A DNA stretch of 64,000 nt, taken from an uncultured Pelagibacteraceae bacterium (GTDB lineage: Bacteria; Pseudomonadota; Alphaproteobacteria; Pelagibacterales; Pelagibacteraceae). Of the stretch, positions 1 through 64,000 are shown piece by piece. A program made the translations under genes and the position numbers. The DNA lies in contig CACFLJ010000007.1 in NCBI GenBank assembly GCA_902567045.1, positions 512 through 64,511 on the forward strand, given 5' to 3'. The notes under the pieces are model-generated. The model was not told where the DNA came from. It was given only the letters and a program-made list of their open reading frames with translations, and ran no database searches. Within the stretch, counting starts at the first letter, position 1, and the number at the start of each line of letters is the position of its first letter.

Positions 1-270
1 AATTGTATGAGTATTCCAGATGATGACATACCATTATCAGTTGCGATGTTAGCTAAAGGATACTTTGGTGATGATAATATTGTTGCAGGAGAATGTTCAG
101 CACCTGCTATAATAAGTATAAATGTAAGTTGCAATAACGAACAAATTAAAAAGGATCTTGAATTGGATTTGAATTCGAATGTTTTATTAATTGGATGCGA
201 AGGTGATACAGATTTAAAACTTTACAACGAACTTCTGTCTAAAGGATTAGAGCAGTTATCAAATGGCTAA
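1..270 (+). CDS. C-terminal part of a fold-type II PLP enzyme, probably diaminopropionate ammonia-lyase (5' end outside window)
   Basis: Frame open from base 1; 'IVAGECSAP' and 'VLLIGCEGDTD' resemble the DAP ammonia-lyase C-terminal GESGA / EGDTD motifs; stop overlaps the photolyase start. Confidence 0.65.
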   Translation, partial: NCMSIPDDDIPLSVAMLAKGYFGDDNIVAGECSAPAIISINVSCNNEQIKKDLELDLNSNVLLIGCEGDTDLKLYNELLSKGLEQLSNG

Positions 271-1687
271 TACAGCACTCGTTTGGATAAGAGATGATTT
301 TCGAATACAAAATAATGATGCGCTAACTTATGCTACAAATCAACATGATACTGTTACAGCAGTATTTATTTTTAATAGTAGTGTCTTCGATCATAAAAGA
401 GAAGCTCAAAAGTGGTGGGTAAGTAAATCCTTAGAAAATTTTAAATTGGATTTAAAAAAATTAAATATTGGATTGGAAATAATTAAAGATGATGAAATAA
501 ATTTTTTTTCTAAAATAAAATCTAATAGTAAAATATCTATTTATTGGAATAAAGTTTATGAGCCTACTGAATTAGAAAAAGATAAAAAAATTGGTACTGA
601 TTTTTCAAAAAAGAAAATTGATTTCAAATTTTTTAAAGGAAATGTGCTTAATGAATATAATAAAATTACGAAAAATGATGGTACACCTTTTAAAGTCTAT
701 AGTCCTTTTTGGAGGAATGCAGAGCAATTTTATTTAGAGAGACTGCCTGATAAAATAAGCAAAGTTAAGAAGTGTAAAAAGATAAACACATTGTTCAAAA
801 ATCAAATAAAATCTGAAGATATTTTACCTAAATCTGATTGGTATAAGAAATTTGAAAAATATTGGGTACCTTCAGAGCAAAAAGCCCATGAAAATTTAGA
901 TAATTTTGTTAACAAAAGCATACTTAATTATGGTGTTGATCGTGACTTTCCATCAGTTAAAGGAACTTCATTACTTTCTCCATATATTAGAAATGGACAA
1001 ATTAATGTTGGAGACATTTGGGAAAAGTGTAAAAAACTAAAATCAAATAATGTAAGTGTAAAAAAATATACTAATGAAATTGGTTGGAGAGAGTTTTCAC
1101 ACAGTCTCATAAATTACTTTCCACAAATGCTAAAGGGAAACTTAAGAAAAGAATTTGATAAGTTTCCATGGGTAAATAATTCTAAATTTTTGAATGCATG
1201 GAAAAAAGGAATGACAGGTTATCCAATTGTAGATGCTGGAATGAGAGAATTATATGAAACAGGCTGGATGCATAATAGGATTAGAATGGTAGTTGGGTCT
1301 TTTTTAGTAAAACATTTAAGGATTAATTGGAAAGAGGGAGAAAAATATTTCAGAAATTGTCTTCTTGATTTCAATGAAGCAAATAATGTTGCTCAATGGC
1401 AATGGGTAGCCGGATGTGGCGCTGATGCAGCTCCCTATTTTAGAATTTTCAACCCTATTTTACAGGGTGAAAAATTTGATAAGCAAGGTGAATATGTAAA
1501 AAAATGGGTTCCTGAATTATCAAAAGTTCCTCCAAAATTTATTCATAAACCATGGGAAATGGAAAAAAAATATCAAGAAGCAATTAATACTATCATAGGC
1601 TCGAACTATCCAATGCCGATTGTTATTCATGAGAAAGCTAGGGCAGATGCTTTGAGTGCTTTTCAATCAATTAAGAAAAAAAATTAG
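263..1687 (+). CDS. phrB: Deoxyribodipyrimidine (CPD) photolyase
   Basis: VWIRDDFRIQNN N-terminus, TGYPIVDAGMRELYETGWMHNRIRM, WQWVAGCGADAAPYFRIFNP FAD-binding motifs. Confidence 0.95.
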   Translation: MANTALVWIRDDFRIQNNDALTYATNQHDTVTAVFIFNSSVFDHKREAQKWWVSKSLENFKLDLKKLNIGLEIIKDDEINFFSKIKSNSKISIYWNKVYEPTELEKDKKIGTDFSKKKIDFKFFKGNVLNEYNKITKNDGTPFKVYSPFWRNAEQFYLERLPDKISKVKKCKKINTLFKNQIKSEDILPKSDWYKKFEKYWVPSEQKAHENLDNFVNKSILNYGVDRDFPSVKGTSLLSPYIRNGQINVGDIWEKCKKLKSNNVSVKKYTNEIGWREFSHSLINYFPQMLKGNLRKEFDKFPWVNNSKFLNAWKKGMTGYPIVDAGMRELYETGWMHNRIRMVVGSFLVKHLRINWKEGEKYFRNCLLDFNEANNVAQWQWVAGCGADAAPYFRIFNPILQGEKFDKQGEYVKKWVPELSKVPPKFIHKPWEMEKKYQEAINTIIGSNYPMPIVIHEKARADALSAFQSIKKKN

Positions 1688-2103
1688 TCTCCAATAAAAT
1701 GGTGAATAACAGTTCTTGTTGTTGCCTCTAGCCTGTGTTCAAACAAATATATACCCTGCCAAGTTCCTAGCAGTAATTCACTATCTTTTATACTTAAGGA
1801 GATTTGATTATTAGTTAATGAAGATTTGATATGGGCTGGCATATCATCTTTTCCCTCAGTTGTATGGATATACAAATTGTTGTCCATTGGTACCAATTTA
1901 TCAAAATAATTAATTAAATCTTTTTGTACATCTGGGTCAGCATTTTCTTGGATAATTAGTGATGCACTAGTGTGTTGTATACTTAGATTTATAATTCCAT
2001 TTTTAAAGTTATTATTATTAATCCACTCTATTGTTTCATCAGTAAACTCATAAAGTTTTTGACCATTTGTATTAATTTCAAGATTGTAAAATTCTTGTTT
2101 CAT
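1684..2103 (-). CDS. yjbQ: YjbQ/UPF0047 family protein
   Basis: HTSASLIIQENADPDV, DDMPAHIKS, LGTWQGIYLFEHR signature. Confidence 0.93.
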   Translation of the reverse strand: MKQEFYNLEINTNGQKLYEFTDETIEWINNNNFKNGIINLSIQHTSASLIIQENADPDVQKDLINYFDKLVPMDNNLYIHTTEGKDDMPAHIKSSLTNNQISLSIKDSELLLGTWQGIYLFEHRLEATTRTVIHHFIGD

Positions 2104-2106
2104 ATA

Positions 2107-3159
2107 TTAATTAAAGTTTTGTGATGTTAATTCATGCAATCGACTAACTGTTCTTTTGAAAGGCTTTTTCATACTATTAGTGGATTCGAGTGAATTTAAT
2201 TCAACTTCTGATTTGATCATCAATGGTATTTTTTTTTCATAAATAATATCGATAAAAGCAATAAACCTTTGTTGCTGGTTAGAATTACTTTCATTAAAAT
2301 TAGGTAGATTTTCAATAAAAATAAAATCGCTCTCGTTAGCTATTTTAATGTAGTCCTCGGATCCAAGATTTCTATTACAAATTTCGTCAAAAGATACCTT
2401 CAGAACTCCTTCATGAAAGTTATCAAATACTAATTTACGACCCTTCACATCTAATGTCTTAGTAGTTTGTTTTTTATTTTTTGTAGCTTTTCTAAAAGAT
2501 TTATTAAACTTAAAATTAGATGAATTATCTATTGGTGACAAAAATCGACTTAAATTTGTATTTTTTGTAGCTCTATAATCTTCCTCAATATTGAGTTCTA
2601 ATTCTGTACAATTATTTTCCAGAATTTTTAAAAAAGGGATAAATTGATCTCTTTGTAATCCGTTCTTATATAAATCATTAATATTTATATTTGAAGAAAA
2701 AATAACTTTTATATTTTCATTAAATATTCTTTCAAATAATTTACCTAAGATCATAGCATCAACAATATTTGTTACTTGAAATTCATCAAAATACAATATT
2801 TTTGCTTTATCACTTAAATCTTTAACAAATTTTTCTAAACCGTTTTCATTTCCTTTTTTTTTATTTTCAAATATAAAATCATGAAATTTGATCATAAACT
2901 CATTGAAGTGCAATCTTGATTTTTTTTCTTTTAAACTTTCAAAAAAAAAATTTAAAATCATAGTTTTGCCTACGCCAACATCTCCAACTAAATAAAAGCC
3001 CAATTTATTTTTTTTATCGTTAAATATTTTTTTAAAAAAAGTCTGTTTAAAATTAAGATTGTAATATTCGTTTAATTTTTGAACTATTTTTATCTGATTT
3101 TCGTTTATTTCTAAGTCTTTATCTTCGCAGTGCTTTAGATAAGATTTTTTTATATTCAT
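2107..3159 (-). CDS. zapE: AFG1/ZapE family ATPase
   Basis: Walker A GDVGVGKT, FDEFQVTNIVDAMILG, GLQRDQF, RTVSRL. Confidence 0.92.
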   Translation of the reverse strand: MNIKKSYLKHCEDKDLEINENQIKIVQKLNEYYNLNFKQTFFKKIFNDKKNKLGFYLVGDVGVGKTMILNFFFESLKEKKSRLHFNEFMIKFHDFIFENKKKGNENGLEKFVKDLSDKAKILYFDEFQVTNIVDAMILGKLFERIFNENIKVIFSSNININDLYKNGLQRDQFIPFLKILENNCTELELNIEEDYRATKNTNLSRFLSPIDNSSNFKFNKSFRKATKNKKQTTKTLDVKGRKLVFDNFHEGVLKVSFDEICNRNLGSEDYIKIANESDFIFIENLPNFNESNSNQQQRFIAFIDIIYEKKIPLMIKSEVELNSLESTNSMKKPFKRTVSRLHELTSQNFN

Positions 3160-3584
3160 TTTTTTGTTTTAAAATCTATGCCGTATTCTGATCTTGGTCC
3201 TTTTCTCAATCCATATGGGCCCGCTAAAAAAATAGTCATTGGTTTAGTTCCTGGCTCAAGATCTACTCTATGAAAATTATTAGCAGACCTAAATCCAATA
3301 TATCCTGGTGCTCTCCAAACTTTTCCTGTTTTTAATGTTTCCCAGTACCCACCTCTCAAAATGATTGTTATGTAAGGAAACAAATGATTATGCACACCAT
3401 CACCATGGTCGTCGTCTAACATTTCATGGATTAGGATATTAAATGGAAACCACTTTGGTCTATGACGGAATAATAGATAATATCTATTCATCCATGGTTT
3501 TGCTTTTTCAAACTCTGGATGTGATGGCCCTCTATCAAATACTACTTTTTTTCTACCTAGTTTTTCTAAAATCTTTAAAAACAT
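3156..3584 (-). CDS. Hypothetical cupin-like (double-stranded beta-helix) protein
   Basis: His-rich HEMLDDDHGDGVHNH...GGYWE...FHRVDL pattern; overlaps both neighbours (TAATG and ATGA coupling). Confidence 0.7.
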   Translation of the reverse strand: MFLKILEKLGRKKVVFDRGPSHPEFEKAKPWMNRYYLLFRHRPKWFPFNILIHEMLDDDHGDGVHNHLFPYITIILRGGYWETLKTGKVWRAPGYIGFRSANNFHRVDLEPGTKPMTIFLAGPYGLRKGPRSEYGIDFKTKK

Positions 3585-4855
3585 TAGTTTGTTTTGGCTA
3601 TAGCATTATCTTTTATCAAATACATACTATTATTAAGTACATAGGGTCTAGAAATTTTTGATCCATGAATTTTTGTAATCTTCTCTTGTGCGCCAGTTGA
3701 AGAGTTAATTGTTAATAATCGTCCATTATCTAAAGATACAAATATTTTATATTTTCCATGAATAAATCCTGTGGGTTTTAAATTTTTCCTGTTTTTGAAA
3801 TTGGTTAAAATATCCGTAATTCTTATAATATTACCGTTTCGATCATCTATTACAAAAAGGTAACCTTCGTTAGATACAGTAAAGATTAAACTTTCAATTA
3901 TTGTTGGTCTTAAACTTGAATTTATCGATTGCGTCCATTTAATTATTCCGGTTCTTGCATCTATTGCAAAAAATTCATTTTTATTATTTGAGAAATAAAT
4001 TGTATTATTTTCAAAAACTAAGTCAGAGTTTTCTAAGCTAAATGCATCTTGATATATTAAACTACTTTGTGTCGGTGTTTGCCAAACTAAACTTCCATTA
4101 TTTACATCAAGGGCTGTAACATCTCCTAGATTATTAATGAAAAAAACTATTTCATCTTTTAAAATTATTGAATTTTTTTTTTGTGATTTGATAAATGAAT
4201 TATCAGTTTTAAAATTCCATAATTCACTTCCATCTTTAGTAGATATGGCTCTGATAACATTATCAAAATCTATTGTTAAAAATTTATCTTTATAAACTTT
4301 AATATTAGAATTAAACGATGATGAGCTATATTTTGACCAATTAACTTTTCCATTATTTAAATCAATCGAATACATTTTTGACAAATTGTCATTTACAATT
4401 AAATTTCCTCCAGCTTGAGCAAAATATAAAATGGGATTAAGTTTCTTTTCTTTTCTATTATAATCATTAACTTCCCATATTTTTTTAAGGTCTTTACTTA
4501 GCTTAATAATTGTACCCTTCCCATTAAAGAAAATTATTTTTTCATCCTCAGTAAAGAATAATTCAGGCTGATTTGAATTAAATTTTTTAATTTTACTTAT
4601 TTTATAAGTTGAAAATTTATCAAAATTCGAGTCAAAATTAATATTTCCATTATTATTACTATTATTTTTTAGAAAAGGTTTTGTTTTAAAAGTGTTTAAC
4701 TTCTTAATTTTTAATTGTTGATTAAATTCTTTTTCGATTGGTTCATTTTTTTTGAAAATTTCTATTAATTTATCATTATCTGATGTGTCTTTTTTAGAGG
4801 CACTACAATTTGATAAAAATATTAAAATTATTATATATTTAATAGCTTTATTCAC
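3584..4855 (-). CDS. bamB: PQQ-like beta-propeller lipoprotein, BamB-like
   Basis: Lipobox-like LSNC; repeated (A/S)(I/L)D..(T/N)G...W propeller blades; downstream of a yfgM-like gene. Confidence 0.75.
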   Translation of the reverse strand: MNKAIKYIIILIFLSNCSASKKDTSDNDKLIEIFKKNEPIEKEFNQQLKIKKLNTFKTKPFLKNNSNNNGNINFDSNFDKFSTYKISKIKKFNSNQPELFFTEDEKIIFFNGKGTIIKLSKDLKKIWEVNDYNRKEKKLNPILYFAQAGGNLIVNDNLSKMYSIDLNNGKVNWSKYSSSSFNSNIKVYKDKFLTIDFDNVIRAISTKDGSELWNFKTDNSFIKSQKKNSIILKDEIVFFINNLGDVTALDVNNGSLVWQTPTQSSLIYQDAFSLENSDLVFENNTIYFSNNKNEFFAIDARTGIIKWTQSINSSLRPTIIESLIFTVSNEGYLFVIDDRNGNIIRITDILTNFKNRKNLKPTGFIHGKYKIFVSLDNGRLLTINSSTGAQEKITKIHGSKISRPYVLNNSMYLIKDNAIAKTN

Positions 4856-5492
4856 TGAAATCTGATCGTAACCTTCTTTGAACTTCTAATTTTACTTTTG
4901 GACTTACATTTTCTATTTCCATTATCTGATTGAAAAATTCTTTGGATTTCTGTTTTTGGTTTTTTGATAAATAGAACTCAGCCATAAGATATAGTGCTTG
5001 AGGTTTCCAGATGCTTTCTGATTTTATTACTGGATTAAGAATATTTAACAATTCATTTTCTTGAACAAAGTCTGAATTAAATAGACCCTTCTTGTAGATA
5101 GTTAGATTTTTAATTTCTTTATCAAGCGATACATCATTTATAAGAAGGTCAAAATAAGAATTAATTTCCTCATTAGAAGTTATTAAATCATTATCAAGCA
5201 AAAAAAAGAAGGCTAATGGAGAATAGGTTTTATCTTTAGTATTTATGATTTCTATCAAATTGTTATTTATATTTTCTTGTTTACCTGTCTCAAAATTTGT
5301 AACAATAGAATTGAATTTATTGGCTAATTTTTCTTTGTTTCTAGACTTGAACTCTTGATAACCAAAAAAACTAATCAATATTAAAATTATTAATATTAAC
5401 AAAGTTATTAATTGTTTTCTTTTTGATATTAAAAAATTTTTTAATTTTTCAACTCTTGTGTTTGTATTAATAATTTCTATTTCTTCATCCAT
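4848..5492 (-). CDS. YfgM-like membrane-anchored TPR protein
   Basis: Single N-terminal TM helix, helical TPR-like C-terminus, position upstream of bamB-like gene. Confidence 0.65.
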   Translation of the reverse strand: MDEEIEIINTNTRVEKLKNFLISKRKQLITLLILIILILISFFGYQEFKSRNKEKLANKFNSIVTNFETGKQENINNNLIEIINTKDKTYSPLAFFFLLDNDLITSNEEINSYFDLLINDVSLDKEIKNLTIYKKGLFNSDFVQENELLNILNPVIKSESIWKPQALYLMAEFYLSKNQKQKSKEFFNQIMEIENVSPKVKLEVQRRLRSDFSE

Positions 5493-8160
5493 TAATCATA
5501 TTCCTTAGAACATATTGTAGAATACCACCGTTCTTGTAGTATTCTAATTCATTTTTAGTGTCTATTCTGCATAACATTTTAATTTTTTTAATGTCCCCTG
5601 TTGTATATTTAATTTCAACTTCTAAATGATCGCCAGGACTTATTCCTTTCTCAAGACCTAATACTGATATTAATTCTGACCCTTTTAAGTTTAAATTCTG
5701 TCTATTCATCTTTTCTACAAACTGCAAAGGTAAAACACCCATTCCTATAAGATTTGATCTATGTATTCTTTCAAAACTTTCTGCAATTACAGCTTTTATG
5801 CCTAATAATTTTGTTCCTTTTGCTGCCCAATCTCTTGAAGAACCAGTGCCATATTCTTTTCCCCCAAATACAACTAAATCTGTTCCTCTTTTTTTATATT
5901 CAACAACAGCATCATAAATAGGCATTACTTTTTCCTCGGGATATAATTTAGTGAAACCTCCCTCTGTGCCTGGAGCCATTTCATTTTTAATTCTAATATT
6001 AGCAAATGTTCCTCTCATCATTACTTCATGATTCCCTCTTCTTGCGCCATAAGAATTATAATCCTTGGGCAAAATTTGATGCTTCATAAAATAATTTCCT
6101 GTTGGGCTTTCTTTTTGAATACTTCCAGCTGGAGATATATGGTCCGTTGTTACCATATCTCCTAAAATTAATAATGGTCTTGCATCTTTTATTTCCTTAA
6201 AGCCCTCCGGTTCATCTGGTAAATTTTCAAAGAATGGTGGTTTTTTTACGTAGGTAGAATTTTCTTCCCAATTATAAATACTTCCTTTGTCCACTTTAAT
6301 TTTTTGCCATTGTTCTGGCCCTTCTGAAACATTTGAATATCTATTAACAAACATTTCAGGGTTTAAAGATTGTTTAAGAGTATCTTCAATCTCTTTATTA
6401 GAGGGCCAAATATCTTTTAAGTAAACATCTTGTCCTTTACTATCTTTTCCTAACGGATCTTTATACAAATCCATTCTCATAGATCCTGCTATTGCGTAAG
6501 CTACTACAAGCGGAGGTGATGCTAAATAGTTAGCTTTTACTAATGGAGAAATTCTTCCTTCAAAGTTTCTATTTCCAGACAAAACTGAAACTGCGTATAA
6601 ATTATTTTCTTTGACAGCATCAGTAATATTATCTGGCAAAGGTCCAGAGTTACCAATACAAGTAGTGCAACCATAACCAACTAAATTAAAACCTAACTCA
6701 TCTAAATATTTACTTAAACCCGCTTTATCTAAGTAGTCAGTAACAACTTGTGATCCAGGTGCTAATGAAGTTTTAACCCAAGGTTTAACATTTAGGCCTT
6801 TTTCAATTGCATTTTTGGCTAACAGTCCTGCACCAATTAATACATTTGGATTGGAGGTATTCGTACATGATGTAATAGCGGCTATTAATATATCTCCATC
6901 TTTTATCTCAAAATCTGTGTCTTTAACTTTTGCTACTGTTGGATCAGTTTTTTTACATACTTCTTCAAAAACTTTAATAAAATTTTTTGATGCTTCTGTT
7001 AAAAGAACTTTATCTTGAGGTCTTTTTGGTCCAGAAATTGTAGGAACTACTGTGGACATATCTAAAGATAAAGTATCAGTGAAAACAACGTCTTCACTTG
7101 CCCACAAATTTTGTTCTTTTGCATATTTTTCTACGATTTGAATGTTCTCTTTTGATCTTCCTGAAAATTCTAGGTATTTTAATGTTTCTTCATCAATTGG
7201 AAAAAATCCACAGGTAGCTCCATACTCGGGCGCCATATTGGCAATAGTTGCTCTATCAGCAAGTGTTAGATTTTTTAGACCTTCTCCATAAAATTCTACA
7301 AATTTACCAACTACACCTTTATCTCTTAACATTTTAACTACTGTTAAAACCAAGTCTGTAGCAGTTGTACCCTCGGGTAATTTATTTTTCATTTCAAACC
7401 CAATCACTTCTGGTATCAACATTGATATAGGTTGTCCCAGCATACCTGCTTCTGCTTCAATTCCTCCCACACCCCAACCTAGTACTGATAACCCATTAAC
7501 CATTGTGGTATGGCTATCAGTTCCAACTAGCGTATCTGGAAATAAATACTCTTTATCTTCAAACTTTTCGTTCCAAACTACTTTTGATAAATATTCTAAA
7601 TTTACCTGATGGCAAATTCCAGTACCCGGTGGAACAATTCTAAAATTATTAAAGGCTTGCTGTCCCCACTTTAAAAAAGAATATCTCTCAAAGTTTCTAT
7701 CAAACTCAATATCAACATTCTCTTTTAATGAATTCTTTGTTGCAAACTTATCCACTTGAACTGAATGGTCGATCACTAGATCAACCGAAGAAAGAGGGTT
7801 AATGGTATTTGGATCTTTATTCTTTTCCTTAACTGTATCCCTCATTGCAGCAAGATCAGCTACAGCTGGTATACCTGTATAATCTTGCAAAAGCACTCTT
7901 GCAGGTCTATATGCAATTTCTGTTTTGGATTTTTTTGAATTTAACCACTCTTTTATCGCTAGAATCTGATCTTTATTAACAGTCACGTTGTCTTCATATC
8001 TTAGAAGATTTTCAAGTAAGACTTTTATTGATTTTGGTAATTTATTTATGCCTTCCAAACCATTTTCCTCTGCTTCTTTTAGTGAATAATATGAATAATT
8101 TTTTCCATTTACTGATATTTCTTTTAAACATTTAAATGAATTTTGATTTCCTGGTTTCAT
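5485..8160 (-). CDS. acnA: Aconitate hydratase A
   Basis: 891 aa; GTDSHTT, AAITSCTNTSNP, GYGCTTCIGNSG Fe-S Cys motifs, GSSRDWAAKG. Confidence 0.97.
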   Translation of the reverse strand: MKPGNQNSFKCLKEISVNGKNYSYYSLKEAEENGLEGINKLPKSIKVLLENLLRYEDNVTVNKDQILAIKEWLNSKKSKTEIAYRPARVLLQDYTGIPAVADLAAMRDTVKEKNKDPNTINPLSSVDLVIDHSVQVDKFATKNSLKENVDIEFDRNFERYSFLKWGQQAFNNFRIVPPGTGICHQVNLEYLSKVVWNEKFEDKEYLFPDTLVGTDSHTTMVNGLSVLGWGVGGIEAEAGMLGQPISMLIPEVIGFEMKNKLPEGTTATDLVLTVVKMLRDKGVVGKFVEFYGEGLKNLTLADRATIANMAPEYGATCGFFPIDEETLKYLEFSGRSKENIQIVEKYAKEQNLWASEDVVFTDTLSLDMSTVVPTISGPKRPQDKVLLTEASKNFIKVFEEVCKKTDPTVAKVKDTDFEIKDGDILIAAITSCTNTSNPNVLIGAGLLAKNAIEKGLNVKPWVKTSLAPGSQVVTDYLDKAGLSKYLDELGFNLVGYGCTTCIGNSGPLPDNITDAVKENNLYAVSVLSGNRNFEGRISPLVKANYLASPPLVVAYAIAGSMRMDLYKDPLGKDSKGQDVYLKDIWPSNKEIEDTLKQSLNPEMFVNRYSNVSEGPEQWQKIKVDKGSIYNWEENSTYVKKPPFFENLPDEPEGFKEIKDARPLLILGDMVTTDHISPAGSIQKESPTGNYFMKHQILPKDYNSYGARRGNHEVMMRGTFANIRIKNEMAPGTEGGFTKLYPEEKVMPIYDAVVEYKKRGTDLVVFGGKEYGTGSSRDWAAKGTKLLGIKAVIAESFERIHRSNLIGMGVLPLQFVEKMNRQNLNLKGSELISVLGLEKGISPGDHLEVEIKYTTGDIKKIKMLCRIDTKNELEYYKNGGILQYVLRNMING

Positions 8161-8165
8161 ATTTT

Positions 8166-8756
8166 TTAGTAATAAAAAGTTGCTATACAGCTTAATAAGA
8201 GTGCCGACATAACATAATTAAACCATTTAATAAATTTCTCATTTGTCGCGAATTTCCTCATAAATTTTCCAATTATAGTCCAAAAAATAATACTAATAAC
8301 TGCAAACAAAAAGGCAATGCTTAATAACCAAATTGAATATGAAATAAAGTTACCACCAGATTCTACATAGGTAGAAACTGCAATTATAGCAACAATTACT
8401 CCTTTAGGGTTTAGAAATTGATATAGAAATGTTTCAATAAAATTTACGGGTTTTAAATTATCACTTTCACTTGATGATTTTGAAAATGATATTTTATAAG
8501 ACAAATATATTAAAAAGATTGTACCCGTTATGATTAAACCTTTTTGAAGTATTGGATAAAGCTTAAATATATTAATTAAACCAAAGTTAATTACTGCGAG
8601 CATAAATGTAAATCCAAAAATTACTCCCAACATTAAAGGAATAGTTTTTTTAAAACCGTGATTAAACCCAGAGTGAGAGGCAACAATATTATTTGGTCCT
8701 GGTGAACAGCTCGTAACAAACATAAACAAACATAGAGACAGTAATTCGGGGTGCAT
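8166..8756 (-). CDS. LysE-family amino-acid exporter
   Basis: SPGPNN and FLNPKG motifs, hydrophobic TM segments. Confidence 0.88.
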   Translation of the reverse strand: MHPELLSLCLFMFVTSCSPGPNNIVASHSGFNHGFKKTIPLMLGVIFGFTFMLAVINFGLINIFKLYPILQKGLIITGTIFLIYLSYKISFSKSSSESDNLKPVNFIETFLYQFLNPKGVIVAIIAVSTYVESGGNFISYSIWLLSIAFLFAVISIIFWTIIGKFMRKFATNEKFIKWFNYVMSALLLSCIATFYY

Positions 8757-8758
8757 GT

Positions 8759-9100
8759 TTAAGCTACAGGCAAACCATTTTCTACTTTTTGGGATGGGTG
8801 AACAAGAACAACTTTGCCATCCTCATCTATAGAACCAAGTATTAAAACCTGAGACACAATACCTGCTATATTTTTTTCAGGAAAGTTACATATGCCAATT
8901 ACTTGTTTTCCAACTAGATTTTCCTCATTATAATAATGAGTTATCTGTGCTGATGATTGCTTAATTCCTATATCTTTTCCAAAGTCAACCTCAACAACAA
9001 GAGATGGTTTCCTTGCTTTTTCATTTTTTTTTACCGATATTACTGTTCCTACTCTGATATCTACTTTGTCATAAATGTCGTAGGTTATTTGTTCTTTCAT
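8759..9100 (-). CDS. csaA: CsaA tRNA-binding/chaperone protein
   Basis: DIRVGTV, KQSSAQIT, NFPEKNIAG..SQVL.LG. Confidence 0.9.
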   Translation of the reverse strand: MKEQITYDIYDKVDIRVGTVISVKKNEKARKPSLVVEVDFGKDIGIKQSSAQITHYYNEENLVGKQVIGICNFPEKNIAGIVSQVLILGSIDEDGKVVLVHPSQKVENGLPVA

Positions 9101-9125
9101 AAATTTAATATATAATTAAAAATAA

Positions 9126-10313
9126 ATGAGTACAGGAAATAATTTAGAAGAAATATATAGTAATTCAATTAAAATACTAAAAGATTTAATTGCATTTAAA
9201 ACTGTATCTGGTGAAAACAATACTCAACTAATTGACTATTGTGATAACATTTTAAATTCATTGGGTGCGGTATCTTTTAGAACGTATGACGAAGAAGAAA
9301 AAAGAGTAAATCTATTTTCAACTATCAAAGCTAAAAAAGCGAGTGACAAAAAACCAATAATTTTATCTGGCCATACTGATGTAGTTCCAGTTTCTAAAGG
9401 ATGGGCAACAGATCCTTTTGATGCAACAATTAAAGAAGATAAATTATTTGGTAGAGGATCGTGTGATATGAAAGGATTTATAGCATGCGTATTGGCATAT
9501 GCTCCTATTTTCTCTTCATCAAATTTGGATAGAGATATTCACTTCTCATTTACTTTCGATGAGGAAACTGCTTGTAAAGGTGCGCCTATTTTAATTAAAG
9601 AATTAAAAAAAAGGGAAATACATGATTGTATTTGTATTGTGGGTGAACCAACTAATATGAAAATAATAGATGCACACAAAGGATGCTACGAATATACTAC
9701 TTATTTTGAAGGTCTTGCAGGTCATAGTTCTCAACCAGATAAAGGTGTAAGTGCGGTTGAATTTGCAGCAAGATATGTAAATAAACTCTTAGAATTAAAA
9801 GAAAAACTTAAAGAAAGACAGCTCAAAGACTCTATATTTGATCCTCCATACTCAACTTTGCAGGTTGGTGGGATTTTTGGTGGCATAGCACATAATGTAA
9901 TCGCTGATAAATGTCATGTGAACTGGGAAACAAGACCAGTTGTTAAAGAAGATGGAATTTTTTTAAATGACGAAATAGATAAATTTACAAAAGAAATTCT
10001 TTTACCCGAAATGAAAAAAATTTATCCAGAGTCTTCAATTAAAAAACATATTATTGGTGAAATAACGGGTTTCGATAGAATTTCTAACTCAGAAGCGTGT
10101 GAATTTGTTTCAAGTATAACAGGTGATAATTCTAGAGAAGTAGTTTCATTTGGAACAGAAGCAGGACTATTTCAAGAAATTGGAATAAGTACAGTTGTAT
10201 GTGGACCTGGATCTATAAAGCAAGCTCATAAAATTGATGAGTTTATAAAATTATCTGAAATTAAAAAATGTATTAGTTTTTTAGATGGTGTTAAAAATAA
10301 ATCTTTGAATTAA
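9126..10313 (+). CDS. argE: Acetylornithine deacetylase-like M20 peptidase
   Basis: LSGHTDVVP, GRGSCDMKG, FDEE, GEPT, FGTEAGLF, AHKIDEF. Confidence 0.88.
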   Translation: MSTGNNLEEIYSNSIKILKDLIAFKTVSGENNTQLIDYCDNILNSLGAVSFRTYDEEEKRVNLFSTIKAKKASDKKPIILSGHTDVVPVSKGWATDPFDATIKEDKLFGRGSCDMKGFIACVLAYAPIFSSSNLDRDIHFSFTFDEETACKGAPILIKELKKREIHDCICIVGEPTNMKIIDAHKGCYEYTTYFEGLAGHSSQPDKGVSAVEFAARYVNKLLELKEKLKERQLKDSIFDPPYSTLQVGGIFGGIAHNVIADKCHVNWETRPVVKEDGIFLNDEIDKFTKEILLPEMKKIYPESSIKKHIIGEITGFDRISNSEACEFVSSITGDNSREVVSFGTEAGLFQEIGISTVVCGPGSIKQAHKIDEFIKLSEIKKCISFLDGVKNKSLN

Positions 10314-11743
10314 TTCCAACCACCTATAGATTTTACTTCTAAAAATTCTAATAATCCTTCTTTCCCACCTTCTCTTCCTATTCCGGAGTGTTTAAATCCT
10401 CCAAATGGAGCGTCTACAGCAAGTGAAGCCGTGTTTGCAACTATCATCCCAGATCTAAGTTTTCTTGCAACTCTTTTAACTTTTTCTTGATCTTCAGTTT
10501 GAATATAGTTTGTCAAACCATAAGGAGTATCATTTGCGATTTCTATTGCCTCTTCTTCTGTTTCAAATGGAATTACTGATAATACTGGACCGAAAATCTC
10601 AGTTCTGGCAATTTCCATATTATTATTTACATCGGCAAAAACAGTTGGCTTTACATAATAACCATCTTCAAAACCATCAGGTTTTCCAGGTCCTCCTGCT
10701 ATTAAATTAGCACCTTCGTCTATACCCTTTTTAATTAAACCTTGAATTTTATTATATTGTGTTTCTGATATTACTGGACCAATGTGATCTCCTTCTTTTT
10801 GGGGAATATCAACTTTATATTCATTAGCAAATTTTTTTAATCTATTAACTGCATCGTCATAAATTGATTTTTCTACCAGCATTCTTGTAGGTGCATTACA
10901 TGATTGACCTGAATTTCTAAAACATCTTGCAGCTCCTCTTTCAATTGCCTCAGAATCTGCATCTTTAAAAATAATATTTGCTCCTTTTCCACCTAATTCA
11001 AGACTTACCCTCTTAAAGTCTTTTGCAGCATTTTGTGAAATTAGGGCTCCTGCTCTTGTTGAGCCTGTGAAAGATATCATATTCACATCTTTGTGACTGG
11101 TCAGTGCATTACCGGTAGTTTCTCCATCTCCATTAACTAAATTAAACACACCTTTTGGAAAACCTGCCTCATCAATAAGTTCTGCAAGTATTATTGATGA
11201 TAAAGGTGCTAGCTCAGAAGGTTTTAAAATCATAGTACACCCTGCTGCTAAAGCTGGGATTACTTTTAAACAAACTTGATTCATTGGCCAATTCCAAGGT
11301 GTTATTAATACACAAACTCCTTTGGGTTCATAAATAATTCTCTGATCTTGTGCATGATCTCCTAAAGGTTTTTCAAAATCAAAAGCTTTAAGATATTTTA
11401 TAAATGATTTTGTATGGCTGGCTCCTGTACCAGTTTGTAGTTTGGATGCAAAATCTTTTGGAGCACCCATTTCCATCATTATTGCTTCTGTAGTGTCATT
11501 CCATCTTTTTTTATATAGCTCATAAAACTTTTCTAATAATTTAATTCTCTCCTCTTTTTTTGTGAAACCCCAAGTTTGAAAAGCAGTTTTTGCAGCTGAT
11601 ACTGCATCATCAACATCTTCTTTTCCACCCAGTGAAATAACTGCACAACTTTTTTCTGTAGCAGGATTTATTACTTGAATGTCTTTAGAATTTTTTGGCT
11701 CTACCCATTTACCATTTATATAAAAATTTCTTTTTTCTAACAT
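10310..11743 (-). CDS. Aldehyde dehydrogenase (paralog 1)
   Basis: ITPWNWP, FTGST, LELGGKG, catalytic Cys in GQSCNAP, EIFGPV. Confidence 0.95.
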   Translation of the reverse strand: MLEKRNFYINGKWVEPKNSKDIQVINPATEKSCAVISLGGKEDVDDAVSAAKTAFQTWGFTKKEERIKLLEKFYELYKKRWNDTTEAIMMEMGAPKDFASKLQTGTGASHTKSFIKYLKAFDFEKPLGDHAQDQRIIYEPKGVCVLITPWNWPMNQVCLKVIPALAAGCTMILKPSELAPLSSIILAELIDEAGFPKGVFNLVNGDGETTGNALTSHKDVNMISFTGSTRAGALISQNAAKDFKRVSLELGGKGANIIFKDADSEAIERGAARCFRNSGQSCNAPTRMLVEKSIYDDAVNRLKKFANEYKVDIPQKEGDHIGPVISETQYNKIQGLIKKGIDEGANLIAGGPGKPDGFEDGYYVKPTVFADVNNNMEIARTEIFGPVLSVIPFETEEEAIEIANDTPYGLTNYIQTEDQEKVKRVARKLRSGMIVANTASLAVDAPFGGFKHSGIGREGGKEGLLEFLEVKSIGGWN

Positions 11744-11762
11744 ATATTAAGCTATCTATTCT

Positions 11763-12719
11763 TTAGACTTTTGCAAACAAATTTGTCAATTCATAAACAA
11801 TTGTTGCAGCTGCTAAAGAAGTTACTTCTGCATGATCATATGCTGGTGCTACCTCAACTACATCAGCTGAAACTAAGTTTAAGCCTGACAATCCTCTAAT
11901 AACATTTACAATTTCTCTAGTTGTCATACCTGCTATCTCTGGTGTGCCAGTTCCAGGAGCAAAAGCTGGATCTAAGACGTCTATGTCTATCGACAGATAT
12001 AAGGCATTGTCTCCTACTCTTTTTCTAATTCTCTCAACTATTTTGTCTATACCTTCTGTTTGAAATTCATCACAATGAATTATTTTAAAACCAAAACTTT
12101 CATCATTTTTGATATCTTCCCTGCTATAGAGTGGACCTCTAATTCCAACGTGCATTGATGCACCATCTAAAAATAAATTTTCCTCTCTAGCTCTCCTAAA
12201 TGGTGTGCCGTGTGTGTAAGGTGCTCCAAAATAAGTATCCCAAGTATCTAGGTGAGCATCGAAATGGACTAATGAAACTGGACCTTTATTTTTTTTATTA
12301 ATTGCTCTAAGCAATGGAACAGCTATTGTATGATCGCCGCCAAGACTAATAATCCCTCCTACTTTATTTAAAAGATCTGTAGCACCAACTTCTATTTGTT
12401 TTATAGCTTCATCAATATTAAATGGATTACACGCAATATCTCCTGCATCTGCAACTTGTTGTACTTTAAATGGTTCAACATCGTAACTTGGGTGATAATT
12501 TGTTCTCAAATGTCTTGAAGCTTGTCTTATACTTTGGGGTCCAAATCGTGCTCCAGGTCTGTAACTAGTTCCTGAATCAAAAGGAACTCCAACAATTGCA
12601 ACATCACAACTTTCAACGTCTCTTAATTCCGGTAATCTAGCGAAGGTTGATGGTCCCGCATATCTTGGAACTTTTGTTCCACTTACTGGTTGGATTGGTT
12701 TTTTGTTTTTATCTTTCAA
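11763..12719 (-). CDS. speB: Agmatinase / guanidino-acid ureohydrolase
   Basis: RPGARFGP, GGDHT, HFDAHLD, SIDIDVLDP Mn-binding motifs; TTG start overlapping upstream TGA. Confidence 0.85.
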   Translation of the reverse strand: MKDKNKKPIQPVSGTKVPRYAGPSTFARLPELRDVESCDVAIVGVPFDSGTSYRPGARFGPQSIRQASRHLRTNYHPSYDVEPFKVQQVADAGDIACNPFNIDEAIKQIEVGATDLLNKVGGIISLGGDHTIAVPLLRAINKKNKGPVSLVHFDAHLDTWDTYFGAPYTHGTPFRRAREENLFLDGASMHVGIRGPLYSREDIKNDESFGFKIIHCDEFQTEGIDKIVERIRKRVGDNALYLSIDIDVLDPAFAPGTGTPEIAGMTTREIVNVIRGLSGLNLVSADVVEVAPAYDHAEVTSLAAATIVYELTNLFAKV

Positions 12720-12937
12720 TTTTTAGAGCTATTTCTATGAATAAATTCAGCTGCTTTTTTAAAATCATTGATATTTTTTTGATACATAGAAACCTCTTTA
12801 TTCGAATTTGAAGAAACTAGAATTATTATTAAAGCAATTATAATAGCTGCAGCATAATAAAATGGCATTTTTTTCTTCCAAGATATTAGAATTTTTGTTG
12901 CATTGTCTGATTGTTTTTTTGTTGGTCTATTTGCCAT
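12716..12937 (-). CDS. Small single-TM hypothetical protein
   Basis: 73 aa with hydrophobic YYAAAIIIALIIILV; fills the gap between two same-strand genes and is coupled to the next start (TTGA overlap). Confidence 0.6.
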   Translation of the reverse strand: MANRPTKKQSDNATKILISWKKKMPFYYAAAIIIALIIILVSSNSNKEVSMYQKNINDFKKAAEFIHRNSSKN

Positions 12938-12941
12938 GATA

Positions 12942-15164
12942 TTAGTTTACCAGAGGTTTGCCAGTTTTCAATGTATGTTTAATTCTATCTTGGGTTTTTT
13001 CTGTCTCAATTAGCTTCATAAATGCATCTAACTCTAATTTGTATAGATCATCCTCTGATAAAGTTTTTTCTAAAGTAGTATCTCCACCACTTAAAACTTT
13101 TGCCAGTTCTTTTCCAACTTCCATGCCATGATCAAGAATAATTTTTTCATTGTATAATTTTTCTAACATTTTTACCATTTTGTCATAAACACTTTTTCCT
13201 GAAAGTTTAAATGTACATTCCTCTGGGGGAGAAAAATCTTTATTATTTTGAATTATCTCTTTAGAAACCTGTAATAAACTATTTCTACTCATTATTTTTT
13301 TATCCTCTGGTCTTAAATATTTTAAAGGCTCAGCTTCAATTGGTGATGTTGCAGTTTTAGCATATCCAATAATGTCAAATACTTTTAAAGGAGCATAATC
13401 AGGATCATTTTTAGCTTCTTCAGTTTGAGACCATCTCCAAAGCATTTCTTTACATCCTCCACCTGCTGGGATTAATCCAACCATAGTCTCAACTAAGCCA
13501 ACTACAATATTGGTATGGGATGCAACGAAGTTACTTTGACATAAAACCTCAAAACCACCACCCAATGCCAATCCTGATGGCGCAGATACAACTGGATATT
13601 TAGAATATTTTAAATGTTTGCAGGTCTCTTGAAAATATTTAACAAACTTTTCAATAGATTTAAAATCTCCTTTGTCGGCAAAATTCATTGTGTAAGACAA
13701 GTTTACACCTGCTGAAAATTGCATTGCCTCATTTATTATTATTAAAGGTTTGTCTGTTGCATTTTTTAAGCTATCCATTGAGTCATAATCTAAAGCATTA
13801 GCCTTAGTTGTGAATTCAACAATATTAAAATCATCAAATCTATAGGTTTCAGCAGAGTTATTTTTATCTAATTTATTTGCTCTAGGTTTTATTTTTCCTA
13901 AAGTTTCTAAATCAGTGTATTGCTGTCTTTCACCATAAAAGTTTTCGTCTTTACTTTGTGATAAGTTTTCAAGAAACTTGTTATTTTCAAATGTATCTAT
14001 TCTTTCAAAAAAATCCTTAACACCGATTTCTTTTAACATTTCAAAAGGTCCCTTAGACCAGTTAAACCCTAGTCTCATTGCTTCATCGATATCATTAAAT
14101 TTATCCGTAATACCTGGAACTAAAGATGATGCATATTTAATAATTTTTGAAATTACAGACCAAGCATATTCACCATATTTATCTTTTCTGTTTATAAGGC
14201 CAACAATATCCATTTTTTCTGATCCTAAATTGAACTTTTTAGATAGTGAATATTCGCCTGTTTCTAAGTTTATACCTTCTAGAATTTTTTTATTATCAGA
14301 CTTGTTCATTCTATAGAAACCACCTTTTCCTTTTCTTCCTGTGTATCCAGTTTCTATAAGTTTTTTAACTAATGGTATTTCTTTCGCTACAATTTGAAAA
14401 TCGTCAGTTTCAGGTAGTTCTTTAATAAAACTTTTCAAAACATCAGCCATCAAATCAATTCCAATTAAATCATAGAGACCAAAAACACCTGTTTTTGGTA
14501 TACCCATTGGTCTTCCAAATACGGCATCAGCTTCTTCAATTGTTAATTTCATTTTAAAAGCTTCAGTCATAGCCACCTGCATAGCATAGACACCAATTCT
14601 ATTTCCTAAAAATCCTGGAGTATCATTACAAATTAATGCTCCTTTTCCTAAATCTTTTTCACAAAAACTTTTTAGTGAGTTTATTTGATCTAAATCGTTA
14701 TTTTCATTTTTTACAATTTCTAACAAATCCATATATCTGACTGGATTAAAGAAGTGAGTTATACAAAAATCTTTTTTTTCTTCATCTGAAAGTTTTTCTG
14801 AAAGAACTTTAATTGGAATAGAAGATGTATTTGAAGAAACTATTGATCCTTTCTTTCTTTCTTTAAAAATTTTTTCATAAATATTATGTTTAATATCAAT
14901 TCTCTCAACGACAGCTTCAACAATCCAATCTGCTTCACCAACTTCATTAAAATTATCGTTTATATTTCCAACATTAATATTATTTATTTTTGACTTATCT
15001 ATTAATAAAGGAGGTCTAGACTTTAAAATTCTTTCCCTTGCTTTTTCAGAAATTTGAGTGGTTAAGTCTAACAATGTTACTGGAACATTTGCATTACATA
15101 ATTGAGCAGCTATTCCACTACCCATTGTGCCAGACCCTATAACTACTACTTTATTAATTTTCAT
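12942..15164 (-). CDS. 3-hydroxyacyl-CoA dehydrogenase / enoyl-CoA hydratase fusion (FadN-like domain order)
   Basis: GSGTMGSGIA, SSNTSS, HFFNPVRYM at N-terminus; ALGGGFE and VGLIPAGGG crotonase motifs at C-terminus. Confidence 0.9.
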   Translation of the reverse strand: MKINKVVVIGSGTMGSGIAAQLCNANVPVTLLDLTTQISEKARERILKSRPPLLIDKSKINNINVGNINDNFNEVGEADWIVEAVVERIDIKHNIYEKIFKERKKGSIVSSNTSSIPIKVLSEKLSDEEKKDFCITHFFNPVRYMDLLEIVKNENNDLDQINSLKSFCEKDLGKGALICNDTPGFLGNRIGVYAMQVAMTEAFKMKLTIEEADAVFGRPMGIPKTGVFGLYDLIGIDLMADVLKSFIKELPETDDFQIVAKEIPLVKKLIETGYTGRKGKGGFYRMNKSDNKKILEGINLETGEYSLSKKFNLGSEKMDIVGLINRKDKYGEYAWSVISKIIKYASSLVPGITDKFNDIDEAMRLGFNWSKGPFEMLKEIGVKDFFERIDTFENNKFLENLSQSKDENFYGERQQYTDLETLGKIKPRANKLDKNNSAETYRFDDFNIVEFTTKANALDYDSMDSLKNATDKPLIIINEAMQFSAGVNLSYTMNFADKGDFKSIEKFVKYFQETCKHLKYSKYPVVSAPSGLALGGGFEVLCQSNFVASHTNIVVGLVETMVGLIPAGGGCKEMLWRWSQTEEAKNDPDYAPLKVFDIIGYAKTATSPIEAEPLKYLRPEDKKIMSRNSLLQVSKEIIQNNKDFSPPEECTFKLSGKSVYDKMVKMLEKLYNEKIILDHGMEVGKELAKVLSGGDTTLEKTLSEDDLYKLELDAFMKLIETEKTQDRIKHTLKTGKPLVN

Positions 15165-15235
15165 AATGAGAACTAAATCTTATAATGAAAATCTTATTCA
15201 AGAGCAACTTAAAGCCATTAAATATTTTAATATTT

Positions 15236-15799
15236 TTATTTAATTATTTTTGTAATTGATGGAATTATTGCCACTGCTAGAGCAATTTTGAATAATTCAC
15301 TTGGTAAAAAAGGATATAGACCACCAGCTAAAGCCTTTTCATAACCGATAACTGAGCCCAAATAACCCACTCCAACAATAAAAATAATAGAAGTTGCTAT
15401 CAAAAGAGAAATTAAACTTTTAATATAAGAGTCGTTAAAATTTCTTTCTGCTAAATAACCAACAATACCAGCTGCGATCGTCATTCCATAAAGATAGCCA
15501 GCAGTAGGACCTGTTAAATAAAGTAATCCACCGCCTTTTGCAAAAACTGGAAGTCCAATAGCTCCTTCGAAGAGATACAATACAAGTGTAAAAAACGCTA
15601 ACTTTGAACCAAATGTCATTCCAATAATAAAAACTGCAAAAGTTTGCATTGTCATTGGAACTGGCCAAAATGGAACTTGAACTTTTGACGAAAAGGCAAG
15701 GATAAGTGTACCTATTAACATCAAAGAAATATTCTGAAAATAAATATTTATTCTAAAATCAGATAATAAATTTTTAATCAAAGTAGAATTATTTTTCAT
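15236..15799 (-). CDS. bioY: Biotin transporter BioY
   Basis: PVPMTMQTF, EGAIGLPVFA, GPTAGYL. Confidence 0.92.
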   Translation of the reverse strand: MKNNSTLIKNLLSDFRINIYFQNISLMLIGTLILAFSSKVQVPFWPVPMTMQTFAVFIIGMTFGSKLAFFTLVLYLFEGAIGLPVFAKGGGLLYLTGPTAGYLYGMTIAAGIVGYLAERNFNDSYIKSLISLLIATSIIFIVGVGYLGSVIGYEKALAGGLYPFLPSELFKIALAVAIIPSITKIIK

Positions 15800-15855
15800 C
15801 CTAAAAGGTATTTAAACATACTTGAATGCAAATTTAAAATAATAAATATAAAGCT

Positions 15856-17883
15856 TTAATTAACCTGGTCTTTTTGTAATTCTTTTAGTGGTATGTGGCA
15901 TCTGATAGAGTTTCCGCTATTAGTTATTTGCCAAGGTGGTACTTCATTTTTACAAATATCACCTAATATTCTTGAACATCTCCCCTGAAAACTACACCCC
16001 TTTTGAGGTGGCTTTTCCTCTACAATATCCTCAGCAACTAATTTTGGTTTGATATCTGGATCTGGTTCTAACACGGCTCCTAATAAAACCTCTGTATAAG
16101 GGTGTGATGGAAATTGATAAACATCTTTTGATGGTCCCACTTCACACAATCTTCCTTGATAAAGAACAGCAACTCTATCACTTATAGCTCTTACAACAGC
16201 TAAATCATGTGAAACAAATATATATGTAGTTCCAAAATCTTCTTTAAGTTGTTGTAATAAATTTAATACAGCTGCCTGAACTGACACATCCAACGCAGAT
16301 GTTACTTCATCACATAATATTATATCTGGTTTAGCTGCAAAAGCTCTTGCAACTGCAACTCTCTGTTTTTCACCTCCAGATAATTGTCTAGGATACCTAG
16401 ACATATAAAATTCTCCAAGTCTTACTTTTTGTAATAGATCTATAATATTTTTTTTTAATTCTTCACCCTTTAAACCAAAATATAATTTTAATGGTTGCGC
16501 TATTATTTCTTCAACAGTATGGTTTGGGTTTAAAGACTCATCTGGATTTTGAAAAATTAATTGAATAATTCTTAAATCATTAGGATTTCTCTCTTTGAGG
16601 TCAGAGGATAAATTTCTATTTTGATCAAATTTTATTATTCCACCTTTGGTTCTGAGTAACCCAGCAATAGATTTAAGAATTGTTGACTTTCCACTACCTG
16701 ACTCTCCAACAAGAGCTATAGTTTCACCCTTCTTAATATTAATATTAATATCTTTTACAGTTGGATTATCGTCAGAAATTCTATTTAACACTTGATCTAA
16801 AAGTTTTTGCTTAGCGTAACTTATTGAAACTTCTGAAAGGTTTAATATTTCTTTATCTTGTAAACTCGTCTTAATTTTATTAACAGTTTGATTAACCTGA
16901 CTGTCATTCATTAAACTCTTATAATTAAAACATCTAACACTTGTGTTTAATTCTTCTAAGTACTCAAGTTGAGGAGAGTTATTTTTACATTTTTCTTCTG
17001 AAAAATCGCACCTATCAAAGAAACTGCAGCCTCTATGCATTGTTCCAGGTTGAGGTTGACTACCAGGCATTGATTGTGGAAGCCCTGCTAGTGATAATTT
17101 TGGTATAGATTTAAGCAAACCATAGGTATATGGATGAATTGGTTTTTTAAGAATATCTCTAGAGGGTCCCTCTAAAACTATTTCACCAGAGTACATTACA
17201 ATAATACGGTCACTTACTTGAGCTATTGCTCCTAAGTCATGACTCACATAAACCATTGATGTTCCAGTGTCTTTGGCAATGAAATTAAGCAGTTCTAAAA
17301 CGTGAGCTTGTGTTGTTACGTCTAAGCCAGTGGTAGGTTCGTCCAATAGTAAAAGGTCAGGAGTCCCAGCCAATGCCATTGCAACAGCAACTCTTTGTTG
17401 TTGTCCTCCTGAAAGTTCATGAGGATATCGAAGAGCAATTGTTTCTGGTGAAGGAAGTCTCACTTTATTTAACAATTCAGAAATTTTTTGCTCTCTTTCC
17501 TCCTCCTTTAAATCAGAATGCAACTGTAATGCCTCATCAATTTGATAACCTATTTTTAAATTTGGTGTTAATGCCTGCCCAGCATTTTGTGGTATCATTG
17601 CGATTTTCCTACCTCTGATTTTTTCCAAATCTCTATTTTTCATTTTTAAAAGATTTGAGGAATTGAATTCACATTCTCCACCAATAGTATAGAGACCATG
17701 TTTAACATACCCCATCATAGCTAATGCAAGAGTACTTTTTCCAGATCCAGACTCTCCAACAATACCAACAGTTTCGCCTTTTTTAATATTTGTGCTAATG
17801 TTTCTTAATATTAAAATCTCTTCTCCTTTTTTACTTTTAAATCCAATAGATAAATTTTTTACTTTTTGAATTATTTCAGTCAT
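15856..17883 (-). CDS. Dpp/Opp-type ABC ATPase, fused two-NBD protein
   Basis: Two GESGSGKST Walker A, two LSGG signatures, two HPYT + Cys-rich oligopeptide-ABC C-terminal motifs. Confidence 0.93.
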   Translation of the reverse strand: MTEIIQKVKNLSIGFKSKKGEEILILRNISTNIKKGETVGIVGESGSGKSTLALAMMGYVKHGLYTIGGECEFNSSNLLKMKNRDLEKIRGRKIAMIPQNAGQALTPNLKIGYQIDEALQLHSDLKEEEREQKISELLNKVRLPSPETIALRYPHELSGGQQQRVAVAMALAGTPDLLLLDEPTTGLDVTTQAHVLELLNFIAKDTGTSMVYVSHDLGAIAQVSDRIIVMYSGEIVLEGPSRDILKKPIHPYTYGLLKSIPKLSLAGLPQSMPGSQPQPGTMHRGCSFFDRCDFSEEKCKNNSPQLEYLEELNTSVRCFNYKSLMNDSQVNQTVNKIKTSLQDKEILNLSEVSISYAKQKLLDQVLNRISDDNPTVKDININIKKGETIALVGESGSGKSTILKSIAGLLRTKGGIIKFDQNRNLSSDLKERNPNDLRIIQLIFQNPDESLNPNHTVEEIIAQPLKLYFGLKGEELKKNIIDLLQKVRLGEFYMSRYPRQLSGGEKQRVAVARAFAAKPDIILCDEVTSALDVSVQAAVLNLLQQLKEDFGTTYIFVSHDLAVVRAISDRVAVLYQGRLCEVGPSKDVYQFPSHPYTEVLLGAVLEPDPDIKPKLVAEDIVEEKPPQKGCSFQGRCSRILGDICKNEVPPWQITNSGNSIRCHIPLKELQKDQVN

Positions 17884-17884
17884 T

Positions 17885-18778
17885 TTAAACTGGAGCTTTT
17901 GTTGATCTATCTATACCTAATGCTTTAGCAAAGGCATCGGCTGTCAAATTAATACCAATTATTAAGCTGCTTAAACCAACAATTGGAGCTATCACTGACC
18001 AATAAGCAAAAGACATTAAACCTCTGGCATTTGATATCATCAATCCCCAATCTGGAGTTGGAGGACTAACACCAAAACCTAGGAATGACAAAGAGCTGAA
18101 GCCAAGTAACATCCATGACCATCTCATTGCACCTTCCACTAAAATTGCATCTCTTACATTTGGAATTATTTCATTCCATATTATTGAAAAATTACTGTGT
18201 CCTCTTGCTCTAGCTGATACAATAAAATCTTTAGCAATTACATCATGAGTTGCAGCTCTTGCAACTCTAACAATTCCTTTACCATAAAAGAAACCCAATG
18301 CAGGTATTAGTACTTCAGTCGATGTACCTAATAAAGATACAATCAACAACATTGCTAATATCCAAGGTATAGATAAAAATGCATCAACAATCCTCATCAC
18401 TATATCGTCAGTTTTACCACCAACTAGTCCACAAAAAATTCCTAATAGACCACCCCAAAGTAGTGCTATTAAAGATCCAAAGAAAGTAACTGTTAAAGCT
18501 GTTCTTCCGCCTAAAATTGTTCTAGTAAAAACATCCCTTCCAAGATCATCAGTTCCAAACCAATATTCAGCAGAAGGAGCTTGTAGCATCAAAGTTGGGT
18601 TTATTGCTTTAAAATCATATGGCGCAATATAAGGGCTAATAAATGCAAGTATTACATGGAAAATCAATATACTTAACCCAATAAACCCTGATGGTCTTGA
18701 GGCCATTGTAATGATTATCTCAGAGACTTTTGCGAAATTACTTTTCTTTTCTTCCTGATAAATATTATCTAATTTCAT
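17885..18778 (-). CDS. Dpp/Opp-type ABC permease (DppC-like)
   Basis: FGTDDLGRD, FIVSARARG EAA loop, PPTPDWGLMI. Confidence 0.92.
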   Translation of the reverse strand: MKLDNIYQEEKKSNFAKVSEIIITMASRPSGFIGLSILIFHVILAFISPYIAPYDFKAINPTLMLQAPSAEYWFGTDDLGRDVFTRTILGGRTALTVTFFGSLIALLWGGLLGIFCGLVGGKTDDIVMRIVDAFLSIPWILAMLLIVSLLGTSTEVLIPALGFFYGKGIVRVARAATHDVIAKDFIVSARARGHSNFSIIWNEIIPNVRDAILVEGAMRWSWMLLGFSSLSFLGFGVSPPTPDWGLMISNARGLMSFAYWSVIAPIVGLSSLIIGINLTADAFAKALGIDRSTKAPV

Positions 18779-18779
18779 A

Positions 18780-19736
18780 TTATTTTCTTATCTGTAACGT
18801 TTTTAATCTTGGATTAAGCATCAATGTCATTAGATCTGCCAATAAATTTATACTAACATATATAGATGCAAGAATTATTGCTAAAGCTTGAACTGTTGGT
18901 AAATCTCTATTTGAAATAGACTCTATAACCAACCTTCCAAGACCAGGATAATTAAAGACAACCTCAGTTACAACAACACCACCTAAAAGCCATGCAATTG
19001 TTAGAGCTACAACATTAATCGCTGGTAACAATGCATTTGGTAAAACATGTTTAAAAACCATTTTCCAATATGGAACACCTTTTAAAATTGCCATTTGAAC
19101 ATACTCACTTGCCATAACTTGTATGACGCTTGATCTTACCATCCGCGCCATATGAGCTGTCATAATCATTGCAATAGCTATTACTGGTAAAATAATGTTT
19201 GGTAATAGTTCAAAGAATGAAACATCAGTTGGGACTATCACGATACCAGGTAACCACTCTAACCATATTGCAATTATTAAAATCAATAATGTAGCACTGA
19301 TAAACTCTGGAATAGTCATTGCAAATATAGTTACTGTTGAAATTGCTACGTCTGGCAATTTATCTCTCCAAAGGGCAGTTACTATTCCAAGTATTAGAGC
19401 GATTGGTATACCAATGAAAATAGCAGCTGATGCTAAAACTAATGAATTTTTAATACGTGGCCCTAGAACCTCTTTAATCGGCATTTCTCCACTCAATGAA
19501 TAACCAAAGTCTCCTTGAATAGCATTTACTGCCCAGGATACATATCTCTCATATGCAGGAACATTCAAACCTAATCTTCTATAACAAGCCTCTAATTGCT
19601 CTCCAAATGCTTGTCTTTCAAGATACGTTGTACATGCATCACCGGGTAAAATTTCTGTTCCAACAAAAGTGATTAATGATACAATAAATAAAGTTATTAG
19701 ACCTAATAGAATTCTCTTTATAATTAAAAAAAGCAT
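18780..19736 (-). CDS. Dpp/Opp-type ABC permease (DppB-like)
   Basis: GDFGYS, EYVQMAILKG, KHVLPNA, VFNYPGLG, RDLP. Confidence 0.92.
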   Translation of the reverse strand: MLFLIIKRILLGLITLFIVSLITFVGTEILPGDACTTYLERQAFGEQLEACYRRLGLNVPAYERYVSWAVNAIQGDFGYSLSGEMPIKEVLGPRIKNSLVLASAAIFIGIPIALILGIVTALWRDKLPDVAISTVTIFAMTIPEFISATLLILIIAIWLEWLPGIVIVPTDVSFFELLPNIILPVIAIAMIMTAHMARMVRSSVIQVMASEYVQMAILKGVPYWKMVFKHVLPNALLPAINVVALTIAWLLGGVVVTEVVFNYPGLGRLVIESISNRDLPTVQALAIILASIYVSINLLADLMTLMLNPRLKTLQIRK

Positions 19737-19779
19737 AAGAATACTTAAATTTTAAATTATTTATTTAGAAATGAAAGAG

Positions 19780-19811
19780 GTTTTACAGGCCTACTTAAAG
19801 GCCTGTAAAAC
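19780..19811 (-). terminator. 13-bp stem-loop between SBP and permease genes (mRNA stabiliser or partial terminator)
   Basis: GTTTTACAGGCCT-ACTTAA-AGGCCTGTAAAAC perfect inverted repeat just 3' of the SBP stop; only a weak U-tract follows. Confidence 0.75.
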
Positions 19812-19819
19812 AAAAATTA

Positions 19820-21307
19820 TTAGTCAACACTAACTGTGTGCCATCTTATTGAAAAATACTCAACTTCGTCGAGATTTTTTACTTTAGAAGATGTGACAAC
19901 CAATCTAGATACATGGTAAGGAATCATAGTTCCAGATTCTTCCCATAGTGTTTTCTGAGCATTGATATATGCAGCTTTTCTTTTACTGAAATTTAACTCA
20001 CCTCTAGCTTCAGCTAAATTTTTGTCAAAAGATGCACTTTTGTAGAAAGATTCATTCCATTTTGCTTCACTATGATAAGCTTCATGCAAAATACTGTCCG
20101 CAGGTCTCTCATTCCAACGTGTCATTGCTACAGGCTTTTTCATCCAAGTTTCATTCCAATAACTTTTTGAAGGTGTCATTTGAATATCTGCTCTTATGTT
20201 AGCTTTAGCAAATTGTTGTTGTAAAACCTCAGCAATAGTAGGCCATGTTGGTTCTTTTGTAGATACATGAATTGTGAAATCAATACCATCTGGATAACCT
20301 GCTTCTGCTAGTAGTTTTTTAGCAGTTGCATGTTGAGGTGGACACTTCTTTTTCATTCTGTATTGATCAGACGGGGCAACTGGAGTATCACAAGATACTG
20401 TTGCTGCTCCAGCCATAACTAAATCAACTAACTCTTGTCTATCTACAGCTATTCTGACAGCCTTTCTTACTCTAGGATCATCAAATGGTGCAACGTCAGT
20501 TCTCATTACCATACCTCTCCAGTTTCCTGTGGGTATCACTGATACATTGAATTTTGGATTACCATCAAATATTTTTTTCTGATTGAATGGAACATATCTA
20601 TTCATATCTATTTGACCAGTAAGCAAAGCTTGAATTCTAGCTTGACCATCTGGAATAGCTATTACTTGTACTTCAGCAAGTTTAGGTGCTCCTTCCCAAT
20701 AATCTGGGTTTGCTTTAAGTATTGTTGTTCCCTCAGCATCAAATTTTTCTACTATAAAAGGTCCTGTTCCAATTCCAGTTTTTCCAATAGTATCACCTGA
20801 TCCACTAGGTATCATTCTTAGTCTATAATCTGTCAGTAAAAGTGGAAAATCTGCAAAAGATGTATTCAACTTCATTTTAACTGTGTGTGAGTCTACAACC
20901 TCAATATCTGTTACTGCACTCATACTTTTCTTAGCAGGCGAACCAATTTCAGGATCTTTAACTCTCATCAAAGAGTATTTTACATCCTCTGCATCAAACT
21001 CAGATCCATCATGGAATTTAACACCTTTTCTTAAGTTAAAAGTCCATTCTGTTGCATCTGCATTTCCTGACCAGTCTGTTGCTAGCTCAGGCGATGTAAC
21101 CCCTTTAAGATCTTTTCTAACCAGACGGTTCTGTGTCATGATAACTACCTGAAACAGTCGTCCTTTAGTAATTGCGTCTAAATTTGTATCTTTTCCAAAA
21201 CCAACATCATGGGATAATTTAAAAACACCGCTTGATGCATTGGCAAAAGAAAATGTTACAAATAGTGATACCAATGAAATTGATATCAATTTAAAAATGT
21301 TTTTCAT
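19820..21307 (-). CDS. Family 5 (peptide/nickel-type) ABC solute-binding protein
   Basis: Signal peptide; PELATDW, WTFNLRKGVKFHDGS.FDAEDV, GTGPF, PFDDPRVRKA; SD GAGG upstream. Confidence 0.93.
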   Translation of the reverse strand: MKNIFKLISISLVSLFVTFSFANASSGVFKLSHDVGFGKDTNLDAITKGRLFQVVIMTQNRLVRKDLKGVTSPELATDWSGNADATEWTFNLRKGVKFHDGSEFDAEDVKYSLMRVKDPEIGSPAKKSMSAVTDIEVVDSHTVKMKLNTSFADFPLLLTDYRLRMIPSGSGDTIGKTGIGTGPFIVEKFDAEGTTILKANPDYWEGAPKLAEVQVIAIPDGQARIQALLTGQIDMNRYVPFNQKKIFDGNPKFNVSVIPTGNWRGMVMRTDVAPFDDPRVRKAVRIAVDRQELVDLVMAGAATVSCDTPVAPSDQYRMKKKCPPQHATAKKLLAEAGYPDGIDFTIHVSTKEPTWPTIAEVLQQQFAKANIRADIQMTPSKSYWNETWMKKPVAMTRWNERPADSILHEAYHSEAKWNESFYKSASFDKNLAEARGELNFSKRKAAYINAQKTLWEESGTMIPYHVSRLVVTSSKVKNLDEVEYFSIRWHTVSVD

Positions 21308-21422
21308 AATTTCCTCTCTTTAAAAAAATAAAAGGTAACAATTAGCAACTTATATAGCAACAGTGAAAATGGTTCTTTTTTATTTGTTTTATTGATGTAT
21401 TTTGATTATTTAAAAAACAATA

Positions 21423-22652
21423 ATGAAAGATTTAATCAATAAATATAGGTTTACAGTTAAACCTGTTAGCCTTGAAAATTCTAACTCTTTGGAGCTCGCA
21501 AGGTCAATTCAAGTTCATCCACTAACATACCAAGAGCTGCCATATGACCCTGAATATTCTAATTATGCAGGAAGATTAACACTTGAGAAATTGTCAAATG
21601 TTAGTCCTGAAGAAATGTATTGGAAAGGAAGGCAAGAAATAATATTTAGACATACTGGTGAACATCCATTTGAAATATCTGGTCCAGATTCATTAAAGTT
21701 ATTACAAAAAATATTTCCAAGAGATGTATCTAAAATATCAAAAGGAAGATGCTCTTATCAGTTTGCTTGTTATCATGATGGAGGAATGATTACAGATGGA
21801 GTTCTATTAAAAATTGACGAAGATAAATACTGGTTTGCTCAAGCAGATGGGGATCTTTTTTCTTGGTACAAAGCTCACTCTAAAAATATGGATGTTGAAA
21901 TAAAAGATCCTGAGGTATGGGTAAGTCAAATACAAGGTCCTTTATCAATGAAACTATTAGAAAATATTGCAGATAGATTTTCTGAAAATGACTGGAAATA
22001 TTTTGATTGGAAAGAATTACAAATCTTAGATCAAAAAGTAATTGTAAGTCGAAGTGGTTTTACAAATGAGCTAGGTTGGGAAATTTATTTCAGACCCGAA
22101 AATGAAACTGAAAAAATTGGAGATTACATTCTTGAAGAGGGAAAAAAATTAGGTATGATTTTAGTAGCCACTCCGGGTTTTAGATGTAGAAGAATTGAGG
22201 CAGGACTACTATCTGCAGGACAAGACTTTTCAAAAAAAACAGATCCATTTTCAGTTGGCCTTGGACGATTTATAAATTTTGATAAAGAGGATTTTATTGG
22301 AAAAGAAGCTCTAATGAAATCAGATAGAAAATGTAAGACATGGGGCATTAGAGTAGTAGATGGAACAGCTCTCAAAGGAGAAAGTATCAAAATTAATGAA
22401 AAAAATATTGGCAGGATCACCTCAAGCACCTGGTCACCATATCAAATTTGTGGTGTTGGTATCGTTCACCTTGATAATAATGAAAATGGCCCAGGAGATG
22501 TTGTAGATGTTAAATGCACTGATGGAAAAGTACATAAAGGAGAAATCTGTAAATTGCCAATGTATGATGCAAAAGGAGAAATTGTTAGAGGTATAAATAG
22601 GAATATTCCTAAACAGCCAAATCCTTGGCCTGGCATTAAAACCAAAAATTAA
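21423..22652 (+). CDS. GcvT-family aminomethyltransferase/demethylase-like protein, divergent subfamily
   Basis: EISGPDS, GGMITDG, QIQGP, SRSGFTNELGWEIY, RRIEAG, DFIGKEAL. Confidence 0.85.
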   Translation: MKDLINKYRFTVKPVSLENSNSLELARSIQVHPLTYQELPYDPEYSNYAGRLTLEKLSNVSPEEMYWKGRQEIIFRHTGEHPFEISGPDSLKLLQKIFPRDVSKISKGRCSYQFACYHDGGMITDGVLLKIDEDKYWFAQADGDLFSWYKAHSKNMDVEIKDPEVWVSQIQGPLSMKLLENIADRFSENDWKYFDWKELQILDQKVIVSRSGFTNELGWEIYFRPENETEKIGDYILEEGKKLGMILVATPGFRCRRIEAGLLSAGQDFSKKTDPFSVGLGRFINFDKEDFIGKEALMKSDRKCKTWGIRVVDGTALKGESIKINEKNIGRITSSTWSPYQICGVGIVHLDNNENGPGDVVDVKCTDGKVHKGEICKLPMYDAKGEIVRGINRNIPKQPNPWPGIKTKN

Positions 22653-22665
22653 AAAGCTTTAGTTT

Positions 22666-23358
22666 GTGAAGAGTAAAAAACAAATAATAGCAATTGGAGG
22701 TGGAGGTTTCACTCATAATGAAGATAGCGATTTAGATCAATTTTTTTTAGATCAAATTAGTAAAAAAAACTGCTCTATAGGATTTTTACCAACTGCTAGT
22801 AATGATGATTCCAGAAAAACTGAACTATTCTATAAAAGATTTAAAAATACTAACTTTAAAGTTTCTCATTTCAATCTTGTCTCCAGCGTTAAGGGTTTTG
22901 AAAACTGGATTTCAAATTTAGATGCTATTTATGTTGGTGGAGGAAATACTAAATTCGTGCTCGATTTATGGAAAAAAAATAATTTATTTGAAATTTTTAA
23001 AGAAATTTATTATTCAGGAATAATTCTTTCTGGTGTAAGTGCTGGGGCTGCATGTTGGTTTGATTATTTTCTGACAGACTCAGATGGACCTGGCTTCAAA
23101 CCATTACGTGGCATAGGGCTTATATCTGGAAGTTTTACTCCACATTATTCAGATGCAAAAAGAGCAGAAAAATACAGAGAAAATATAAAAAATAAAACTT
23201 TACCTAGTGGTGTAGCTGTAGATGATGGAGTTGCAGTACTTTTTATTGACGGAAAACCAACTGAGGTTTATTCTTCCAGAGAAAGTCATAATGCTTATTT
23301 TGTTAATCAAAATAAACAAATTAATTTAAAAGAATATATTAAAATTAATAATGAGTGA
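22666..23358 (+). CDS. Peptidase E (S51)-like protein
   Basis: FLPTAS, YVGGGNT, nucleophile GVSAGA, PHY; GTG start. Confidence 0.85.
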   Translation: MKSKKQIIAIGGGGFTHNEDSDLDQFFLDQISKKNCSIGFLPTASNDDSRKTELFYKRFKNTNFKVSHFNLVSSVKGFENWISNLDAIYVGGGNTKFVLDLWKKNNLFEIFKEIYYSGIILSGVSAGAACWFDYFLTDSDGPGFKPLRGIGLISGSFTPHYSDAKRAEKYRENIKNKTLPSGVAVDDGVAVLFIDGKPTEVYSSRESHNAYFVNQNKQINLKEYIKINNE

Positions 23359-24514
23359 TAATATTTTACCAAGTCAAAAAATTTTTAGCATTAAAGATGC
23401 AAGGGAACTGTCACGTAAACGTCTACCTAAATTAGTTTTTGATTTTATTGATGGTGCATCAGGAGATGAAAAATTAGCAGAAATAAATAGCAGAGCTTTA
23501 GATCAAATTAGACTTGAACCTAAAGTTTTAAGAAATGTTGAAAAAAGATCTCTTAAAAAAAAAGTATTAGGGTATGAATTTGATTTTCCATTTGGTTTTG
23601 CTCCAATGGGAATGACTAATTTATCATGGCCTGGGGCAGACTCTATGTTAGCAGCTGAAAGTGCGAGAAACAATATACCTACTTGTGTTTCTATGGCTTC
23701 TACAACAACTTTAGAAAAAATGTATGAACTTTCAGAAGGTCACTCATGGATGCAGCTGTATATATTTCAGGATGAAAATTTTGTTATGGAACTTTTAGAT
23801 AGAGCTAAGAATACAGGATACGAAGTTGCAATATTAACTGTGGATGTCCCAGTACTATCCAGACGAACTAGAGATGATAAAAATGGTTTCTCCTACCCTT
23901 TCAAGATTGGTCCAAAACAATTTTTTGATTTTGCAACTCATCCTACTTGGTCTTTATCGACTTTGCTAAGCGGCATTCCTAAACCAATGAACTATGTTAC
24001 ATCTAAAAGTGGAGATGGTATTTTTAAAAGAAAAGAAAGTAGAGGCTCTACAGATTGGGATACACTTAAAAGAGTAAGAGATAAATGGAAGGGTAAACTT
24101 ATAATTAAAGGAGTAATGTCTCCTGATGATGCAAAACAAATAAAAGAAGCTGGTGCAGATGCAATTCAAGTTTCAAATCATGGTGGTAGACAATTAGATA
24201 GTGCTACAGCAGCTATAAATATGCTTCCACTAATCAGAAAATCAGTAGGAAACGATTTTCCTTTAATTTTTGATAGTGGAATAAGAAGTGGAAGTGATAT
24301 TGTAAGAGCACTTGCATTTGGTGCTGATTATGCAATGATTGGTAGACCCGTGATGTATGCAATGGGAGCTGATGGAAAAAAGGGATTAAGGAGAATTGTG
24401 GAAATAATCAAAGAAGAAGCCAGCACAACACTTGGGTTAGTAGGATTAAACGATATTAATGATGTAACTTCTAATATAGTAATAGATAGTACTGTAAATA
24501 AGGTAAATTACTAA
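23351..24514 (+). CDS. FMN-dependent alpha-hydroxy-acid dehydrogenase (LldD/mandelate DH family)
   Basis: FDFIDG, LTVDVP, SNHGGRQLD, DSGIRSGSD. Confidence 0.92.
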   Translation: MSDNILPSQKIFSIKDARELSRKRLPKLVFDFIDGASGDEKLAEINSRALDQIRLEPKVLRNVEKRSLKKKVLGYEFDFPFGFAPMGMTNLSWPGADSMLAAESARNNIPTCVSMASTTTLEKMYELSEGHSWMQLYIFQDENFVMELLDRAKNTGYEVAILTVDVPVLSRRTRDDKNGFSYPFKIGPKQFFDFATHPTWSLSTLLSGIPKPMNYVTSKSGDGIFKRKESRGSTDWDTLKRVRDKWKGKLIIKGVMSPDDAKQIKEAGADAIQVSNHGGRQLDSATAAINMLPLIRKSVGNDFPLIFDSGIRSGSDIVRALAFGADYAMIGRPVMYAMGADGKKGLRRIVEIIKEEASTTLGLVGLNDINDVTSNIVIDSTVNKVNY

Positions 24515-26257
24515 ATGAGTGAAAACAAAATTAGAGGTGGAGCATTACTTGCGAGAGCTCTAAAAGACAAAGGAATTAGCAAAGTTTTCACCCTTTCGGG
24601 AGGTTTTTGCAATCCTGCAATTGAAGGTTTTGCCGAATGCCAAATTGAAGTCATAAACACTCCTCATGAGCAGATTGCAGGTCATTTAGCAGATGGTAAT
24701 ACAAGAATCACTCGTAAACCATCGGTATGTTTAGTTGGACCCGAAGGATTTACAAATGCTGTCCCTTCAATGATGGAAGCTTGGGGTGAGAGAAGTCCCA
24801 TTATTTACATTACAGGATCTAGCAGTCTTAAAAGACAAGGTTCAGGTGGTTTTAAAGAAATTGACGATGTTTCAATTGCAGCCCCTTTAACTAAATACAG
24901 CGCAAGTATTACTGATGGAACTAGAATAAGAGAATTTGTAGACAAAGCATATCATATTGCAACTAATGGATATCCTGGCGCTGTACATCTTAGTCTTCCA
25001 GTTGATATAATGTTTTCATCTTTTGAAGAGGAAGTTGGTTTAGAAGAAAGACCATATTCTCAAAAAGCAAAACCTATAGCCAAAGCGTGGCCGGATCCAA
25101 AGGCACTTTCAGAAGTCTTAGAACTTGCTTGTAATTCAAAAAAACCAGTTATCATTGGTGGACACGGTGTTTGGTGGTCACATTCAGAAAAAAATCTTGA
25201 GGCAGCAGGTAATAATTTAAATATACCAATTTTTAATGTCCCATATCATCAAAAATTATTAGGAGAAGAAGCTAACGCTTATATGGGCTTAGCTGATATA
25301 CATCAATATCCTCCTTCAGAATTTGCATTACAAAATTCAGATCTGGTTCTTGTAGTTGGAGCACGATTAGATAATCAACTAAATTTTGGAAATCCACCTT
25401 TTATACCAGAAACAACAAAATTAGTTTGTGTGAATGGTTCACATGAAGAATTAGAACTTAATAGAGCTGCAGATTTTAGTTTACTAAGTGATCCTGGTGT
25501 TTTTTTAGATACATTATCCAACTTAAAAAAAAATAATAAGTGGTCTTTAAATACAAATTGGTTTGAAGAGAATAAAAAAAAGAAGAAAGAATGGGTAGAT
25601 AAATCATTAAAAGATTTAGAAATTGAAGCTGAAGCATCTAAAAAAAATGGAGGAAAAATTCACCCTCTACAACTTTCATTGGATGTTCAAGATGCAATGG
25701 GTGAAAATGATTGGCTTGTTATCGATGGAGGAAACACTCATTTTTGGTCAGAGATTGCAATCAATATCGCGGGTGCTAAAGGAAAAAAATTAAAAGGAAT
25801 ATTACATCCTGGAACTTTTAGCATGTTAGGTGTAGGGGTTTCATTCGCTTTATCTGCTAAAAACCACAGTCCAGATTCAAATGTAGTTCTGATTAGTGGA
25901 GATGGTGCGTTTTTATCAGGAGGTATGTCTATTGAAAGTGTATTTTATGAAAAAAAACCTATTACTGTTGTAATCGATAATAACGGGGGTCTTGCTTCAA
26001 TTGGCCAACAACAAGAAAGGTTATTTAAAAGTGGAAAAAGTGTAGGAACTGATTTTCGTGATATACCATTTCATAAGATATTTGAGGGTTTTGGAGGACA
26101 TGGAGAATTAGTTAATAAAAGAGAAGAATTAGGCCCAGCACTTAAAAGAGCTTTAGAAAGTGGAAAACCAGCATGCGTAAATGTTAAAGCAAAACCTGTA
26201 TTAAGCCCAATAGTCTCTGCAGTTGCAAGTAAAAGAGAGAAATCATCAATAGAATAA
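24515..26257 (+). CDS. ThDP-dependent enzyme (acetolactate synthase / 2-hydroxyacyl-CoA lyase-like)
   Basis: HEQ catalytic Glu, GDGAF...DNNGG ThDP-binding motif. Confidence 0.9.
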   Translation: MSENKIRGGALLARALKDKGISKVFTLSGGFCNPAIEGFAECQIEVINTPHEQIAGHLADGNTRITRKPSVCLVGPEGFTNAVPSMMEAWGERSPIIYITGSSSLKRQGSGGFKEIDDVSIAAPLTKYSASITDGTRIREFVDKAYHIATNGYPGAVHLSLPVDIMFSSFEEEVGLEERPYSQKAKPIAKAWPDPKALSEVLELACNSKKPVIIGGHGVWWSHSEKNLEAAGNNLNIPIFNVPYHQKLLGEEANAYMGLADIHQYPPSEFALQNSDLVLVVGARLDNQLNFGNPPFIPETTKLVCVNGSHEELELNRAADFSLLSDPGVFLDTLSNLKKNNKWSLNTNWFEENKKKKKEWVDKSLKDLEIEAEASKKNGGKIHPLQLSLDVQDAMGENDWLVIDGGNTHFWSEIAINIAGAKGKKLKGILHPGTFSMLGVGVSFALSAKNHSPDSNVVLISGDGAFLSGGMSIESVFYEKKPITVVIDNNGGLASIGQQQERLFKSGKSVGTDFRDIPFHKIFEGFGGHGELVNKREELGPALKRALESGKPACVNVKAKPVLSPIVSAVASKREKSSIE

Positions 26258-26259
26258 TT

Positions 26260-26595
26260 GTGGCAACTTTCTCTTCTCATTTATTAGATGCAACAAATGG
26301 CTCGCACGCTGCAAATGTTGATGTAATTATTTATCAAGTTTATGAAAGTGGAGAAAAAAAAGTTTTTTTTGAAACTAAATCTGATGAAGGTGGTCGAATA
26401 CTTCAAGAATTTGAATTAAGTAAAGACGACTGCAAGTGTGATTACGAAATGGTTTGTAAAACTGGCAATTATTTTTCAGAAAAAAAAATAGTTTCAGAAA
26501 TTAACATTAAATTTAAAATGGAAGATCAAAATAAAAAATATCATATCCCAATTATAATTTCTAAAAATAGCTATACAGTTTGGTGGTCTAAATAA
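26260..26595 (+). CDS. Transthyretin-like protein (5-hydroxyisourate hydrolase fold) with variant C-terminus
   Basis: SSHLLDATNG, GGR, YHIP present; ends YTVWWSK instead of YRGS; GTG start. Confidence 0.8.
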   Translation: MATFSSHLLDATNGSHAANVDVIIYQVYESGEKKVFFETKSDEGGRILQEFELSKDDCKCDYEMVCKTGNYFSEKKIVSEINIKFKMEDQNKKYHIPIIISKNSYTVWWSK

Positions 26596-26596
26596 A

Positions 26597-27763
26597 ATGA
26601 GTAAAGAAAATTTAATTCCTCAAAAAAATATAAAATTAAATATGTCTAGACGTATCAGACGTACTCCATTTACAAATAAAGTAGAGGAATGTGGTGTGTC
26701 AGATTTTACTGTAGTTAATCATATGCTACTGCCAAAAGGTTTTAAAAATACCGTTGAAGAAGATTACTGGCATTTAAGAGAAAATGTTCAAGTTTGGGAT
26801 GTGTCTTGTCAAAGACAAGTACAAATTACAGGTCCAGATGCTGAAAAACTTGTACAAAAAATGACACCCCGATCTATAAAAAAAATGGAAACCGGTAAAT
26901 GTTTTTATATTCCAATAATTGATGAAACAGCCGGTATGATTAACGATCCAGTTTTATTAAAGCTAGATGATGATATGTTTTGGATTTCAATTGCAGATTC
27001 AGATATTTTACTTTGGGCAAAAGGTATTGCATTAGGATCAAAATTAAATGTAGAAATTATTGAACCAGATGTTTATCCACTAGCTATTCAGGGTCCTAAA
27101 TCTGAAGATCTTTTAATTTCAATTTTTGGTGAGGATATAAAAAAATTAAAATTTTTTAATTTTAAAGTATTTGATTTTTTAGGAACCAAACAAATTATTG
27201 CTAGATCGGGATATAGTAAACAAGATGGTTTTGAAATATATTTTAAAGGATTTGAAACGCACTTTAATGAAATAGAGCTTGGAGAAAAACTTTGGGATAC
27301 CGTGTGGGAGAATGGACAAAAATTTAATATTTCTCCAGGATGCCCAAATTTAATTGATAGAATTGAGGCTGGTTTGATGTCCTATGGAAATGATTTTACA
27401 AGAGAAAATAATCCATTGGAGTGTAATCTTGAAAAATATTGCAAACAGGAAGATGATCATGATTTTATAGGTAAAGAAGCTTTAAGAAAGATCCAATCAG
27501 ATGGAATAGCTCAAAAAATGAGAGGAATATTGTTTGATGGAGACCCATGCAAGCCAACGGGGGTGCCCCTTCCAGTATATTCAAAAGATAATACAAAAAT
27601 TGGCCAAATTGCTTCTGGAATTTATTCTCCAAGATTTAAAAAGAATATAGGTCTTTCTATGATTTTGAAAGATTACTGGGAAATTGGAAATGAAGTTTTT
27701 GTAAATACTTTCAATGGAAAAAACAGAAAAGGCATTATAACTTCTTTACCATTTCCAGATTAA
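26597..27763 (+). CDS. dmdA: DMSP demethylase-like protein (DmdA clade of GcvT family)
   Basis: SRRIRRTPF, NHMLLP, VQVWDVSCQRQV, WISIADSD, ARSGYSKQ, GCPNLIDRIE, SYGNDF all match DmdA as I recall it. Confidence 0.78.
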   Translation: MSKENLIPQKNIKLNMSRRIRRTPFTNKVEECGVSDFTVVNHMLLPKGFKNTVEEDYWHLRENVQVWDVSCQRQVQITGPDAEKLVQKMTPRSIKKMETGKCFYIPIIDETAGMINDPVLLKLDDDMFWISIADSDILLWAKGIALGSKLNVEIIEPDVYPLAIQGPKSEDLLISIFGEDIKKLKFFNFKVFDFLGTKQIIARSGYSKQDGFEIYFKGFETHFNEIELGEKLWDTVWENGQKFNISPGCPNLIDRIEAGLMSYGNDFTRENNPLECNLEKYCKQEDDHDFIGKEALRKIQSDGIAQKMRGILFDGDPCKPTGVPLPVYSKDNTKIGQIASGIYSPRFKKNIGLSMILKDYWEIGNEVFVNTFNGKNRKGIITSLPFPD

Positions 27764-27779
27764 CCTTATATTTATCATT

Positions 27780-28904
27780 ATGTTTAAACCTGTTATTGCC
27801 GGCTTCTCAAGATCACCTTTCACGATGGCAAGAAAAGGTGCGCTCATTGATATTAAGCCAGTAAATTTATTAGCAGAGGTGATTAAAAATTTAGTTTCTA
27901 AATCCAATGTTAAAAAAGAGGATATTGAGGATATTGTTGTAGGTTGCGCATTCCAAACTGGAGAGCAGTCATTTAATATTGGAAAGCTAACAACATTTTT
28001 GACTAATATGGATGTCAAAACTTCAGGAATGACAGTTGATAGATGGTGTGGTTCTTCAATGGAAGCTATTCATATCGCTGCAGGTAAAATTTCATTAGGT
28101 GCAGGAAAAGTATTTATATGTGGAGGAGTTGAAAGTATGACCAGAGTTAATACAGGATTTGACCCGATACCTTATCCTGAAAATAAAAATGATAATCCTC
28201 ATGTGTATTTTTCAATGGGGACTACTGCTGAAAATGTTGCTAAGAAATATGATATCTCAAGAAGTGAACAACAGGAGTTTGCGATCTCAAGTCATCAAAA
28301 AGCACATGAAGCTCAAACAAAAGGAAAATTTAAAAATGAAATAGTATCTATTGGAGATTGTGATACCGATGGAAATATTAGACCAGGTAGCACAATGGAA
28401 AAATTAGATGGATTAAAACTTGCATTTGATGAAAATGGTACTGTTACAGCAGCAACTTCTTCACCTTTGACCGATGGTGCAGCTGCAACATTAATTTGCG
28501 AAGAAAATTATGCAAAAGAAAATAATTTAAATATTTTGGGAAGAATTGTGTCTACAGCAGTACAAGGTTGTGACCCTGACTATATGGGATTAGGTCCAAT
28601 TGGAGCATCAAGAAAAGCTTTGGAGAGAGCTAATTTGTCAGCGGATAAAGTTGATATTGTTGAATTAAATGAGGCTTTCGCTTCACAATCCTTAGCGTGT
28701 ATTAAAGATTTAGGTATAGACAAAGATAAAGTTAATTTAGATGGTGGAGCACTTGCCCTTGGCCATCCTCTTGGAGCAACAGGCGCAAGAATTACAGGTA
28801 AGGCTGCTGAATTACTTCAAAGAGAAAATAAAAAGTATGCTTTATCTACTCAATGTATTGGGTTAGGTATGGGAATTGCTACAGTAATCGAGTCTGTAAA
28901 CTAA
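27780..28904 (+). CDS. Thiolase (acetyl-CoA C-acyltransferase)
   Basis: WCGSS nucleophile, ELNEAFA, GHPLGATG, CIGLG. Confidence 0.93.
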   Translation: MFKPVIAGFSRSPFTMARKGALIDIKPVNLLAEVIKNLVSKSNVKKEDIEDIVVGCAFQTGEQSFNIGKLTTFLTNMDVKTSGMTVDRWCGSSMEAIHIAAGKISLGAGKVFICGGVESMTRVNTGFDPIPYPENKNDNPHVYFSMGTTAENVAKKYDISRSEQQEFAISSHQKAHEAQTKGKFKNEIVSIGDCDTDGNIRPGSTMEKLDGLKLAFDENGTVTAATSSPLTDGAAATLICEENYAKENNLNILGRIVSTAVQGCDPDYMGLGPIGASRKALERANLSADKVDIVELNEAFASQSLACIKDLGIDKDKVNLDGGALALGHPLGATGARITGKAAELLQRENKKYALSTQCIGLGMGIATVIESVN

Positions 28905-28905
28905 A

Positions 28906-29760
28906 CTATCTATTTATTCCTCTTAATCTTTCAGATCTTCTTCTTAAAAGCTCAGCTGTAACTAAAATTAATATTGATAAAACAATTAAACATGTTGCTA
29001 CAGCTAAAATTGTGGGACTAAGTTGTTCTCTAAGACCAGTCCACATTTGAACTGGTATTGTAGTATTATCTAAGCCAGCTAAGAATAATACAACCACTAC
29101 TTCATCGAAAGATGTAACAAATGCAAATAAACCGCCAGAAATAACACCAGGTAGTATTAGTGGTAAGGTAATTTTCATAAATGTATTAAAAGGATTGCTA
29201 CCTAAACTAGATGCAGCTCGAGTTATGCTATGGTCAAAACCTGAAAGTGTTGCAGTGACTGTGATTACGACAAATGGAGTTCCCAGTATGATATGTGCTA
29301 AAATTATACCTAAGTGTGTGGCAGCCAATCCTACTTTCGCCATGAAAAAGAAAATTGCGACACCTGAAATAATTAAAGGAACGATCATTGGAGATATTAA
29401 AGTTGCCATTATCAAACCTTTGTAAGGCATATGTCTGCTACTCAAACCTAAAGCAGCTAATGTTCCAAGTATAATTGAACCAATGGTTGCAAATATTGCA
29501 ATTATAAAACTATTTTTTGCAGCTAAGCCCCAAGGGTTTTTAGTTCCATAGACCATATCTTTGTACCATCTGGTAGAAAAAGCATCCGGGTCTAGTCTCT
29601 TCATTCCATCTGTAAATACTAAAAATTCCTCAGCGTTAAAAGATAATGGAAAAATTACAAATAAAGGAGCGATTAAAAAGAAAAATACACATCCACAAAT
29701 AAAAAGATAAAAATAATGCCATATTCTATAATGAGGTTCTGTATATTTTGGTAAAGCCAT
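28906..29760 (-). CDS. potC: PotC-like ABC permease
   Basis: RAASSLG EAA loop, FVTSFDEVVV. Confidence 0.85.
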   Translation of the reverse strand: MALPKYTEPHYRIWHYFYLFICGCVFFFLIAPLFVIFPLSFNAEEFLVFTDGMKRLDPDAFSTRWYKDMVYGTKNPWGLAAKNSFIIAIFATIGSIILGTLAALGLSSRHMPYKGLIMATLISPMIVPLIISGVAIFFFMAKVGLAATHLGIILAHIILGTPFVVITVTATLSGFDHSITRAASSLGSNPFNTFMKITLPLILPGVISGGLFAFVTSFDEVVVVLFLAGLDNTTIPVQMWTGLREQLSPTILAVATCLIVLSILILVTAELLRRRSERLRGINR

Positions 29761-29762
29761 AT

Positions 29763-31013
29763 TTAACCTAATTTGATATTATCAACTCCAACAAGTTTGT
29801 TATAAATCCAATAAATAACTAACACTCCTGTCAATAACATTAGTCCCATTGCAGAAGCAAAACTCCAATCTAAAGTACTTTTCATATGATAAGCTATCTG
29901 ATTACTTATAAGTGTTCCAGATGCTCCTCCTACTAGAGCTGGGGTTATGTAATAACCAATTGCAAGTATAAAAACTAATAAGCAGCCTGCTCCAATTCCT
30001 GGTATTGTAAGTGGAAAATAAATTTTAAAAAAAGCTACACCAGGAGTTGCGCCTAAAGATTTTCCAGCTCTCATCAAACTTGGAGAGATTGTTTTCATAA
30101 CACTATACAAAGGTAATACCATAAATGGTAAAAGTATTTGTGTCATAGCAACATAAGTCCCTGTTTTATTGTACATCATCTCTGGCCTGTTATCGTCTGT
30201 AACAAGACCGATCCATACAAAAAAGTCGTTTACCAGTCCTTGTTGTTGTAACAAAATCATCCAACTGGCAGTTCTCACAAGTAGTGAAGTCCAAAATGGA
30301 AGCAGTACACAAATCATGAGTAAGTTACTATACTTCATTGGAAGAGTTGCTAATAAATGTGCAATTGGATAAGCCATTAAAAAACAAAAAAGAGTTACAA
30401 AAAAAGCTACCTCTAATGTTCTAGACCATAAAATTCTATGAATTCTTCTGTCTTCAGCTACTTGTACAATTTTTCCATCTTCATTTGAGTACATGTCAAC
30501 ACCCTTCAAATATTTAGAATAGGTGTAAGCTGGAGCTCTTCTTTTGATTGCTCTCCAATAATCAACATTTCTCCACCTTTTATGAACTTTCATAATTTGC
30601 TCTTTATAGTTTCCTTCCTCAAATTTCTTTTGCTTTCTAGCTAATTTTTTAAGGACACTCTTAAAGCCATTTTTCTCATAATTTAGTTGGGTTTGTAGCT
30701 TTCCTGCTGTCTTATTCTCAACTAAAATTTTGTAATCTAAATAAAAAGCTTTAAACACTTCTTCGGGTGGAAGCTCTTTACCATCCCATTGCTCCATTGC
30801 TTTGTATGTTTTGGGAAGCATGTTTGTGACCATTTTGTCGTCTATACTTCTAGAGAACATGTCTGCGATAGGAATTATGTAAGTAATAATTAGAAATAAG
30901 AGTAATGGCGTTACTAACAGAAAGGCTTTTATTTTATTTTTTTTTTCTGCTTGCTTGAGGCTTTCCTCTAAGGGAATTCCATCTGTTGATAATATTTTTT
31001 GTTCTGAGCTCAT
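29763..31013 (-). CDS. potB: PotB-like ABC permease with large periplasmic insertion
   Basis: LPFWTSLLVRT, LPFMVLPLYS, RAGKSLGA, GYYITPALVGG. Confidence 0.85.
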   Translation of the reverse strand: MSSEQKILSTDGIPLEESLKQAEKKNKIKAFLLVTPLLLFLIITYIIPIADMFSRSIDDKMVTNMLPKTYKAMEQWDGKELPPEEVFKAFYLDYKILVENKTAGKLQTQLNYEKNGFKSVLKKLARKQKKFEEGNYKEQIMKVHKRWRNVDYWRAIKRRAPAYTYSKYLKGVDMYSNEDGKIVQVAEDRRIHRILWSRTLEVAFFVTLFCFLMAYPIAHLLATLPMKYSNLLMICVLLPFWTSLLVRTASWMILLQQQGLVNDFFVWIGLVTDDNRPEMMYNKTGTYVAMTQILLPFMVLPLYSVMKTISPSLMRAGKSLGATPGVAFFKIYFPLTIPGIGAGCLLVFILAIGYYITPALVGGASGTLISNQIAYHMKSTLDWSFASAMGLMLLTGVLVIYWIYNKLVGVDNIKLG

Positions 31014-31042
31014 AAAAAAAGGGCGGTTGTAGTAACCGCCCT
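31014..31042 (-). terminator. Intrinsic terminator-like hairpin between potD and potB
   Basis: GGGCGGTT-GTAGT-AACCGCCC stem followed on the minus strand by T7 that abuts the potB ATG. Confidence 0.85.
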
Positions 31043-31078
31043 AAATATAATATAAAATTAAAGTGTTTAAAACTCTAA

Positions 31079-32197
31079 TTATTTAATACTAGCTTTCATA
31101 GCTTCCCACTGTTCACCAAGTTCTGTACCATTATCAGCCCAGTACTCAGCGTTCACTAAGAAGTATTTTTTAAGGTTAGCTGGTGCAGTTGGCATATGTG
31201 GAACCATGTTAGTTTTTCCATCTTTATACCAAGGCTCTCCTGCTTCCATAACTGCAATTGATGATTTTCTCCATGGAGCATATGCAATATATTTTGCACT
31301 TCCTGCTAACATTTCAGTATTTGTCATCATTGCTAAAGCTTTTTTAGCATCCGCTTCGTTTGGTCCACCTTTAACTAATGCAAAATATTCATAGTCAAGA
31401 CCTTGTCCGTCCCAAACTTGAACTATTGGAGCACCTTCTCCTATTGCTGCATTGAAAAATCTACCATTCCAACCAGTTGCCATTACAACTTCACCACTCA
31501 TTAATAATTCTGGTGGTTGAGCACCTGCTGACCAAAATACACATCCACCTTTTGGATCTTCGCAAAGTGCTTTAATTTTGTTCATAGCTCTAGTTACATA
31601 AGCTGGATCTTCTAATTTTTTATATATAAATTCTCCACCTTTACCCATTTTTACACCATCAGCTGCTAAAGCAATTTCTAGGTTTGTAAGAGCACTTTTG
31701 TAAATAGCTCTTTTTCCTGGAAATCTTTGTGTATTAAAGAAATCTTTAATAGTTTTTGGTGTGCTTTTTAGCAAGTCGCTGTTGTAAGCATAGTTCCAAG
31801 AATATAAGATGTTTCCTACTGCGCATTTACTAGGCATATCTGTGAAGAAGTCTTCACTTGCTGGTGTACCATCTGGAGCTGGTGGAAAGTCTTTGTCAAA
31901 ATCAAATTCAACAAAAATACCTTCATCACAACCATTGATAGTATCGTAAGCAAATACATCTATAATATCCCATGTAATCGCTCCTGCTTCTTTTTGAGCT
32001 TTGATCTCTGATAATCCACCAGAATAATCAACCCACTCTATTGGTATACCCAATGCTTTTGCAGTTGGATCACCATATCCTAGCTTTTGACTTTCTGTGT
32101 AAGCTCCACCCCATGATGCAACAACTACTGCAAATGCTGATGAAGATACTGAGATAGCAAAAGTTACGGCAAGTAATAATTTACTTAATTTTTTCAT
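31079..32197 (-). CDS. potD: PotD-like ABC solute-binding protein
   Basis: Signal peptide; ASWGGAY, WNGR; strong SD GGAGG upstream. Confidence 0.85.
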   Translation of the reverse strand: MKKLSKLLLAVTFAISVSSSAFAVVVASWGGAYTESQKLGYGDPTAKALGIPIEWVDYSGGLSEIKAQKEAGAITWDIIDVFAYDTINGCDEGIFVEFDFDKDFPPAPDGTPASEDFFTDMPSKCAVGNILYSWNYAYNSDLLKSTPKTIKDFFNTQRFPGKRAIYKSALTNLEIALAADGVKMGKGGEFIYKKLEDPAYVTRAMNKIKALCEDPKGGCVFWSAGAQPPELLMSGEVVMATGWNGRFFNAAIGEGAPIVQVWDGQGLDYEYFALVKGGPNEADAKKALAMMTNTEMLAGSAKYIAYAPWRKSSIAVMEAGEPWYKDGKTNMVPHMPTAPANLKKYFLVNAEYWADNGTELGEQWEAMKASIK

Positions 32198-32234
32198 TTA
32201 TCCTCCGTTTAAACGTTTTTTTTATAAAAAACGA

Positions 32235-32263
32235 AGTACAGCAACATAGGAAAAGAGAGTCAA
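32235..32263 (-). promoter_or_regulatory. Possible internal sigma70 promoter for potD
   Basis: TTGACT-17 nt-TGTACT on the minus strand in the potA-potD spacer; the -10 is a weak match. Confidence 0.35.
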
Positions 32264-32296
32264 CAGGGGATTTTAACAATTTTGTAATAATTTAGC

Positions 32297-33382
32297 TTAT
32301 TTTGGGTCTAATGCTCTTGCATCATGACTATTCCAGCCAATATTAATCTCGTTACCTAATTTAATATCTAAATTTTGAGAACTATTTGGAACTTTTAAAA
32401 TAAATTCAGAGTTACCAAGTAAATTCAATCTTACTCTTGTGTGGTCACCATGATATATAACCTCTTCTATTATACCTTTTTGATTGTTATCCATTTTATC
32501 TTTAGGGTTGATCAGTGCTCTTTCAGGCCTAATTGAAACTGTAGTTTTTTCTCCAACAGATCTAACTGAAATTGGATTTGCAATTATTTCACCTTTATCT
32601 AGTTTAACTTTACAGGATCCATTTGATATATCTGAAATTTCTCCAGCAAAAGTATTATTCTCTCCAATAAACTCTGCAACGAAAGAATTTACAGGTTCTT
32701 CGTATAACTTATCTGGACTCGAGAGTTGTTGAACTTTACCATCGTTAAATACTGCTATTCTGTTTGACATAGTTAATGCTTCACCTTGGTCGTGTGTAAC
32801 ATAGACAACGGTTACACCAATGCTTTCATGAATATGTTTAATTTCGTACTGCATACTTTCTCTTAAATTTTTATCTAAAGCACCCAAAGGTTCGTCCATT
32901 AAAACTACTGATGGATCAAATACCAATGCTCTTGCTACGGCTACTCTCTGTTGTTGACCTCCTGAAAGTTGTCCTGGCATACGGTTTCCAAATCCTGACA
33001 ATGAAACCATAGATAATGCCTTTTCAACTTTTTTATCTATATCATCTTTTGAAATTTTTCTTACTCTTAAAGGGAAAGCCAAATTTTCAAAAACTGTCAT
33101 ATGAGGAAACAAAGCATAATTTTGAAAAACCATTCCAATACCTCTTTTGTGTGGAGGAATATTTGAAATTGGATTTTTATCTAAATAAATTTCTCCATTA
33201 GTTGGGGTTTCAAAACCAGCAAGCATCATCAAGCATGTGGTTTTTCCAGAACCAGAGGGTCCAAGCATTGTTACGAATTCACCTTCTTCGATGTCTAAAT
33301 TCAAATCTTTAACTACTAATACTTTTCCATCGTAACTTTTGTCGACTTTATCAAATTTTACGAAATCTTCTTTTTTTGACAT
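32297..33382 (-). CDS. potA: PotA-like ABC ATPase
   Basis: GPSGSGKT, VFQNYALFPH, LSGGQQQR, MDEP, TOBE-like C-terminus. Confidence 0.9.
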   Translation of the reverse strand: MSKKEDFVKFDKVDKSYDGKVLVVKDLNLDIEEGEFVTMLGPSGSGKTTCLMMLAGFETPTNGEIYLDKNPISNIPPHKRGIGMVFQNYALFPHMTVFENLAFPLRVRKISKDDIDKKVEKALSMVSLSGFGNRMPGQLSGGQQQRVAVARALVFDPSVVLMDEPLGALDKNLRESMQYEIKHIHESIGVTVVYVTHDQGEALTMSNRIAVFNDGKVQQLSSPDKLYEEPVNSFVAEFIGENNTFAGEISDISNGSCKVKLDKGEIIANPISVRSVGEKTTVSIRPERALINPKDKMDNNQKGIIEEVIYHGDHTRVRLNLLGNSEFILKVPNSSQNLDIKLGNEINIGWNSHDARALDPK

Positions 33383-33427
33383 AGGTTAGTTTTTAAAACA
33401 TTTAGTTAGGTTGTTTGCAACAATTAA

Positions 33428-34597
33428 TTAACTCTTAATGTGTAACTCTTTTGGAAAATTGCAGAATAATTCACATCCTTTGTCAGTAACTCTTATAGCC
33501 TCCGATGCTTCAACTCCCCAATCACCAAATTGCATTACAGCTATCATATGAAAACACGAATTAGGTACTAGTTCAGTCATTTCTCCTTTATATATATTAA
33601 GAGTATGCTCACCCCAATCTGGCGGGTAACCTATTCCAATTGAATAACCAGTTCTTGATTTTTTTTCTATTCCATATTTATCTAAAATACCCCAAAAAGC
33701 TTGCGCTACATCATTTGCTGTATTCCCAGGTTTTGTAGCATCAATTCCAGCTTGAAGAGCTTCGATAGTTTTGTTCATCGTGTCTATTTTTAATTGATCA
33801 GGTTTTCCAAGTAAGACTGTTCTTGCCATTGGCGCATGATATCTTTTATAAACTCCAGATAACTCAACGATTGTCGCTTCGCCTTCAACAAACTTATCTT
33901 GGGTTGCTGTTAAATGAGATGCAGATGTTCCTTTTCCAGTTGGTAAGAGTGTTGCGATACTAGAATACTCTCCTCCAAACTCAGGTGTCCCGTAAAATAA
34001 AGTTTTTTGTATGTCACCTACTGCATCGCATTGTCTGACACCCGGTTTTATTACCTCCATTGCAGTCTTCATTCCTTTTTCTGAAATTAGTGCAGCAGTT
34101 TTCATGTAATTAATTTCTGCATCAGATTTTGCAAATCTTGCCCAATTTACTAATCTTTCTGAATCTTTTATTTTTGCATTTGGTAAACCTTGTTTTATCT
34201 TTTCATAACAAAAAGCAGTGAAATAATGAGCGTCCATCTCAACTCCAATTGAAAGCTTATCCCAATTTCTGTCTTTAATAATCTGTACTAAATAATCGTA
34301 AGGATGTTTTGGCCATGTATGAATATAATTTTCATCATACACAATTATATTTTCATCTTTGAGATACGTTTTTATGTAAGCACCTCCTGAGTCCTGAGCT
34401 CTTACAAAACATAAAGGTTCATCAGCATTAACATGTACAATAGCACACTGTGCATAATAAAAAGACCAGGCGTCATAACCAGTTAAATAATTCATGTTAT
34501 TAGTATCGTGAGAAATCAATAGTTCGATACCTTTATCCTGCATCATCGACTGAACTTTTTTTAATCTTTGTTTATATTCGTCTTTATTAAATGACAT
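33428..34597 (-). CDS. doeA: M24 pita-bread hydrolase, ectoine hydrolase DoeA/EutD-like
   Basis: YLTGYDAWSFY, EMDAHYFTA, GYSIGIGYPPDWGEHT typical of DoeA; adjacent to an EutA-like gene. Confidence 0.7.
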   Translation of the reverse strand: MSFNKDEYKQRLKKVQSMMQDKGIELLISHDTNNMNYLTGYDAWSFYYAQCAIVHVNADEPLCFVRAQDSGGAYIKTYLKDENIIVYDENYIHTWPKHPYDYLVQIIKDRNWDKLSIGVEMDAHYFTAFCYEKIKQGLPNAKIKDSERLVNWARFAKSDAEINYMKTAALISEKGMKTAMEVIKPGVRQCDAVGDIQKTLFYGTPEFGGEYSSIATLLPTGKGTSASHLTATQDKFVEGEATIVELSGVYKRYHAPMARTVLLGKPDQLKIDTMNKTIEALQAGIDATKPGNTANDVAQAFWGILDKYGIEKKSRTGYSIGIGYPPDWGEHTLNIYKGEMTELVPNSCFHMIAVMQFGDWGVEASEAIRVTDKGCELFCNFPKELHIKS

Positions 34598-34603
34598 AAA
34601 TTT

Positions 34604-35344
34604 CTATCTGAATAATTTACCAAAACCTTCTACAAGGTTATTTTTATTTATTTGGACAAGAGTATCCCAAATTAATGCCTGATTACTTGATAAAACAATG
34701 GTGTTAAGTTTTTTCTCAAGTTTATCAATTATTGGTAATACTGGCAGGGCTGTACAAGATACAAATAATGCATCCGCTCCATTTAAATCTATTTTAGACA
34801 AGACATCATACAAATAATTTTGGTCAACTTTTCCAATGTCATAATCTGCTTCTATATCAAAGTATGAATTAGATGTTATTTCGAAACCTTCAGACCTAAA
34901 ATATTCCATAACCTCCTCATTAAGTTTTTTGCTGTAAGGGGTAAATAGTGAAAGCTTTTTAATATTTAACTTTTTTAATGCTTTTATAGCTGCAGTACTT
35001 GGTGTTGTAACTTCAGCCATTGGTTTAGCTGCTTTTACCTTTTGCTTAATAGAGTTATAACCTGCTGCAATAGTTCCAGAGGTACATCCGTAGACAACGC
35101 AATCAATATCTTGATCTGGTAAAATATCTTTTGTTACACTGGTTACTTTATCTGACATTTTGATCAGATTTTCCTTAGTTAAAGGATTATAACATTCTAT
35201 TCTATTAACAAAAAAATCAATTTCTCTATCTTTAATTACATTTATAAAATCTCTTTCAATCATAAAATCACTTGCAAGAGCAATAAGGCCAACTCGTGGA
35301 TTTGATTTACTTATATATTTTGGTTCTATTTTTGTTGAATTCAT
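34604..35344 (-). CDS. Asp/Glu racemase / maleate isomerase family, EutA-like
   Basis: YGCTSGT and VSCTAL two-Cys motifs, TPY, SSNQA. Confidence 0.8.
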   Translation of the reverse strand: MNSTKIEPKYISKSNPRVGLIALASDFMIERDFINVIKDREIDFFVNRIECYNPLTKENLIKMSDKVTSVTKDILPDQDIDCVVYGCTSGTIAAGYNSIKQKVKAAKPMAEVTTPSTAAIKALKKLNIKKLSLFTPYSKKLNEEVMEYFRSEGFEITSNSYFDIEADYDIGKVDQNYLYDVLSKIDLNGADALFVSCTALPVLPIIDKLEKKLNTIVLSSNQALIWDTLVQINKNNLVEGFGKLFR

Positions 35345-35404
35345 ATTTTAAAAGAGTGAATATATCATAAGTTCTTGAATAATCATTAATATTAAATGAA
35401 TTGA

Positions 35405-36268
35405 ATGAATTTTAAAGATACTCTAGTTGCATCACTTGTTCCTATCTTTTTAGGTCTTGGTTTTGTAATTGCCAAACCTGCTTTTGAATCTTTTCCTCCA
35501 ATACTTCTAATGGGATTAAGATTTATTTTTGCTGCTTCTATTTTAATTTGGTGGTTTCCTATTCCAAAAGGTTTCTTAAAAAAAATCTTTATCGCTTCGT
35601 TTATAGCGAACACCTTGCAATACAGTATTACCTATACTGGTTTAAATTTTATAGATGCATCAGCAGCAGTATTATTAGTACAAACAGAAGTTCCATTTGG
35701 AGTAATATTTGCTTTTTTCATGTTGAAAGAGAAACCAACTTTAAGAGCTTTAATCGGTATAGGAATCGCGTTTATAGGAGTTTATATTTTAACTGGTTCA
35801 CCTAATTTAGATGGAAAAATATTTGGTATCGCTCTTACAATTTTAGGTTCAGCAATATGGGCGCTTGGCCAAGTAATTGTTAAACCTTTGAGTAAAGAAA
35901 TTAATCCTTTGGCTTTAGTTGCGTGGCTTGCATTATTTTCTGGACCCACTTTAATTTTAATTTCTGCAGTAATTGAAGGTGATACCATATCATATTTATC
36001 AACTGCTAAATTTAATCATTGGTTAATAGCATTTTACATTGGGTTTATTATGCAACCTATAACTTATGGCTGCTTTTATTATGTTCTTAAAAATAATCCA
36101 TTATATAAAGTGTTACCCATAGTGACTATGGGTATACCACCGACTGGCTTGCTTGCAGCAATTTTTTTATTAGGTGAGAAACCAACAAGTGAATTATTTA
36201 TTGGAGGACTAGTAATAATATTTGGTGTCATAATGATATTATATAAAAAGAAAGAGGAGGTAAATTAA
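35405..36268 (+). CDS. EamA/DMT family transporter
   Basis: About 10 TM, PPILLMGLRF, LKEKP / LGEKP repeats. Confidence 0.88.
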   Translation: MNFKDTLVASLVPIFLGLGFVIAKPAFESFPPILLMGLRFIFAASILIWWFPIPKGFLKKIFIASFIANTLQYSITYTGLNFIDASAAVLLVQTEVPFGVIFAFFMLKEKPTLRALIGIGIAFIGVYILTGSPNLDGKIFGIALTILGSAIWALGQVIVKPLSKEINPLALVAWLALFSGPTLILISAVIEGDTISYLSTAKFNHWLIAFYIGFIMQPITYGCFYYVLKNNPLYKVLPIVTMGIPPTGLLAAIFLLGEKPTSELFIGGLVIIFGVIMILYKKKEEVN

Positions 36269-37209
36269 TGAATATAGGATTTATTGGCTTGGGAAATGTT
36301 GGAGGAAAACTAGCTGGGAGTTTGTTGAGGAATAAATTTGATTTAACAGTTAGAGATTTAGATAAAAATTTAACAAAACAATTTGAAGGCTTGGGGGCTA
36401 AGGTTGCAAACTCTGCTAAAGAGCTGGCTGAGGAAGTTGATTTAATAATAACTTGTCTTCCTTCTCCTGAAATTTGTGCAGAAGTGATGGAGGGGGACAA
36501 CGGAATTCTAGAGGGTATTTCTGAAAACAAAATATGGTTGGAAATGAGTACTACTGACGAGGCAGAGGTAAAAAGGATTGGCAAAAAAGTAATTGAAAAA
36601 AAGGCAATACCTCTAGATGGTCCAGTAAGTGGTGGATGCCATAGAGCAGCGTCAGGAAATATAGCAATATTTGTTGGTGGAGAAAGAGATGCATTTGAAA
36701 AGATATTGCCTGCTTTAACTGTAATGGGGCGTAAAATATTACATACAGGAGAATTAGGTACTGCTTCTGTTCTCAAAGTAATTACAAATTATTTAGCATC
36801 TACACATTTGGTTGCCCTTGGGGAGGCATGGACAGTAGCCAAAAAATCAAACCTAGATCTTGCAAAAACATATAAAGGAATTGCTGTGTCATCAGGAAAT
36901 TCATTTGTTCATGAAACTGAAAGCCAAGTTATTTTAAATGGCTCTTATAATATAAATTTTACGATGGACCTCGTTTTAAAAGATACAGGTCTATTTGATG
37001 AACTAGCAAAAAAATTAAATACACCTTTAGAAATTTCTCCAAAAATTGTTGAAATATTCAAGGATGGTCAAAAAAAATATGGATCAAGAGCTTGGTCCTC
37101 GATGATAGTAAAAAGAATGGAAGATTTAAATAAAATTGATTTTAGAGCTGAAGGGTTTCCCGAGGAGTTAACTGATATTGAGCCTGAAGAAAAAGGTTAT
37201 GAAATTTAA
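36268..37209 (+). CDS. beta-hydroxyacid dehydrogenase family oxidoreductase (3-hydroxyisobutyrate DH-like)
   Basis: GFIGLGNVG, DGPVSGG, LKVITNY catalytic Lys, KD. Confidence 0.88.
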   Translation: MNIGFIGLGNVGGKLAGSLLRNKFDLTVRDLDKNLTKQFEGLGAKVANSAKELAEEVDLIITCLPSPEICAEVMEGDNGILEGISENKIWLEMSTTDEAEVKRIGKKVIEKKAIPLDGPVSGGCHRAASGNIAIFVGGERDAFEKILPALTVMGRKILHTGELGTASVLKVITNYLASTHLVALGEAWTVAKKSNLDLAKTYKGIAVSSGNSFVHETESQVILNGSYNINFTMDLVLKDTGLFDELAKKLNTPLEISPKIVEIFKDGQKKYGSRAWSSMIVKRMEDLNKIDFRAEGFPEELTDIEPEEKGYEI

Positions 37210-37230
37210 ATTTTATGCTACAATAAATTT

Positions 37231-38661
37231 ATGATTGAAAAGAAAAATTTTTATATAAATGGAAAGTGGGTTTCTCCCACTAAGCCAAATGACTTTGAAG
37301 TAATTAATCCCTCAACTGAGGAAGCTTTTGCAATAATATCTTTAGGCTCTGCTGAAGATGCAGATAAAGCAATTAATGCTGCCAAAATTGCATTTGAGAC
37401 CTGGAGAGAAACTACAAAAGAAGAAAGATTAGCTTTACTTGAAAAGTTTGATGAAATTTATAAAAGAAGATGGGACGAAATGGTAGAGGCACAGTCTAAA
37501 GAAATGGGTGCACCTCTAGATTTTGCATCAGAAACTCATACTAAAATGGGTGCTGATATTTGTAGAAATAACATTGAGATTTTAAAAGATTTTAATTTTG
37601 AACATCAATTTGATCCTAGATCTAATAATCATATAAGATATGAACCAATTGGAGTTTGTGGATTAATTACGCCATGGAATTATCCAATGAACCAAATCAT
37701 TTTAAAAGTTATTCCTGCTTTAGCTGCTGGATGTACAATGATATTAAAACCTTCTGAAATTGCTCCAGTGTCAGCAGTATTGTTTGCTGAGATGATTGAC
37801 GAAGCTGGCTTTCCTGCTGGAGTTTTTAATTTAGTGAATGGAAATGGAGAAGTTGTTGGAAATCACATGTCTGGTCATCCAGACATTGATATGATCTCAT
37901 TCACAGGATCAACAAGAGCTGGAAAACTAATTCAAAAAAATGCAGCTGATACTATAAAAAAAGTAACTCTTGAATTGGGTGGTAAAGGTGGGAATATTGT
38001 TTTCGCAGATTCATATCCTGATGCTGTTAGAGATGGTGTGAGGAATATAATGAGTAACTCAGGGCAATCATGTGATGCTCCAACAAGGATGTTGGTTGAA
38101 AAACCAATCTATGAAAGAGCAGTTAAAGAGGCTGCTGATGAGGCAAACAAAATTAAAGTTGATCTTGCATCTAAAAAAGGTGATCACATTGGACCTGTAG
38201 TTTCAAAAGTACAATACGATAAAGTTATTAATCTTATTAATGAAGGAATTAAAGAAGGTGCAACGTTAGCTGCTGGTGGACCAGATTTACCAAATGGACT
38301 TAACAAAGGTTATTTTGTTAAACCAACAATTTTTTCAGATGTAAATAATGATATGAAAATTGCAAGAACCGAAATTTTTGGACCTGTACTTTCAATTATA
38401 CCATTTGAAACTGAGGAAGAGGCAATAGCAATTACAAATGATACATCTTATGGACTTGGTAATTATCTACAAACTGAAGATAAAGAAAAAGCAAAAAGGG
38501 TTGCTAGAAAAGTAAAAGCTGGAACAGTTTATATCAATGGTCAAGCCACAGATACTGGAATGCCGTTTGGTGGTTATAAACAATCTGGTAATGGTCGTGA
38601 AGGTGGTGTCTGGGGTTTTACTGAATTTTTAGAAGTTAAAGCAATTACCGGTTGGAATTAA
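37231..38661 (+). CDS. Aldehyde dehydrogenase (paralog 2)
   Basis: ITPWNYP, FTGST, LELGGKG, GQSCDAP, EIFGPV. Confidence 0.95.
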   Translation: MIEKKNFYINGKWVSPTKPNDFEVINPSTEEAFAIISLGSAEDADKAINAAKIAFETWRETTKEERLALLEKFDEIYKRRWDEMVEAQSKEMGAPLDFASETHTKMGADICRNNIEILKDFNFEHQFDPRSNNHIRYEPIGVCGLITPWNYPMNQIILKVIPALAAGCTMILKPSEIAPVSAVLFAEMIDEAGFPAGVFNLVNGNGEVVGNHMSGHPDIDMISFTGSTRAGKLIQKNAADTIKKVTLELGGKGGNIVFADSYPDAVRDGVRNIMSNSGQSCDAPTRMLVEKPIYERAVKEAADEANKIKVDLASKKGDHIGPVVSKVQYDKVINLINEGIKEGATLAAGGPDLPNGLNKGYFVKPTIFSDVNNDMKIARTEIFGPVLSIIPFETEEEAIAITNDTSYGLGNYLQTEDKEKAKRVARKVKAGTVYINGQATDTGMPFGGYKQSGNGREGGVWGFTEFLEVKAITGWN

Positions 38662-38703
38662 TAGTTTAAATAACTTATAATCAGAATTAGTTAAAAGGTT
38701 TAT

Positions 38704-39090
38704 ATGATTGGTTATGTGATGGTAGGCACTAATAATTTAAATGATGCTATTAATTTTTATGATAAGGTTTTAGAAGTAATTGGTTTAGATAGAAACGAGA
38801 CAATAGAAGATGATTATGCTGCATATGGAGCAAAAGGGACCAAAGATATTGAGTTTTACGTCACCAAACCTTTCAATAAAAAAGATGCTACCTTTGGAAA
38901 TGGAACGCAGATCACATTTTTAACTTCATCAAGATCTAACGTAGATAAATTTCATGAAATAGGTTTAAAAGCAGGTGGAACTAGTGAGGGATCTGGTGGT
39001 GAAAGACCAGAAGGCTCTGGAGTTTATTATTCTTATCTTCGTGATTTAGATGGAAATAAAATTTGCGCCTTTACAAATAATAAAGAATAA
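38704..39090 (+). CDS. VOC/glyoxalase family protein
   Basis: FYDKVL, ATFGNG, GG..EG..G.R, YLRDLDGNKIC. Confidence 0.88.
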   Translation: MIGYVMVGTNNLNDAINFYDKVLEVIGLDRNETIEDDYAAYGAKGTKDIEFYVTKPFNKKDATFGNGTQITFLTSSRSNVDKFHEIGLKAGGTSEGSGGERPEGSGVYYSYLRDLDGNKICAFTNNKE

Positions 39091-39095
39091 AGTTT

Positions 39096-40010
39096 ATGTC
39101 ATACGACTCTATCAAGACAAAATTAGAAAACAATAAAATCATTATTTTAGATGGAGGCATGGGTGCAGAACTAGAAAAAAATGGTGCTGAAATGGATAAG
39201 CATATGTGGTGCGGAAAGTGTTCTGTTGATCATCCTGAATTAGTTAGAAAAGTACATGAGGATTATATAAATGCGGGAGCCGATGTAATTACAACTAATA
39301 CTTATAGTACTACTCCAATATCAATGAGACAGTACGGTTATGAAAACTCAATAGAAAAATTCAATCAAAAAAGTGTTAAGGTTGCAAGAGAAGCAATAGA
39401 AAGTACTAACAAAGAAACTACATTAGCTGGAAGTGTATCAACTTTTGGAAACTTTTATAAACTTGGTATCAAAGCAATGATACCTGGTTTTCATGAACAA
39501 CTAAGAATTTTATCTGACGCTGGAGTAGACTTAATTATTTTAGAAGCTATGTCTTCACAAGCTGACATAGTTGAAGCAATGTTAAATTGTTCAACAAAAG
39601 TAAATATACCTGTTTGGTTATCAGTATCTTGTGTAATGGATGATCAAAAAAATATAATGCTTGGATACAATGATACAATTGATTCTGATACACATGTCTA
39701 TGAAAACTTTGAGACATCCATAAAAAATTTTAAAAAATTACACGATGGTCCAATTTTAGTTGCTCATTCAGATATAAATATTACGGGTCAAGCAATTCAA
39801 GCTGCAAAGAAAAATTATGATGGGGTAGTTGGAGCATATCCTAATAAAGGTTATTATGAAAAACCACATTGGCGATTTGTAGATGATATGACGCCAACTG
39901 GGTATTTAAATGAAGTTAGGTCATGGATTAAAAATGGAGCTCAGATTATAGGTGGATGCTGTGGGATCGGTGTAGATGAAATAAAAGCAATTTCAATTTT
40001 AAAAAACTAA
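39096..40010 (+). CDS. Homocysteine S-methyltransferase family protein (His variant)
   Basis: LDGGMGAELE, HEDYINAGADVITTNT, AYPN, IGGCCG. Confidence 0.85.
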   Translation: MSYDSIKTKLENNKIIILDGGMGAELEKNGAEMDKHMWCGKCSVDHPELVRKVHEDYINAGADVITTNTYSTTPISMRQYGYENSIEKFNQKSVKVAREAIESTNKETTLAGSVSTFGNFYKLGIKAMIPGFHEQLRILSDAGVDLIILEAMSSQADIVEAMLNCSTKVNIPVWLSVSCVMDDQKNIMLGYNDTIDSDTHVYENFETSIKNFKKLHDGPILVAHSDINITGQAIQAAKKNYDGVVGAYPNKGYYEKPHWRFVDDMTPTGYLNEVRSWIKNGAQIIGGCCGIGVDEIKAISILKN

Positions 40011-40027
40011 AGTATATTTTAGGTATT

Positions 40028-40480
40028 ATGAAAACATTTATCGGCGGTATTGGCTGCTTTTGGGATGAAAAAAAGTATGAAGGTATAAAAGGTATAGTCT
40101 CAACAGAATGTGGCTACTGTGGTGGAGATGAGCCAAATGTTACATACAAAGCAGTTTGTGGTGGAGATACAGGGCATATAGAAGTGGTCAAAGTTGAATA
40201 TGATGAAAAAGAAAAGTCATATGAAGACATGGTCAATTTATTTTTTGAATTGCACGACTCAACTCAGGTAAATAGACAAGGCACATATGTTGGAATTCAG
40301 TATCGTTCTGAAATATTTTATAGCACAGAAGAGGAAAAGCTAATTGCAGAAAAAGTTTTAAACGAAGTCAACAGCAAATTAGATGGAAAAGTTTCGACTA
40401 AAGTATCAAAAGAAAAAAATTATTGTAAAGCCGAAGATTATCACCAAAAGTACGAACAAAAAAAATCATTAAAATATTGA
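40028..40480 (+). CDS. msrA: Peptide methionine sulfoxide reductase A
   Basis: GCFW, GH.E, NRQG...G.QYRS, AEDYHQKY. Confidence 0.9.
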   Translation: MKTFIGGIGCFWDEKKYEGIKGIVSTECGYCGGDEPNVTYKAVCGGDTGHIEVVKVEYDEKEKSYEDMVNLFFELHDSTQVNRQGTYVGIQYRSEIFYSTEEEKLIAEKVLNEVNSKLDGKVSTKVSKEKNYCKAEDYHQKYEQKKSLKY

Positions 40481-41640
40481 AGAAAAAAAAATTAGTCTCT
40501 GTCAGAAATCCAGAATTAACAACAGTTAAAGATAACAAGGCCTTATGGAACATTCCTAAAACAAGAAGGTTAGGTTATAGAAATTTACATAAAATTAATA
40601 GATACAGTATTTTTTTAAGATCTGACTTAGTTCTAAAATTAAAGTCTAAACCAAATAAAACTATCGGTAAGCTTCCTCTAGTTAAGAAGATGACTAAAAA
40701 TAAATCTTTTTGTTCTTTAATTGTAGGCAATCATCAAGACATATTATTTGAAAAATACGCTAAAGATTTTAAAAAAAATCAACCTCAAACAATTATGTCA
40801 ATTACAAAAATGTTCGTTAATTTATTTACTGGAGAATTGATTACTAAAGGATTAATAGATCTTAATAAAAAAGTTTCTTACTATTTACCAAAAATTGGAA
40901 GTGGCTATGCAAACGCAAAAATCCAAGATGTCTTAAACATGAATATTATAAACTCTTATACTGAAGATTATACCAAGTCATACTCATCTTCGTTTTTACA
41001 CGAACCTGTTGGGGGATGGAGACTGCCTAAAAATCTTAAAATTCATCTAAGCCAGGAGGAATATTTAAATACAATTAAAAAATCAAAAAATAAAAGTTTG
41101 ATTAATAATTCTGAATATGCTTTTTATAAATCCGCAAATACAGATGTAGTTGGATTAATAATAGAAAAAGTTAGTGGTAGAACTTTAAGAGATTGGGTTT
41201 TATCTGCAGTTGAGGCTGCAGGATTTGAAGATGGATTATATATTGCATCAGATAGATATGGTATGCCATGGATGTCTGGGGGTGGTTGCTTAATTACAAG
41301 AGATTTTTTACGAATGGGTTTACTTTTTGCAAGAAAAGGTATGGGTGTTGAAAATAGAAAAGTTGGATCTTCATCATTTTTTAATAAAACAATTGATAAT
41401 GTAGGTCCAAAATATATGGATTTATCTAAGGACAAATATTTATATTATTCAAATTCTACAATGGTTTCAGGCAACATGATTGGGCATTCAGGATATGGTG
41501 GTCAGTTTCTTGCAACAAACTTTAAAACTGGAAATGTAGCAGCCTTTTTTTCTGTTCTAGAGACAAAATCAGCAACGAAAGAAAGTTATAAAACTGATAT
41601 GATTAATATGCTGATAGATTTAGTTAATAAAAAATATTGA
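40477..41640 (+). CDS. Beta-lactamase-fold serine hydrolase (NylB/6-aminohexanoate-dimer hydrolase-like)
   Basis: SITK (SxxK), YKSANTDV, GYGGQ; TTG start overlapping msrA stop. Confidence 0.8.
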   Translation: MKKKKLVSVRNPELTTVKDNKALWNIPKTRRLGYRNLHKINRYSIFLRSDLVLKLKSKPNKTIGKLPLVKKMTKNKSFCSLIVGNHQDILFEKYAKDFKKNQPQTIMSITKMFVNLFTGELITKGLIDLNKKVSYYLPKIGSGYANAKIQDVLNMNIINSYTEDYTKSYSSSFLHEPVGGWRLPKNLKIHLSQEEYLNTIKKSKNKSLINNSEYAFYKSANTDVVGLIIEKVSGRTLRDWVLSAVEAAGFEDGLYIASDRYGMPWMSGGGCLITRDFLRMGLLFARKGMGVENRKVGSSSFFNKTIDNVGPKYMDLSKDKYLYYSNSTMVSGNMIGHSGYGGQFLATNFKTGNVAAFFSVLETKSATKESYKTDMINMLIDLVNKKY

Positions 41641-41641
41641 A

Positions 41642-42631
41642 TTAAGAATATCTTTCAATTAATTTTTTTAGATGTTTATCTGTAACACCGCAGCATCCCC
41701 CAATGATTTGAATTTGGTTATCAATTAACTTTTCACATTCATAAGCAAATTCTTCTTCGGAAGAAGTCACAATTGCTTTATGAGACTTTGTATCAAACTT
41801 ATGTATCTCAGGATATAACATCATCGGACCATTCCAATTATTTTTAATTACTTGCAATCCTTCAAAAGAGTCGACCAACCAGGTATGCATGATGCCATAA
41901 ACATCTCCACCTATGCTAGTAAGTGACTTTACAATATCTTCTAAAAGTACAATTTTATCATCAGGTATAAATTTTGGTTGCTCTTTATATTTGGTTTCAT
42001 CATAAATTAACGAATTTTCTTTTTCCGCACTAAAATTTCTACCAATAACACTGTTATCAAATTTGCTTATACAACAACTTAGCCCAACCCAAACTGGTAA
42101 CCCAGTTTCTAAAGCAGCATTCAATAAAATTTTTGAATGATCAATATCAAGTAACATTTCTAAAATTAAAATATCTGCTCCCTCCTCTTTTAAAATTTTA
42201 GCAGCTTCTTTATAATTTTGTTCCTCTTGATTAAAAGAAGGTATGTACCTAGGATTTGGCACAAATTCATTTTCCTTTAATGAAAAAAAATTTGATAAAC
42301 TTCCAGCAACCCCAATTTTATTTTCTTTACCTTTGTTTATTATTGCCTGTCTAGCTAATTTGACTGATTGTTTAATAAATTTTTTAGTTTCTGCTCCACG
42401 ATTAATACTTTCAAGATTATGTTTGGTTGAACTAAAAGTATTTGCTGTAATCAAATCGGAACCTGCATCAATAAACTTTTCATGTACTTTAATTACTATT
42501 TCTGGAGATATTATTGAGGCTAAGGCAGAAAAAGCAGGAGACATTTCACCCCCAAGAGAGGCTATTTCTGATCCATTTCCTCCATCTAAAAATATTTTTG
42601 ATTTTGATTTTAACTTTTCCTTAAAAAGCAT
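41642..42631 (-). CDS. Homocysteine S-methyltransferase family protein (second, His variant)
   Basis: LDGGNGSE, HEKFIDAGSDLITANTF, YPE, IGGCCG. Confidence 0.83.
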   Translation of the reverse strand: MLFKEKLKSKSKIFLDGGNGSEIASLGGEMSPAFSALASIISPEIVIKVHEKFIDAGSDLITANTFSSTKHNLESINRGAETKKFIKQSVKLARQAIINKGKENKIGVAGSLSNFFSLKENEFVPNPRYIPSFNQEEQNYKEAAKILKEEGADILILEMLLDIDHSKILLNAALETGLPVWVGLSCCISKFDNSVIGRNFSAEKENSLIYDETKYKEQPKFIPDDKIVLLEDIVKSLTSIGGDVYGIMHTWLVDSFEGLQVIKNNWNGPMMLYPEIHKFDTKSHKAIVTSSEEEFAYECEKLIDNQIQIIGGCCGVTDKHLKKLIERYS

Positions 42632-43525
42632 TTATTTTTCATCTTTTGGGGCGAGCACTACTGCTAAAATTCCTCCTAAAACAATCATTGCACTACCTAC
42701 AACTTCTCGCCAACCAAATGTTTCATCTGTTAAAATTCCTGCTGATATAACTCCAACAACTACTTCGCTTAAGTATAATATTGCGCAAAGACCTGCTCCT
42801 AAAACTGAGGGTGACCACATGATAACTACCCCTGTTGGAATAAAATAAAATACTGAAATAAGAACTAAAAAAGTAAACATTGATGAAAAAGCCTCAATGG
42901 GTGGCATTGGTCCTAGATAATCTTTTAAAATAAAGCCAGCAAAAATATTAAATATTGTTCCATAAACAAAAAATGAAAATATTACTGGGAAAACACCATC
43001 TGTTTTTGTAATTTCTAAACGTACTAAGCCGGCTCCAAAAAGCACACCTCCTACTAACGCCAACCAATCACCTGCATTTTGTGGTAATGGTATGATATTA
43101 GATTGGCTAAAAACAACCCACAAACCTCCAAGTGCTAAACTTAAAGTTAAAACTCTCTCTAAACCAGGTCTTTTCTTTAAAAAATATATCTCAAATATGG
43201 TGGTCCAGATAGGTATCATGTAAAACATAATCAATGCACGGACAACATCTGTTAATAAAAAACTTAAAGCGTAACAAATAAAACCACTACCAGTTAAGAA
43301 ACCAATAAATGGAATTTCTAATCCTGATGTTCGACCTTTATATTTTCTCCATAAAGATAAAGGTGTAAGCAATATAATTCCTATCATCATTTGAGAAATA
43401 GTTCCCCAACCTCCAGTTAAGCCGCCATCTTCTAAAATTCTTTGAGGAAGCCAATATACTCCCCATGACCCAGCAGCTATAGCTAATGCAAAAGCTATTT
43501 TAAAATGATGTTTGTGTCTGACCAT
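42632..43525 (-). CDS. EamA/DMT family transporter
   Basis: About 10 TM, FYMIPIWTT, EVVVGVISA. Confidence 0.85.
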   Translation of the reverse strand: MVRHKHHFKIAFALAIAAGSWGVYWLPQRILEDGGLTGGWGTISQMMIGIILLTPLSLWRKYKGRTSGLEIPFIGFLTGSGFICYALSFLLTDVVRALIMFYMIPIWTTIFEIYFLKKRPGLERVLTLSLALGGLWVVFSQSNIIPLPQNAGDWLALVGGVLFGAGLVRLEITKTDGVFPVIFSFFVYGTIFNIFAGFILKDYLGPMPPIEAFSSMFTFLVLISVFYFIPTGVVIMWSPSVLGAGLCAILYLSEVVVGVISAGILTDETFGWREVVGSAMIVLGGILAVVLAPKDEK

Positions 43526-44955
43526 TAATTTAGTTTTGGTTTGTGATTAGAAAAATTAAAGATTTCCTCATATCTTTTTGCAAAAGATATAACTTTTAAA
43601 TCTTCTTTATGTTTAGCTATAATTTGAATACCAATTGGAAATCCATCTTTATTAAACCCAATTGGCAATGAAATCGATGGTAAGTAAAAAAGACTAGCAA
43701 ATATATGTATTTCAATCCATCTATGGTAAGTATCCATTACTTGGTCATTAATTTTTTCAGGGTGTCTTAAATTTTTATCAAAAGGGAATGATTGTTGAGA
43801 TGGTAAAGCTAAAAAATCAAAGCTACCAAATAAACTATTTACATCATTTGATAATTCAATTCTTGAATTAAGAGCTAATTTTACATCTTCATCTGTGAGC
43901 TTAATGCCTTTTTTGTATTCCCATATCGCCTGTGGCGTCATTTCATTAACATCTTTAATATTCATTGAAATAATTTCCTCATTAATATCTTCATAAATAC
44001 TTTTGGCTCGCAATGTACCCCAGCAATTCCATAACTTATTGGCGTCTATTTTTGGTTTTAAATATTCAATTGAAACTTTATGCTTTTCAAGATTATTTAA
44101 TTGTTTGCTACATATTTCAACTAACTCAGGATCATATTGATATTTACCATTCATATCAGATAACCATCCAATTTTTATCTTTGAAAATTCTTGATCATTT
44201 AAATTAGTATTTCTAAATGAAGTATTTAAACTAAAAGAAATTGAATCTTCTTTACTTTCTCCAACTATAACATCTAAAAGAATAGACATATCTTCAGGTG
44301 TTCTTGCAAGACATCCTGGCGTTGAGATAATTGGTAGACTCTTTTTTTTTTCATTTGTTCGAAGGTCTGGCAGAAGTCCTGGGGTAGGTCTGAAACCATA
44401 AACATTTGCATAGGCTGCAGGAGTTCTGCAAGAGCCCATCATATCTGTTCCATCTGCAAACGGTAGTAGCTCTGCTGCAACAGCTACACCAGCTCCACCA
44501 CTTGATCCGCCTGATGATTGAGTATTTCCATATATGTTGGGCGTTATTCCAAATAGTCTGTTTGCTGTATGTGCGCCAACTCCTAATTCAGCTGTATTTG
44601 TTTTTCCAATCATGATTCCACCAGCATCTATTTGACGATCAACGATTATAGAATTTTTTTTTGGAAAGTTATCTTTATATCCAGGAAAACCGCAAGTAGT
44701 TGGAAAACCAACTACATCCAATAAATCTTTTGATGCTAAGGGAAGACCAAACAATGGTTTACTTGCATCAAAGTTTTTATCTTTATCATTAGCCTCATTT
44801 ATTATCTCTTCTTCATCTTTTATTGAGACAATAGCATTTAGAGAAGGGTTGTATTTTTTAATTCTTTCTAAGTAAAAGCTGACAACTTCTCTTACTGAAA
44901 TCTCTTTTTTATGAATTAAAGAAATAATTTCTTTTACTGATCTATTTTCAAGCAT
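43525..44955 (-). CDS. Amidase signature family protein
   Basis: LFGLPLASKD, GKTN, GGSSGG, GTDMMGSCR. Confidence 0.92.
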   Translation of the reverse strand: MLENRSVKEIISLIHKKEISVREVVSFYLERIKKYNPSLNAIVSIKDEEEIINEANDKDKNFDASKPLFGLPLASKDLLDVVGFPTTCGFPGYKDNFPKKNSIIVDRQIDAGGIMIGKTNTAELGVGAHTANRLFGITPNIYGNTQSSGGSSGGAGVAVAAELLPFADGTDMMGSCRTPAAYANVYGFRPTPGLLPDLRTNEKKKSLPIISTPGCLARTPEDMSILLDVIVGESKEDSISFSLNTSFRNTNLNDQEFSKIKIGWLSDMNGKYQYDPELVEICSKQLNNLEKHKVSIEYLKPKIDANKLWNCWGTLRAKSIYEDINEEIISMNIKDVNEMTPQAIWEYKKGIKLTDEDVKLALNSRIELSNDVNSLFGSFDFLALPSQQSFPFDKNLRHPEKINDQVMDTYHRWIEIHIFASLFYLPSISLPIGFNKDGFPIGIQIIAKHKEDLKVISFAKRYEEIFNFSNHKPKLN

Positions 44956-44967
44956 TAGAATTTATTA

Positions 44968-46158
44968 TTACCTAGCTTTTTTTATAGATGCTAGAGTAAT
45001 TTCCTTTGTTTCTTCTAAAGTTGCTATTCTTGGATTTGTTGCAAAGGCCTGATCTTTCATTGATTTTTCTGCGATTCTATCAACACAATCTTCGGGCACA
45101 CCAATTTCACTTAGACTTTTTGGAATTTTAATTCTATCAAGAAGGTTTTCAATGTTTGATATAAATGCTTCTACAGAATGATCTTCAAATTGCATAGCCT
45201 CTGACATTCTTTTAACTTTTTCTTCCATGCCTGGAAGATTATATTTTAGAACTACAGGCAATATTATTGCATTGGTTAGCCCGTGATGAGTATTGTATTC
45301 AGCTCCAACCATATGAGCAATAGCATGTACTAATCCTAAACCTTTTAAAAAAGAAATTCCTGCTAAACATGATCCAACATGCATTCCACCTCTGGCAACT
45401 ATGTTGCTAGGATCTTCTACAGCTGTGACTAAAGATTTTGATATCAAAGATAAACCTTCTAAAGCAGCACCATCACACATTGGATTAAAACCAGGAACAC
45501 AATAACCTTCTATGCCATGGATTAAAGCATCTGCACCTGTCCACGCAGTTAGGTTTGCTGGCAATCCAATTGTAAGTTCTGGATCTAACAATGCTAAGGA
45601 CGGTCTAACATCTGGATGCCACATACAAAATTTCATACCTTCTTTTAAATAAGTAACCATAGCTGTGATTTCTGTTTCAGCACCAGTACCTGCAGTAGTA
45701 GGAATGGTTATAATTTTTGGAAAAGGATTATCTTTACTAATTATAGGAGGAGTTAATTCAAATTCAAAATTTCTAAGTGGTACATCATTATTTGCTGTAA
45801 GGCATATCAATTTACCACCATCCATTGCACTACCTCCGCCTATTGCAATTATAGAGTCGTGATTACCGTCTTTAAATTTTTTTACTCCATTTGAAACCTC
45901 GTCTTCTCGAGGATTTGGAGATATATCAAAAAATAAATCTGATTTTATATTTGAGCTATTTAGATAGCTTTGTAAATTTAAAATAAATGGTAATTTTGGA
46001 CTTCCTTTGTCTGTAACTATCAACGGATTTTTAATATCTAAATTATTACAGATACTTCCTATTTCTTTTAATCTACCAGGACCATAAGCAATGTTAGTAG
46101 GAAATGTCCAGTCTTGATTGGATAGAATATCAGTTTCATTAAGTTTAAAACTTTGCAT
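44968..46158 (-). CDS. Iron-containing alcohol dehydrogenase
   Basis: GGGSAMD, PTTAGTG, DALIHGIE, HAIAH, HHG. Confidence 0.92.
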   Translation of the reverse strand: MQSFKLNETDILSNQDWTFPTNIAYGPGRLKEIGSICNNLDIKNPLIVTDKGSPKLPFILNLQSYLNSSNIKSDLFFDISPNPREDEVSNGVKKFKDGNHDSIIAIGGGSAMDGGKLICLTANNDVPLRNFEFELTPPIISKDNPFPKIITIPTTAGTGAETEITAMVTYLKEGMKFCMWHPDVRPSLALLDPELTIGLPANLTAWTGADALIHGIEGYCVPGFNPMCDGAALEGLSLISKSLVTAVEDPSNIVARGGMHVGSCLAGISFLKGLGLVHAIAHMVGAEYNTHHGLTNAIILPVVLKYNLPGMEEKVKRMSEAMQFEDHSVEAFISNIENLLDRIKIPKSLSEIGVPEDCVDRIAEKSMKDQAFATNPRIATLEETKEITLASIKKAR

Positions 46159-46194
46159 ATCCTAGATAAAGTATACAATTTTAAAAAATTATAA

Positions 46195-47127
46195 ATGAAT
46201 ATTTCGTCCGAAAAAACAGATTTAAAAAATACTTATCTGGCAATAGTTACAATGCTCTTAGCAATTCTATGCGTAGACATGTATATGGTTGTAATTAAGT
46301 TTTTAGGAGATGAGTATTCGGTAATTCAGCTTGCTGTTTTTAGAAATATTGCAGGTGTTATTCCTCTTTTTATTCTAATTCTATTTACAAGAGAGTATTT
46401 CTCAATTTTCAAAAATTTAAACAACAAATTTATAATTTTAAGCTTTTTAAGAGGACTTGCTTTCTTGTCTATGAATATCTTCATATTTATTTCAGTAATT
46501 AACCTTGAATTTGCAACTGCAATGGTTCTTACATTTTCGTCACCATTTTTCATAGTAATTTTATCAATAATTTTTTTAAATGATAAAGTGGGTATTTATA
46601 GATGGTCAGCAATATTTATTGGATTTTTTGGAGTTGTTTTAATTGTTCAGCCAGGAAGCGACATATTTAGTTTTTATTCAATATTTCCAATATTAACTGC
46701 AATTGCTTGGGCTTTTACAGTTATAATTCTAAAATTTATACCTGATGGGCACTCAACGGCAAAAATACAACTTTATACTTTAATCTTTAATGTAATTGGT
46801 GGAGTAATATTATTTTTAACAACCACTGGACATACAGATATTAAAAGTACTCAAGACTTTCTGTTAATGGTATTGACTGGAATACTAGGTGGGACTGCTG
46901 CAATACTTTTCATTTATGCTTATAGATTAATTTCTGCAAGCAAGATGGCATCTTTTGAATATTTTGGTATCCCATCATCTTTTGTTTTAGGTTGGTGGTT
47001 TTTTAATGAGGCACCTTGGGAACAATTATTTCCTGGAGTTTTTGTGATTGTGTTTGCAGGAATGATAATTATTTGGAGAGATAAGGTTAAACAAAAAAGT
47101 ACTAAGGTAAGTAGAGAGATTAATTGA
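46195..47127 (+). CDS. EamA/DMT family transporter
   Basis: About 10 TM, FSSPFF, RWSAI.IGF.GV, FEY. Confidence 0.87.
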   Translation: MNISSEKTDLKNTYLAIVTMLLAILCVDMYMVVIKFLGDEYSVIQLAVFRNIAGVIPLFILILFTREYFSIFKNLNNKFIILSFLRGLAFLSMNIFIFISVINLEFATAMVLTFSSPFFIVILSIIFLNDKVGIYRWSAIFIGFFGVVLIVQPGSDIFSFYSIFPILTAIAWAFTVIILKFIPDGHSTAKIQLYTLIFNVIGGVILFLTTTGHTDIKSTQDFLLMVLTGILGGTAAILFIYAYRLISASKMASFEYFGIPSSFVLGWWFFNEAPWEQLFPGVFVIVFAGMIIIWRDKVKQKSTKVSREIN

Positions 47128-48166
47128 CAGACTTCATTGACTTCATAACTATTGCTCTATCAATTTCACCAATCAATTTTCCTGTTTGTGTATCTACAAC
47201 TGGAAATTTCTGATCCGTATCAACTAGTTTATCAATCAATGTCTCAATTTTTGAGTCATGTGGAATATTATTAGATCCATTCTCAAACAATTTTTTTGTA
47301 TCATCACAACACTCTTCTCTCATTACCTTGCTTGCACTTAATACTTTATATTTTGGAACATCTTCACAGAAATCTTTTACATATTGATCTTTAGGATTTG
47401 CAACAATTTCCTCTGGAGTACCAACTTGTGAAACCTCTCCATCTTTCATAATAGCAATATGATCTCCCATCTTTATGGCTTCTAAGAAATCGTGCGTAAT
47501 AAAAACCATTGTCTTTTGAAGTTTTTCTTGAATTTTTAACAATTCATCCTGCATTTCTCTTCTAATTAGTGGGTCAAGTGCAGAAAAAGGTTCATCAAAA
47601 ATTAATATTTCTGGATCAACTGCAAGTGCCCTTGCTAGTCCAACTCTTTGTTGCATACCACCAGAAAGTTCTCTTGGATAATTATTGTGCCAACCTTCCA
47701 AGCCTACCATTTTTAAAACCTCCATTGATTTTTCTATTCGATCATTTTTTTTGTTACCTCTAATCTCTAATCCATAACCAATATTTTCAACCACTGTTCT
47801 ATGTGGGAATAATCCAAAGTGTTGGAAAACCATACTCATTTTATTTCTTCTTAAATCTAAAAGATCTCTTCCATTCATTTTTGTTACATCAACATCATCC
47901 ATTTTAACCGTACCAGAAGTTGGCTCAATTAATCTTGATATACATCTAACTAAAGTTGATTTTCCACTTCCAGATAAACCCATTACAACGAATGTCTCAC
48001 CTTTCTCAATTGAAAAGCTTACATCTTTAACGGCAACAACATGTCCAGTTTTTTCTTGGACTTCTTTTATTGATAAATTTTTATCTAAACCTTTAATAAT
48101 TCTTTTTTCGTCTGGGCCAAATAATTTCCAAACATTAGTACAAGTTATTTTTGCTTGATTACTCAT
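47120..48166 (-). CDS. ProV/OpuAA-like quaternary-amine ABC ATPase (copy 1)
   Basis: [43 protein letters not shown]. Confidence 0.92.
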
Positions 48167-48247
48167 ATTTTGTTATTTTAATAACATAAAAATAGACAAT
48201 ATTTTCCTTTAAAAGTAAAATAATTTATTTTAAAATTTTAATTAATT

Positions 48248-50365
48248 ATGTCATCCGAAGTCTCAAGTATCCAAGGTAAACCAATTTCATCTAAGAATAT
48301 AATTACATATTCTTTAATTCTATTAACTTTTTTAGTTGCTTTATGGTTATCCTTTCAAAGTGAGGGTCCTTCAAAAATGCCGAAAGTTGTAACTGATCAA
48401 TTTACATTTACAGCATGGGTTAATGAAGGCGAAGATTACTTAAAGAAAAATTATAGATGGATTACGAAAATAATAGCTAGTTATATTAAAAATATTTATT
48501 ATTTTGTTGAAGACTTTCTTCTCGATTCTCCATGGCTTTTAATTGCAGCATTAATATTTTTACCTTGTTTAATTGCAGGTGGCCTAAGATTGGGTCTGTA
48601 TTCTTTATTCGTAATTTATTTTTGGGGTGCAACTGGTATGTGGGAACCATCTCTTCAAACCGTAGCATTGATGGGTTTATCTGTACTAATGTGTGTAGTT
48701 GTGGGTGTAACCTTAGGCGTTATGTGCTCTCAAAGTGATCGATTTGAAAATTTTATGAAACCTATTTTAGATACAATGCAAGTGATGCCGGCTTTTGTTT
48801 ATCTTTTTCCCGCTTTATTCTTTTTTGGTATTGGAGGAGCGCCTGCAATATTAGCTACTATGATTTATTCCATGCCCCCAATAATTAGACTGACAAATAC
48901 AGGAATTAGACAAGTTTCGGCGGAGACAATAGAGTCTGCAACGTCATTTGGCTCAAGTAAATTACAACTTTTGTTTAAAATTAAAATTCCACTTTCTTTA
49001 CCAAGTATAATGATGGGTATTAACCAAGTTATAATGATGGCTTTAGCACTTGTGGTTCTTGCATGTTTTATCGGAGCTGAAGGAATTGGTGGTCAAGTGT
49101 GGCAAGCAATTCGAAGACTTGATGTCGGATGGGCAATGGAAGGAGGACTTTGTATTCTTTTTATGGCAATAATGTTTGACAGATTTAGTATGTCTTTCAG
49201 TAAAACAGAGCAGTCTCTACCTTCTAATGTTCAAAGATTTTATTTACTCCCTCAATCTTGGGAAAAATATTTAATTGCAAGACTTATAGAAAAACCTTTA
49301 GAATTTTTAAGTGGATTAACAAATTTTGTCTGTATTAATTTAACGAGATCAATTGCTTATGTATTTGAATTTTGTATTTCATTATCAAATAAAAATACTG
49401 CAAGAGAAATAGGTGAAGCTATAACAAGAAGATATTATATCATACCTTCGTTTATACTTATTCTGGCAATTTCTTTCATTGACTCTTACATGATTAGTAT
49501 AGGATCTTTTCCTGAAGAATGGAGATTGTCAATTAGACAACCAATTTCTAGCGCTGTAGATTCTTTAACAGTAAATCCTGGCTTTATAGCATTTACTAAA
49601 GCTCTAAGAGGATTTGTTTATCTTAAGCTTTTACGCCCACTTGATATTTTCTTAACTCATGTGCCATGGTGGTACACACTAGGTGTATTTTCTGCGATTG
49701 GATATTTCACTGTTGGTATAAGATTTGCAATTATCACTGCTTTGTTATTACTATTTATCGGTGCTTGCGGGATATGGCCTCAATCAATGATAACACTATC
49801 ATCTGTTTTAGTGTCTGTAGCTTTATGTTTTATCATTGGAGTTCCTCTCGGAATAATTGCTTCTTACAATGAAAGATTTAGAAATATTCAAAATGTGGTT
49901 TTAGATGCTATGCAAACATTGCCTTACTTCTGTTATTTAATTCCTGTGTTAATGTTTTTTGGAGGAGGTGTTGTTTCAGCTATATTAGCAACAGTTATAT
50001 ACTCCATACCACCTATTATTAGATTAACTTCTTTAGGCTTAACTCAAGTATCTGGAACCTACTCAGAGGTTTCACGTTCATTTGGTGGTACTTTATTGCA
50101 AACTTTAAACAAAATTAAATTCCCATTAGCGGTACCAAGTTTAGTGATTGGATTTAATCAAACAGTAATTATGGCTTTCGCTATGCAAATTGTTACACCA
50201 TTGATTGGTGGAAAGGGACTAGGTTTAGAAGTATTTAACGGATTGGCTAGATCAGATACAGGCAGAGGTTTGGCCGCAGGCATAGGAATTGTATTATTAG
50301 CAATAATTATAGACAGAATTTCACTTGCATGGACTAAAAAACAGAGAGAAGCTCTAGGTTTATAA
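48248..50365 (+). CDS. ProW-like ABC permease with two fused permease domains
   Basis: Duplicated motifs LDTMQVMPAFVYL / LDAMQTLPYFCYL, PPIIRLT twice, GINQ / GFNQ, DR twice. Confidence 0.9.
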   Translation: MSSEVSSIQGKPISSKNIITYSLILLTFLVALWLSFQSEGPSKMPKVVTDQFTFTAWVNEGEDYLKKNYRWITKIIASYIKNIYYFVEDFLLDSPWLLIAALIFLPCLIAGGLRLGLYSLFVIYFWGATGMWEPSLQTVALMGLSVLMCVVVGVTLGVMCSQSDRFENFMKPILDTMQVMPAFVYLFPALFFFGIGGAPAILATMIYSMPPIIRLTNTGIRQVSAETIESATSFGSSKLQLLFKIKIPLSLPSIMMGINQVIMMALALVVLACFIGAEGIGGQVWQAIRRLDVGWAMEGGLCILFMAIMFDRFSMSFSKTEQSLPSNVQRFYLLPQSWEKYLIARLIEKPLEFLSGLTNFVCINLTRSIAYVFEFCISLSNKNTAREIGEAITRRYYIIPSFILILAISFIDSYMISIGSFPEEWRLSIRQPISSAVDSLTVNPGFIAFTKALRGFVYLKLLRPLDIFLTHVPWWYTLGVFSAIGYFTVGIRFAIITALLLLFIGACGIWPQSMITLSSVLVSVALCFIIGVPLGIIASYNERFRNIQNVVLDAMQTLPYFCYLIPVLMFFGGGVVSAILATVIYSIPPIIRLTSLGLTQVSGTYSEVSRSFGGTLLQTLNKIKFPLAVPSLVIGFNQTVIMAFAMQIVTPLIGGKGLGLEVFNGLARSDTGRGLAAGIGIVLLAIIIDRISLAWTKKQREALGL

Positions 50366-50454
50366 GTCAAGTAAAAGCATCATTATTCACAGTTTACAAA
50401 CTGGTATTTTTTGTTTTAAAATAAGTCTTTAATTAATTAAAAGAGAGGAAATAA

Positions 50455-51465
50455 ATGAGGTTATCAAAAACAATATCAGCTCTATTTTTATCTTTCGTAA
50501 TTTTATTTGCTAGTCTTACTCAGGCAAATGCAAAAAGATTACATGCTGCTATTGCTGACTGGACAGGTGGAATTATTACCTGTGAAGTTGCAGTAGGAAT
50601 TCTTGAAAGAGAAATGGGCTATAAAATTAAACAAACAGTATTCCCTTCAGGAACAGGATTATGGGAAGCAATTGCTGCTGGTGAACTTGATTTTGCTTGT
50701 GAAAGCTGGCCAAGTTATGCAGAAGCAGATGACGTTATGTTTAATGAAGATTTAATTTATGATGGTAAAGTTGTAAAATCATATAAGGGTGATGGAACAG
50801 TTGATCTTTTAGGCACAACTGGAATTATCGGTATGTCTGATTACTGGATCCCAAGATATGCAGCTGAAAAATTTGGAATTAAATCTTGGAGAGATTTAAA
50901 CAAACATAAAAAAGAGTTTGCTACTATTGAAACAGGCGGCAAAGGAAGATTAATTGGATGTCCTGTAGCTGGTTGGAACTGTCATGACCAAAAAAGATTA
51001 GATCTTTTAGGAATTGACTTTCAAGCAGATGAGCTAGGAACAGAGGCTGCTGCTGTTGCAGAAGCTAAAGCTGCTTACATGAGAAAAGAGCCATTCTTAT
51101 TATACCTATGGTCACCACACTGGTTCTTTGGTGAGTTTGATATGGTAGGAGTAGGTCTTCCTGACTACAAAACTTGTGCAGGAGATACATTTACTGAAGC
51201 AAATAACTGGAAGACTTGTGGTACAGACGGATGGCCAGCAACTGGTTGGGATAAAGATTACACTATGAACTACGGAAATCCTGATACATTTGCAAAACCA
51301 GAACATGCTAAAGCAAAAGCTTTTTTTGAAAGAATGAAGTTAGACAACTTAGACCAAGCTAAGATGCTTGTTGAAGTTGATATCAAAAAAAGAGATGTAA
51401 AAGAAGTTGTAAATGAGTGGTTAGACAACAATCCAGATAAATGGAAAAGTTGGTTACCTAACTAA
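50455..51465 (+). CDS. ProX/OpuAC-like quaternary-amine solute-binding protein
   Basis: Signal peptide, GKGRLIGCP..GW.C, YLWSPHW, C-terminal WL..N...W..W; SD GAGG. Confidence 0.87.
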   Translation: MRLSKTISALFLSFVILFASLTQANAKRLHAAIADWTGGIITCEVAVGILEREMGYKIKQTVFPSGTGLWEAIAAGELDFACESWPSYAEADDVMFNEDLIYDGKVVKSYKGDGTVDLLGTTGIIGMSDYWIPRYAAEKFGIKSWRDLNKHKKEFATIETGGKGRLIGCPVAGWNCHDQKRLDLLGIDFQADELGTEAAAVAEAKAAYMRKEPFLLYLWSPHWFFGEFDMVGVGLPDYKTCAGDTFTEANNWKTCGTDGWPATGWDKDYTMNYGNPDTFAKPEHAKAKAFFERMKLDNLDQAKMLVEVDIKKRDVKEVVNEWLDNNPDKWKSWLPN

Positions 51466-51490
51466 AAATTAAACTTTAAAAAATAATTAA

Positions 51491-51521
51491 GGGCTTTGTG
51501 AAAACAGAGCCCTTTTTTTTT
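51491..51521 (+). terminator. Rho-independent terminator after the ProX-like gene
   Basis: GGGCTTTGT-GAAA-ACAGAGCCC stem (one G-U pair) followed by a long T-run. Confidence 0.88.
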
Positions 51522-51606
51522 ACATGCATATAATTCATAGAGGAATTGTTAATAAGAATTAAAAAGAAAACTGTCTAAAATCTTTTTAGAGCATCCTTAA
51601 AAAAAT

Positions 51607-52740
51607 TTAAAATTTATATTGTTTTAGATATTCTAATCTGCCAATTATCTCATCTCTATCTAAATAATAGCCTTGAAGATGACGATGACCTGAATTTGGA
51701 TCAAAAGCTGTTCTGCCATGCAAAACACGTCTATTATTAAAAGAAAATATGTCTCCTGGTCCTAGTCGGAATTTAATTTGAAATTTGTCATCATGTAAAA
51801 GATTGCCAAATCTGTGATGAGCTTTATAAACTTGGTGCATTTTGTCAGGATGACAGTCTAGAGCATCCATTGTTGCTACACTAAACCTAATATCATGAAA
51901 ATCTTTATCTTTTGTTAAACTAATTGCTGGGGCGTGAAAGCTTCGGTGAGATTCTTGAGTATAATCTTTATCTCTAAACTTTAGTGGCACAGAGATTAAT
52001 GTTTCAAAAATTTCTTTTTCATTTTTCCTCAAATAATCAGCAACAGCAAAGCCATCTATTGCAGAGGAGTCTCCACCCTTTGCATCATTTACCAAACAGT
52101 GTAAAAACTGATAACCGGGTGGTAATTCAAACCAAGGTAAATCCATGTGGTTTCTTAATGCATGAGCTGTGTAAGCGGAATTATTTGGTTTTGGAATATT
52201 GATTACTTCAAAGGGGGTTTTAAAAAAGGTTTCCCTTACATGACTTATTCTATGAAGAATTTCAAAACCTGATTTTTTTTCTGTTGGTGAATTTTTAACT
52301 ATTGCTATACCTTTGTGGTGCAATAGCTCTAACCATTTTATCAGTCCTTCATCAGAGTCTATCACTTCATCGTGCTCAATACATATAGATTCAAAATCTT
52401 TTTCTAAGTTATTATCCCAAAGTTGATATGGTGAAACATATTCTTGTTTATTTTTAATAGTATAACAATTATCTCTCAACCACTTAGGATCATAATAACT
52501 TGTGTGGTCACCCTCACTCCACTCTATTTCTAATTTGCCATCGCCATTTAAAGAATATTTTTTGGGATTTATTTCTTTTGATACCTCTAAGATGTTAAAC
52601 ATTCTATGTCTTGAATCTTTATCATGTGCTGTAGGACAATTGTCTCTTAACCACATGTAATTAAATTTACTTTCTTCACCATCATTCCAAGTAATTTGTA
52701 AATAAGTGCTGTTTTTTGCGATTTTAGAAATCGAATTCAT
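51607..52740 (-). CDS. Gamma-butyrobetaine dioxygenase-like Fe/2OG enzyme
   Basis: N-terminal DUF971 WLRDNC, AYT...L..HMD (HxD), FLHCL, FNNRRVLHGR, RHLQGYY. Confidence 0.85.
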   Translation of the reverse strand: MNSISKIAKNSTYLQITWNDGEESKFNYMWLRDNCPTAHDKDSRHRMFNILEVSKEINPKKYSLNGDGKLEIEWSEGDHTSYYDPKWLRDNCYTIKNKQEYVSPYQLWDNNLEKDFESICIEHDEVIDSDEGLIKWLELLHHKGIAIVKNSPTEKKSGFEILHRISHVRETFFKTPFEVINIPKPNNSAYTAHALRNHMDLPWFELPPGYQFLHCLVNDAKGGDSSAIDGFAVADYLRKNEKEIFETLISVPLKFRDKDYTQESHRSFHAPAISLTKDKDFHDIRFSVATMDALDCHPDKMHQVYKAHHRFGNLLHDDKFQIKFRLGPGDIFSFNNRRVLHGRTAFDPNSGHRHLQGYYLDRDEIIGRLEYLKQYKF

Positions 52741-52854
52741 GATAAATTATTATATAAAACCAAAAAAATTTCAATTCAATTAATAGTTGAATCAAATAAA
52801 GTTATTTTATTGTTGATTTGCTTTGATGTACTAAAAGAACTAAACTTGAAATAA

Positions 52855-53880
52855 ATGTCTAAAATCGAAATCAATAACGTATACAAAATTTTTGGACCAA
52901 AACCTGATAGCGTTCTTAAAATGGTGCAAGAAGGAGCTACAAAAGAAGATGTTCTAGAAAAAACTGGACATACAGTTGGATTAGATAATGTATCCTTAAA
53001 AATTGAAGAAGGAGAAACATTTGTTTGCATGGGTTTGTCTGGATCAGGAAAATCAACACTAATTAGACATTTAAATAGATTAATAGACCCAACCTCTGGA
53101 GAAATTTTAGTAGAAGGCAAAGATGTTACCACTCTAAACAAAGAACAATTAATTGAATTTAGACGACAGAAAATGAGTATGGTATTTCAACGATTTGGAC
53201 TATTCCCACACAAAACAGTTTTACAAAATGTTGGGTATGGACTCGAGATGCAAGGTATGGAGATTGAAAAAAGAAATTCTGTTGCAATGGAAAAAATTGA
53301 GTCTGTCGGATTGACTGGATTTGAAAATCAATATCCTGCACAACTTTCTGGAGGTATGCAACAGCGAGTAGGTCTTGCAAGAGCTCTAGCTACTGACACA
53401 GATATTATGTTAATGGATGAAGCTTTTTCTGCATTAGATCCTTTAATTAGAAGTGATATGCAAAAACAACTAATAGACCTCCAATCAGAATTAAAAAAAA
53501 CAATAGTATTTATTACTCATGATCTTGATGAGTCATTAAGGTTAGGAGATCATATTGGAATTTTGAATGCAGGAAAACTAGTTCAAGTTGGAACACCTGT
53601 AGAAATTATAATGAACCCTGCTGATGAATACGTTGAGGCATTTGTTAAAGACGTAAATAGAACTAAGGTTATTAAAGCAAAGATTATCATGAAACCAGTA
53701 AATCAATCAGATGATATTGACAAATCAAACTTGATAAAAGTAGAAGAAGATCAATTTATAGAGGAATTTTTACCTCAAGTTGTTTGTAGTAACTCTAATT
53801 GTGAAGTAGTTGATAAACAAGGAAATGCTAAAGGCTATATTTCTAATAAAGAATTGCAAGAATCACTTTCAAACTCATAA
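52855..53880 (+). CDS. ProV/OpuAA-like quaternary-amine ABC ATPase (copy 2)
   Basis: [36 protein letters not shown]. Confidence 0.92.
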   Translation: MSKIEINNVYKIFGPKPDSVLKMVQEGATKEDVLEKTGHTVGLDNVSLKIEEGETFVCMGLSGSGKSTLIRHLNRLIDPTSGEILVEGKDVTTLNKEQLIEFRRQKMSMVFQRFGLFPHKTVLQNVGYGLEMQGMEIEKRNSVAMEKIESVGLTGFENQYPAQLSGGMQQRVGLARALATDTDIMLMDEAFSALDPLIRSDMQKQLIDLQSELKKTIVFITHDLDESLRLGDHIGILNAGKLVQVGTPVEIIMNPADEYVEAFVKDVNRTKVIKAKIIMKPVNQSDDIDKSNLIKVEEDQFIEEFLPQVVCSNSNCEVVDKQGNAKGYISNKELQESLSNS

Positions 53881-53895
53881 TTAGATTAAATAGTT

Positions 53896-54747
53896 ATGAA
53901 AAAAAGTTTAAGTAACATCGTTGATTTAGTTAAATATCCAATTCATGATTTACAATCACCAAAGATCAAGAAAATAATTGAAAAATGTAAAACTGAATTA
54001 GATAGCGATAGCTGTTCGGTAATTCCTAATTTTATTTTACCAAATTCTTTAAATGTAATGAAAAAAGAATTAGAGCAACAGCTTAATGAAGTTTATATGT
54101 CTAAGGAAAGTATAAACGCATATCTTTATGCAAAAGACGATCCTGCTCTTCCCAAAGATCACCCAAAAAGAATATTTATGGATAGATTTAATGGATATTT
54201 AAATTCTGATTGTTTTGCAAAAAATTCGGAGATGAAATTTCTTTATGAAACTGAGGAATTATTAAAATTTGTATCTGCATGCTTAGGTATTGCACCTATA
54301 TATAGATGGGCTGATCCTTTAGCCTGTCATGCATATAATGTTATGGAACCTAATGGAATATTGCCTTGGCATTTTGATAGTTGTGAATTTACTTTGAGTT
54401 TAATGATTCAGAAACCTGAAAAAGGAGGAATATTTGAATATTGCCCTAACATAAGAGAACCAGGTAACGAAAAATTTGATGAGGTGAAGAAAGTACTTGA
54501 TGGAGATCGATCAAGAGTAAAAAGACTTGAGCTAGAACCTGGTGATTTACAAATATTTAAAGGTAGATTTACTATGCATAGAGTAACTAAAGTTATAGGA
54601 AAAACATCGCGATTTATGTGTATACCTGCCTATGTATTGGATCCATGGAGAGTAAACACACCTGAACACTCAAAAGCAATTTACGGAAAAGTATTGCCCA
54701 TACATTTAGAAAGAAATAAAGTTAGATCCGATGGATTAACAGATTAA
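53896..54747 (+). CDS. Fe/2OG oxygenase of BesD/HalD-like fold, hydroxylase type
   Basis: PWHFD (HxD), GGIFEY, GDLQIFKGRFTMHRVT (distal His), downstream R; layout resembles free-amino-acid halogenase/hydroxylase family. Confidence 0.65.
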   Translation: MKKSLSNIVDLVKYPIHDLQSPKIKKIIEKCKTELDSDSCSVIPNFILPNSLNVMKKELEQQLNEVYMSKESINAYLYAKDDPALPKDHPKRIFMDRFNGYLNSDCFAKNSEMKFLYETEELLKFVSACLGIAPIYRWADPLACHAYNVMEPNGILPWHFDSCEFTLSLMIQKPEKGGIFEYCPNIREPGNEKFDEVKKVLDGDRSRVKRLELEPGDLQIFKGRFTMHRVTKVIGKTSRFMCIPAYVLDPWRVNTPEHSKAIYGKVLPIHLERNKVRSDGLTD

Positions 54748-55532
54748 TGTCATACAATTTCAAAAACAAAAAAATTATTATATCAGCTGGAGCATCAGGT
54801 ATTGGATGGGCAACGGCAAAAGAGTGTCTTGAAAAAGGTGCAAGGGTATTCGTTTGTGACGTTGATAAAAAATCTATAAATAAATTAAAAAAAAATCCTT
54901 TAAATAATAAAAGATTGTTTTCTTTTCATTGCGATGCCTCAAATGAAAACGATGTTATAGACTTCTTTAAAGAAATTAAAAAAAAAACACAAAAGATTGA
55001 TGCACTAATTAATAATGTTGGGGTTGCAGGCCCAACAGGAACTATGGACAAACTTAAAACAAAAGATTGGGAACAAACTTTAAAGATAAATGTAATTAGT
55101 CATTTTATTTTTTCAAAATTAGCAATCCCGATGTTAAAAAAAAATAAAGGTGGCTCAATAGTTAATTTATCCTCTACAGCAGGTATATTTGGATTTCCAT
55201 TAAGGTCTCCTTACTCAGCAAGTAAATGGGCGGTAGTTGGAATGACAAAAACTTTAGCAATGGAATTAGGAAAGTTTAAAATTAGAGTAAACGCAATTTG
55301 TCCAGGAACTGTAAAAGGAGATAGAATGGGAAGAGTTATTAGAGACAAAGCTAAATTTTTAAAAATTTCAAAAAAAGCAGTGGAGAGTGAATTTGTTTCT
55401 ATGACTTCTCTTAATACCTGGGTTTACGAAAAAGATATTGGTAAAATGTGTTGCTATTTAATTTCTGACGAGTCTTCTAGAATTTCTGGTCAAGTAGTTG
55501 GTGTTGATGGGAACACTTTAAGAATGCATTAG
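54747..55532 (+). CDS. Short-chain dehydrogenase/reductase
   Basis: AGASGIG, NNVG, S, YSASK, NAICPG. Confidence 0.92.
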   Translation: MSYNFKNKKIIISAGASGIGWATAKECLEKGARVFVCDVDKKSINKLKKNPLNNKRLFSFHCDASNENDVIDFFKEIKKKTQKIDALINNVGVAGPTGTMDKLKTKDWEQTLKINVISHFIFSKLAIPMLKKNKGGSIVNLSSTAGIFGFPLRSPYSASKWAVVGMTKTLAMELGKFKIRVNAICPGTVKGDRMGRVIRDKAKFLKISKKAVESEFVSMTSLNTWVYEKDIGKMCCYLISDESSRISGQVVGVDGNTLRMH

Positions 55533-55536
55533 AGCT

Positions 55537-56307
55537 TTAGATATTTTCAATAAATTCTATTAAGTTATTTGCTATTTGCTCAGGAGCCTCTATCAAAAAA
55601 GAGTGTTTAACATCTGGTATAATCACTAATTTAGAATCTTTTATCTCATTTGACATTTTTTTGTTATGGAAAGGAGTGCATCCACCATCATTTTCTCCTG
55701 TCATAAATAGACAGGGTTTCTTTATATCTTTTAACCAAGAAATCATCTCAGTTTCTGCATAAATTTTAAAAACATTAATAAACACATCTTTATCAGTATC
55801 TATTACCTGTTTTAATCGTCTAGATACTAGATCTGGATTTCTTTCTATAAACTTATCTGTGAACCATCTGTTAGTCAGATTTTTTAATGTTTGTTCAACT
55901 CCCTTATTTTTTAGATCTGAAATGACACTCCATACTTTTTGTTTATCTTCATCAGATCTTCCTGCAACTGTTGATAATAAACCTACCGACAAAACTCTTT
56001 CAGGAAACTTTTTAGCATAAGCAGGAGCAATCATGCCCCCTAAAGAATGTCCCATAAAATGGGCTTTTTGGATGTTTGTCTTTTCTCTTACTCTTTCAAG
56101 ATCTAATACAAGATCATCTAAATTAAAATCTTTATTATCTACAGGTGATTTTCCGTGACCTCTTAAATCATATGTCACAACTGTAAACATGCTTTTAAGT
56201 TTTGGAGTAATAAATCTCCATGCATCTTCAGCACCTCCAACTCCATGAGTTAAAAATATTGCAGGCCCTGATCCTGTGACTGAGTAATTGCAATCTATGA
56301 TGCTCAT
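55537..56307 (-). CDS. Alpha/beta hydrolase (PcaD/TgnD-like)
   Basis: HGVG, YDLRGHG, GHSLGG, GEND, KH triad, RWF. Confidence 0.9.
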   Translation of the reverse strand: MSIIDCNYSVTGSGPAIFLTHGVGGAEDAWRFITPKLKSMFTVVTYDLRGHGKSPVDNKDFNLDDLVLDLERVREKTNIQKAHFMGHSLGGMIAPAYAKKFPERVLSVGLLSTVAGRSDEDKQKVWSVISDLKNKGVEQTLKNLTNRWFTDKFIERNPDLVSRRLKQVIDTDKDVFINVFKIYAETEMISWLKDIKKPCLFMTGENDGGCTPFHNKKMSNEIKDSKLVIIPDVKHSFLIEAPEQIANNLIEFIENI

Positions 56308-56313
56308 AGATAT

Positions 56314-57348
56314 TTAAGCTACTTGTATATTAGATTTTTTGAAATATGGGATTACGTTTTCACCAATTCTATACATTGACTCTATTAGGTCTTCTTGTGA
56401 TTGTCCAAAACTTGAACTAAGAATTACCTCATCAACTCCTGCTTCAGCATAAACGCTAAGTTTATCGATCATTTCATTTAAAGGACAAATTAAAAGATTT
56501 TCTTTTAATTCTTCTAAAGTTTGTTTTCTTGGCAAAGCTTCAATATTTCCCTCTTTTACTTTTCCTGGTCCTGTAAACATATTATCAAATCTTTTATAAT
56601 ATTCGTAAGCAAGTTTTGTTTTTTCTTTAGCTTCATTTTCATCTTTTGCTAGATAAGCCATTCTTTGCATTGAAAGTTTGAGTAACTTGCCATTTTCACC
56701 TAACTGAGCGCAACCTTCTTTAAATGCATTAACTCTACTTAATAAAAGATCTTTTGTTCCTGATAATACTGTTGATTGAACGTGAAATCCTCTTGAAGCT
56801 GCATCTTTTATACTTTCTAAATTCATTGCGGCAACCATCATTGGTATTGGATTGCTTATGGGTCGAGGCATTATAGTTAATGGCTCGAAGTCATAGTATT
56901 TGCCTTTATACGAAACTTCTTTATTTTTTAATAACAATTGTAGAACCTCTAAAGATTCTACAAATTTTTCTTTTGATTGTTCTATTGGGGTACCTAGTCT
57001 TTTCATTTCCCATGGAAATGCTCCTCTTCCTACACCTAAGATTAATCTTCCATCAGTTAAAATATCGGCAGTAGCTACTTCACCAGCATATGTTCTCATA
57101 TCGTGTAGAGGCAAAACAACTATCCCTGTTGTTATTTTAATATTTTTTGTAACTGATGCAATCTTTACAGCCATCTGCAATGGTGATGGCATCATTAGTA
57201 AGTTAATTAAATGATGCTCTGGTATTGATACCGTTGCATAACCAAGTTTTTCAGCAGTTACACATTCCTCAAGCATATTTTTAAAATGCTGCCTTGAACC
57301 AATGCTTGTATCTGGCATGTAACTTGTTAAAAAATGATTAAAATCCAT
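56314..57348 (-). CDS. Luciferase-like flavin-dependent monooxygenase (LLM)
   Basis: EHH, PSPL, D.LTDGRL.LGVGRG. Confidence 0.9.
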   Translation of the reverse strand: MDFNHFLTSYMPDTSIGSRQHFKNMLEECVTAEKLGYATVSIPEHHLINLLMMPSPLQMAVKIASVTKNIKITTGIVVLPLHDMRTYAGEVATADILTDGRLILGVGRGAFPWEMKRLGTPIEQSKEKFVESLEVLQLLLKNKEVSYKGKYYDFEPLTIMPRPISNPIPMMVAAMNLESIKDAASRGFHVQSTVLSGTKDLLLSRVNAFKEGCAQLGENGKLLKLSMQRMAYLAKDENEAKEKTKLAYEYYKRFDNMFTGPGKVKEGNIEALPRKQTLEELKENLLICPLNEMIDKLSVYAEAGVDEVILSSSFGQSQEDLIESMYRIGENVIPYFKKSNIQVA

Positions 57349-57384
57349 ATAACTAAATTATCACTTTAAGTTTTCTTTAGATAT

Positions 57385-58329
57385 CTATTTTCTAATTTTA
57401 TTTTCATATTTTTTTCTAAGGTCTTGTAAGTTGACTAAATACTCATCTCTTATATTTGCTAATTGATTGATTGATTTTCCTTTTGCTTGTTTTTTTGTAC
57501 CAGAAATCAATCTTTCTGAGAGTTTTTTTGATAATTTTGGTGCTTTAAGCTTGGTCCATGGGAGTTTTAATGCGGGCCCAAATTGTTCAAGCATATGCTT
57601 CATTCCGGCTTTTCCTCCTGCTAAATGAAAAGTTAAGAATGTTCCCATTAATGAGTATCTTAAGCCTGGACCGTCCTCAATAGCTCTATCTAAATCCTCT
57701 GTTGAGGCATACCCTTCATTTATAATATGAAGTGCTTCTCTCCATAAAGCTTCTTGCAGTCTATCAGATAGATATCCTGGCAGCTCCTTTTTAAGGGTAA
57801 TTGGGTTCATGGAGATTGATTTATAAAATTTATTTGCTTCATTTAATGATTTAGAACTTGTTTTTTTTCCTGGGACTATTTCAACTAAAGGTAGTAAATA
57901 AACAGGATTAAATGGATGGGCAATGATACCTCTTTTATTATTTTTACATTTTAAAAAAATTCTTGAGGGCAATAATCCTGACGAGCTAGAAGATATCAAG
58001 ACCTCAGGTTTACAATAATTTGAAATTTGACTTATTAATTGAGTTTTAAGTTTATAGTTTTCAGGAGCACATTCTTGGATTAGATCCGCATCTTTAACAG
58101 CACTCTCTAAAGAAGAAAAAAAATTTAAATTATTTAAGTTTATTTTTTTTTTATTAAATAGTTTTTTAACAAATGGTATGGCTCTTTTTATTTCTTGGAT
58201 TAAGTTTTTTCTTTGAATTAAATTTTTATCGTATGCTAAAACTTTTATGTTGTGAGCCAAGAGTCTTATTGTCCACCCTACTCCAATTACTCCTGTGCCA
58301 ATTACTGCAACTTTTTTAATTTTGGACAT
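57385..58329 (-). CDS. lcdH: L-carnitine dehydrogenase (3-hydroxyacyl-CoA DH family)
   Basis: GTGVIG..W, HPFNPVYLLPLVE, DRLQEALWREALH, GPGLR, LAGG.AGM.HML.QFGPALKLPWTKL; next to BKACE. Confidence 0.85.
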   Translation of the reverse strand: MSKIKKVAVIGTGVIGVGWTIRLLAHNIKVLAYDKNLIQRKNLIQEIKRAIPFVKKLFNKKKINLNNLNFFSSLESAVKDADLIQECAPENYKLKTQLISQISNYCKPEVLISSSSSGLLPSRIFLKCKNNKRGIIAHPFNPVYLLPLVEIVPGKKTSSKSLNEANKFYKSISMNPITLKKELPGYLSDRLQEALWREALHIINEGYASTEDLDRAIEDGPGLRYSLMGTFLTFHLAGGKAGMKHMLEQFGPALKLPWTKLKAPKLSKKLSERLISGTKKQAKGKSINQLANIRDEYLVNLQDLRKKYENKIRK

Positions 58330-59216
58330 TACTTGTGTTTAACAAGCTTTAATTTTTTCCTTGTTTCTTCTGCAGTCATTATTGATGCACCAAGATCTGT
58401 TACAATTCTGATTGCTTTTTCAACTAACTGAGCATTGGTTGCAAGTTTACCTTTTGATATATACAAATTATCTTCTAAACCAACTCTTGGGTTTCCACCC
58501 ATAACAACTGTTTGTGCCACAAAAGGCATTTCATTTTTTGATATTGCAAAGCCTGACCACACTCCTTGTTCTGGCATTATATCTTTCATTGCTTGCATTG
58601 CTAAGGGAGTAGCTGGAGCTCCCCAAGGAATACCTAAACACATTTGAAACATTGGAGGATCATCTAACAAACCTTCTTTGTATAGTTGAGAGCCAAACCA
58701 CATATTCCCTAAATCGAATGCTTCTATCTCTGGTTTTACTTTAATTTCTTGTAATTTTTTTGCAGCTTTTCTTAAATCATTTGGAGTATTGACTGTAATT
58801 ACCGATCCATCACCAAAGTTTAATGTTCCAGCATCTAATGTACAAATTTCTGGTAAGAATTGTTCAGCATTAGCAATTCTTTCCATAACATTTGCCATGT
58901 CAGTCATGGGACCAAAGTCTAAAGGGTTTTTTCCTTGTCCAATGTCCAAATCACCGCCCATTCCTGTTGTTAAATTTAAAATGACATCTGTTTCACTTGA
59001 TCTAATTCTATCTACCACTTCTTTATATAATTCTAATCTTCTACTTGGTGTTCCGTCCTCTTCTCTAACATGAATGTGTGCAATTGCTGCTCCAGCTTTT
59101 GCTGCCTCTATTGCTGATTTGGCTATTTGTTCTGGAGTTTTTGGTAAGTCAGGGTGTTTGCTTGCAGTATCGCCTGACCCTGTTACAGCACATGATACAA
59201 AAACGTTGTTGTTCAT
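58329..59216 (-). CDS. BKACE beta-keto acid cleavage enzyme, probable 3-dehydrocarnitine cleavage enzyme (CdhC-like)
   Basis: CAVTG.G, HIHVR, NLTTGMGGD, PEICTLD.G, RVGLEDN; coupled to lcdH. Confidence 0.85.
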   Translation of the reverse strand: MNNNVFVSCAVTGSGDTASKHPDLPKTPEQIAKSAIEAAKAGAAIAHIHVREEDGTPSRRLELYKEVVDRIRSSETDVILNLTTGMGGDLDIGQGKNPLDFGPMTDMANVMERIANAEQFLPEICTLDAGTLNFGDGSVITVNTPNDLRKAAKKLQEIKVKPEIEAFDLGNMWFGSQLYKEGLLDDPPMFQMCLGIPWGAPATPLAMQAMKDIMPEQGVWSGFAISKNEMPFVAQTVVMGGNPRVGLEDNLYISKGKLATNAQLVEKAIRIVTDLGASIMTAEETRKKLKLVKHK

Positions 59217-59245
59217 AATTTATTTTTCAACTATATTTTAAAATC

Positions 59246-59977
59246 ATGCAAATGGAAATATCAGAATTACAGAAGGATTTAGCTGCAACTTTTAGATGGA
59301 CGGCTAGACTTAATATGCATGAGGGAGTTGCAAACCATTTTAGTGCATGCATACCAGGTACATCTGATTTTTACTGCAATAAAGCAGGTATTCATTTTAG
59401 TAGAATTAAGGCTAGTGATCTAATCTTAGTAACTAAGGATAACAAAGAAGAGCTAAAGAATAAGCCAGACGTTATTGATCCGACAGCCTTGTATATCCAT
59501 GGTGCAATTCACGAAAAAGCTCCACACGCAAGATGTATTTTTCATGTCCATTCTAAATATGCAACAGCCCTTTCTACTCTAAAAGACCCAGTCTTAAAAC
59601 CAATAGATCAAAATACAATGATGTTTTATAATAGAGTATCTACATATACTGAATTTGGAGGTTTAGGTCTTGAAGACGAGTCCATAAAAATGGCAAATTC
59701 CCTTGGGAATAAACAGCACATGTTACTCGCAAATCATGGAATTTTAACAACAGGAGAAACTGTTGCTGAAGGTTTTAATTCACTTTATTATTTTGAAAGA
59801 GCGGCACAAACATATCTTACAGCTCTTTCAACTAACCAAGAACTTAATGTGGTCAGCCATGAAGTTGCAGAGAAAACTGCAGAAGAACATGCAAACTTTC
59901 CAACTGATTTTGCAAATCTATTCCTATCTCAAATAAGATTAATTTTAGATAAAGAAGAACCTGATTACAAAAATTAA
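59246..59977 (+). CDS. Class II aldolase/adducin family protein
   Basis: EGVANHFS, IHGAIH, HVHS, LANHG metal His triad. Confidence 0.88.
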   Translation: MQMEISELQKDLAATFRWTARLNMHEGVANHFSACIPGTSDFYCNKAGIHFSRIKASDLILVTKDNKEELKNKPDVIDPTALYIHGAIHEKAPHARCIFHVHSKYATALSTLKDPVLKPIDQNTMMFYNRVSTYTEFGGLGLEDESIKMANSLGNKQHMLLANHGILTTGETVAEGFNSLYYFERAAQTYLTALSTNQELNVVSHEVAEKTAEEHANFPTDFANLFLSQIRLILDKEEPDYKN

Positions 59978-60838
59978 ATGGACTTGAACAAATTAAAAGT
60001 TAGACGAAGTTTTATTTTTACACCTGGACTTCATCCTGAAATGTTTCCTAAAGCAATTGAATCAGGTGCAGACATGGTTTGTATTGAATTAGAAGATGGA
60101 ATAGCAATTAATGATAAAGCAGAGGCTAGAAAAAATACAATAGAGGCACTTAAAACTCTTGAAGTTAAAAATGATGTAGAGCTAGTTGTCAGATTTAATA
60201 ATCAAAGAACAAAATTTGGTCTTTTAGATTTAGAAGCTTTCATATCTAGCAAAATAAATCTAAAGGCTATTATGTTACCAAAAGTTAAAACTCCAGACGA
60301 AATTACGTTTATAGATGATCTTTTGACAGACTGTAATTTAGATACGGATCTTCACGTAATTATGGAAACAAATGAGGCTTTAGAAAGTATTTATAATATT
60401 GCACATGCCAGTAAAAGAATAGTTGCTATATATTTTGGTGGAGTTGATATGGCAGCTGAGCTTAGAGTTGAAAATAAATGGGAAAATCTTGTCCATGCGA
60501 GATCTAAATTAGTTCATGCAGGTGCAAGTGTTGGTATAGATGTAATAGATGTACCTTATTTAGACTTAGAGAATATGGAAGGAATGAGGAAAGAGGCTGA
60601 ACAAGTAAGAAACCTAGGTTTTACTGGAAAAGGCTCTATTCATCCAAAACAAATTAAAATTTTAAATGAAGTATTCACACCACCTCAAGATGAAATTATC
60701 AAAGCTAAAAAAATTTTAGAAGAATTTAATAATTCAAATACAGGTCTGGTAGTCATAGACGGTAAACTAATAGAAAAACCTGTCCTTCGAGAAATGAAAA
60801 GGAAAATATTGATAGCAGATAAAATAAATAAAGTTTAA
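59978..60838 (+). CDS. CitE/HpcH CoA-ester lyase family
   Basis: RRSFIFTPG, ELEDG, LPKV, ET, GG.D, GFTGKGSIHPKQI. Confidence 0.88.
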   Translation: MDLNKLKVRRSFIFTPGLHPEMFPKAIESGADMVCIELEDGIAINDKAEARKNTIEALKTLEVKNDVELVVRFNNQRTKFGLLDLEAFISSKINLKAIMLPKVKTPDEITFIDDLLTDCNLDTDLHVIMETNEALESIYNIAHASKRIVAIYFGGVDMAAELRVENKWENLVHARSKLVHAGASVGIDVIDVPYLDLENMEGMRKEAEQVRNLGFTGKGSIHPKQIKILNEVFTPPQDEIIKAKKILEEFNNSNTGLVVIDGKLIEKPVLREMKRKILIADKINKV

Positions 60839-60846
60839 ATTAAATT

Positions 60847-61314
60847 ATGTCATTTCATCTTGCCACTAGAAAAGTTATTAAGGAATGGACAGACTACAAT
60901 GAACATATGAATATGGCATACTATGTTCTAATTTTTGATCAAGCATGGGAAACAATGCTTAATAAGTTTCATATGGGTGGTTCAAACGCACAAATTAATA
61001 AAAGAAGCACTATGGTTGTAGACACAAGAACGACTTATGACAATGAAGTGAAAGAAAATGACGAAGTAGATGTGTATTGTACTTTCTTTGATCATGATAA
61101 AAAAAGATTACATTTAAAATGTGAAATGTACGAAAAGAAATCAAAAAAACTAGCAGCAACCATTGAAAGCCTGTCGCTTTATATTGATCTGGATAAAAGA
61201 AAGGTCACAGAATTTGAACAAGATAAAATCCAAATAATGGATGACTTTATAAATAAAAATAAGGTTTCTTTTAACTCAGAAAATCTAGTGTTTTCTGGTA
61301 AGCTAAAAAAATAA
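60847..61314 (+). CDS. Hotdog thioesterase, CdhB/betainyl-CoA thioesterase-like
   Basis: EWTDYNEHMN.AYY..FD, DKKRLH. Confidence 0.78.
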   Translation: MSFHLATRKVIKEWTDYNEHMNMAYYVLIFDQAWETMLNKFHMGGSNAQINKRSTMVVDTRTTYDNEVKENDEVDVYCTFFDHDKKRLHLKCEMYEKKSKKLAATIESLSLYIDLDKRKVTEFEQDKIQIMDDFINKNKVSFNSENLVFSGKLKK

Positions 61315-61317
61315 GTT

Positions 61318-62151
61318 ATGGAAATTAAACTTTTGTCAGGAGCACTAGGTGCAGAAATAACAGGGATAGATCTTAAAGATACATCTGATCAAAACATCAA
61401 GGAAATTAATAATTTATTATTAGAACACAAAGTTATTTTCTTTAGAGACCAAAAAATTAATGCTGAACAACATATAGCCTTAGCTGAAAAATTTGGACCA
61501 TTAGAAACACATGCATATGTAAAAGGATTAAGTAAACATCCCGAAATAGTAAGAATAATTAAAGCAGAAGATGAAAAAAACCAATGGGGTGAGAATTGGC
61601 ATAGTGATGTTAGTTATAATGAAAAACCAACGAAAGCAGTAATATTAAAATCAATTAAAATTCCTCCTGTTGGTGGTGATACATGCTTTGCAAACATGGA
61701 GCTTGCATGGGAAACATTAGATGAAGAAACAAAAGAAAAGATAAAAGATAAAAAAGCAATCCATAGTTCTCTTGGTGCAGAATTTTTTATTGAAAAATAT
61801 AAAAAAATGGAGGGAAATGAAAAAAGAAATTTTGATGAATATTCTAATGAACATCCAATAGTAAGAACACATCCTGAGACTGGAAAAAAAATTCTATTTG
61901 TCAATTGGACATACACAAAAAAAATAATTGGACTTGAACAAGAAGAAAGCGACGAAATTTTAAAAAAAATATTTGAACACCAAGCACGACTTGAATTAAC
62001 CTGTAGATTTAGCTGGACTGAAAATACAGTCTGTATATGGGATAATAGAAGTGTTATTCACTTTGCAATTGCAGATTTTTATCCAGGTAGAGGGTTAGGA
62101 TATGAAAGAGTAATGGATAGAATTGCTATTGAAGGTGACCACCCACAATAA
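61318..62151 (+). CDS. TauD/TfdA family Fe/2OG dioxygenase
   Basis: GAEITG.DL, WHSDVS, GGDT, HPIVRTHPETG, WDNR...H. Confidence 0.92.
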   Translation: MEIKLLSGALGAEITGIDLKDTSDQNIKEINNLLLEHKVIFFRDQKINAEQHIALAEKFGPLETHAYVKGLSKHPEIVRIIKAEDEKNQWGENWHSDVSYNEKPTKAVILKSIKIPPVGGDTCFANMELAWETLDEETKEKIKDKKAIHSSLGAEFFIEKYKKMEGNEKRNFDEYSNEHPIVRTHPETGKKILFVNWTYTKKIIGLEQEESDEILKKIFEHQARLELTCRFSWTENTVCIWDNRSVIHFAIADFYPGRGLGYERVMDRIAIEGDHPQ

Positions 62152-62156
62152 ATACC

Positions 62157-63737
62157 TTGAAATTTGATTATTTAATAATTGGAGCAGGTACAGCAGGATG
62201 TGTTCTTGCTAATAGATTAAGTGAGCAAAGTAAAAATAACGTAGCAATTTTCGAAGCTGGTAAAGATAGTGATATATGGAAAGTAAACATGCCCCTTGCA
62301 ATACTTTATGCAATGCATGACCCAAAATATAATTATAAATATTATTCTGAACCTGAGCCACACTTAAACAATAGAAAATTATTTTGTCCTAGGGGAAAAA
62401 TGATTGGTGGTTGTTCCGCGCATAATGGAATGGTTTATGTCAGAGGAAATAAAAATGATTATGAGAGATGGGCTTCATTTGGGTTAAAAAATTGGTCTTA
62501 CGAAAATGTTTTACCTTTTTTTAAAAAAATTGAGACATGGTCAGGTGGAGAAAATAATTATAGAGGTGGAAAAGGTATACTGCCTGTAAATCAATCAAAT
62601 AACAAAAATCCCCTTTTTAAAGCTTTTTTGGACTCGGCGAAAGAGGCAGGACATAAAATAAATAGTGATATGAATGGAGAAGACCAAGAAGGCTTTGGAA
62701 TGTACGATGTTACTATTCATAAAGGAGAGAGAGCAAGTGCTTCAAAATACTATTTAAAACCAGCTAAAAGCAGGGAAAATTTAAAAGTATTTACTGAGTC
62801 ATTTGTAGAAAAGATTATTTTTGATGGCAAAAAAGCTATTGGTATTCAAGTTAAAATAAAAAATGAAACGAGGACTATTTACGCAAATAAAGAAATTATT
62901 TTAAGTGGCGGATCAATTAATTCTCCACAATTATTAATGTTATCAGGTGTTGGTCCAAGCAATCATCTTAAAGAAAAAGGAATTGAGGTTATTCATGATT
63001 CTAAAGGAGTTGGAAAAAATTTACAAGATCATTTAGAAACCTATATTCAACAGGAATGTAAAACTCCAGATACACTATATTCTTATGTAAACAAATTTAA
63101 CATGGTAAAGGTGGGTATCCAATGGTTCTTAAATAAAAGTGGCCCCTGCTCTACCTCTTTTTTAGAGGCTGGTGGATTTAGCAAATCATCTCCGGATAAA
63201 CAATATCCAAATATACAATTTCATTTTTTCCCAGCATTTGTAATAGACCATGGTTTGGTAGATCCTGACAGACACGGATACCAATTACATGCAAGTTTAA
63301 ACCAACCTAAAAGTAGAGGGGAAATTACTTTGAAAAGTTCAAACCCTTACGATTATCCAAAAATACAATTTAATTATTTGGAGGATGATTATGACCTTAA
63401 AGAAACAATAAAATGTGTTCGAGTAGCAAGAAAAATTTTAAGTCAGAATTCTATGAAACCTTTTGCTGGTAAAGAAATTGGACCAGGTGATAATGCAAAT
63501 TCAGATGAAGAAATTGAAGAATATATAAGATCAAAAGCAGAAACAGCATATCACCCATCATGTACTTTAAAGATGGGTATAGATGATATGGCAGTAGTAG
63601 ATGAAAAATTAAAAATTCATGGTCTTCAAAATATCAGAGTAGCAGATGCATCAGTAATGCCAGAAATTACAAGTGGAAATCTAAATGCACCAACTCTAAT
63701 GATAGGTGAGAGAGCTGCTGACTTTATTTTGAATTAG
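62157..63737 (+). CDS. betA: GMC oxidoreductase, choline dehydrogenase-like
   Basis: GAGTAGCVLANRL, PRGK.IGG, GKNLQDH, YHPSCT, GNLNAPT; TTG start. Confidence 0.75.
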   Translation: MKFDYLIIGAGTAGCVLANRLSEQSKNNVAIFEAGKDSDIWKVNMPLAILYAMHDPKYNYKYYSEPEPHLNNRKLFCPRGKMIGGCSAHNGMVYVRGNKNDYERWASFGLKNWSYENVLPFFKKIETWSGGENNYRGGKGILPVNQSNNKNPLFKAFLDSAKEAGHKINSDMNGEDQEGFGMYDVTIHKGERASASKYYLKPAKSRENLKVFTESFVEKIIFDGKKAIGIQVKIKNETRTIYANKEIILSGGSINSPQLLMLSGVGPSNHLKEKGIEVIHDSKGVGKNLQDHLETYIQQECKTPDTLYSYVNKFNMVKVGIQWFLNKSGPCSTSFLEAGGFSKSSPDKQYPNIQFHFFPAFVIDHGLVDPDRHGYQLHASLNQPKSRGEITLKSSNPYDYPKIQFNYLEDDYDLKETIKCVRVARKILSQNSMKPFAGKEIGPGDNANSDEEIEEYIRSKAETAYHPSCTLKMGIDDMAVVDEKLKIHGLQNIRVADASVMPEITSGNLNAPTLMIGERAADFILN

Positions 63738-63740
63738 CAT

Positions 63741-64000
63741 ATGGAAGCAAATAATAATACTAAAGGTATCCTATTTATTATGATAGGAATGGCTTTTTTT
63801 TCAATACAAGACTCGCTTATAAAATATATATTCGAAGAGATTGCTTTGTTTGAGTTATACCTTGGTAGAACTATTGTTCAAGCTACAGTGCTTATATCTA
63901 TATTCTTAATAACAAAGAAAAAATTTACATTAAAAACTCATTATCCTTCATTAACTTTATTAAGAGTAGTTTGTTTTTTCTTTGGCTTTAGTTTTTTTTA
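63741..64000 (+). CDS. EamA/DMT family transporter, truncated by window end (absent from the ORF track)
   Basis: ATG at 63741 reads MEANNNTKGILFIMIGMAFFSIQDSLIK..., a typical DMT N-terminus, open to the window end. Confidence 0.75.
   Translation, partial: MEANNNTKGILFIMIGMAFFSIQDSLIKYIFEEIALFELYLGRTIVQATVLISIFLITKKKFTLKTHYPSLTLLRVVCFFFGFSFF

What the first reader, a model, noticed from the sequence alone, without database searches (positions are those of the whole stretch)
21423..28904. Seven-gene operon around a DmdA-like demethylase: candidate uncharacterised methyl-sulfonium / 2-hydroxy-acid pathway
Seen: seven co-oriented genes with gaps of about 15 bp or less, or overlaps. The order is divergent GcvT, peptidase E, FMN 2-hydroxy-acid dehydrogenase, ThDP enzyme, variant transthyretin, DmdA-like, thiolase, transcribed divergently from a family-5 ABC importer. 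Known: DmdA is the THF-dependent DMSP demethylase and its classical partners are DmdB (CoA ligase) and DmdC (acyl-CoA dehydrogenase); neither is in this window. Inference: 2-hydroxy-acid oxidation plus ThDP C1 cleavage plus S-demethylation is the chemistry needed to funnel a 2-hydroxy sulfonium acid such as 4-dimethylsulfonio-2-hydroxybutyrate (algal DMSP precursor), or its methylthio analogue, into the DMSP/MMPA pool. I know of no described pathway with this gene set.
Basis: partly seen in the sequence, partly recalled or inferred. Interest (0 to 1): 0.8.

Follow-up and report, generated by a model that had tools for sequence, protein, structure and literature searches.

The report
Orphan pathway around second DmdA
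Many ocean SAR11 bacteria and other marine bacteria carry a conserved four-gene block that joins a second, altered copy of the DMSP-demethylating enzyme to a flavin dehydrogenase, a thiamine enzyme and a modified transthyretin-like protein, and it likely breaks down an unidentified methylated sulfur acid other than DMSP, which would mean that some genes counted as DMSP breakdown do a different job.

Summary
The seven genes are real and tightly packed (gaps 13, -8, 0, 2, 1, 16 bp), but they are not one unit. The conserved core is four genes: lldD-like, ThDP enzyme, transthyretin-like (WWS), DmdA paralogue. It occurs in 65 of 297 Pelagibacter-genus genomes. The ThDP gene also occurs in 18 of 401 genomes of a distant alphaproteobacterial family, mostly with the same neighbours. 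The thiolase is a passenger: two relatives lack the block and have fadB and thiolase 104 and 129 bp apart. The importer and peptidase belong to the block. This DmdA forms its own branch with an invariant Tyr32-to-Val change, and 29 of 30 genomes examined also hold an ordinary dmdA; this genome has dmdC-dmdB-dmdA on another contig. The ThDP enzyme lacks the acid/base residues of 2-hydroxyacyl-CoA lyases. CoA ligase and aldehyde dehydrogenase rarely lie near the block. Best reading (0.5): a CoA-free route that demethylates, oxidises and decarboxylates a methyl-sulfonium 2-hydroxy acid. DMSHB is one candidate (about 0.2); no substrate is shown. No description turned up in 10 paper searches; key older dmdA papers were unavailable. 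This scan reported the same block earlier on other genomes.

The parts
15236..15799 (-). BioY-like membrane protein (label by eye); present in the block only in some SAR11 lineages
   Evidence: (absent from the 87%-identity lineage L102-L114)
15856..19736 (-). Family-5 (Dpp-type) ABC importer: fused ATPase and two permeases; accessory part of the block
   Evidence: absent from the empty sites in G001 and G006
19820..21307 (-). Family-5 solute-binding protein (dppA-like), ligand unknown
   Evidence: Pfam SBP_bac_5. Next to the core in 69 of 69 SAR11 loci long enough to show it and, at 50% identity or more, in 7 of 16 wide loci of family f9
21423..22652 (+). Divergent GcvT-family folate-binding protein, likely a second methyl-removing enzyme; accessory, SAR11-specific
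   Evidence: Close orthologue in 9 of 36 same-genus genomes; only 33-36% identical relatives in 6 of 18 f9 genomes
22666..23358 (+). Peptidase S51 (PepE-like) with Ser125 and His160 kept; accessory, travels with the Dpp importer
   Evidence: 73 of 73 SAR11 loci; 6 of 16 wide f9 loci
23351..24514 (+). Core gene 1: FMN 2-hydroxy-acid dehydrogenase, mandelate-dehydrogenase-like; Phe32 where solved relatives have Tyr
   Evidence: upstream of the ThDP gene in 78 of 87 loci
24515..26257 (+). Core gene 2: ThDP enzyme of an unnamed subfamily (HACL/benzaldehyde-lyase fold; Phe31, Glu77, Lys114, C-terminal Ser-Ile-Glu)
26260..26595 (+). Core gene 3: transthyretin/HIU-hydrolase fold; His7, Arg46, His95 invariant; C-terminal Trp-Trp-Ser in place of the HIUase signature
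   Evidence: downstream of the ThDP gene in 86 of 87 loci
26597..27763 (+). Core gene 4: DmdA paralogue ('DmdA2'), its own branch of the DmdA family, with Val for Tyr32 and Gln for Glu63 (3TFH numbering)
   Evidence: follows the transthyretin-like gene in 72 of 76 loci
27780..28904 (+). Thiolase: host gene at the right edge of the insertion site, partner of fadB; not part of the module
12942..15164 (-). FadB-like 3-hydroxyacyl-CoA dehydrogenase: host gene at the left edge of the insertion site

Best explanation
The four core genes form a conserved block that likely encodes a CoA-independent catabolic route for a methyl-sulfonium 2-hydroxy acid that is not DMSP itself. Predicted order: (1) the substrate enters through the Dpp-type importer, probably as an amide or peptide conjugate that the S51 peptidase opens, or in other lineages as a free acid through a TRAP importer; (2) DmdA2 moves an S-methyl group to tetrahydrofolate, giving a stable methylthio 2-hydroxy acid; (3) the FMN enzyme oxidises C2 to the 2-oxo acid; (4) the ThDP enzyme removes CO2; (5) the WWS transthyretin-like protein hydrolyses or converts a labile intermediate beside the ThDP step. 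Shown: gene content, order, conservation, empty insertion site, paralogy and residue changes. Inferred: every reaction, their order and the substrate. Within this reading, DMSHB (giving MTHB, MTOB, then methionine or methional and MMPA for the genome's own DmdB/DmdC) is about 0.2. A three-carbon analogue whose 2-oxo acid loses methanethiol on ThDP is about 0.12, and some other sulfonium hydroxy acid makes up the rest.
For: Core order is kept across lineages. Of 87 loci with a ThDP orthologue of 55% identity or more, the transthyretin-like gene follows in 86 of 87, DmdA2 in 72 of 76 and lldD precedes in 78 of 87, counting only loci with enough flank. Outside SAR11-like loci the counts are 45 of 46, 38 of 42 and 36 of 45. 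DmdA2 coexists with an ordinary dmdA in 29 of 30 genomes examined. It is one side of a branch (87/93 in a 39-row tree; SH 97 in a 90-row tree) and has Val32 in 63 of 63 against Tyr32 in 27 of 27 ordinary copies, while most family positions are shared. The dehydrogenase keeps Tyr137 and Arg172 (78 of 78) and the His277/Arg280 motif, and has small Gly87 (78 of 78) and Ala116 (71 of 78) as in mandelate dehydrogenase. A DmdB-like CoA ligase lies within the fetched flanks in 2 of 103 loci and an aldehyde dehydrogenase in 3 of 103. Extra methyl-removing enzymes recur beside the core: GcvT1, a homocysteine S-methyltransferase in 7 loci, MttB in 5. So do other 2-hydroxy/2-oxo-acid oxidoreductases: ApbA-like 8, D-2-hydroxyacid dehydrogenase 6, Ldh_2 4. 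The alternative TRAP binding protein keeps the Arg that aligns with the sialic-acid-binder Arg in 8 of 8. The sister ThDP clade sits beside choline sulfatase, choline-dehydrogenase-like and ProX-like genes. Four seawater RNA libraries hold contigs over the whole block.
Against: No enzyme was assayed and no ligand is known. DmdA2 passes the DmdA equivalog cut-off and falls in an unresolved three-way fork with the SAR11-type and the f9-type ordinary DmdAs, so DMSP activity may simply be retained. Gln63 also occurs in 3 of 27 ordinary copies. The structural role of Tyr32 could not be checked (structure paper not held; no coordinates available). G834 has DmdA2 as its only copy above the cut-off. 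The ThDP + transthyretin pair occurs without DmdA2 in 4 of 76 loci and without lldD in 9 of 87. For DMSHB, the recalled D configuration clashes with an L-specific flavin family, and no D-specific dehydrogenase is in this window's block. Many loci are close kin, so the counts overstate independence; many metagenome flanks are short, so 'rarely near' is a weak negative. RNA contigs show presence in RNA libraries, not level, strand or co-transcription.
Confidence: 0.5

Rival explanations
1. The substrate is methylated on nitrogen or oxygen rather than sulfur (a betaine-type hydroxy acid, or an O-methyl amino-acid conjugate such as a mycosporine-like compound); DmdA2 has changed the atom it demethylates.
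For: A peptide-type importer and a peptidase travel with the core in two distant lineages. MttB methyltransferases recur beside it. Relatives of the ThDP enzyme and of GcvT1 sit in choline/betaine-type clusters. Val32 and Gln63 set DmdA2 apart.
Against: DmdA2 scores 533 bits on the DmdA model but 48 and 46 on the LigM and DesA O-demethylase models, and it nests within the DmdA family. Direct methyl transfer from a quaternary amine to folate is not known to me for this family (recalled).
Confidence: 0.2
2. DmdA2 is an ordinary DMSP demethylase, and the other three enzymes feed it: DMSHB is oxidised and decarboxylated to DMSP-aldehyde, then oxidised to DMSP by a housekeeping aldehyde dehydrogenase.
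For: Above the equivalog cut-off; most conserved DmdA positions are shared. DmdB and DmdC are in the genome. DmdA2 is followed by a crotonase in two loci and lies near a DmdB-like gene in one. DmdAs only 35-40% identical to the reference enzymes restored methanethiol release (PMC10746254, passages).
Against: A streamlined genome would then hold two enzymes for one reaction in 29 of 30 cases. Val32 is invariant. The 2-oxo sulfonium intermediate is expected to lose DMS spontaneously (chemical inference). No aldehyde dehydrogenase travels with the block.
Confidence: 0.18
3. The ThDP enzyme is a 2-hydroxyacyl-CoA lyase that cleaves a CoA ester to formyl-CoA, working with the flanking fadB and thiolase (for example on gonyol-derived acyl-CoAs).
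For: The best solved relatives by sequence and fold are HACL/HACS enzymes (TM 0.86 to AcHACL). fadB and thiolase flank the block here, and a thiolase or fadB lies near the ThDP gene in four non-SAR11 loci (L116, L143, L187, L219).
Against: Score 241 against a cut-off of 600. Lys114 stands where HACLs have the conserved Gln, no Glu aligns with AcHACL Glu493, and Phe31 replaces the His seen in outgroup proteins. An upstream dehydrogenase would remove the 2-hydroxyl that HACL needs. fadB and thiolase exist without the block.
Confidence: 0.06
4. The genes are unrelated passengers of a variable region, or a purine-degradation fragment with an ordinary hydroxyisourate hydrolase.
For: Public sources name the small protein hydroxyisourate hydrolase and its catalytic His/Arg/His are kept. 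The block sits in a transporter-rich region.
Against: The same four-gene order recurs in different genomic settings at about 61-69% ThDP identity. No uricase or OHCU decarboxylase family match in this 86% complete genome. The HIUase C-terminal signature is replaced.
Confidence: 0.06

Closest known systems
DMSP demethylation pathway (DmdA, DmdB, DmdC, DmdD/AcuH) of 'Ca. Pelagibacter ubique' HTCC1062 and Ruegeria pomeroyi DSS-3
   Same: DmdA-family folate-dependent demethylase above the NCBIfam cut-off; same hosts; this genome has the ordinary dmdC-dmdB-dmdA cluster on C1.
   Different: The window copy is a paralogue (393 bits to 3TFH against 667 for the C1 copy; 47% identical to it), on its own branch, with Val32, and is joined to a dehydrogenase, a ThDP enzyme and a transthyretin-like protein instead of CoA enzymes.
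Mandelate pathway of Pseudomonas putida (MdlA racemase, MdlB FMN (S)-mandelate dehydrogenase, MdlC ThDP decarboxylase, MdlD aldehyde dehydrogenase; pathway recalled)
   Same: Adjacent FMN 2-hydroxy-acid dehydrogenase and ThDP enzyme; MdlB (6BFG) is the best single-domain solved relative of the dehydrogenase, 252 bits.
   Different: No racemase or aldehyde dehydrogenase in the block; the ThDP enzyme is of another subfamily; a demethylase and a transthyretin-like protein are added.
2-Hydroxyacyl-CoA lyases (AcHACL 7PT1, ApbHACS 8VZA) and benzaldehyde lyase (2AG0)
   Same: Fold (TM 0.81-0.86), ThDP-binding motif and activating Glu52.
   Different: About 25-27% identity; Lys for the conserved Gln, no Glu at the E493 position, Phe for the His; conserved C-terminal Ser-Ile-Glu; no CoA ligase partner.
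5-Hydroxyisourate hydrolase (transthyretin-related protein)
   Same: Fold (TM 0.83-0.85 to 8UW4 and 4Q14) and invariant His7, Arg46, His95.
   Different: C-terminal Trp-Trp-Ser instead of the Tyr-Arg-Gly-Ser signature (signature recalled; only its Tyr is visible); below the TIGR02962 cut-off; no urate-pathway partners found.
Sulfolactate route SlcD-ComDE-Xsc (recalled, not tested)
   Same: Logic of oxidising a sulfur-substituted 2-hydroxy acid with an FMN enzyme and then acting on it with ThDP, including loss of the sulfur group on ThDP in Xsc.
   Different: The window enzyme scores only 185 bits on Xsc models (cut-offs 620 and 676); the sulfur here would be methylated, not a sulfonate.

Membership tests
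DmdA (PRK12486 equivalog) | Score above the curated cut-off | tested here: met
   533 bits vs 410
DmdA (PRK12486 equivalog) | Orthologue of the characterised P. ubique enzyme (3TFH) | tested here: not met
   The C1 copy is the orthologue (667 bits, colinear); the window copy scores 393 and lies on a separate branch, 87/93
DmdA (PRK12486 equivalog) | Positions conserved in ordinary DmdAs are kept | tested here: inconclusive
   Most are shared (e.g. R11, Y95, D108, S122, E204, Y206); Tyr32 is Val in 63 of 63, Glu63 is Gln in 63 of 63; their roles could not be read from the structure paper
DmdA (PRK12486 equivalog) | Methyl transfer from DMSP to tetrahydrofolate | not testable with these tools
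   Needs assay or complementation
DMSP demethylation gene cluster | dmdB and dmdC beside dmdA | tested here: not met
   None in the window; DmdB-like ligase in 2 of 103 loci around ThDP homologues
dmdA subclade C/2 (defined by qPCR primers) | Match to primers 291F/482R | tested here: inconclusive
   Primers from PMC10076866. SAR11-like module copies average 8.0 mismatches to C/2 and 15.4 to D/1 (n=29); ordinary SAR11 copies 13.5 and 8.2 (n=13). The window copy has 11 and 10, so it fits neither pair; the best fit in the set was 5 mismatches
5-Hydroxyisourate hydrolase | Transthyretin fold with catalytic His, Arg, His | tested here: met
5-Hydroxyisourate hydrolase | C-terminal Tyr-Arg-Gly-Ser and score above TIGR02962 cut-off | tested here: not met
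   Trp108 and Ser110 invariant in 63 sequences; 70.2 vs 87.45 bits
5-Hydroxyisourate hydrolase | Uricase and OHCU decarboxylase in the genome | tested here: not met
   PF01014 and PF09349 not found; genome 86% complete; other urate oxidase types were not searched
2-Hydroxyacyl-CoA lyase | ThDP motif, activating Glu and fold | tested here: met
2-Hydroxyacyl-CoA lyase | Active-site Gln (Q128) and acid/base Glu (E493) described for AcHACL | tested here: not met
   Residues from PMC8760513 (passages). Lys114 aligns with the Gln of ApbHACS (the N-terminal part was not aligned to AcHACL directly); Gly497/Gln498 align with position 493; NF058623 241 vs 600
L-lactate dehydrogenase LldD / lactate oxidase | Score above equivalog cut-offs | tested here: not met
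   281/376, 237/550, 182/645.5
FMN 2-hydroxy-acid dehydrogenase family | Catalytic His/Arg, second Arg and Tyr | tested here: met
   His277, Arg280, Arg172, Tyr137 kept; the first Tyr is Phe in 68 of 78
Mandelate pathway | Racemase and aldehyde dehydrogenase with the dehydrogenase/decarboxylase pair | tested here: not met
   Aldehyde dehydrogenase in 3 of 103 loci; no racemase among the recurrent neighbour families scanned
Dipeptidase PepE | Score above NF003642 cut-off; Asp-X specificity | tested here: not met
   36 vs 156 bits; S51 family membership is met; specificity not testable

The most novel reading that the evidence does not exclude
The block is a complete, CoA-free second route from an algal methyl-sulfonium acid to methyl-folate, CO2, methanethiol and a two-carbon unit. 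DmdA2 demethylates a 2-hydroxy analogue of DMSP; the FMN enzyme makes the 2-oxo acid; a new Lys-bearing ThDP subfamily decarboxylates it and expels the sulfur group by beta-elimination, as Xsc does with sulfite; and the WWS transthyretin releases the acyl product. A whole branch of genes now counted as 'dmdA' in ocean surveys would then report an unrecognised organosulfur metabolite.
Probability: 0.12. Interest if true: 0.88.

Novelty: new variant of a known kind. Interest (0 to 1): 0.63.

Why it matters
dmdA counts are the standard proxy for DMSP demethylation in the sea. This branch passes the curated DmdA cut-off and its neighbouring ThDP gene is in about a fifth of Pelagibacter-genus genomes sampled (65 of 297), nearly always alongside an ordinary dmdA. 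If it acts on another compound, those counts include a different flux. A field study found subclade C/2 clustering apart from the other dmdA subclades (PMC7370799, passages), which would fit if this branch is clade C. Bacteria are reported to use DMSP analogues by unidentified pathways (PMC7221440, passages). The block also offers two enzyme subfamilies with no solved or named member in the libraries searched, and near-complete genomes of a family with culturable members carry it, so the question can be tested directly.

Tried and rejected
Complex prediction of the ThDP enzyme with the transthyretin-like protein gave no answer (score 0.00, controls not run); it is not used for or against binding. 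Promoter and terminator scans were at chance level. A plasmid search found no orthologue of the ThDP enzyme (best 28.9% among the 25 rows listed of 1322 records, all under 60%). The ESM Atlas returned only generic names. The ligand of the Dpp and TRAP binding proteins could not be read from solved relatives. Contig depth over dppA was about tenfold above its neighbours in all four RNA runs, but the tool says contig depth cannot rank genes, so it is not used. The claim that this copy is 'the C/2 gene' was tested with primers and is inconclusive for the window copy. The thiolase, fadB, the polyamine-type ABC system, the ilvE-like gene beyond the thiolase and the two window aldehyde dehydrogenases are treated as host genes: thiolase, fadB, pot genes and an aldehyde dehydrogenase are present at the empty sites. 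The first 90-row GcvT tree ended as a quick tree with long-branch warnings and was replaced. Paper searches found no description of the block: no paper held dmdA + transthyretin + thiamine, and only one held three of five context terms. Seven relevant papers were not held, among them Gonzalez 2019, Schuller 2012, Reisch 2008, Reisch 2011 and Varaljay 2010 and 2012; they or their supplements may mention these neighbours or a test of a clade C enzyme. The red-algal 2-methoxy sulfonium acids and the D configuration of DMSHB are recalled; the search for them returned nothing relevant in its listing.

Full report
Setting. The window is contig C7 of a 1.18 Mb, 86% complete genome. The 80 best genome loci for the ThDP protein (87-99% identical) are all titled Pelagibacteraceae, Pelagibacterales or Ca. 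Pelagibacter, so the host is a SAR11 bacterium.

Observation. The seven ORFs are at the stated coordinates, with gaps of 13, -8, 0, 2, 1 and 16 bp and a 115 bp gap to the divergent dppA. Pfam and NCBIfam confirm the family calls. Only the DmdA-like protein (533 vs 410) and the thiolase pass a curated NCBIfam cut-off. DmdB and DmdC have no match in the window, but both are on contig C1 directly upstream of a second dmdA. That C1 protein is the orthologue of the solved P. ubique enzyme (667 bits, colinear); the window copy scores 393 and is 47% identical to it.

The real unit. Among the 80 close SAR11 loci, every neighbour from dppA to thiolase is present wherever the locus is long enough (69 of 69 to 78 of 78), but these are near kin. 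Wider sampling separates core from passengers. The ThDP orthologue is in 10 of 36 same-genus genomes and 0 of 24 of the other family, and in 65 of 297 same-genus genomes of 80% completeness or more, with 0 of 103 in other genera of the order. It is in 1 of 400 other Pseudomonadota drawn across the phylum, and in 18 of 401 genomes of that hit's family, f9, a very large alphaproteobacterial family that I take to be Rhodobacteraceae (inference). Named homologues include Pelagibius and Arenicellales proteins. I fetched up to 10 kb around the f9 hits and 80 metagenome loci and clustered the neighbours. Of 103 loci, 6 held more distant ThDP clades (36-51%) and were set aside. In the remaining 97, counting only those with enough flank, the transthyretin-like gene follows the ThDP gene in 86 of 87, DmdA2 follows in 72 of 76, and lldD precedes in 78 of 87; outside SAR11-like loci the counts are 45 of 46, 38 of 42 and 36 of 45. 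dppA and the peptidase are next to the core in 7 and 6 of 16 wide f9 loci; close GcvT1 and thiolase homologues in 0 of 16. The thiolase occurs in 13 of 36 same-genus genomes. In G006 and G001 it faces away from fadB at 104 and 129 bp with nothing between. The block from about 15165 to 27779 therefore occupies the gap between a host fadB and thiolase. GC content matches the host and I saw no integrase among its ORFs, so gain versus loss is not settled.

DmdA2. Of 30 genomes with a module DmdA that I searched, 29 have a second copy above the cut-off: 15 of 16 f9, 8 of 8 plus 5 of 5 SAR11, and this genome; G834 is the exception. Module copies are one side of a branch (SH 97, 90 rows, FastTree; 87/93, 39 rows, IQ-TREE LG+G4), in an open fork with the SAR11-type and f9-type ordinary copies. 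Position 32 (3TFH numbering) is Tyr in 27 of 27 ordinary and Val in 63 of 63 module copies; position 63 is Glu in 24 of 27 and Gln in 63 of 63. I infer an altered substrate pocket but could not check this on a structure. A review states that shared residues with GcvT are mainly folate-binding and that DmdA is specific for DMSP and close relatives (PMC5395565, section 11). A 2023 list of ratified DmdAs names nine proteins, none from HTCC7211 (PMC10746254, supplement 2 part 10); I could not tell whether any of them belongs to this branch. Published C/2 primers fit SAR11-like module copies better than ordinary ones (8.0 vs 13.5 mismatches) and D/1 primers the reverse (15.4 vs 8.2), but the window copy has 11 and 10 mismatches. 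The branch is probably clade C in the broad sense; this copy would likely be missed by both primer pairs.

Dehydrogenase. The best single-domain solved relative is (S)-mandelate dehydrogenase (252 bits; the two higher rows are tandem fusions of lactate oxidase). Tyr137, Arg172 and Gly87 are in 78 of 78 module copies, Ala116 in 71, and the His277-Arg280 motif is in the consensus. The Tyr found in solved relatives at position 32 is Phe in 68 of 78. This suggests a 2-hydroxy acid bulkier than lactate (inference from recalled structure-function work).

ThDP enzyme. It defines a compact subfamily. In the 50% cluster library the best full-length representatives are 63%, 46% and 36% identical, then 34% and below. 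The model is confident (pLDDT 93.6) and matches HACL, benzaldehyde lyase and oxalyl-CoA decarboxylase (TM 0.80-0.86). The cofactor motif and Glu52 are intact. Family marks are Phe31, Glu77, Lys114 and a C-terminal Ser-Ile-Glu. AcHACL uses His44, Thr88, Gln128 and Glu493 (PMC8760513, passages). Here Lys114 aligns with the equivalent Gln of ApbHACS and Gly497/Gln498 with position 493. With a dehydrogenase upstream and a CoA ligase in only 2 of 103 loci, a free 2-oxo acid is the more likely substrate. The 36-37% sister clade lies beside choline sulfatase (above cut-off), choline-dehydrogenase-like, ProX-like and DmdA-like genes in G750, which hints that the wider family works on onium compounds.

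Transthyretin-like protein. The fold is confirmed (pLDDT 95.3, TM 0.85 to HIU hydrolase). His7, Arg46, His95, Trp108 and Ser110 are invariant in 63 sequences. It is the only family member in the genome, and no uricase or OHCU decarboxylase family match was found. It is the most constant partner of the ThDP gene. I infer an enzyme acting next to the ThDP step; its reaction is unexplained.

Accessory genes. Recurrent neighbours include extra methyl-removing enzymes (homocysteine S-methyltransferase 7 loci, MttB 5), other 2-hydroxy/2-oxo-acid oxidoreductases (ApbA-like 8, D-specific 6, Ldh_2 4), LysR regulators (18) and a TRAP importer (8) whose binding protein keeps the conserved Arg. In one lineage, genes that look like folD and formate-THF ligase by eye lie upstream (not scanned).

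Expression. Seventeen seawater RNA runs hold 45-63% of the sampled words (16 are from one year and may be one campaign). I laid 4 of them; all 30 bins from 15000 to 31000 had cover in each. This shows presence in RNA libraries only; no silent control stretch was laid.

Mechanism. Taken together the anatomy fits demethylation to folate, oxidation at C2 and ThDP decarboxylation of a methyl-sulfonium 2-hydroxy acid without CoA (0.5). Demethylation first is chemically sensible, because a 2-oxo acid with a sulfonium two carbons from the ketone would tend to lose DMS (inference), and it gives a reason for a dedicated paralogue. DMSHB is the known metabolite that fits best (it is the algal DMSP precursor: PMC5395565 and PMC13360808, passages), but the recalled D configuration, the missing aldehyde dehydrogenase, the peptidase and the transthyretin-like protein are not explained. 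A three-carbon analogue with loss of methanethiol on ThDP would explain the missing aldehyde dehydrogenase and acid residues, but I know such a compound only as a recalled red-algal 2-methoxy derivative. The rivals are an N- or O-methyl substrate (0.2), plain DMSP demethylation fed by the trio (0.18), an HACL route (0.06) and chance or purine breakdown (0.06).

Novelty. Each protein belongs to a known superfamily, and the logic resembles the mandelate pathway joined to DmdA, so I file it as a new variant of a known kind. Ten paper searches found no description (listed under Tried and rejected). The passages I read of a 2026 review of DMSP cycling give only DmdABCD/AcuH for demethylation. Several older dmdA papers were unavailable. 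Papers were seen only as search listings or passages, except one full section and one supplement part. Earlier agents of this scan reported the same block on other genomes; I re-tested conservation, the empty site and paralogy independently, and my primer test only partly agrees with their C/2 assignment.

Noticed in passing
window 24515-26257, residues 494-497 and 509-511 of the ThDP enzyme: This genome's copy differs from the family consensus in the helix after the cofactor motif (Ala-Ser-Ile-Gly for Asp-Cys-Ile-Ser) and at 509-511 (Ser509 in 2 of 87, Gly511 in 2 of 87). It may mark a lineage-specific change near the active site.
   Followed up: partly
L158:3477-9068 and L159:7081-16114 (G750): Two 36-37% sister-clade ThDP genes sit beside choline-dehydrogenase-like oxidoreductases, choline sulfatase, a ProX-type importer, a divergent DmdA-like gene and a crotonase; possibly another undescribed onium pathway.
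   Followed up: partly
L116:9765-13196 (G256): A decayed copy of the module: truncated ThDP gene and broken transthyretin-like gene, followed by a split thiolase and a 3-hydroxyacyl-CoA dehydrogenase-like gene.
   Followed up: partly
L307:2448-18807 and L308:2952-18396 (G552, G687): The nearest f9 relatives of GcvT1 (about 35%) occur in pairs in a cluster with a ProX-type importer, a GMC oxidoreductase, a BetI-like regulator and a 780-800 aa protein that looks like a molybdopterin oxidoreductase (labels by eye; not scanned).
   Followed up: no
G000:C17:215-1294 (L121:176-1321): A third DmdA-like paralogue just under the cut-off (380 vs 410 bits); similar sub-threshold copies occur in many genomes.
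   Followed up: no
L162, L163, L165, L166: A 50% identical ThDP clade without any module gene nearby, among luciferase-like monooxygenase and GMC genes typical of SAR202-type genomes (inference by eye).
   Followed up: no
window 47120-63737: A betaine/carnitine-type catabolic region: ProX-type importer, dioxygenase-like, luciferase-like, carnitine-dehydrogenase-like, TauD-like and choline-dehydrogenase-like ORFs (labels from N-terminal sequence by eye; not scanned).
   Followed up: no
window 28906-35344: Polyamine-type ABC importer followed by DoeA-like and EutA-like genes, both below their NCBIfam cut-offs (446/613 and 196/318); present at the empty sites too.
   Followed up: partly
L117:2909-5725, L119:48-2615: In two SAR11 genomes the TRAP importer that accompanies the module in f9 genomes lies just beyond the thiolase, so these genomes hold both importers.
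   Followed up: partly

What the first reader, a model, noticed from the sequence alone, without database searches (positions are those of the whole stretch)
53896..54747. BesD/HalD-fold hydroxylase in a betaine-transport operon: possible trimethyllysine/betaine hydroxylase
Seen: HxD...H facial triad (WHFD, MHRVT), co-transcribed between a ProV-like ATPase and an SDR. Known: BesD-family enzymes act on free lysine/ornithine-type amino acids, with HxG indicating a halogenase and HxD a hydroxylase; eukaryotic carnitine synthesis runs trimethyllysine -> hydroxylase -> aldolase -> aldehyde dehydrogenase -> BBOX. Inference: with the class II aldolase, the ALDHs and BBOX in this window, it could start a bacterial trimethyllysine or long-chain betaine catabolic route built from non-homologous enzymes. 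The family assignment is from memory of motifs.
Basis: partly seen in the sequence, partly recalled or inferred. Interest (0 to 1): 0.72.

Follow-up and report, generated by a model that had tools for sequence, protein, structure and literature searches.

The report
SAR11 BesD-fold osmolyte hydroxylase, relocated
This gene of a SAR11 ocean bacterium encodes a BesD/HalD-fold protein with an intact iron-binding site that likely hydroxylates a small betaine- or DMSP-like osmolyte rather than trimethyllysine, and it likely reached this carnitine-gene island from a gene block it shares with a DddP-like enzyme, which points to an untested route for consuming marine osmolytes.

Summary
The ORF, the H159/D161/H228 triad and the BesD/HalD fold are confirmed (Pfam HalD above cut-off; top structure matches HalD/HalB/BesD). 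It looks like a hydroxylase: all 187 family rows have HxD. The trimethyllysine route is not supported. BesD's three amine-binding acids appear lost. The window's class II aldolase-like gene was found in only 8 of 31 SAR11 genomes with this paralog, and directly follows it in 1 of 106 loci. The ProV-hydroxylase-SDR run is likely the remnant of a longer operon. In 29 of those 31 genomes the gene lies away from this island. All 24 genomes with the close (80% or more) form also carry a DddP-like M24 enzyme, and DddP-like genes lie within 6 kb of family members in 11 of 59 non-SAR11 alphaproteobacterial loci. A sister paralog travels with another aldolase-fold gene (15 of 15 genomes). Best reading: chain hydroxylation of a short onium carboxylate, possibly at C2, feeding the DddP-like block. 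The substrate is untested. The scan noted this family before on other SAR11 DNA and rejected the same trimethyllysine pairing.

The parts
53896..54747 (+). BesD/HalD-fold Fe(II)/2-oxoglutarate oxygenase, 283 aa, SAR11 'type I' paralog; predicted hydroxylase
54370..54378 (+). H159-x-D161, first two iron ligands (HxD, hydroxylase type)
   Evidence: aligns with BesD/HalB HxG and Hydrox HxD
54577..54579 (+). H228, third iron ligand
54610..54612 (+). R239, predicted 2-oxoglutarate-binding arginine (BesD R218 in 6NIE numbering)
   Evidence: 181 of 187 rows
54184..54186 (+). R97, predicted substrate-carboxylate anchor (BesD R77 in 6NIE numbering, HalB R83)
   Evidence: 117 of 119 close homologs, 65 of 187 family rows
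52855..53880 (+). ProV-family ABC ATPase, without its permease and binding protein in this unit
   Evidence: fuller operons L223, L262 carry ProX and ProW ahead of it
54747..55532 (+). Short-chain dehydrogenase; a core gene of the island, also present where the hydroxylase is missing
   Evidence: L276
51607..52740 (-). BBOX-like dioxygenase, divergent from the unit; below the BBOX, TmpA and TMLD cut-offs
57385..59216 (-). Carnitine-dehydrogenase-like gene (57385-58329) and BKACE beta-keto acid cleavage gene (58329-59216) of the published island
59246..59977 (+). Class II aldolase-fold protein (PRK07490 family), NovR/TqaM-like; not a fixed partner of the hydroxylase
37231..38661 (+). Aldehyde dehydrogenase that belongs to the island by gene order in relatives, separated here by a 39-51 kb insert
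   Evidence: L257; L271, L272, L276

Best explanation
The gene encodes a BesD/HalD-fold protein with an intact His-Asp-His iron site that likely acts as an Fe(II)/2-oxoglutarate hydroxylase, likely on a chain carbon of a short methylated onium carboxylate (a betaine- or DMSP-like osmolyte with no free alpha-amino group), and its product would likely pass to the DddP-like M24 enzyme and demethylating enzymes that this genome keeps on another contig. Shown: fold, triad, gene neighbourhoods, presence patterns. Inferred in order of falling confidence: hydroxylase and not halogenase (about 0.9); onium-carboxylate substrate (about 0.6); hand-over to the DddP-like block (about 0.4); hydroxylation at C2 to give a 2-hydroxy acid (about 0.2-0.25, the single position I favour). 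R97 would hold the carboxylate and conserved aromatics (Y76, Y263) might cage the onium group. The position between ProV and the SDR is likely historical: a longer operon (ProX-ProW-ProV-type I-type II-dehydrogenase-aldolase-fold-FrhB-like-SDR) lost most members, and the genome's usual site for the gene is empty.
For: Fold and triad. Second-sphere positions match the hydroxylase Hydrox (N149, V223 per PMC13244439 passage) as S168 and I243. Amine-binding acids of BesD lost, carboxylate arginine kept. All 24 genomes with the 80%-or-more form carry the DddP-like gene, out of 25 that have it; it is directly upstream in G402 and G411. DddP-like genes lie within about 6 kb of family members in 11 of 59 non-SAR11 alphaproteobacterial loci and 12 of 44 non-SAR11 metagenome loci. 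The DddP-like protein keeps DddP's metal-site motifs and the aspartate that is changed in structure 4S01. The binding protein found ahead of this ProV in L223 keeps 6 of 8 pocket residues of the DMSP-binding DmpX. Partners of the sister paralog handle 2-hydroxy acids: TqaM-like aldolase fold, D-2-hydroxyacid dehydrogenase, mandelate-racemase-family enolase, Ldh_2. Empty home site in this genome: 11 bases between the flanking ORFs on C3, likewise in G494.
Against: No activity data. Within SAR11 the DddP-like gene cannot be singled out: a dimethylglycine-dehydrogenase-like gene has almost the same spread (24 genomes), so this is one co-inherited block among kin. Seven genomes with a 74-76% form have no DddP-family match with my query, and two of them (G486, G506) also gave no match for BBOX-like, CdhA-like or window-type aldolase genes. 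48 of 59 non-SAR11 alphaproteobacterial loci have no DddP-like neighbour. Characterised BesD-family enzymes with the same arginine anchor attack C4 or C5, not C2. The 2-hydroxy-acid partners belong to the 53-58% paralog, not to this gene. Residue mapping rests on a profile alignment at 12-17% identity; I could not inspect model coordinates, so the aromatic cage is unverified. A carnitine-dehydrogenase-like (3-hydroxy) gene follows the gene in 9 of 106 loci.
Confidence: 0.35

Rival explanations
1. The substrate is another small nitrogen compound (an imino acid such as a proline or pipecolate derivative, an ectoine-like amidine, or an N-methyl amino acid), hydroxylated before hydrolysis or ring opening by the M24-fold partner.
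For: M24-fold enzymes include amidine and amide hydrolases; the DddP-like proteins score 286-430 bits against the DddP cut-off of 600. Relatives sit beside cis- or trans-3-hydroxyproline-dehydratase-like genes (L118 333.9 of 500; L116 459.9 of 550) and peptide-type (SBP5) importers.
Against: SAR11 neighbourhoods are dominated by onium-handling genes (ProXWV, BHMT-like, carnitine genes); the operon's former binding protein keeps an onium cage.
Confidence: 0.25
2. The enzyme hydroxylates the carbon next to the onium atom (C4/C5 position or an N/S-methyl), so the product falls apart to TMA or DMS plus a semialdehyde, or to formaldehyde plus the demethylated compound.
For: The kept arginine anchor with BesD geometry puts position 4 or 5 at the iron. 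Semialdehyde-reductase-family (HIBADH) and GFA-like genes recur nearby. The home block holds other demethylating enzymes and a Rieske oxygenase.
Against: Does not explain the recurring DddP-like and TqaM-like partners; the block already has demethylases.
Confidence: 0.15
3. It is a non-homologous BBOX: 3-hydroxylation of gamma-butyrobetaine, delta-valerobetaine or a sulfonium analogue, feeding carnitine dehydrogenase and BKACE.
For: Here and in 68 of 106 loci the gene follows the island's ProV; a CdhA-like gene follows it in 9 of 106. A C5 substrate would be shortened to a beta-onium propionate, which DddP-like enzymes could cleave (inference).
Against: CdhA-like and BKACE genes were found in only 13 of 31 genomes with this paralog and in 12 genomes without it. 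The published 17-gene island lists no such gene. A BBOX-like gene is already present in 29 of 31. The 106 loci are biased to close relatives.
Confidence: 0.13
4. It is a trimethyllysine hydroxylase that opens a bacterial copy of the carnitine route through the class II aldolase, an ALDH and BBOX.
For: The characterised family acts on lysine and ornithine. BBOX-like genes in 29 of 31 genomes. L115, L227 and L269 place a relative beside a window-type aldolase. Conserved D140 and E164 could replace the lost acids.
Against: Amine-binding acids lost. Window-type aldolase in 8 of 31 genomes, adjacent in 1 of 106 loci. The aldolase-fold protein resembles decarboxylases. No aminotransferase or PLP aldolase family was hit among the window proteins scanned. 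BesD-type C4/C5 hydroxylation does not give the 3-hydroxy intermediate (recalled).
Confidence: 0.07

Closest known systems
BesD / HalA / HalB / HalD radical amino-acid halogenases (PDB 6NIE, 9OER, 7U6I, 7U6H; Pfam PF23169)
   Same: Fold (TM 0.62-0.66; Z 22.4), two His ligands, 2OG arginine, substrate-carboxylate arginine.
   Different: HxD instead of HxG; 12-17% identity; amine-binding acids and the carboxylate His not kept; longer C-terminal tail ending R-x-D-x-x-x-D; catabolic rather than biosynthetic context.
Hydrox, the lysine hydroxylase homolog of BesD (PDB 7JSD, 9OET)
   Same: HxD...H triad; polar residue and aliphatic residue at the two second-sphere positions that separate Hydrox from halogenases.
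   Different: 12-13% identity; lysine amine contacts not kept; separate large clade (1,576 clusters at 50% identity with E up to 0.001).
Trimethyllysine dioxygenase (TMLD) and gamma-butyrobetaine dioxygenase (BBOX)
   Same: Fe/2OG chemistry; probably an onium substrate.
   Different: Different family: no NCBIfam hit at E 0.001, including TIGR02409 and TIGR02410.
Arctic SAR11 carnitine/betaine island (PMC12421898)
   Same: The window holds the island's HADH, ALDH, BBOX, ABC ATPase, SDR, CDH, BKACE, class II aldolase, thioesterase, second dioxygenase and choline dehydrogenase.
   Different: The paper's 17-gene list has no HalD-like gene (zero hits for HalD, BesD, arpA in its supplement); this version lacks the island's permease and binding protein and adds this gene, an LLM monooxygenase and a hydrolase.
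TqaL/TqaF/TqaM route (fungal 2-aminoisobutyrate synthesis; PMC13351049 section on TqaM)
   Same: [quoted passage not shown]
   Different: Only E about 1e-17 to 1e-19; those residues are common across adducin-like proteins; the pairing here holds for the sister paralog, not for this gene.

Membership tests
BesD/HalD structural family (PF23169) | Pfam HalD score above the gathering cut-off | tested here: met
   42.5 bits against 26
BesD/HalD structural family (PF23169) | Fold nearest to BesD/HalB/HalD among solved structures | tested here: met
   profile search ranks 8 BesD-family chains first, E 3e-16 to 8e-11
Fe(II)/2OG hydroxylases | HxD/E...H triad plus 2OG-binding arginine | tested here: met
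   H159, D161, H228, R239
Fe(II)/2OG hydroxylases | Substrate-coupled succinate formation with a hydroxylated product | not testable with these tools
   needs an enzyme assay
BesD-type halogenases | HxG/A motif that frees a site for chloride | tested here: not met
   HxD in 187 of 187 rows
BesD-type free amino-acid (lysine/ornithine) oxygenases | Substrate-carboxylate arginine (BesD R77 in 6NIE numbering, HalB R83) | tested here: met
   R97
BesD-type free amino-acid (lysine/ornithine) oxygenases | Amine-binding acids D143 and E123 and carboxylate-binding H137 (6NIE numbering) | tested here: not met
   map to S162, L142/A143 and L156; sequence-profile mapping only
BesD-type free amino-acid (lysine/ornithine) oxygenases | Lid contacts D239 and W241 (6NIE numbering) | tested here: inconclusive
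   lid alignment is low-confidence
TMLD / BBOX | Match to TIGR02410 or TIGR02409 | tested here: not met
   0 NCBIfam families at E 0.001
Eukaryote-like trimethyllysine route | Hydroxylase inherited with its aldolase | tested here: not met
   8 of 31 genomes; adjacent in 1 of 106 loci
Arctic SAR11 carnitine/betaine island | Gene is part of the island's conserved set | tested here: not met
   absent from the 17-gene list and from L276; beside the island in 2 of 31 genomes
DddP DMSP lyase (partner gene on contig C3) | NF043017 score of 600 or more | tested here: not met
   348.7 bits for the L057 ortholog, 80% identical to this genome's copy

The most novel reading that the evidence does not exclude
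This clade hydroxylates DMSP or beta-alanine betaine at C2. The DddP-like partner then eliminates DMS or trimethylamine from the 2-hydroxy compound to give pyruvate instead of acrylate, while the sister paralog's TqaM-like partner decarboxylates it to dimethylsulfonioacetate or glycine betaine. That would be a third, oxygen-dependent entry into DMSP/betaine catabolism in SAR11 and other marine bacteria, and would explain the many DddP-like genes that fall below the DddP cut-off.
Probability: 0.12. Interest if true: 0.85.

Novelty: new variant of a known kind. Interest (0 to 1): 0.48.

Why it matters
The BesD/HalD enzymes met in the papers and structures seen here act on free amino acids in biosynthesis. 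This clade is large, marine and apparently catabolic: a match was found in 35 of 141 Pelagibacteraceae genomes and 52 of 401 alphaproteobacterial genomes searched. If it opens an unknown route for an abundant osmolyte, it changes the account of how SAR11 obtains carbon, glycine and methyl groups and possibly of DMS or TMA release. The two modules defined here (type I with the DddP-like block, type II with an aldolase-fold decarboxylase) give a short substrate list and specific two-enzyme assays. The score is moderate because the substrate is unproven, the island is published and the scan has met this family before.

Tried and rejected
Single-sequence PDB search found nothing significant (best E 0.45); the profile was needed. 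NCBIfam gave no family. I recalled the DMSHB decarboxylase DsyD as a class II aldolase; PMC11306096 passages show PF04115, so that link was dropped. A maximum-likelihood tree timed out; the FastTree version has SH-like support only and a composition warning for SAR11 rows, so it serves for grouping only. Promoter scan: 21 sites against 25.4 expected, uninformative; no terminator-like site between ProV and the SDR end. RNA contigs cannot rank expression or prove an operon. Searches of BesD papers with native residue numbers returned nothing; the contacts came from a passage in 6NIE numbering. The family of G266 held only 2 genomes. A control for the DddP pairing failed to isolate it: the DMGDH-like gene has the same spread, the methyltransferase a wider one (40 genomes). 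Fisher p values ignore kinship and are not used as evidence. My count of the window-type aldolase misses a third aldolase-fold paralog that sits with the BBOX-like gene in 4 of 5 CdhA-less genomes examined. No complex prediction was run: enzyme-to-enzyme binding is not claimed. Ten literature searches listed no paper characterising this clade; the library lacks most subscription papers, and I did not open bioRxiv supplements or those of the other papers, so this is not proof that nothing is in print.

Full report
Observation. The ORF at 53896-54747 (+) is real, 283 aa, 15 bp after a ProV-family ATPase and overlapping an SDR start by one base. H159, D161 and H228 are invariant in a 119-sequence alignment; in 187 family rows HxD is universal and R239 is kept in 181. 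Pfam HalD passes its cut-off. The AlphaFold model (pLDDT 95.9) matches HalD, HalB, BesD, HalA and Hydrox first by Foldseek and HalB at Z 22.4, well above the next fold at 17.2, by VIA-align. A profile search of the PDB ranks eight BesD-family chains first. The organism is SAR11: the best 80 of 345 related stretches in the genome collection are Pelagibacterales records at 82-100% identity.

Active site. A passage of PMC13244439 (6NIE numbering) lists BesD's lysine contacts: amines with D239, D143, E123; carboxylate with R77, H137, W241; R218 for succinate. A passage of PMC10041140 names HalB Arg83. Reading these onto the profile alignment, R77 is R97 here, H137 is L156, D143 is S162, E123 is L142 or A143; the lid is too poorly aligned to judge. 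These residues are fixed in 117-119 of 119 close homologs. The Hydrox positions N149 and V223 map to S168 and I243, the hydroxylase pattern. So the enzyme likely binds a carboxylate but not a lysine-like pair of primary amines. This is inference from alignment at 12-17% identity; conserved D140 and E164 could compensate, and I could not view coordinates.

The local operon. The surrounding genes match the published Arctic SAR11 carnitine/betaine island (PMC12421898; passages; supplement search), whose 17-gene list has no HalD-like gene; L276 shows that form. Metagenome loci L223 and L262 show a fuller unit: ProX, ProW, ProV, this gene (84%, 80%), a second paralog, a dehydrogenase, an aldolase-fold gene, an FrhB-like gene and the SDR. 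The window's ProV-hydroxylase-SDR run is best read as a deletion remnant of such a unit. The binding protein of L223 has DmpX (7YLE) as best solved match and keeps 6 of its 8 pocket residues (residues from PMC10030565 passages), which fits an onium carboxylate but is not specific for DMSP.

Where the gene usually lives. In one sample of 141 Pelagibacteraceae genomes (85% complete or more), 35 have a match: 24 with a form 80% or more identical, 7 with 74-76% (together type I), 15 with a 53-58% paralog (type II; 11 genomes have both types). In 29 of the 31 type I genomes the gene is away from the island by coordinates; in the 12 such sites inspected, 10 have it after a small kinase and nucleotidyltransferase pair in the region of a Rieske oxygenase and demethylation genes, and 2 directly after the DddP-like gene. 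This genome has that region on contig C3 with the slot empty (11 bases between flanking ORFs), as does G494, the other genome with the island copy. One function at two alternative addresses is the simplest reading. Among 106 type I loci (biased to close relatives) the upstream gene is ProV in 68, the nucleotidyltransferase in 33, DddP-like in 3; downstream SDR 55, enoyl-CoA hydratase 20, type II 13, CdhA-like 9, FrhB-like 7, window-type aldolase 1.

Partners. In the same genomes the DddP-like gene was found in 25, including all 24 with the close form; the 25th has it cut at a contig end. The window-type aldolase was found in 15 genomes, 8 of the 31 type I (one of the other 7 is the unpublished G521); CdhA-like and BKACE in 25, 13 of 31; BBOX-like in 42, 29 of 31. 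Type II and a different aldolase-fold gene (31% identical to the window's) occur in the same 15 genomes. Against my reading: a DMGDH-like gene shows the same spread as the DddP-like gene, kin are not independent, and the seven 74-76% genomes gave no DddP-family match. Independent support comes from outside SAR11: DddP-like genes lie within about 6 kb in 11 of 59 alphaproteobacterial loci (60 of the 71 matches were fetched; one was SAR11) and 12 of 44 non-SAR11 metagenome loci, some of them short or closely related; aldolase-fold genes in 25 of those 44. The DddP-like proteins score below the DddP cut-off but keep its metal-site motifs.

What the partners suggest. The type II module holds an aldolase-fold protein nearer to NovR and TqaM than to bacterial fuculose aldolases, a HIBADH-family dehydrogenase, a D-2-hydroxyacid dehydrogenase, an enolase-superfamily protein and an FrhB-like protein, with glycine-cleavage genes next to it in lower-GC non-SAR11 loci. 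TqaM oxidatively decarboxylates alpha-hydroxy-beta-amino acids (PMC13351049, section on TqaM), and its H74 and Q166 positions are kept, though these are common in the family. This points to a 2-hydroxy acid product for type II and, by homology, perhaps for type I. A 2-hydroxy beta-onium propionate could be split by a DddP-like lyase to pyruvate plus DMS or TMA; that step is my inference, and SAR11's need for pyruvate and DddP's elimination mechanism are recalled. BesD geometry argues instead for attack at C4 or C5, so position is open.

Trimethyllysine keeps its alpha-amine, whose contacts look lost; the eukaryotic route uses 3-hydroxylation and a PLP aldolase (recalled), and neither fits; the window's aldolase-like gene does not track with this gene. 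Aldolase-fold genes pair more often with the BBOX-like gene (L115, L227, L271-L273, L275). I give the route 0.07.

Expression. Four seawater RNA runs from three studies hold contigs across the gene, some bridging both junctions. This is weak: contigs only, no silent control.

Literature seen. Passages: PMC10041140, PMC13244439, PMC12421898 (45, supplement search 50), PMC11306096, 10.1101/2023.05.25.542349, PMC10030565, PMC9321204 (beta-alanine betaine, butyrobetaine and gonyol occur in marine communities), PMC11973848 (precedent for a lysine hydroxylase plus dehydrogenase pair), PMC12478193. PMC13351049: passages and one section. 10.1101/2023.05.02.539147: a term search with no hits. PMC11773067: search listing only. 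Ten searches listed no characterisation of this clade.

Verdict. A real, conserved, uncharacterised catabolic variant of the BesD/HalD family. Fold and hydroxylase type stand; the trimethyllysine pathway does not; the gene's informative partners are elsewhere in the genome. Earlier notes of this scan on other SAR11 DNA reached similar conclusions and one noted a DddP-like pairing; they are not independent evidence. Interest 0.48.

Noticed in passing
window 51607-52740 and 59246-59977; L115, L227, L271-L273, L275: BBOX-like genes are repeatedly adjacent to a class II aldolase-fold gene, and different aldolase paralogs fill that role (a third type lacks the usual His at window position 31). A possible two-step route: C2-hydroxylation, then decarboxylation to glycine betaine, recalling TmpA/TmpB logic (recalled).
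   Followed up: partly
L118, L177-L183; G389, G418, G525 and others: The type II module (hydroxylase, HIBADH-like, aldolase-fold, FrhB-like) sits at varied sites, twice in G525, with the aldolase-fold protein 98-100% identical in 14 of 15 genomes: likely recent horizontal spread.
   Followed up: partly
window 52855-53880 and 47120-51465; L271-L275: The ProV ATPase is kept without a permease or binding protein in many genomes. The nearby ProW is a 705-aa double permease with a second, divergent ProV; the orphan ATPase may serve it or another transporter.
   Followed up: no
window 26597-27763: DMSP demethylase DmdA above the NCBIfam cut-off (533 against 410 bits).
   Followed up: no
window 28906-35344: PotABCD-type importer with an ectoine-hydrolase-like M24 gene (446 of 613 bits) and an arylmalonate-decarboxylase-like gene, a conserved flank of the island.
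   Followed up: no
window 39096-51465: A 12-kb stretch between the island's ALDH and BBOX-like genes with two homocysteine S-methyltransferase-family genes, MsrA, a beta-lactamase-fold gene, an amidase and an iron alcohol dehydrogenase; absent from L271, L272, L276.
   Followed up: no
window 55537-57348: A luciferase-like monooxygenase and an alpha/beta hydrolase between the SDR and CdhA-like genes, not in the published island's list.
   Followed up: no
L198, L200-L205, L207: Lower-GC non-SAR11 type II loci insert a sulfotransferase and an arylmalonate-decarboxylase-like gene, some with an APS-kinase-like gene; SAR11 home sites carry a mini APS kinase and nucleotidyltransferase just upstream of type I. 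Sulfation may be part of the pathway.
   Followed up: no
L171:10702-11139 (G000:C3): A 146-aa SET-domain protein directly upstream of the DddP-like gene in this genome.
   Followed up: no
G103 and G340; L214: Two alphaproteobacterial genomes carry six HalD-like genes each; L214 has two divergent copies beside a DddP-like gene, an enolase-superfamily gene and what looks by eye like a BCCT transporter.
   Followed up: no
L185:7518-9970 (G525): Two DddP-like paralogs in tandem (42% identical) in the home block.
   Followed up: no
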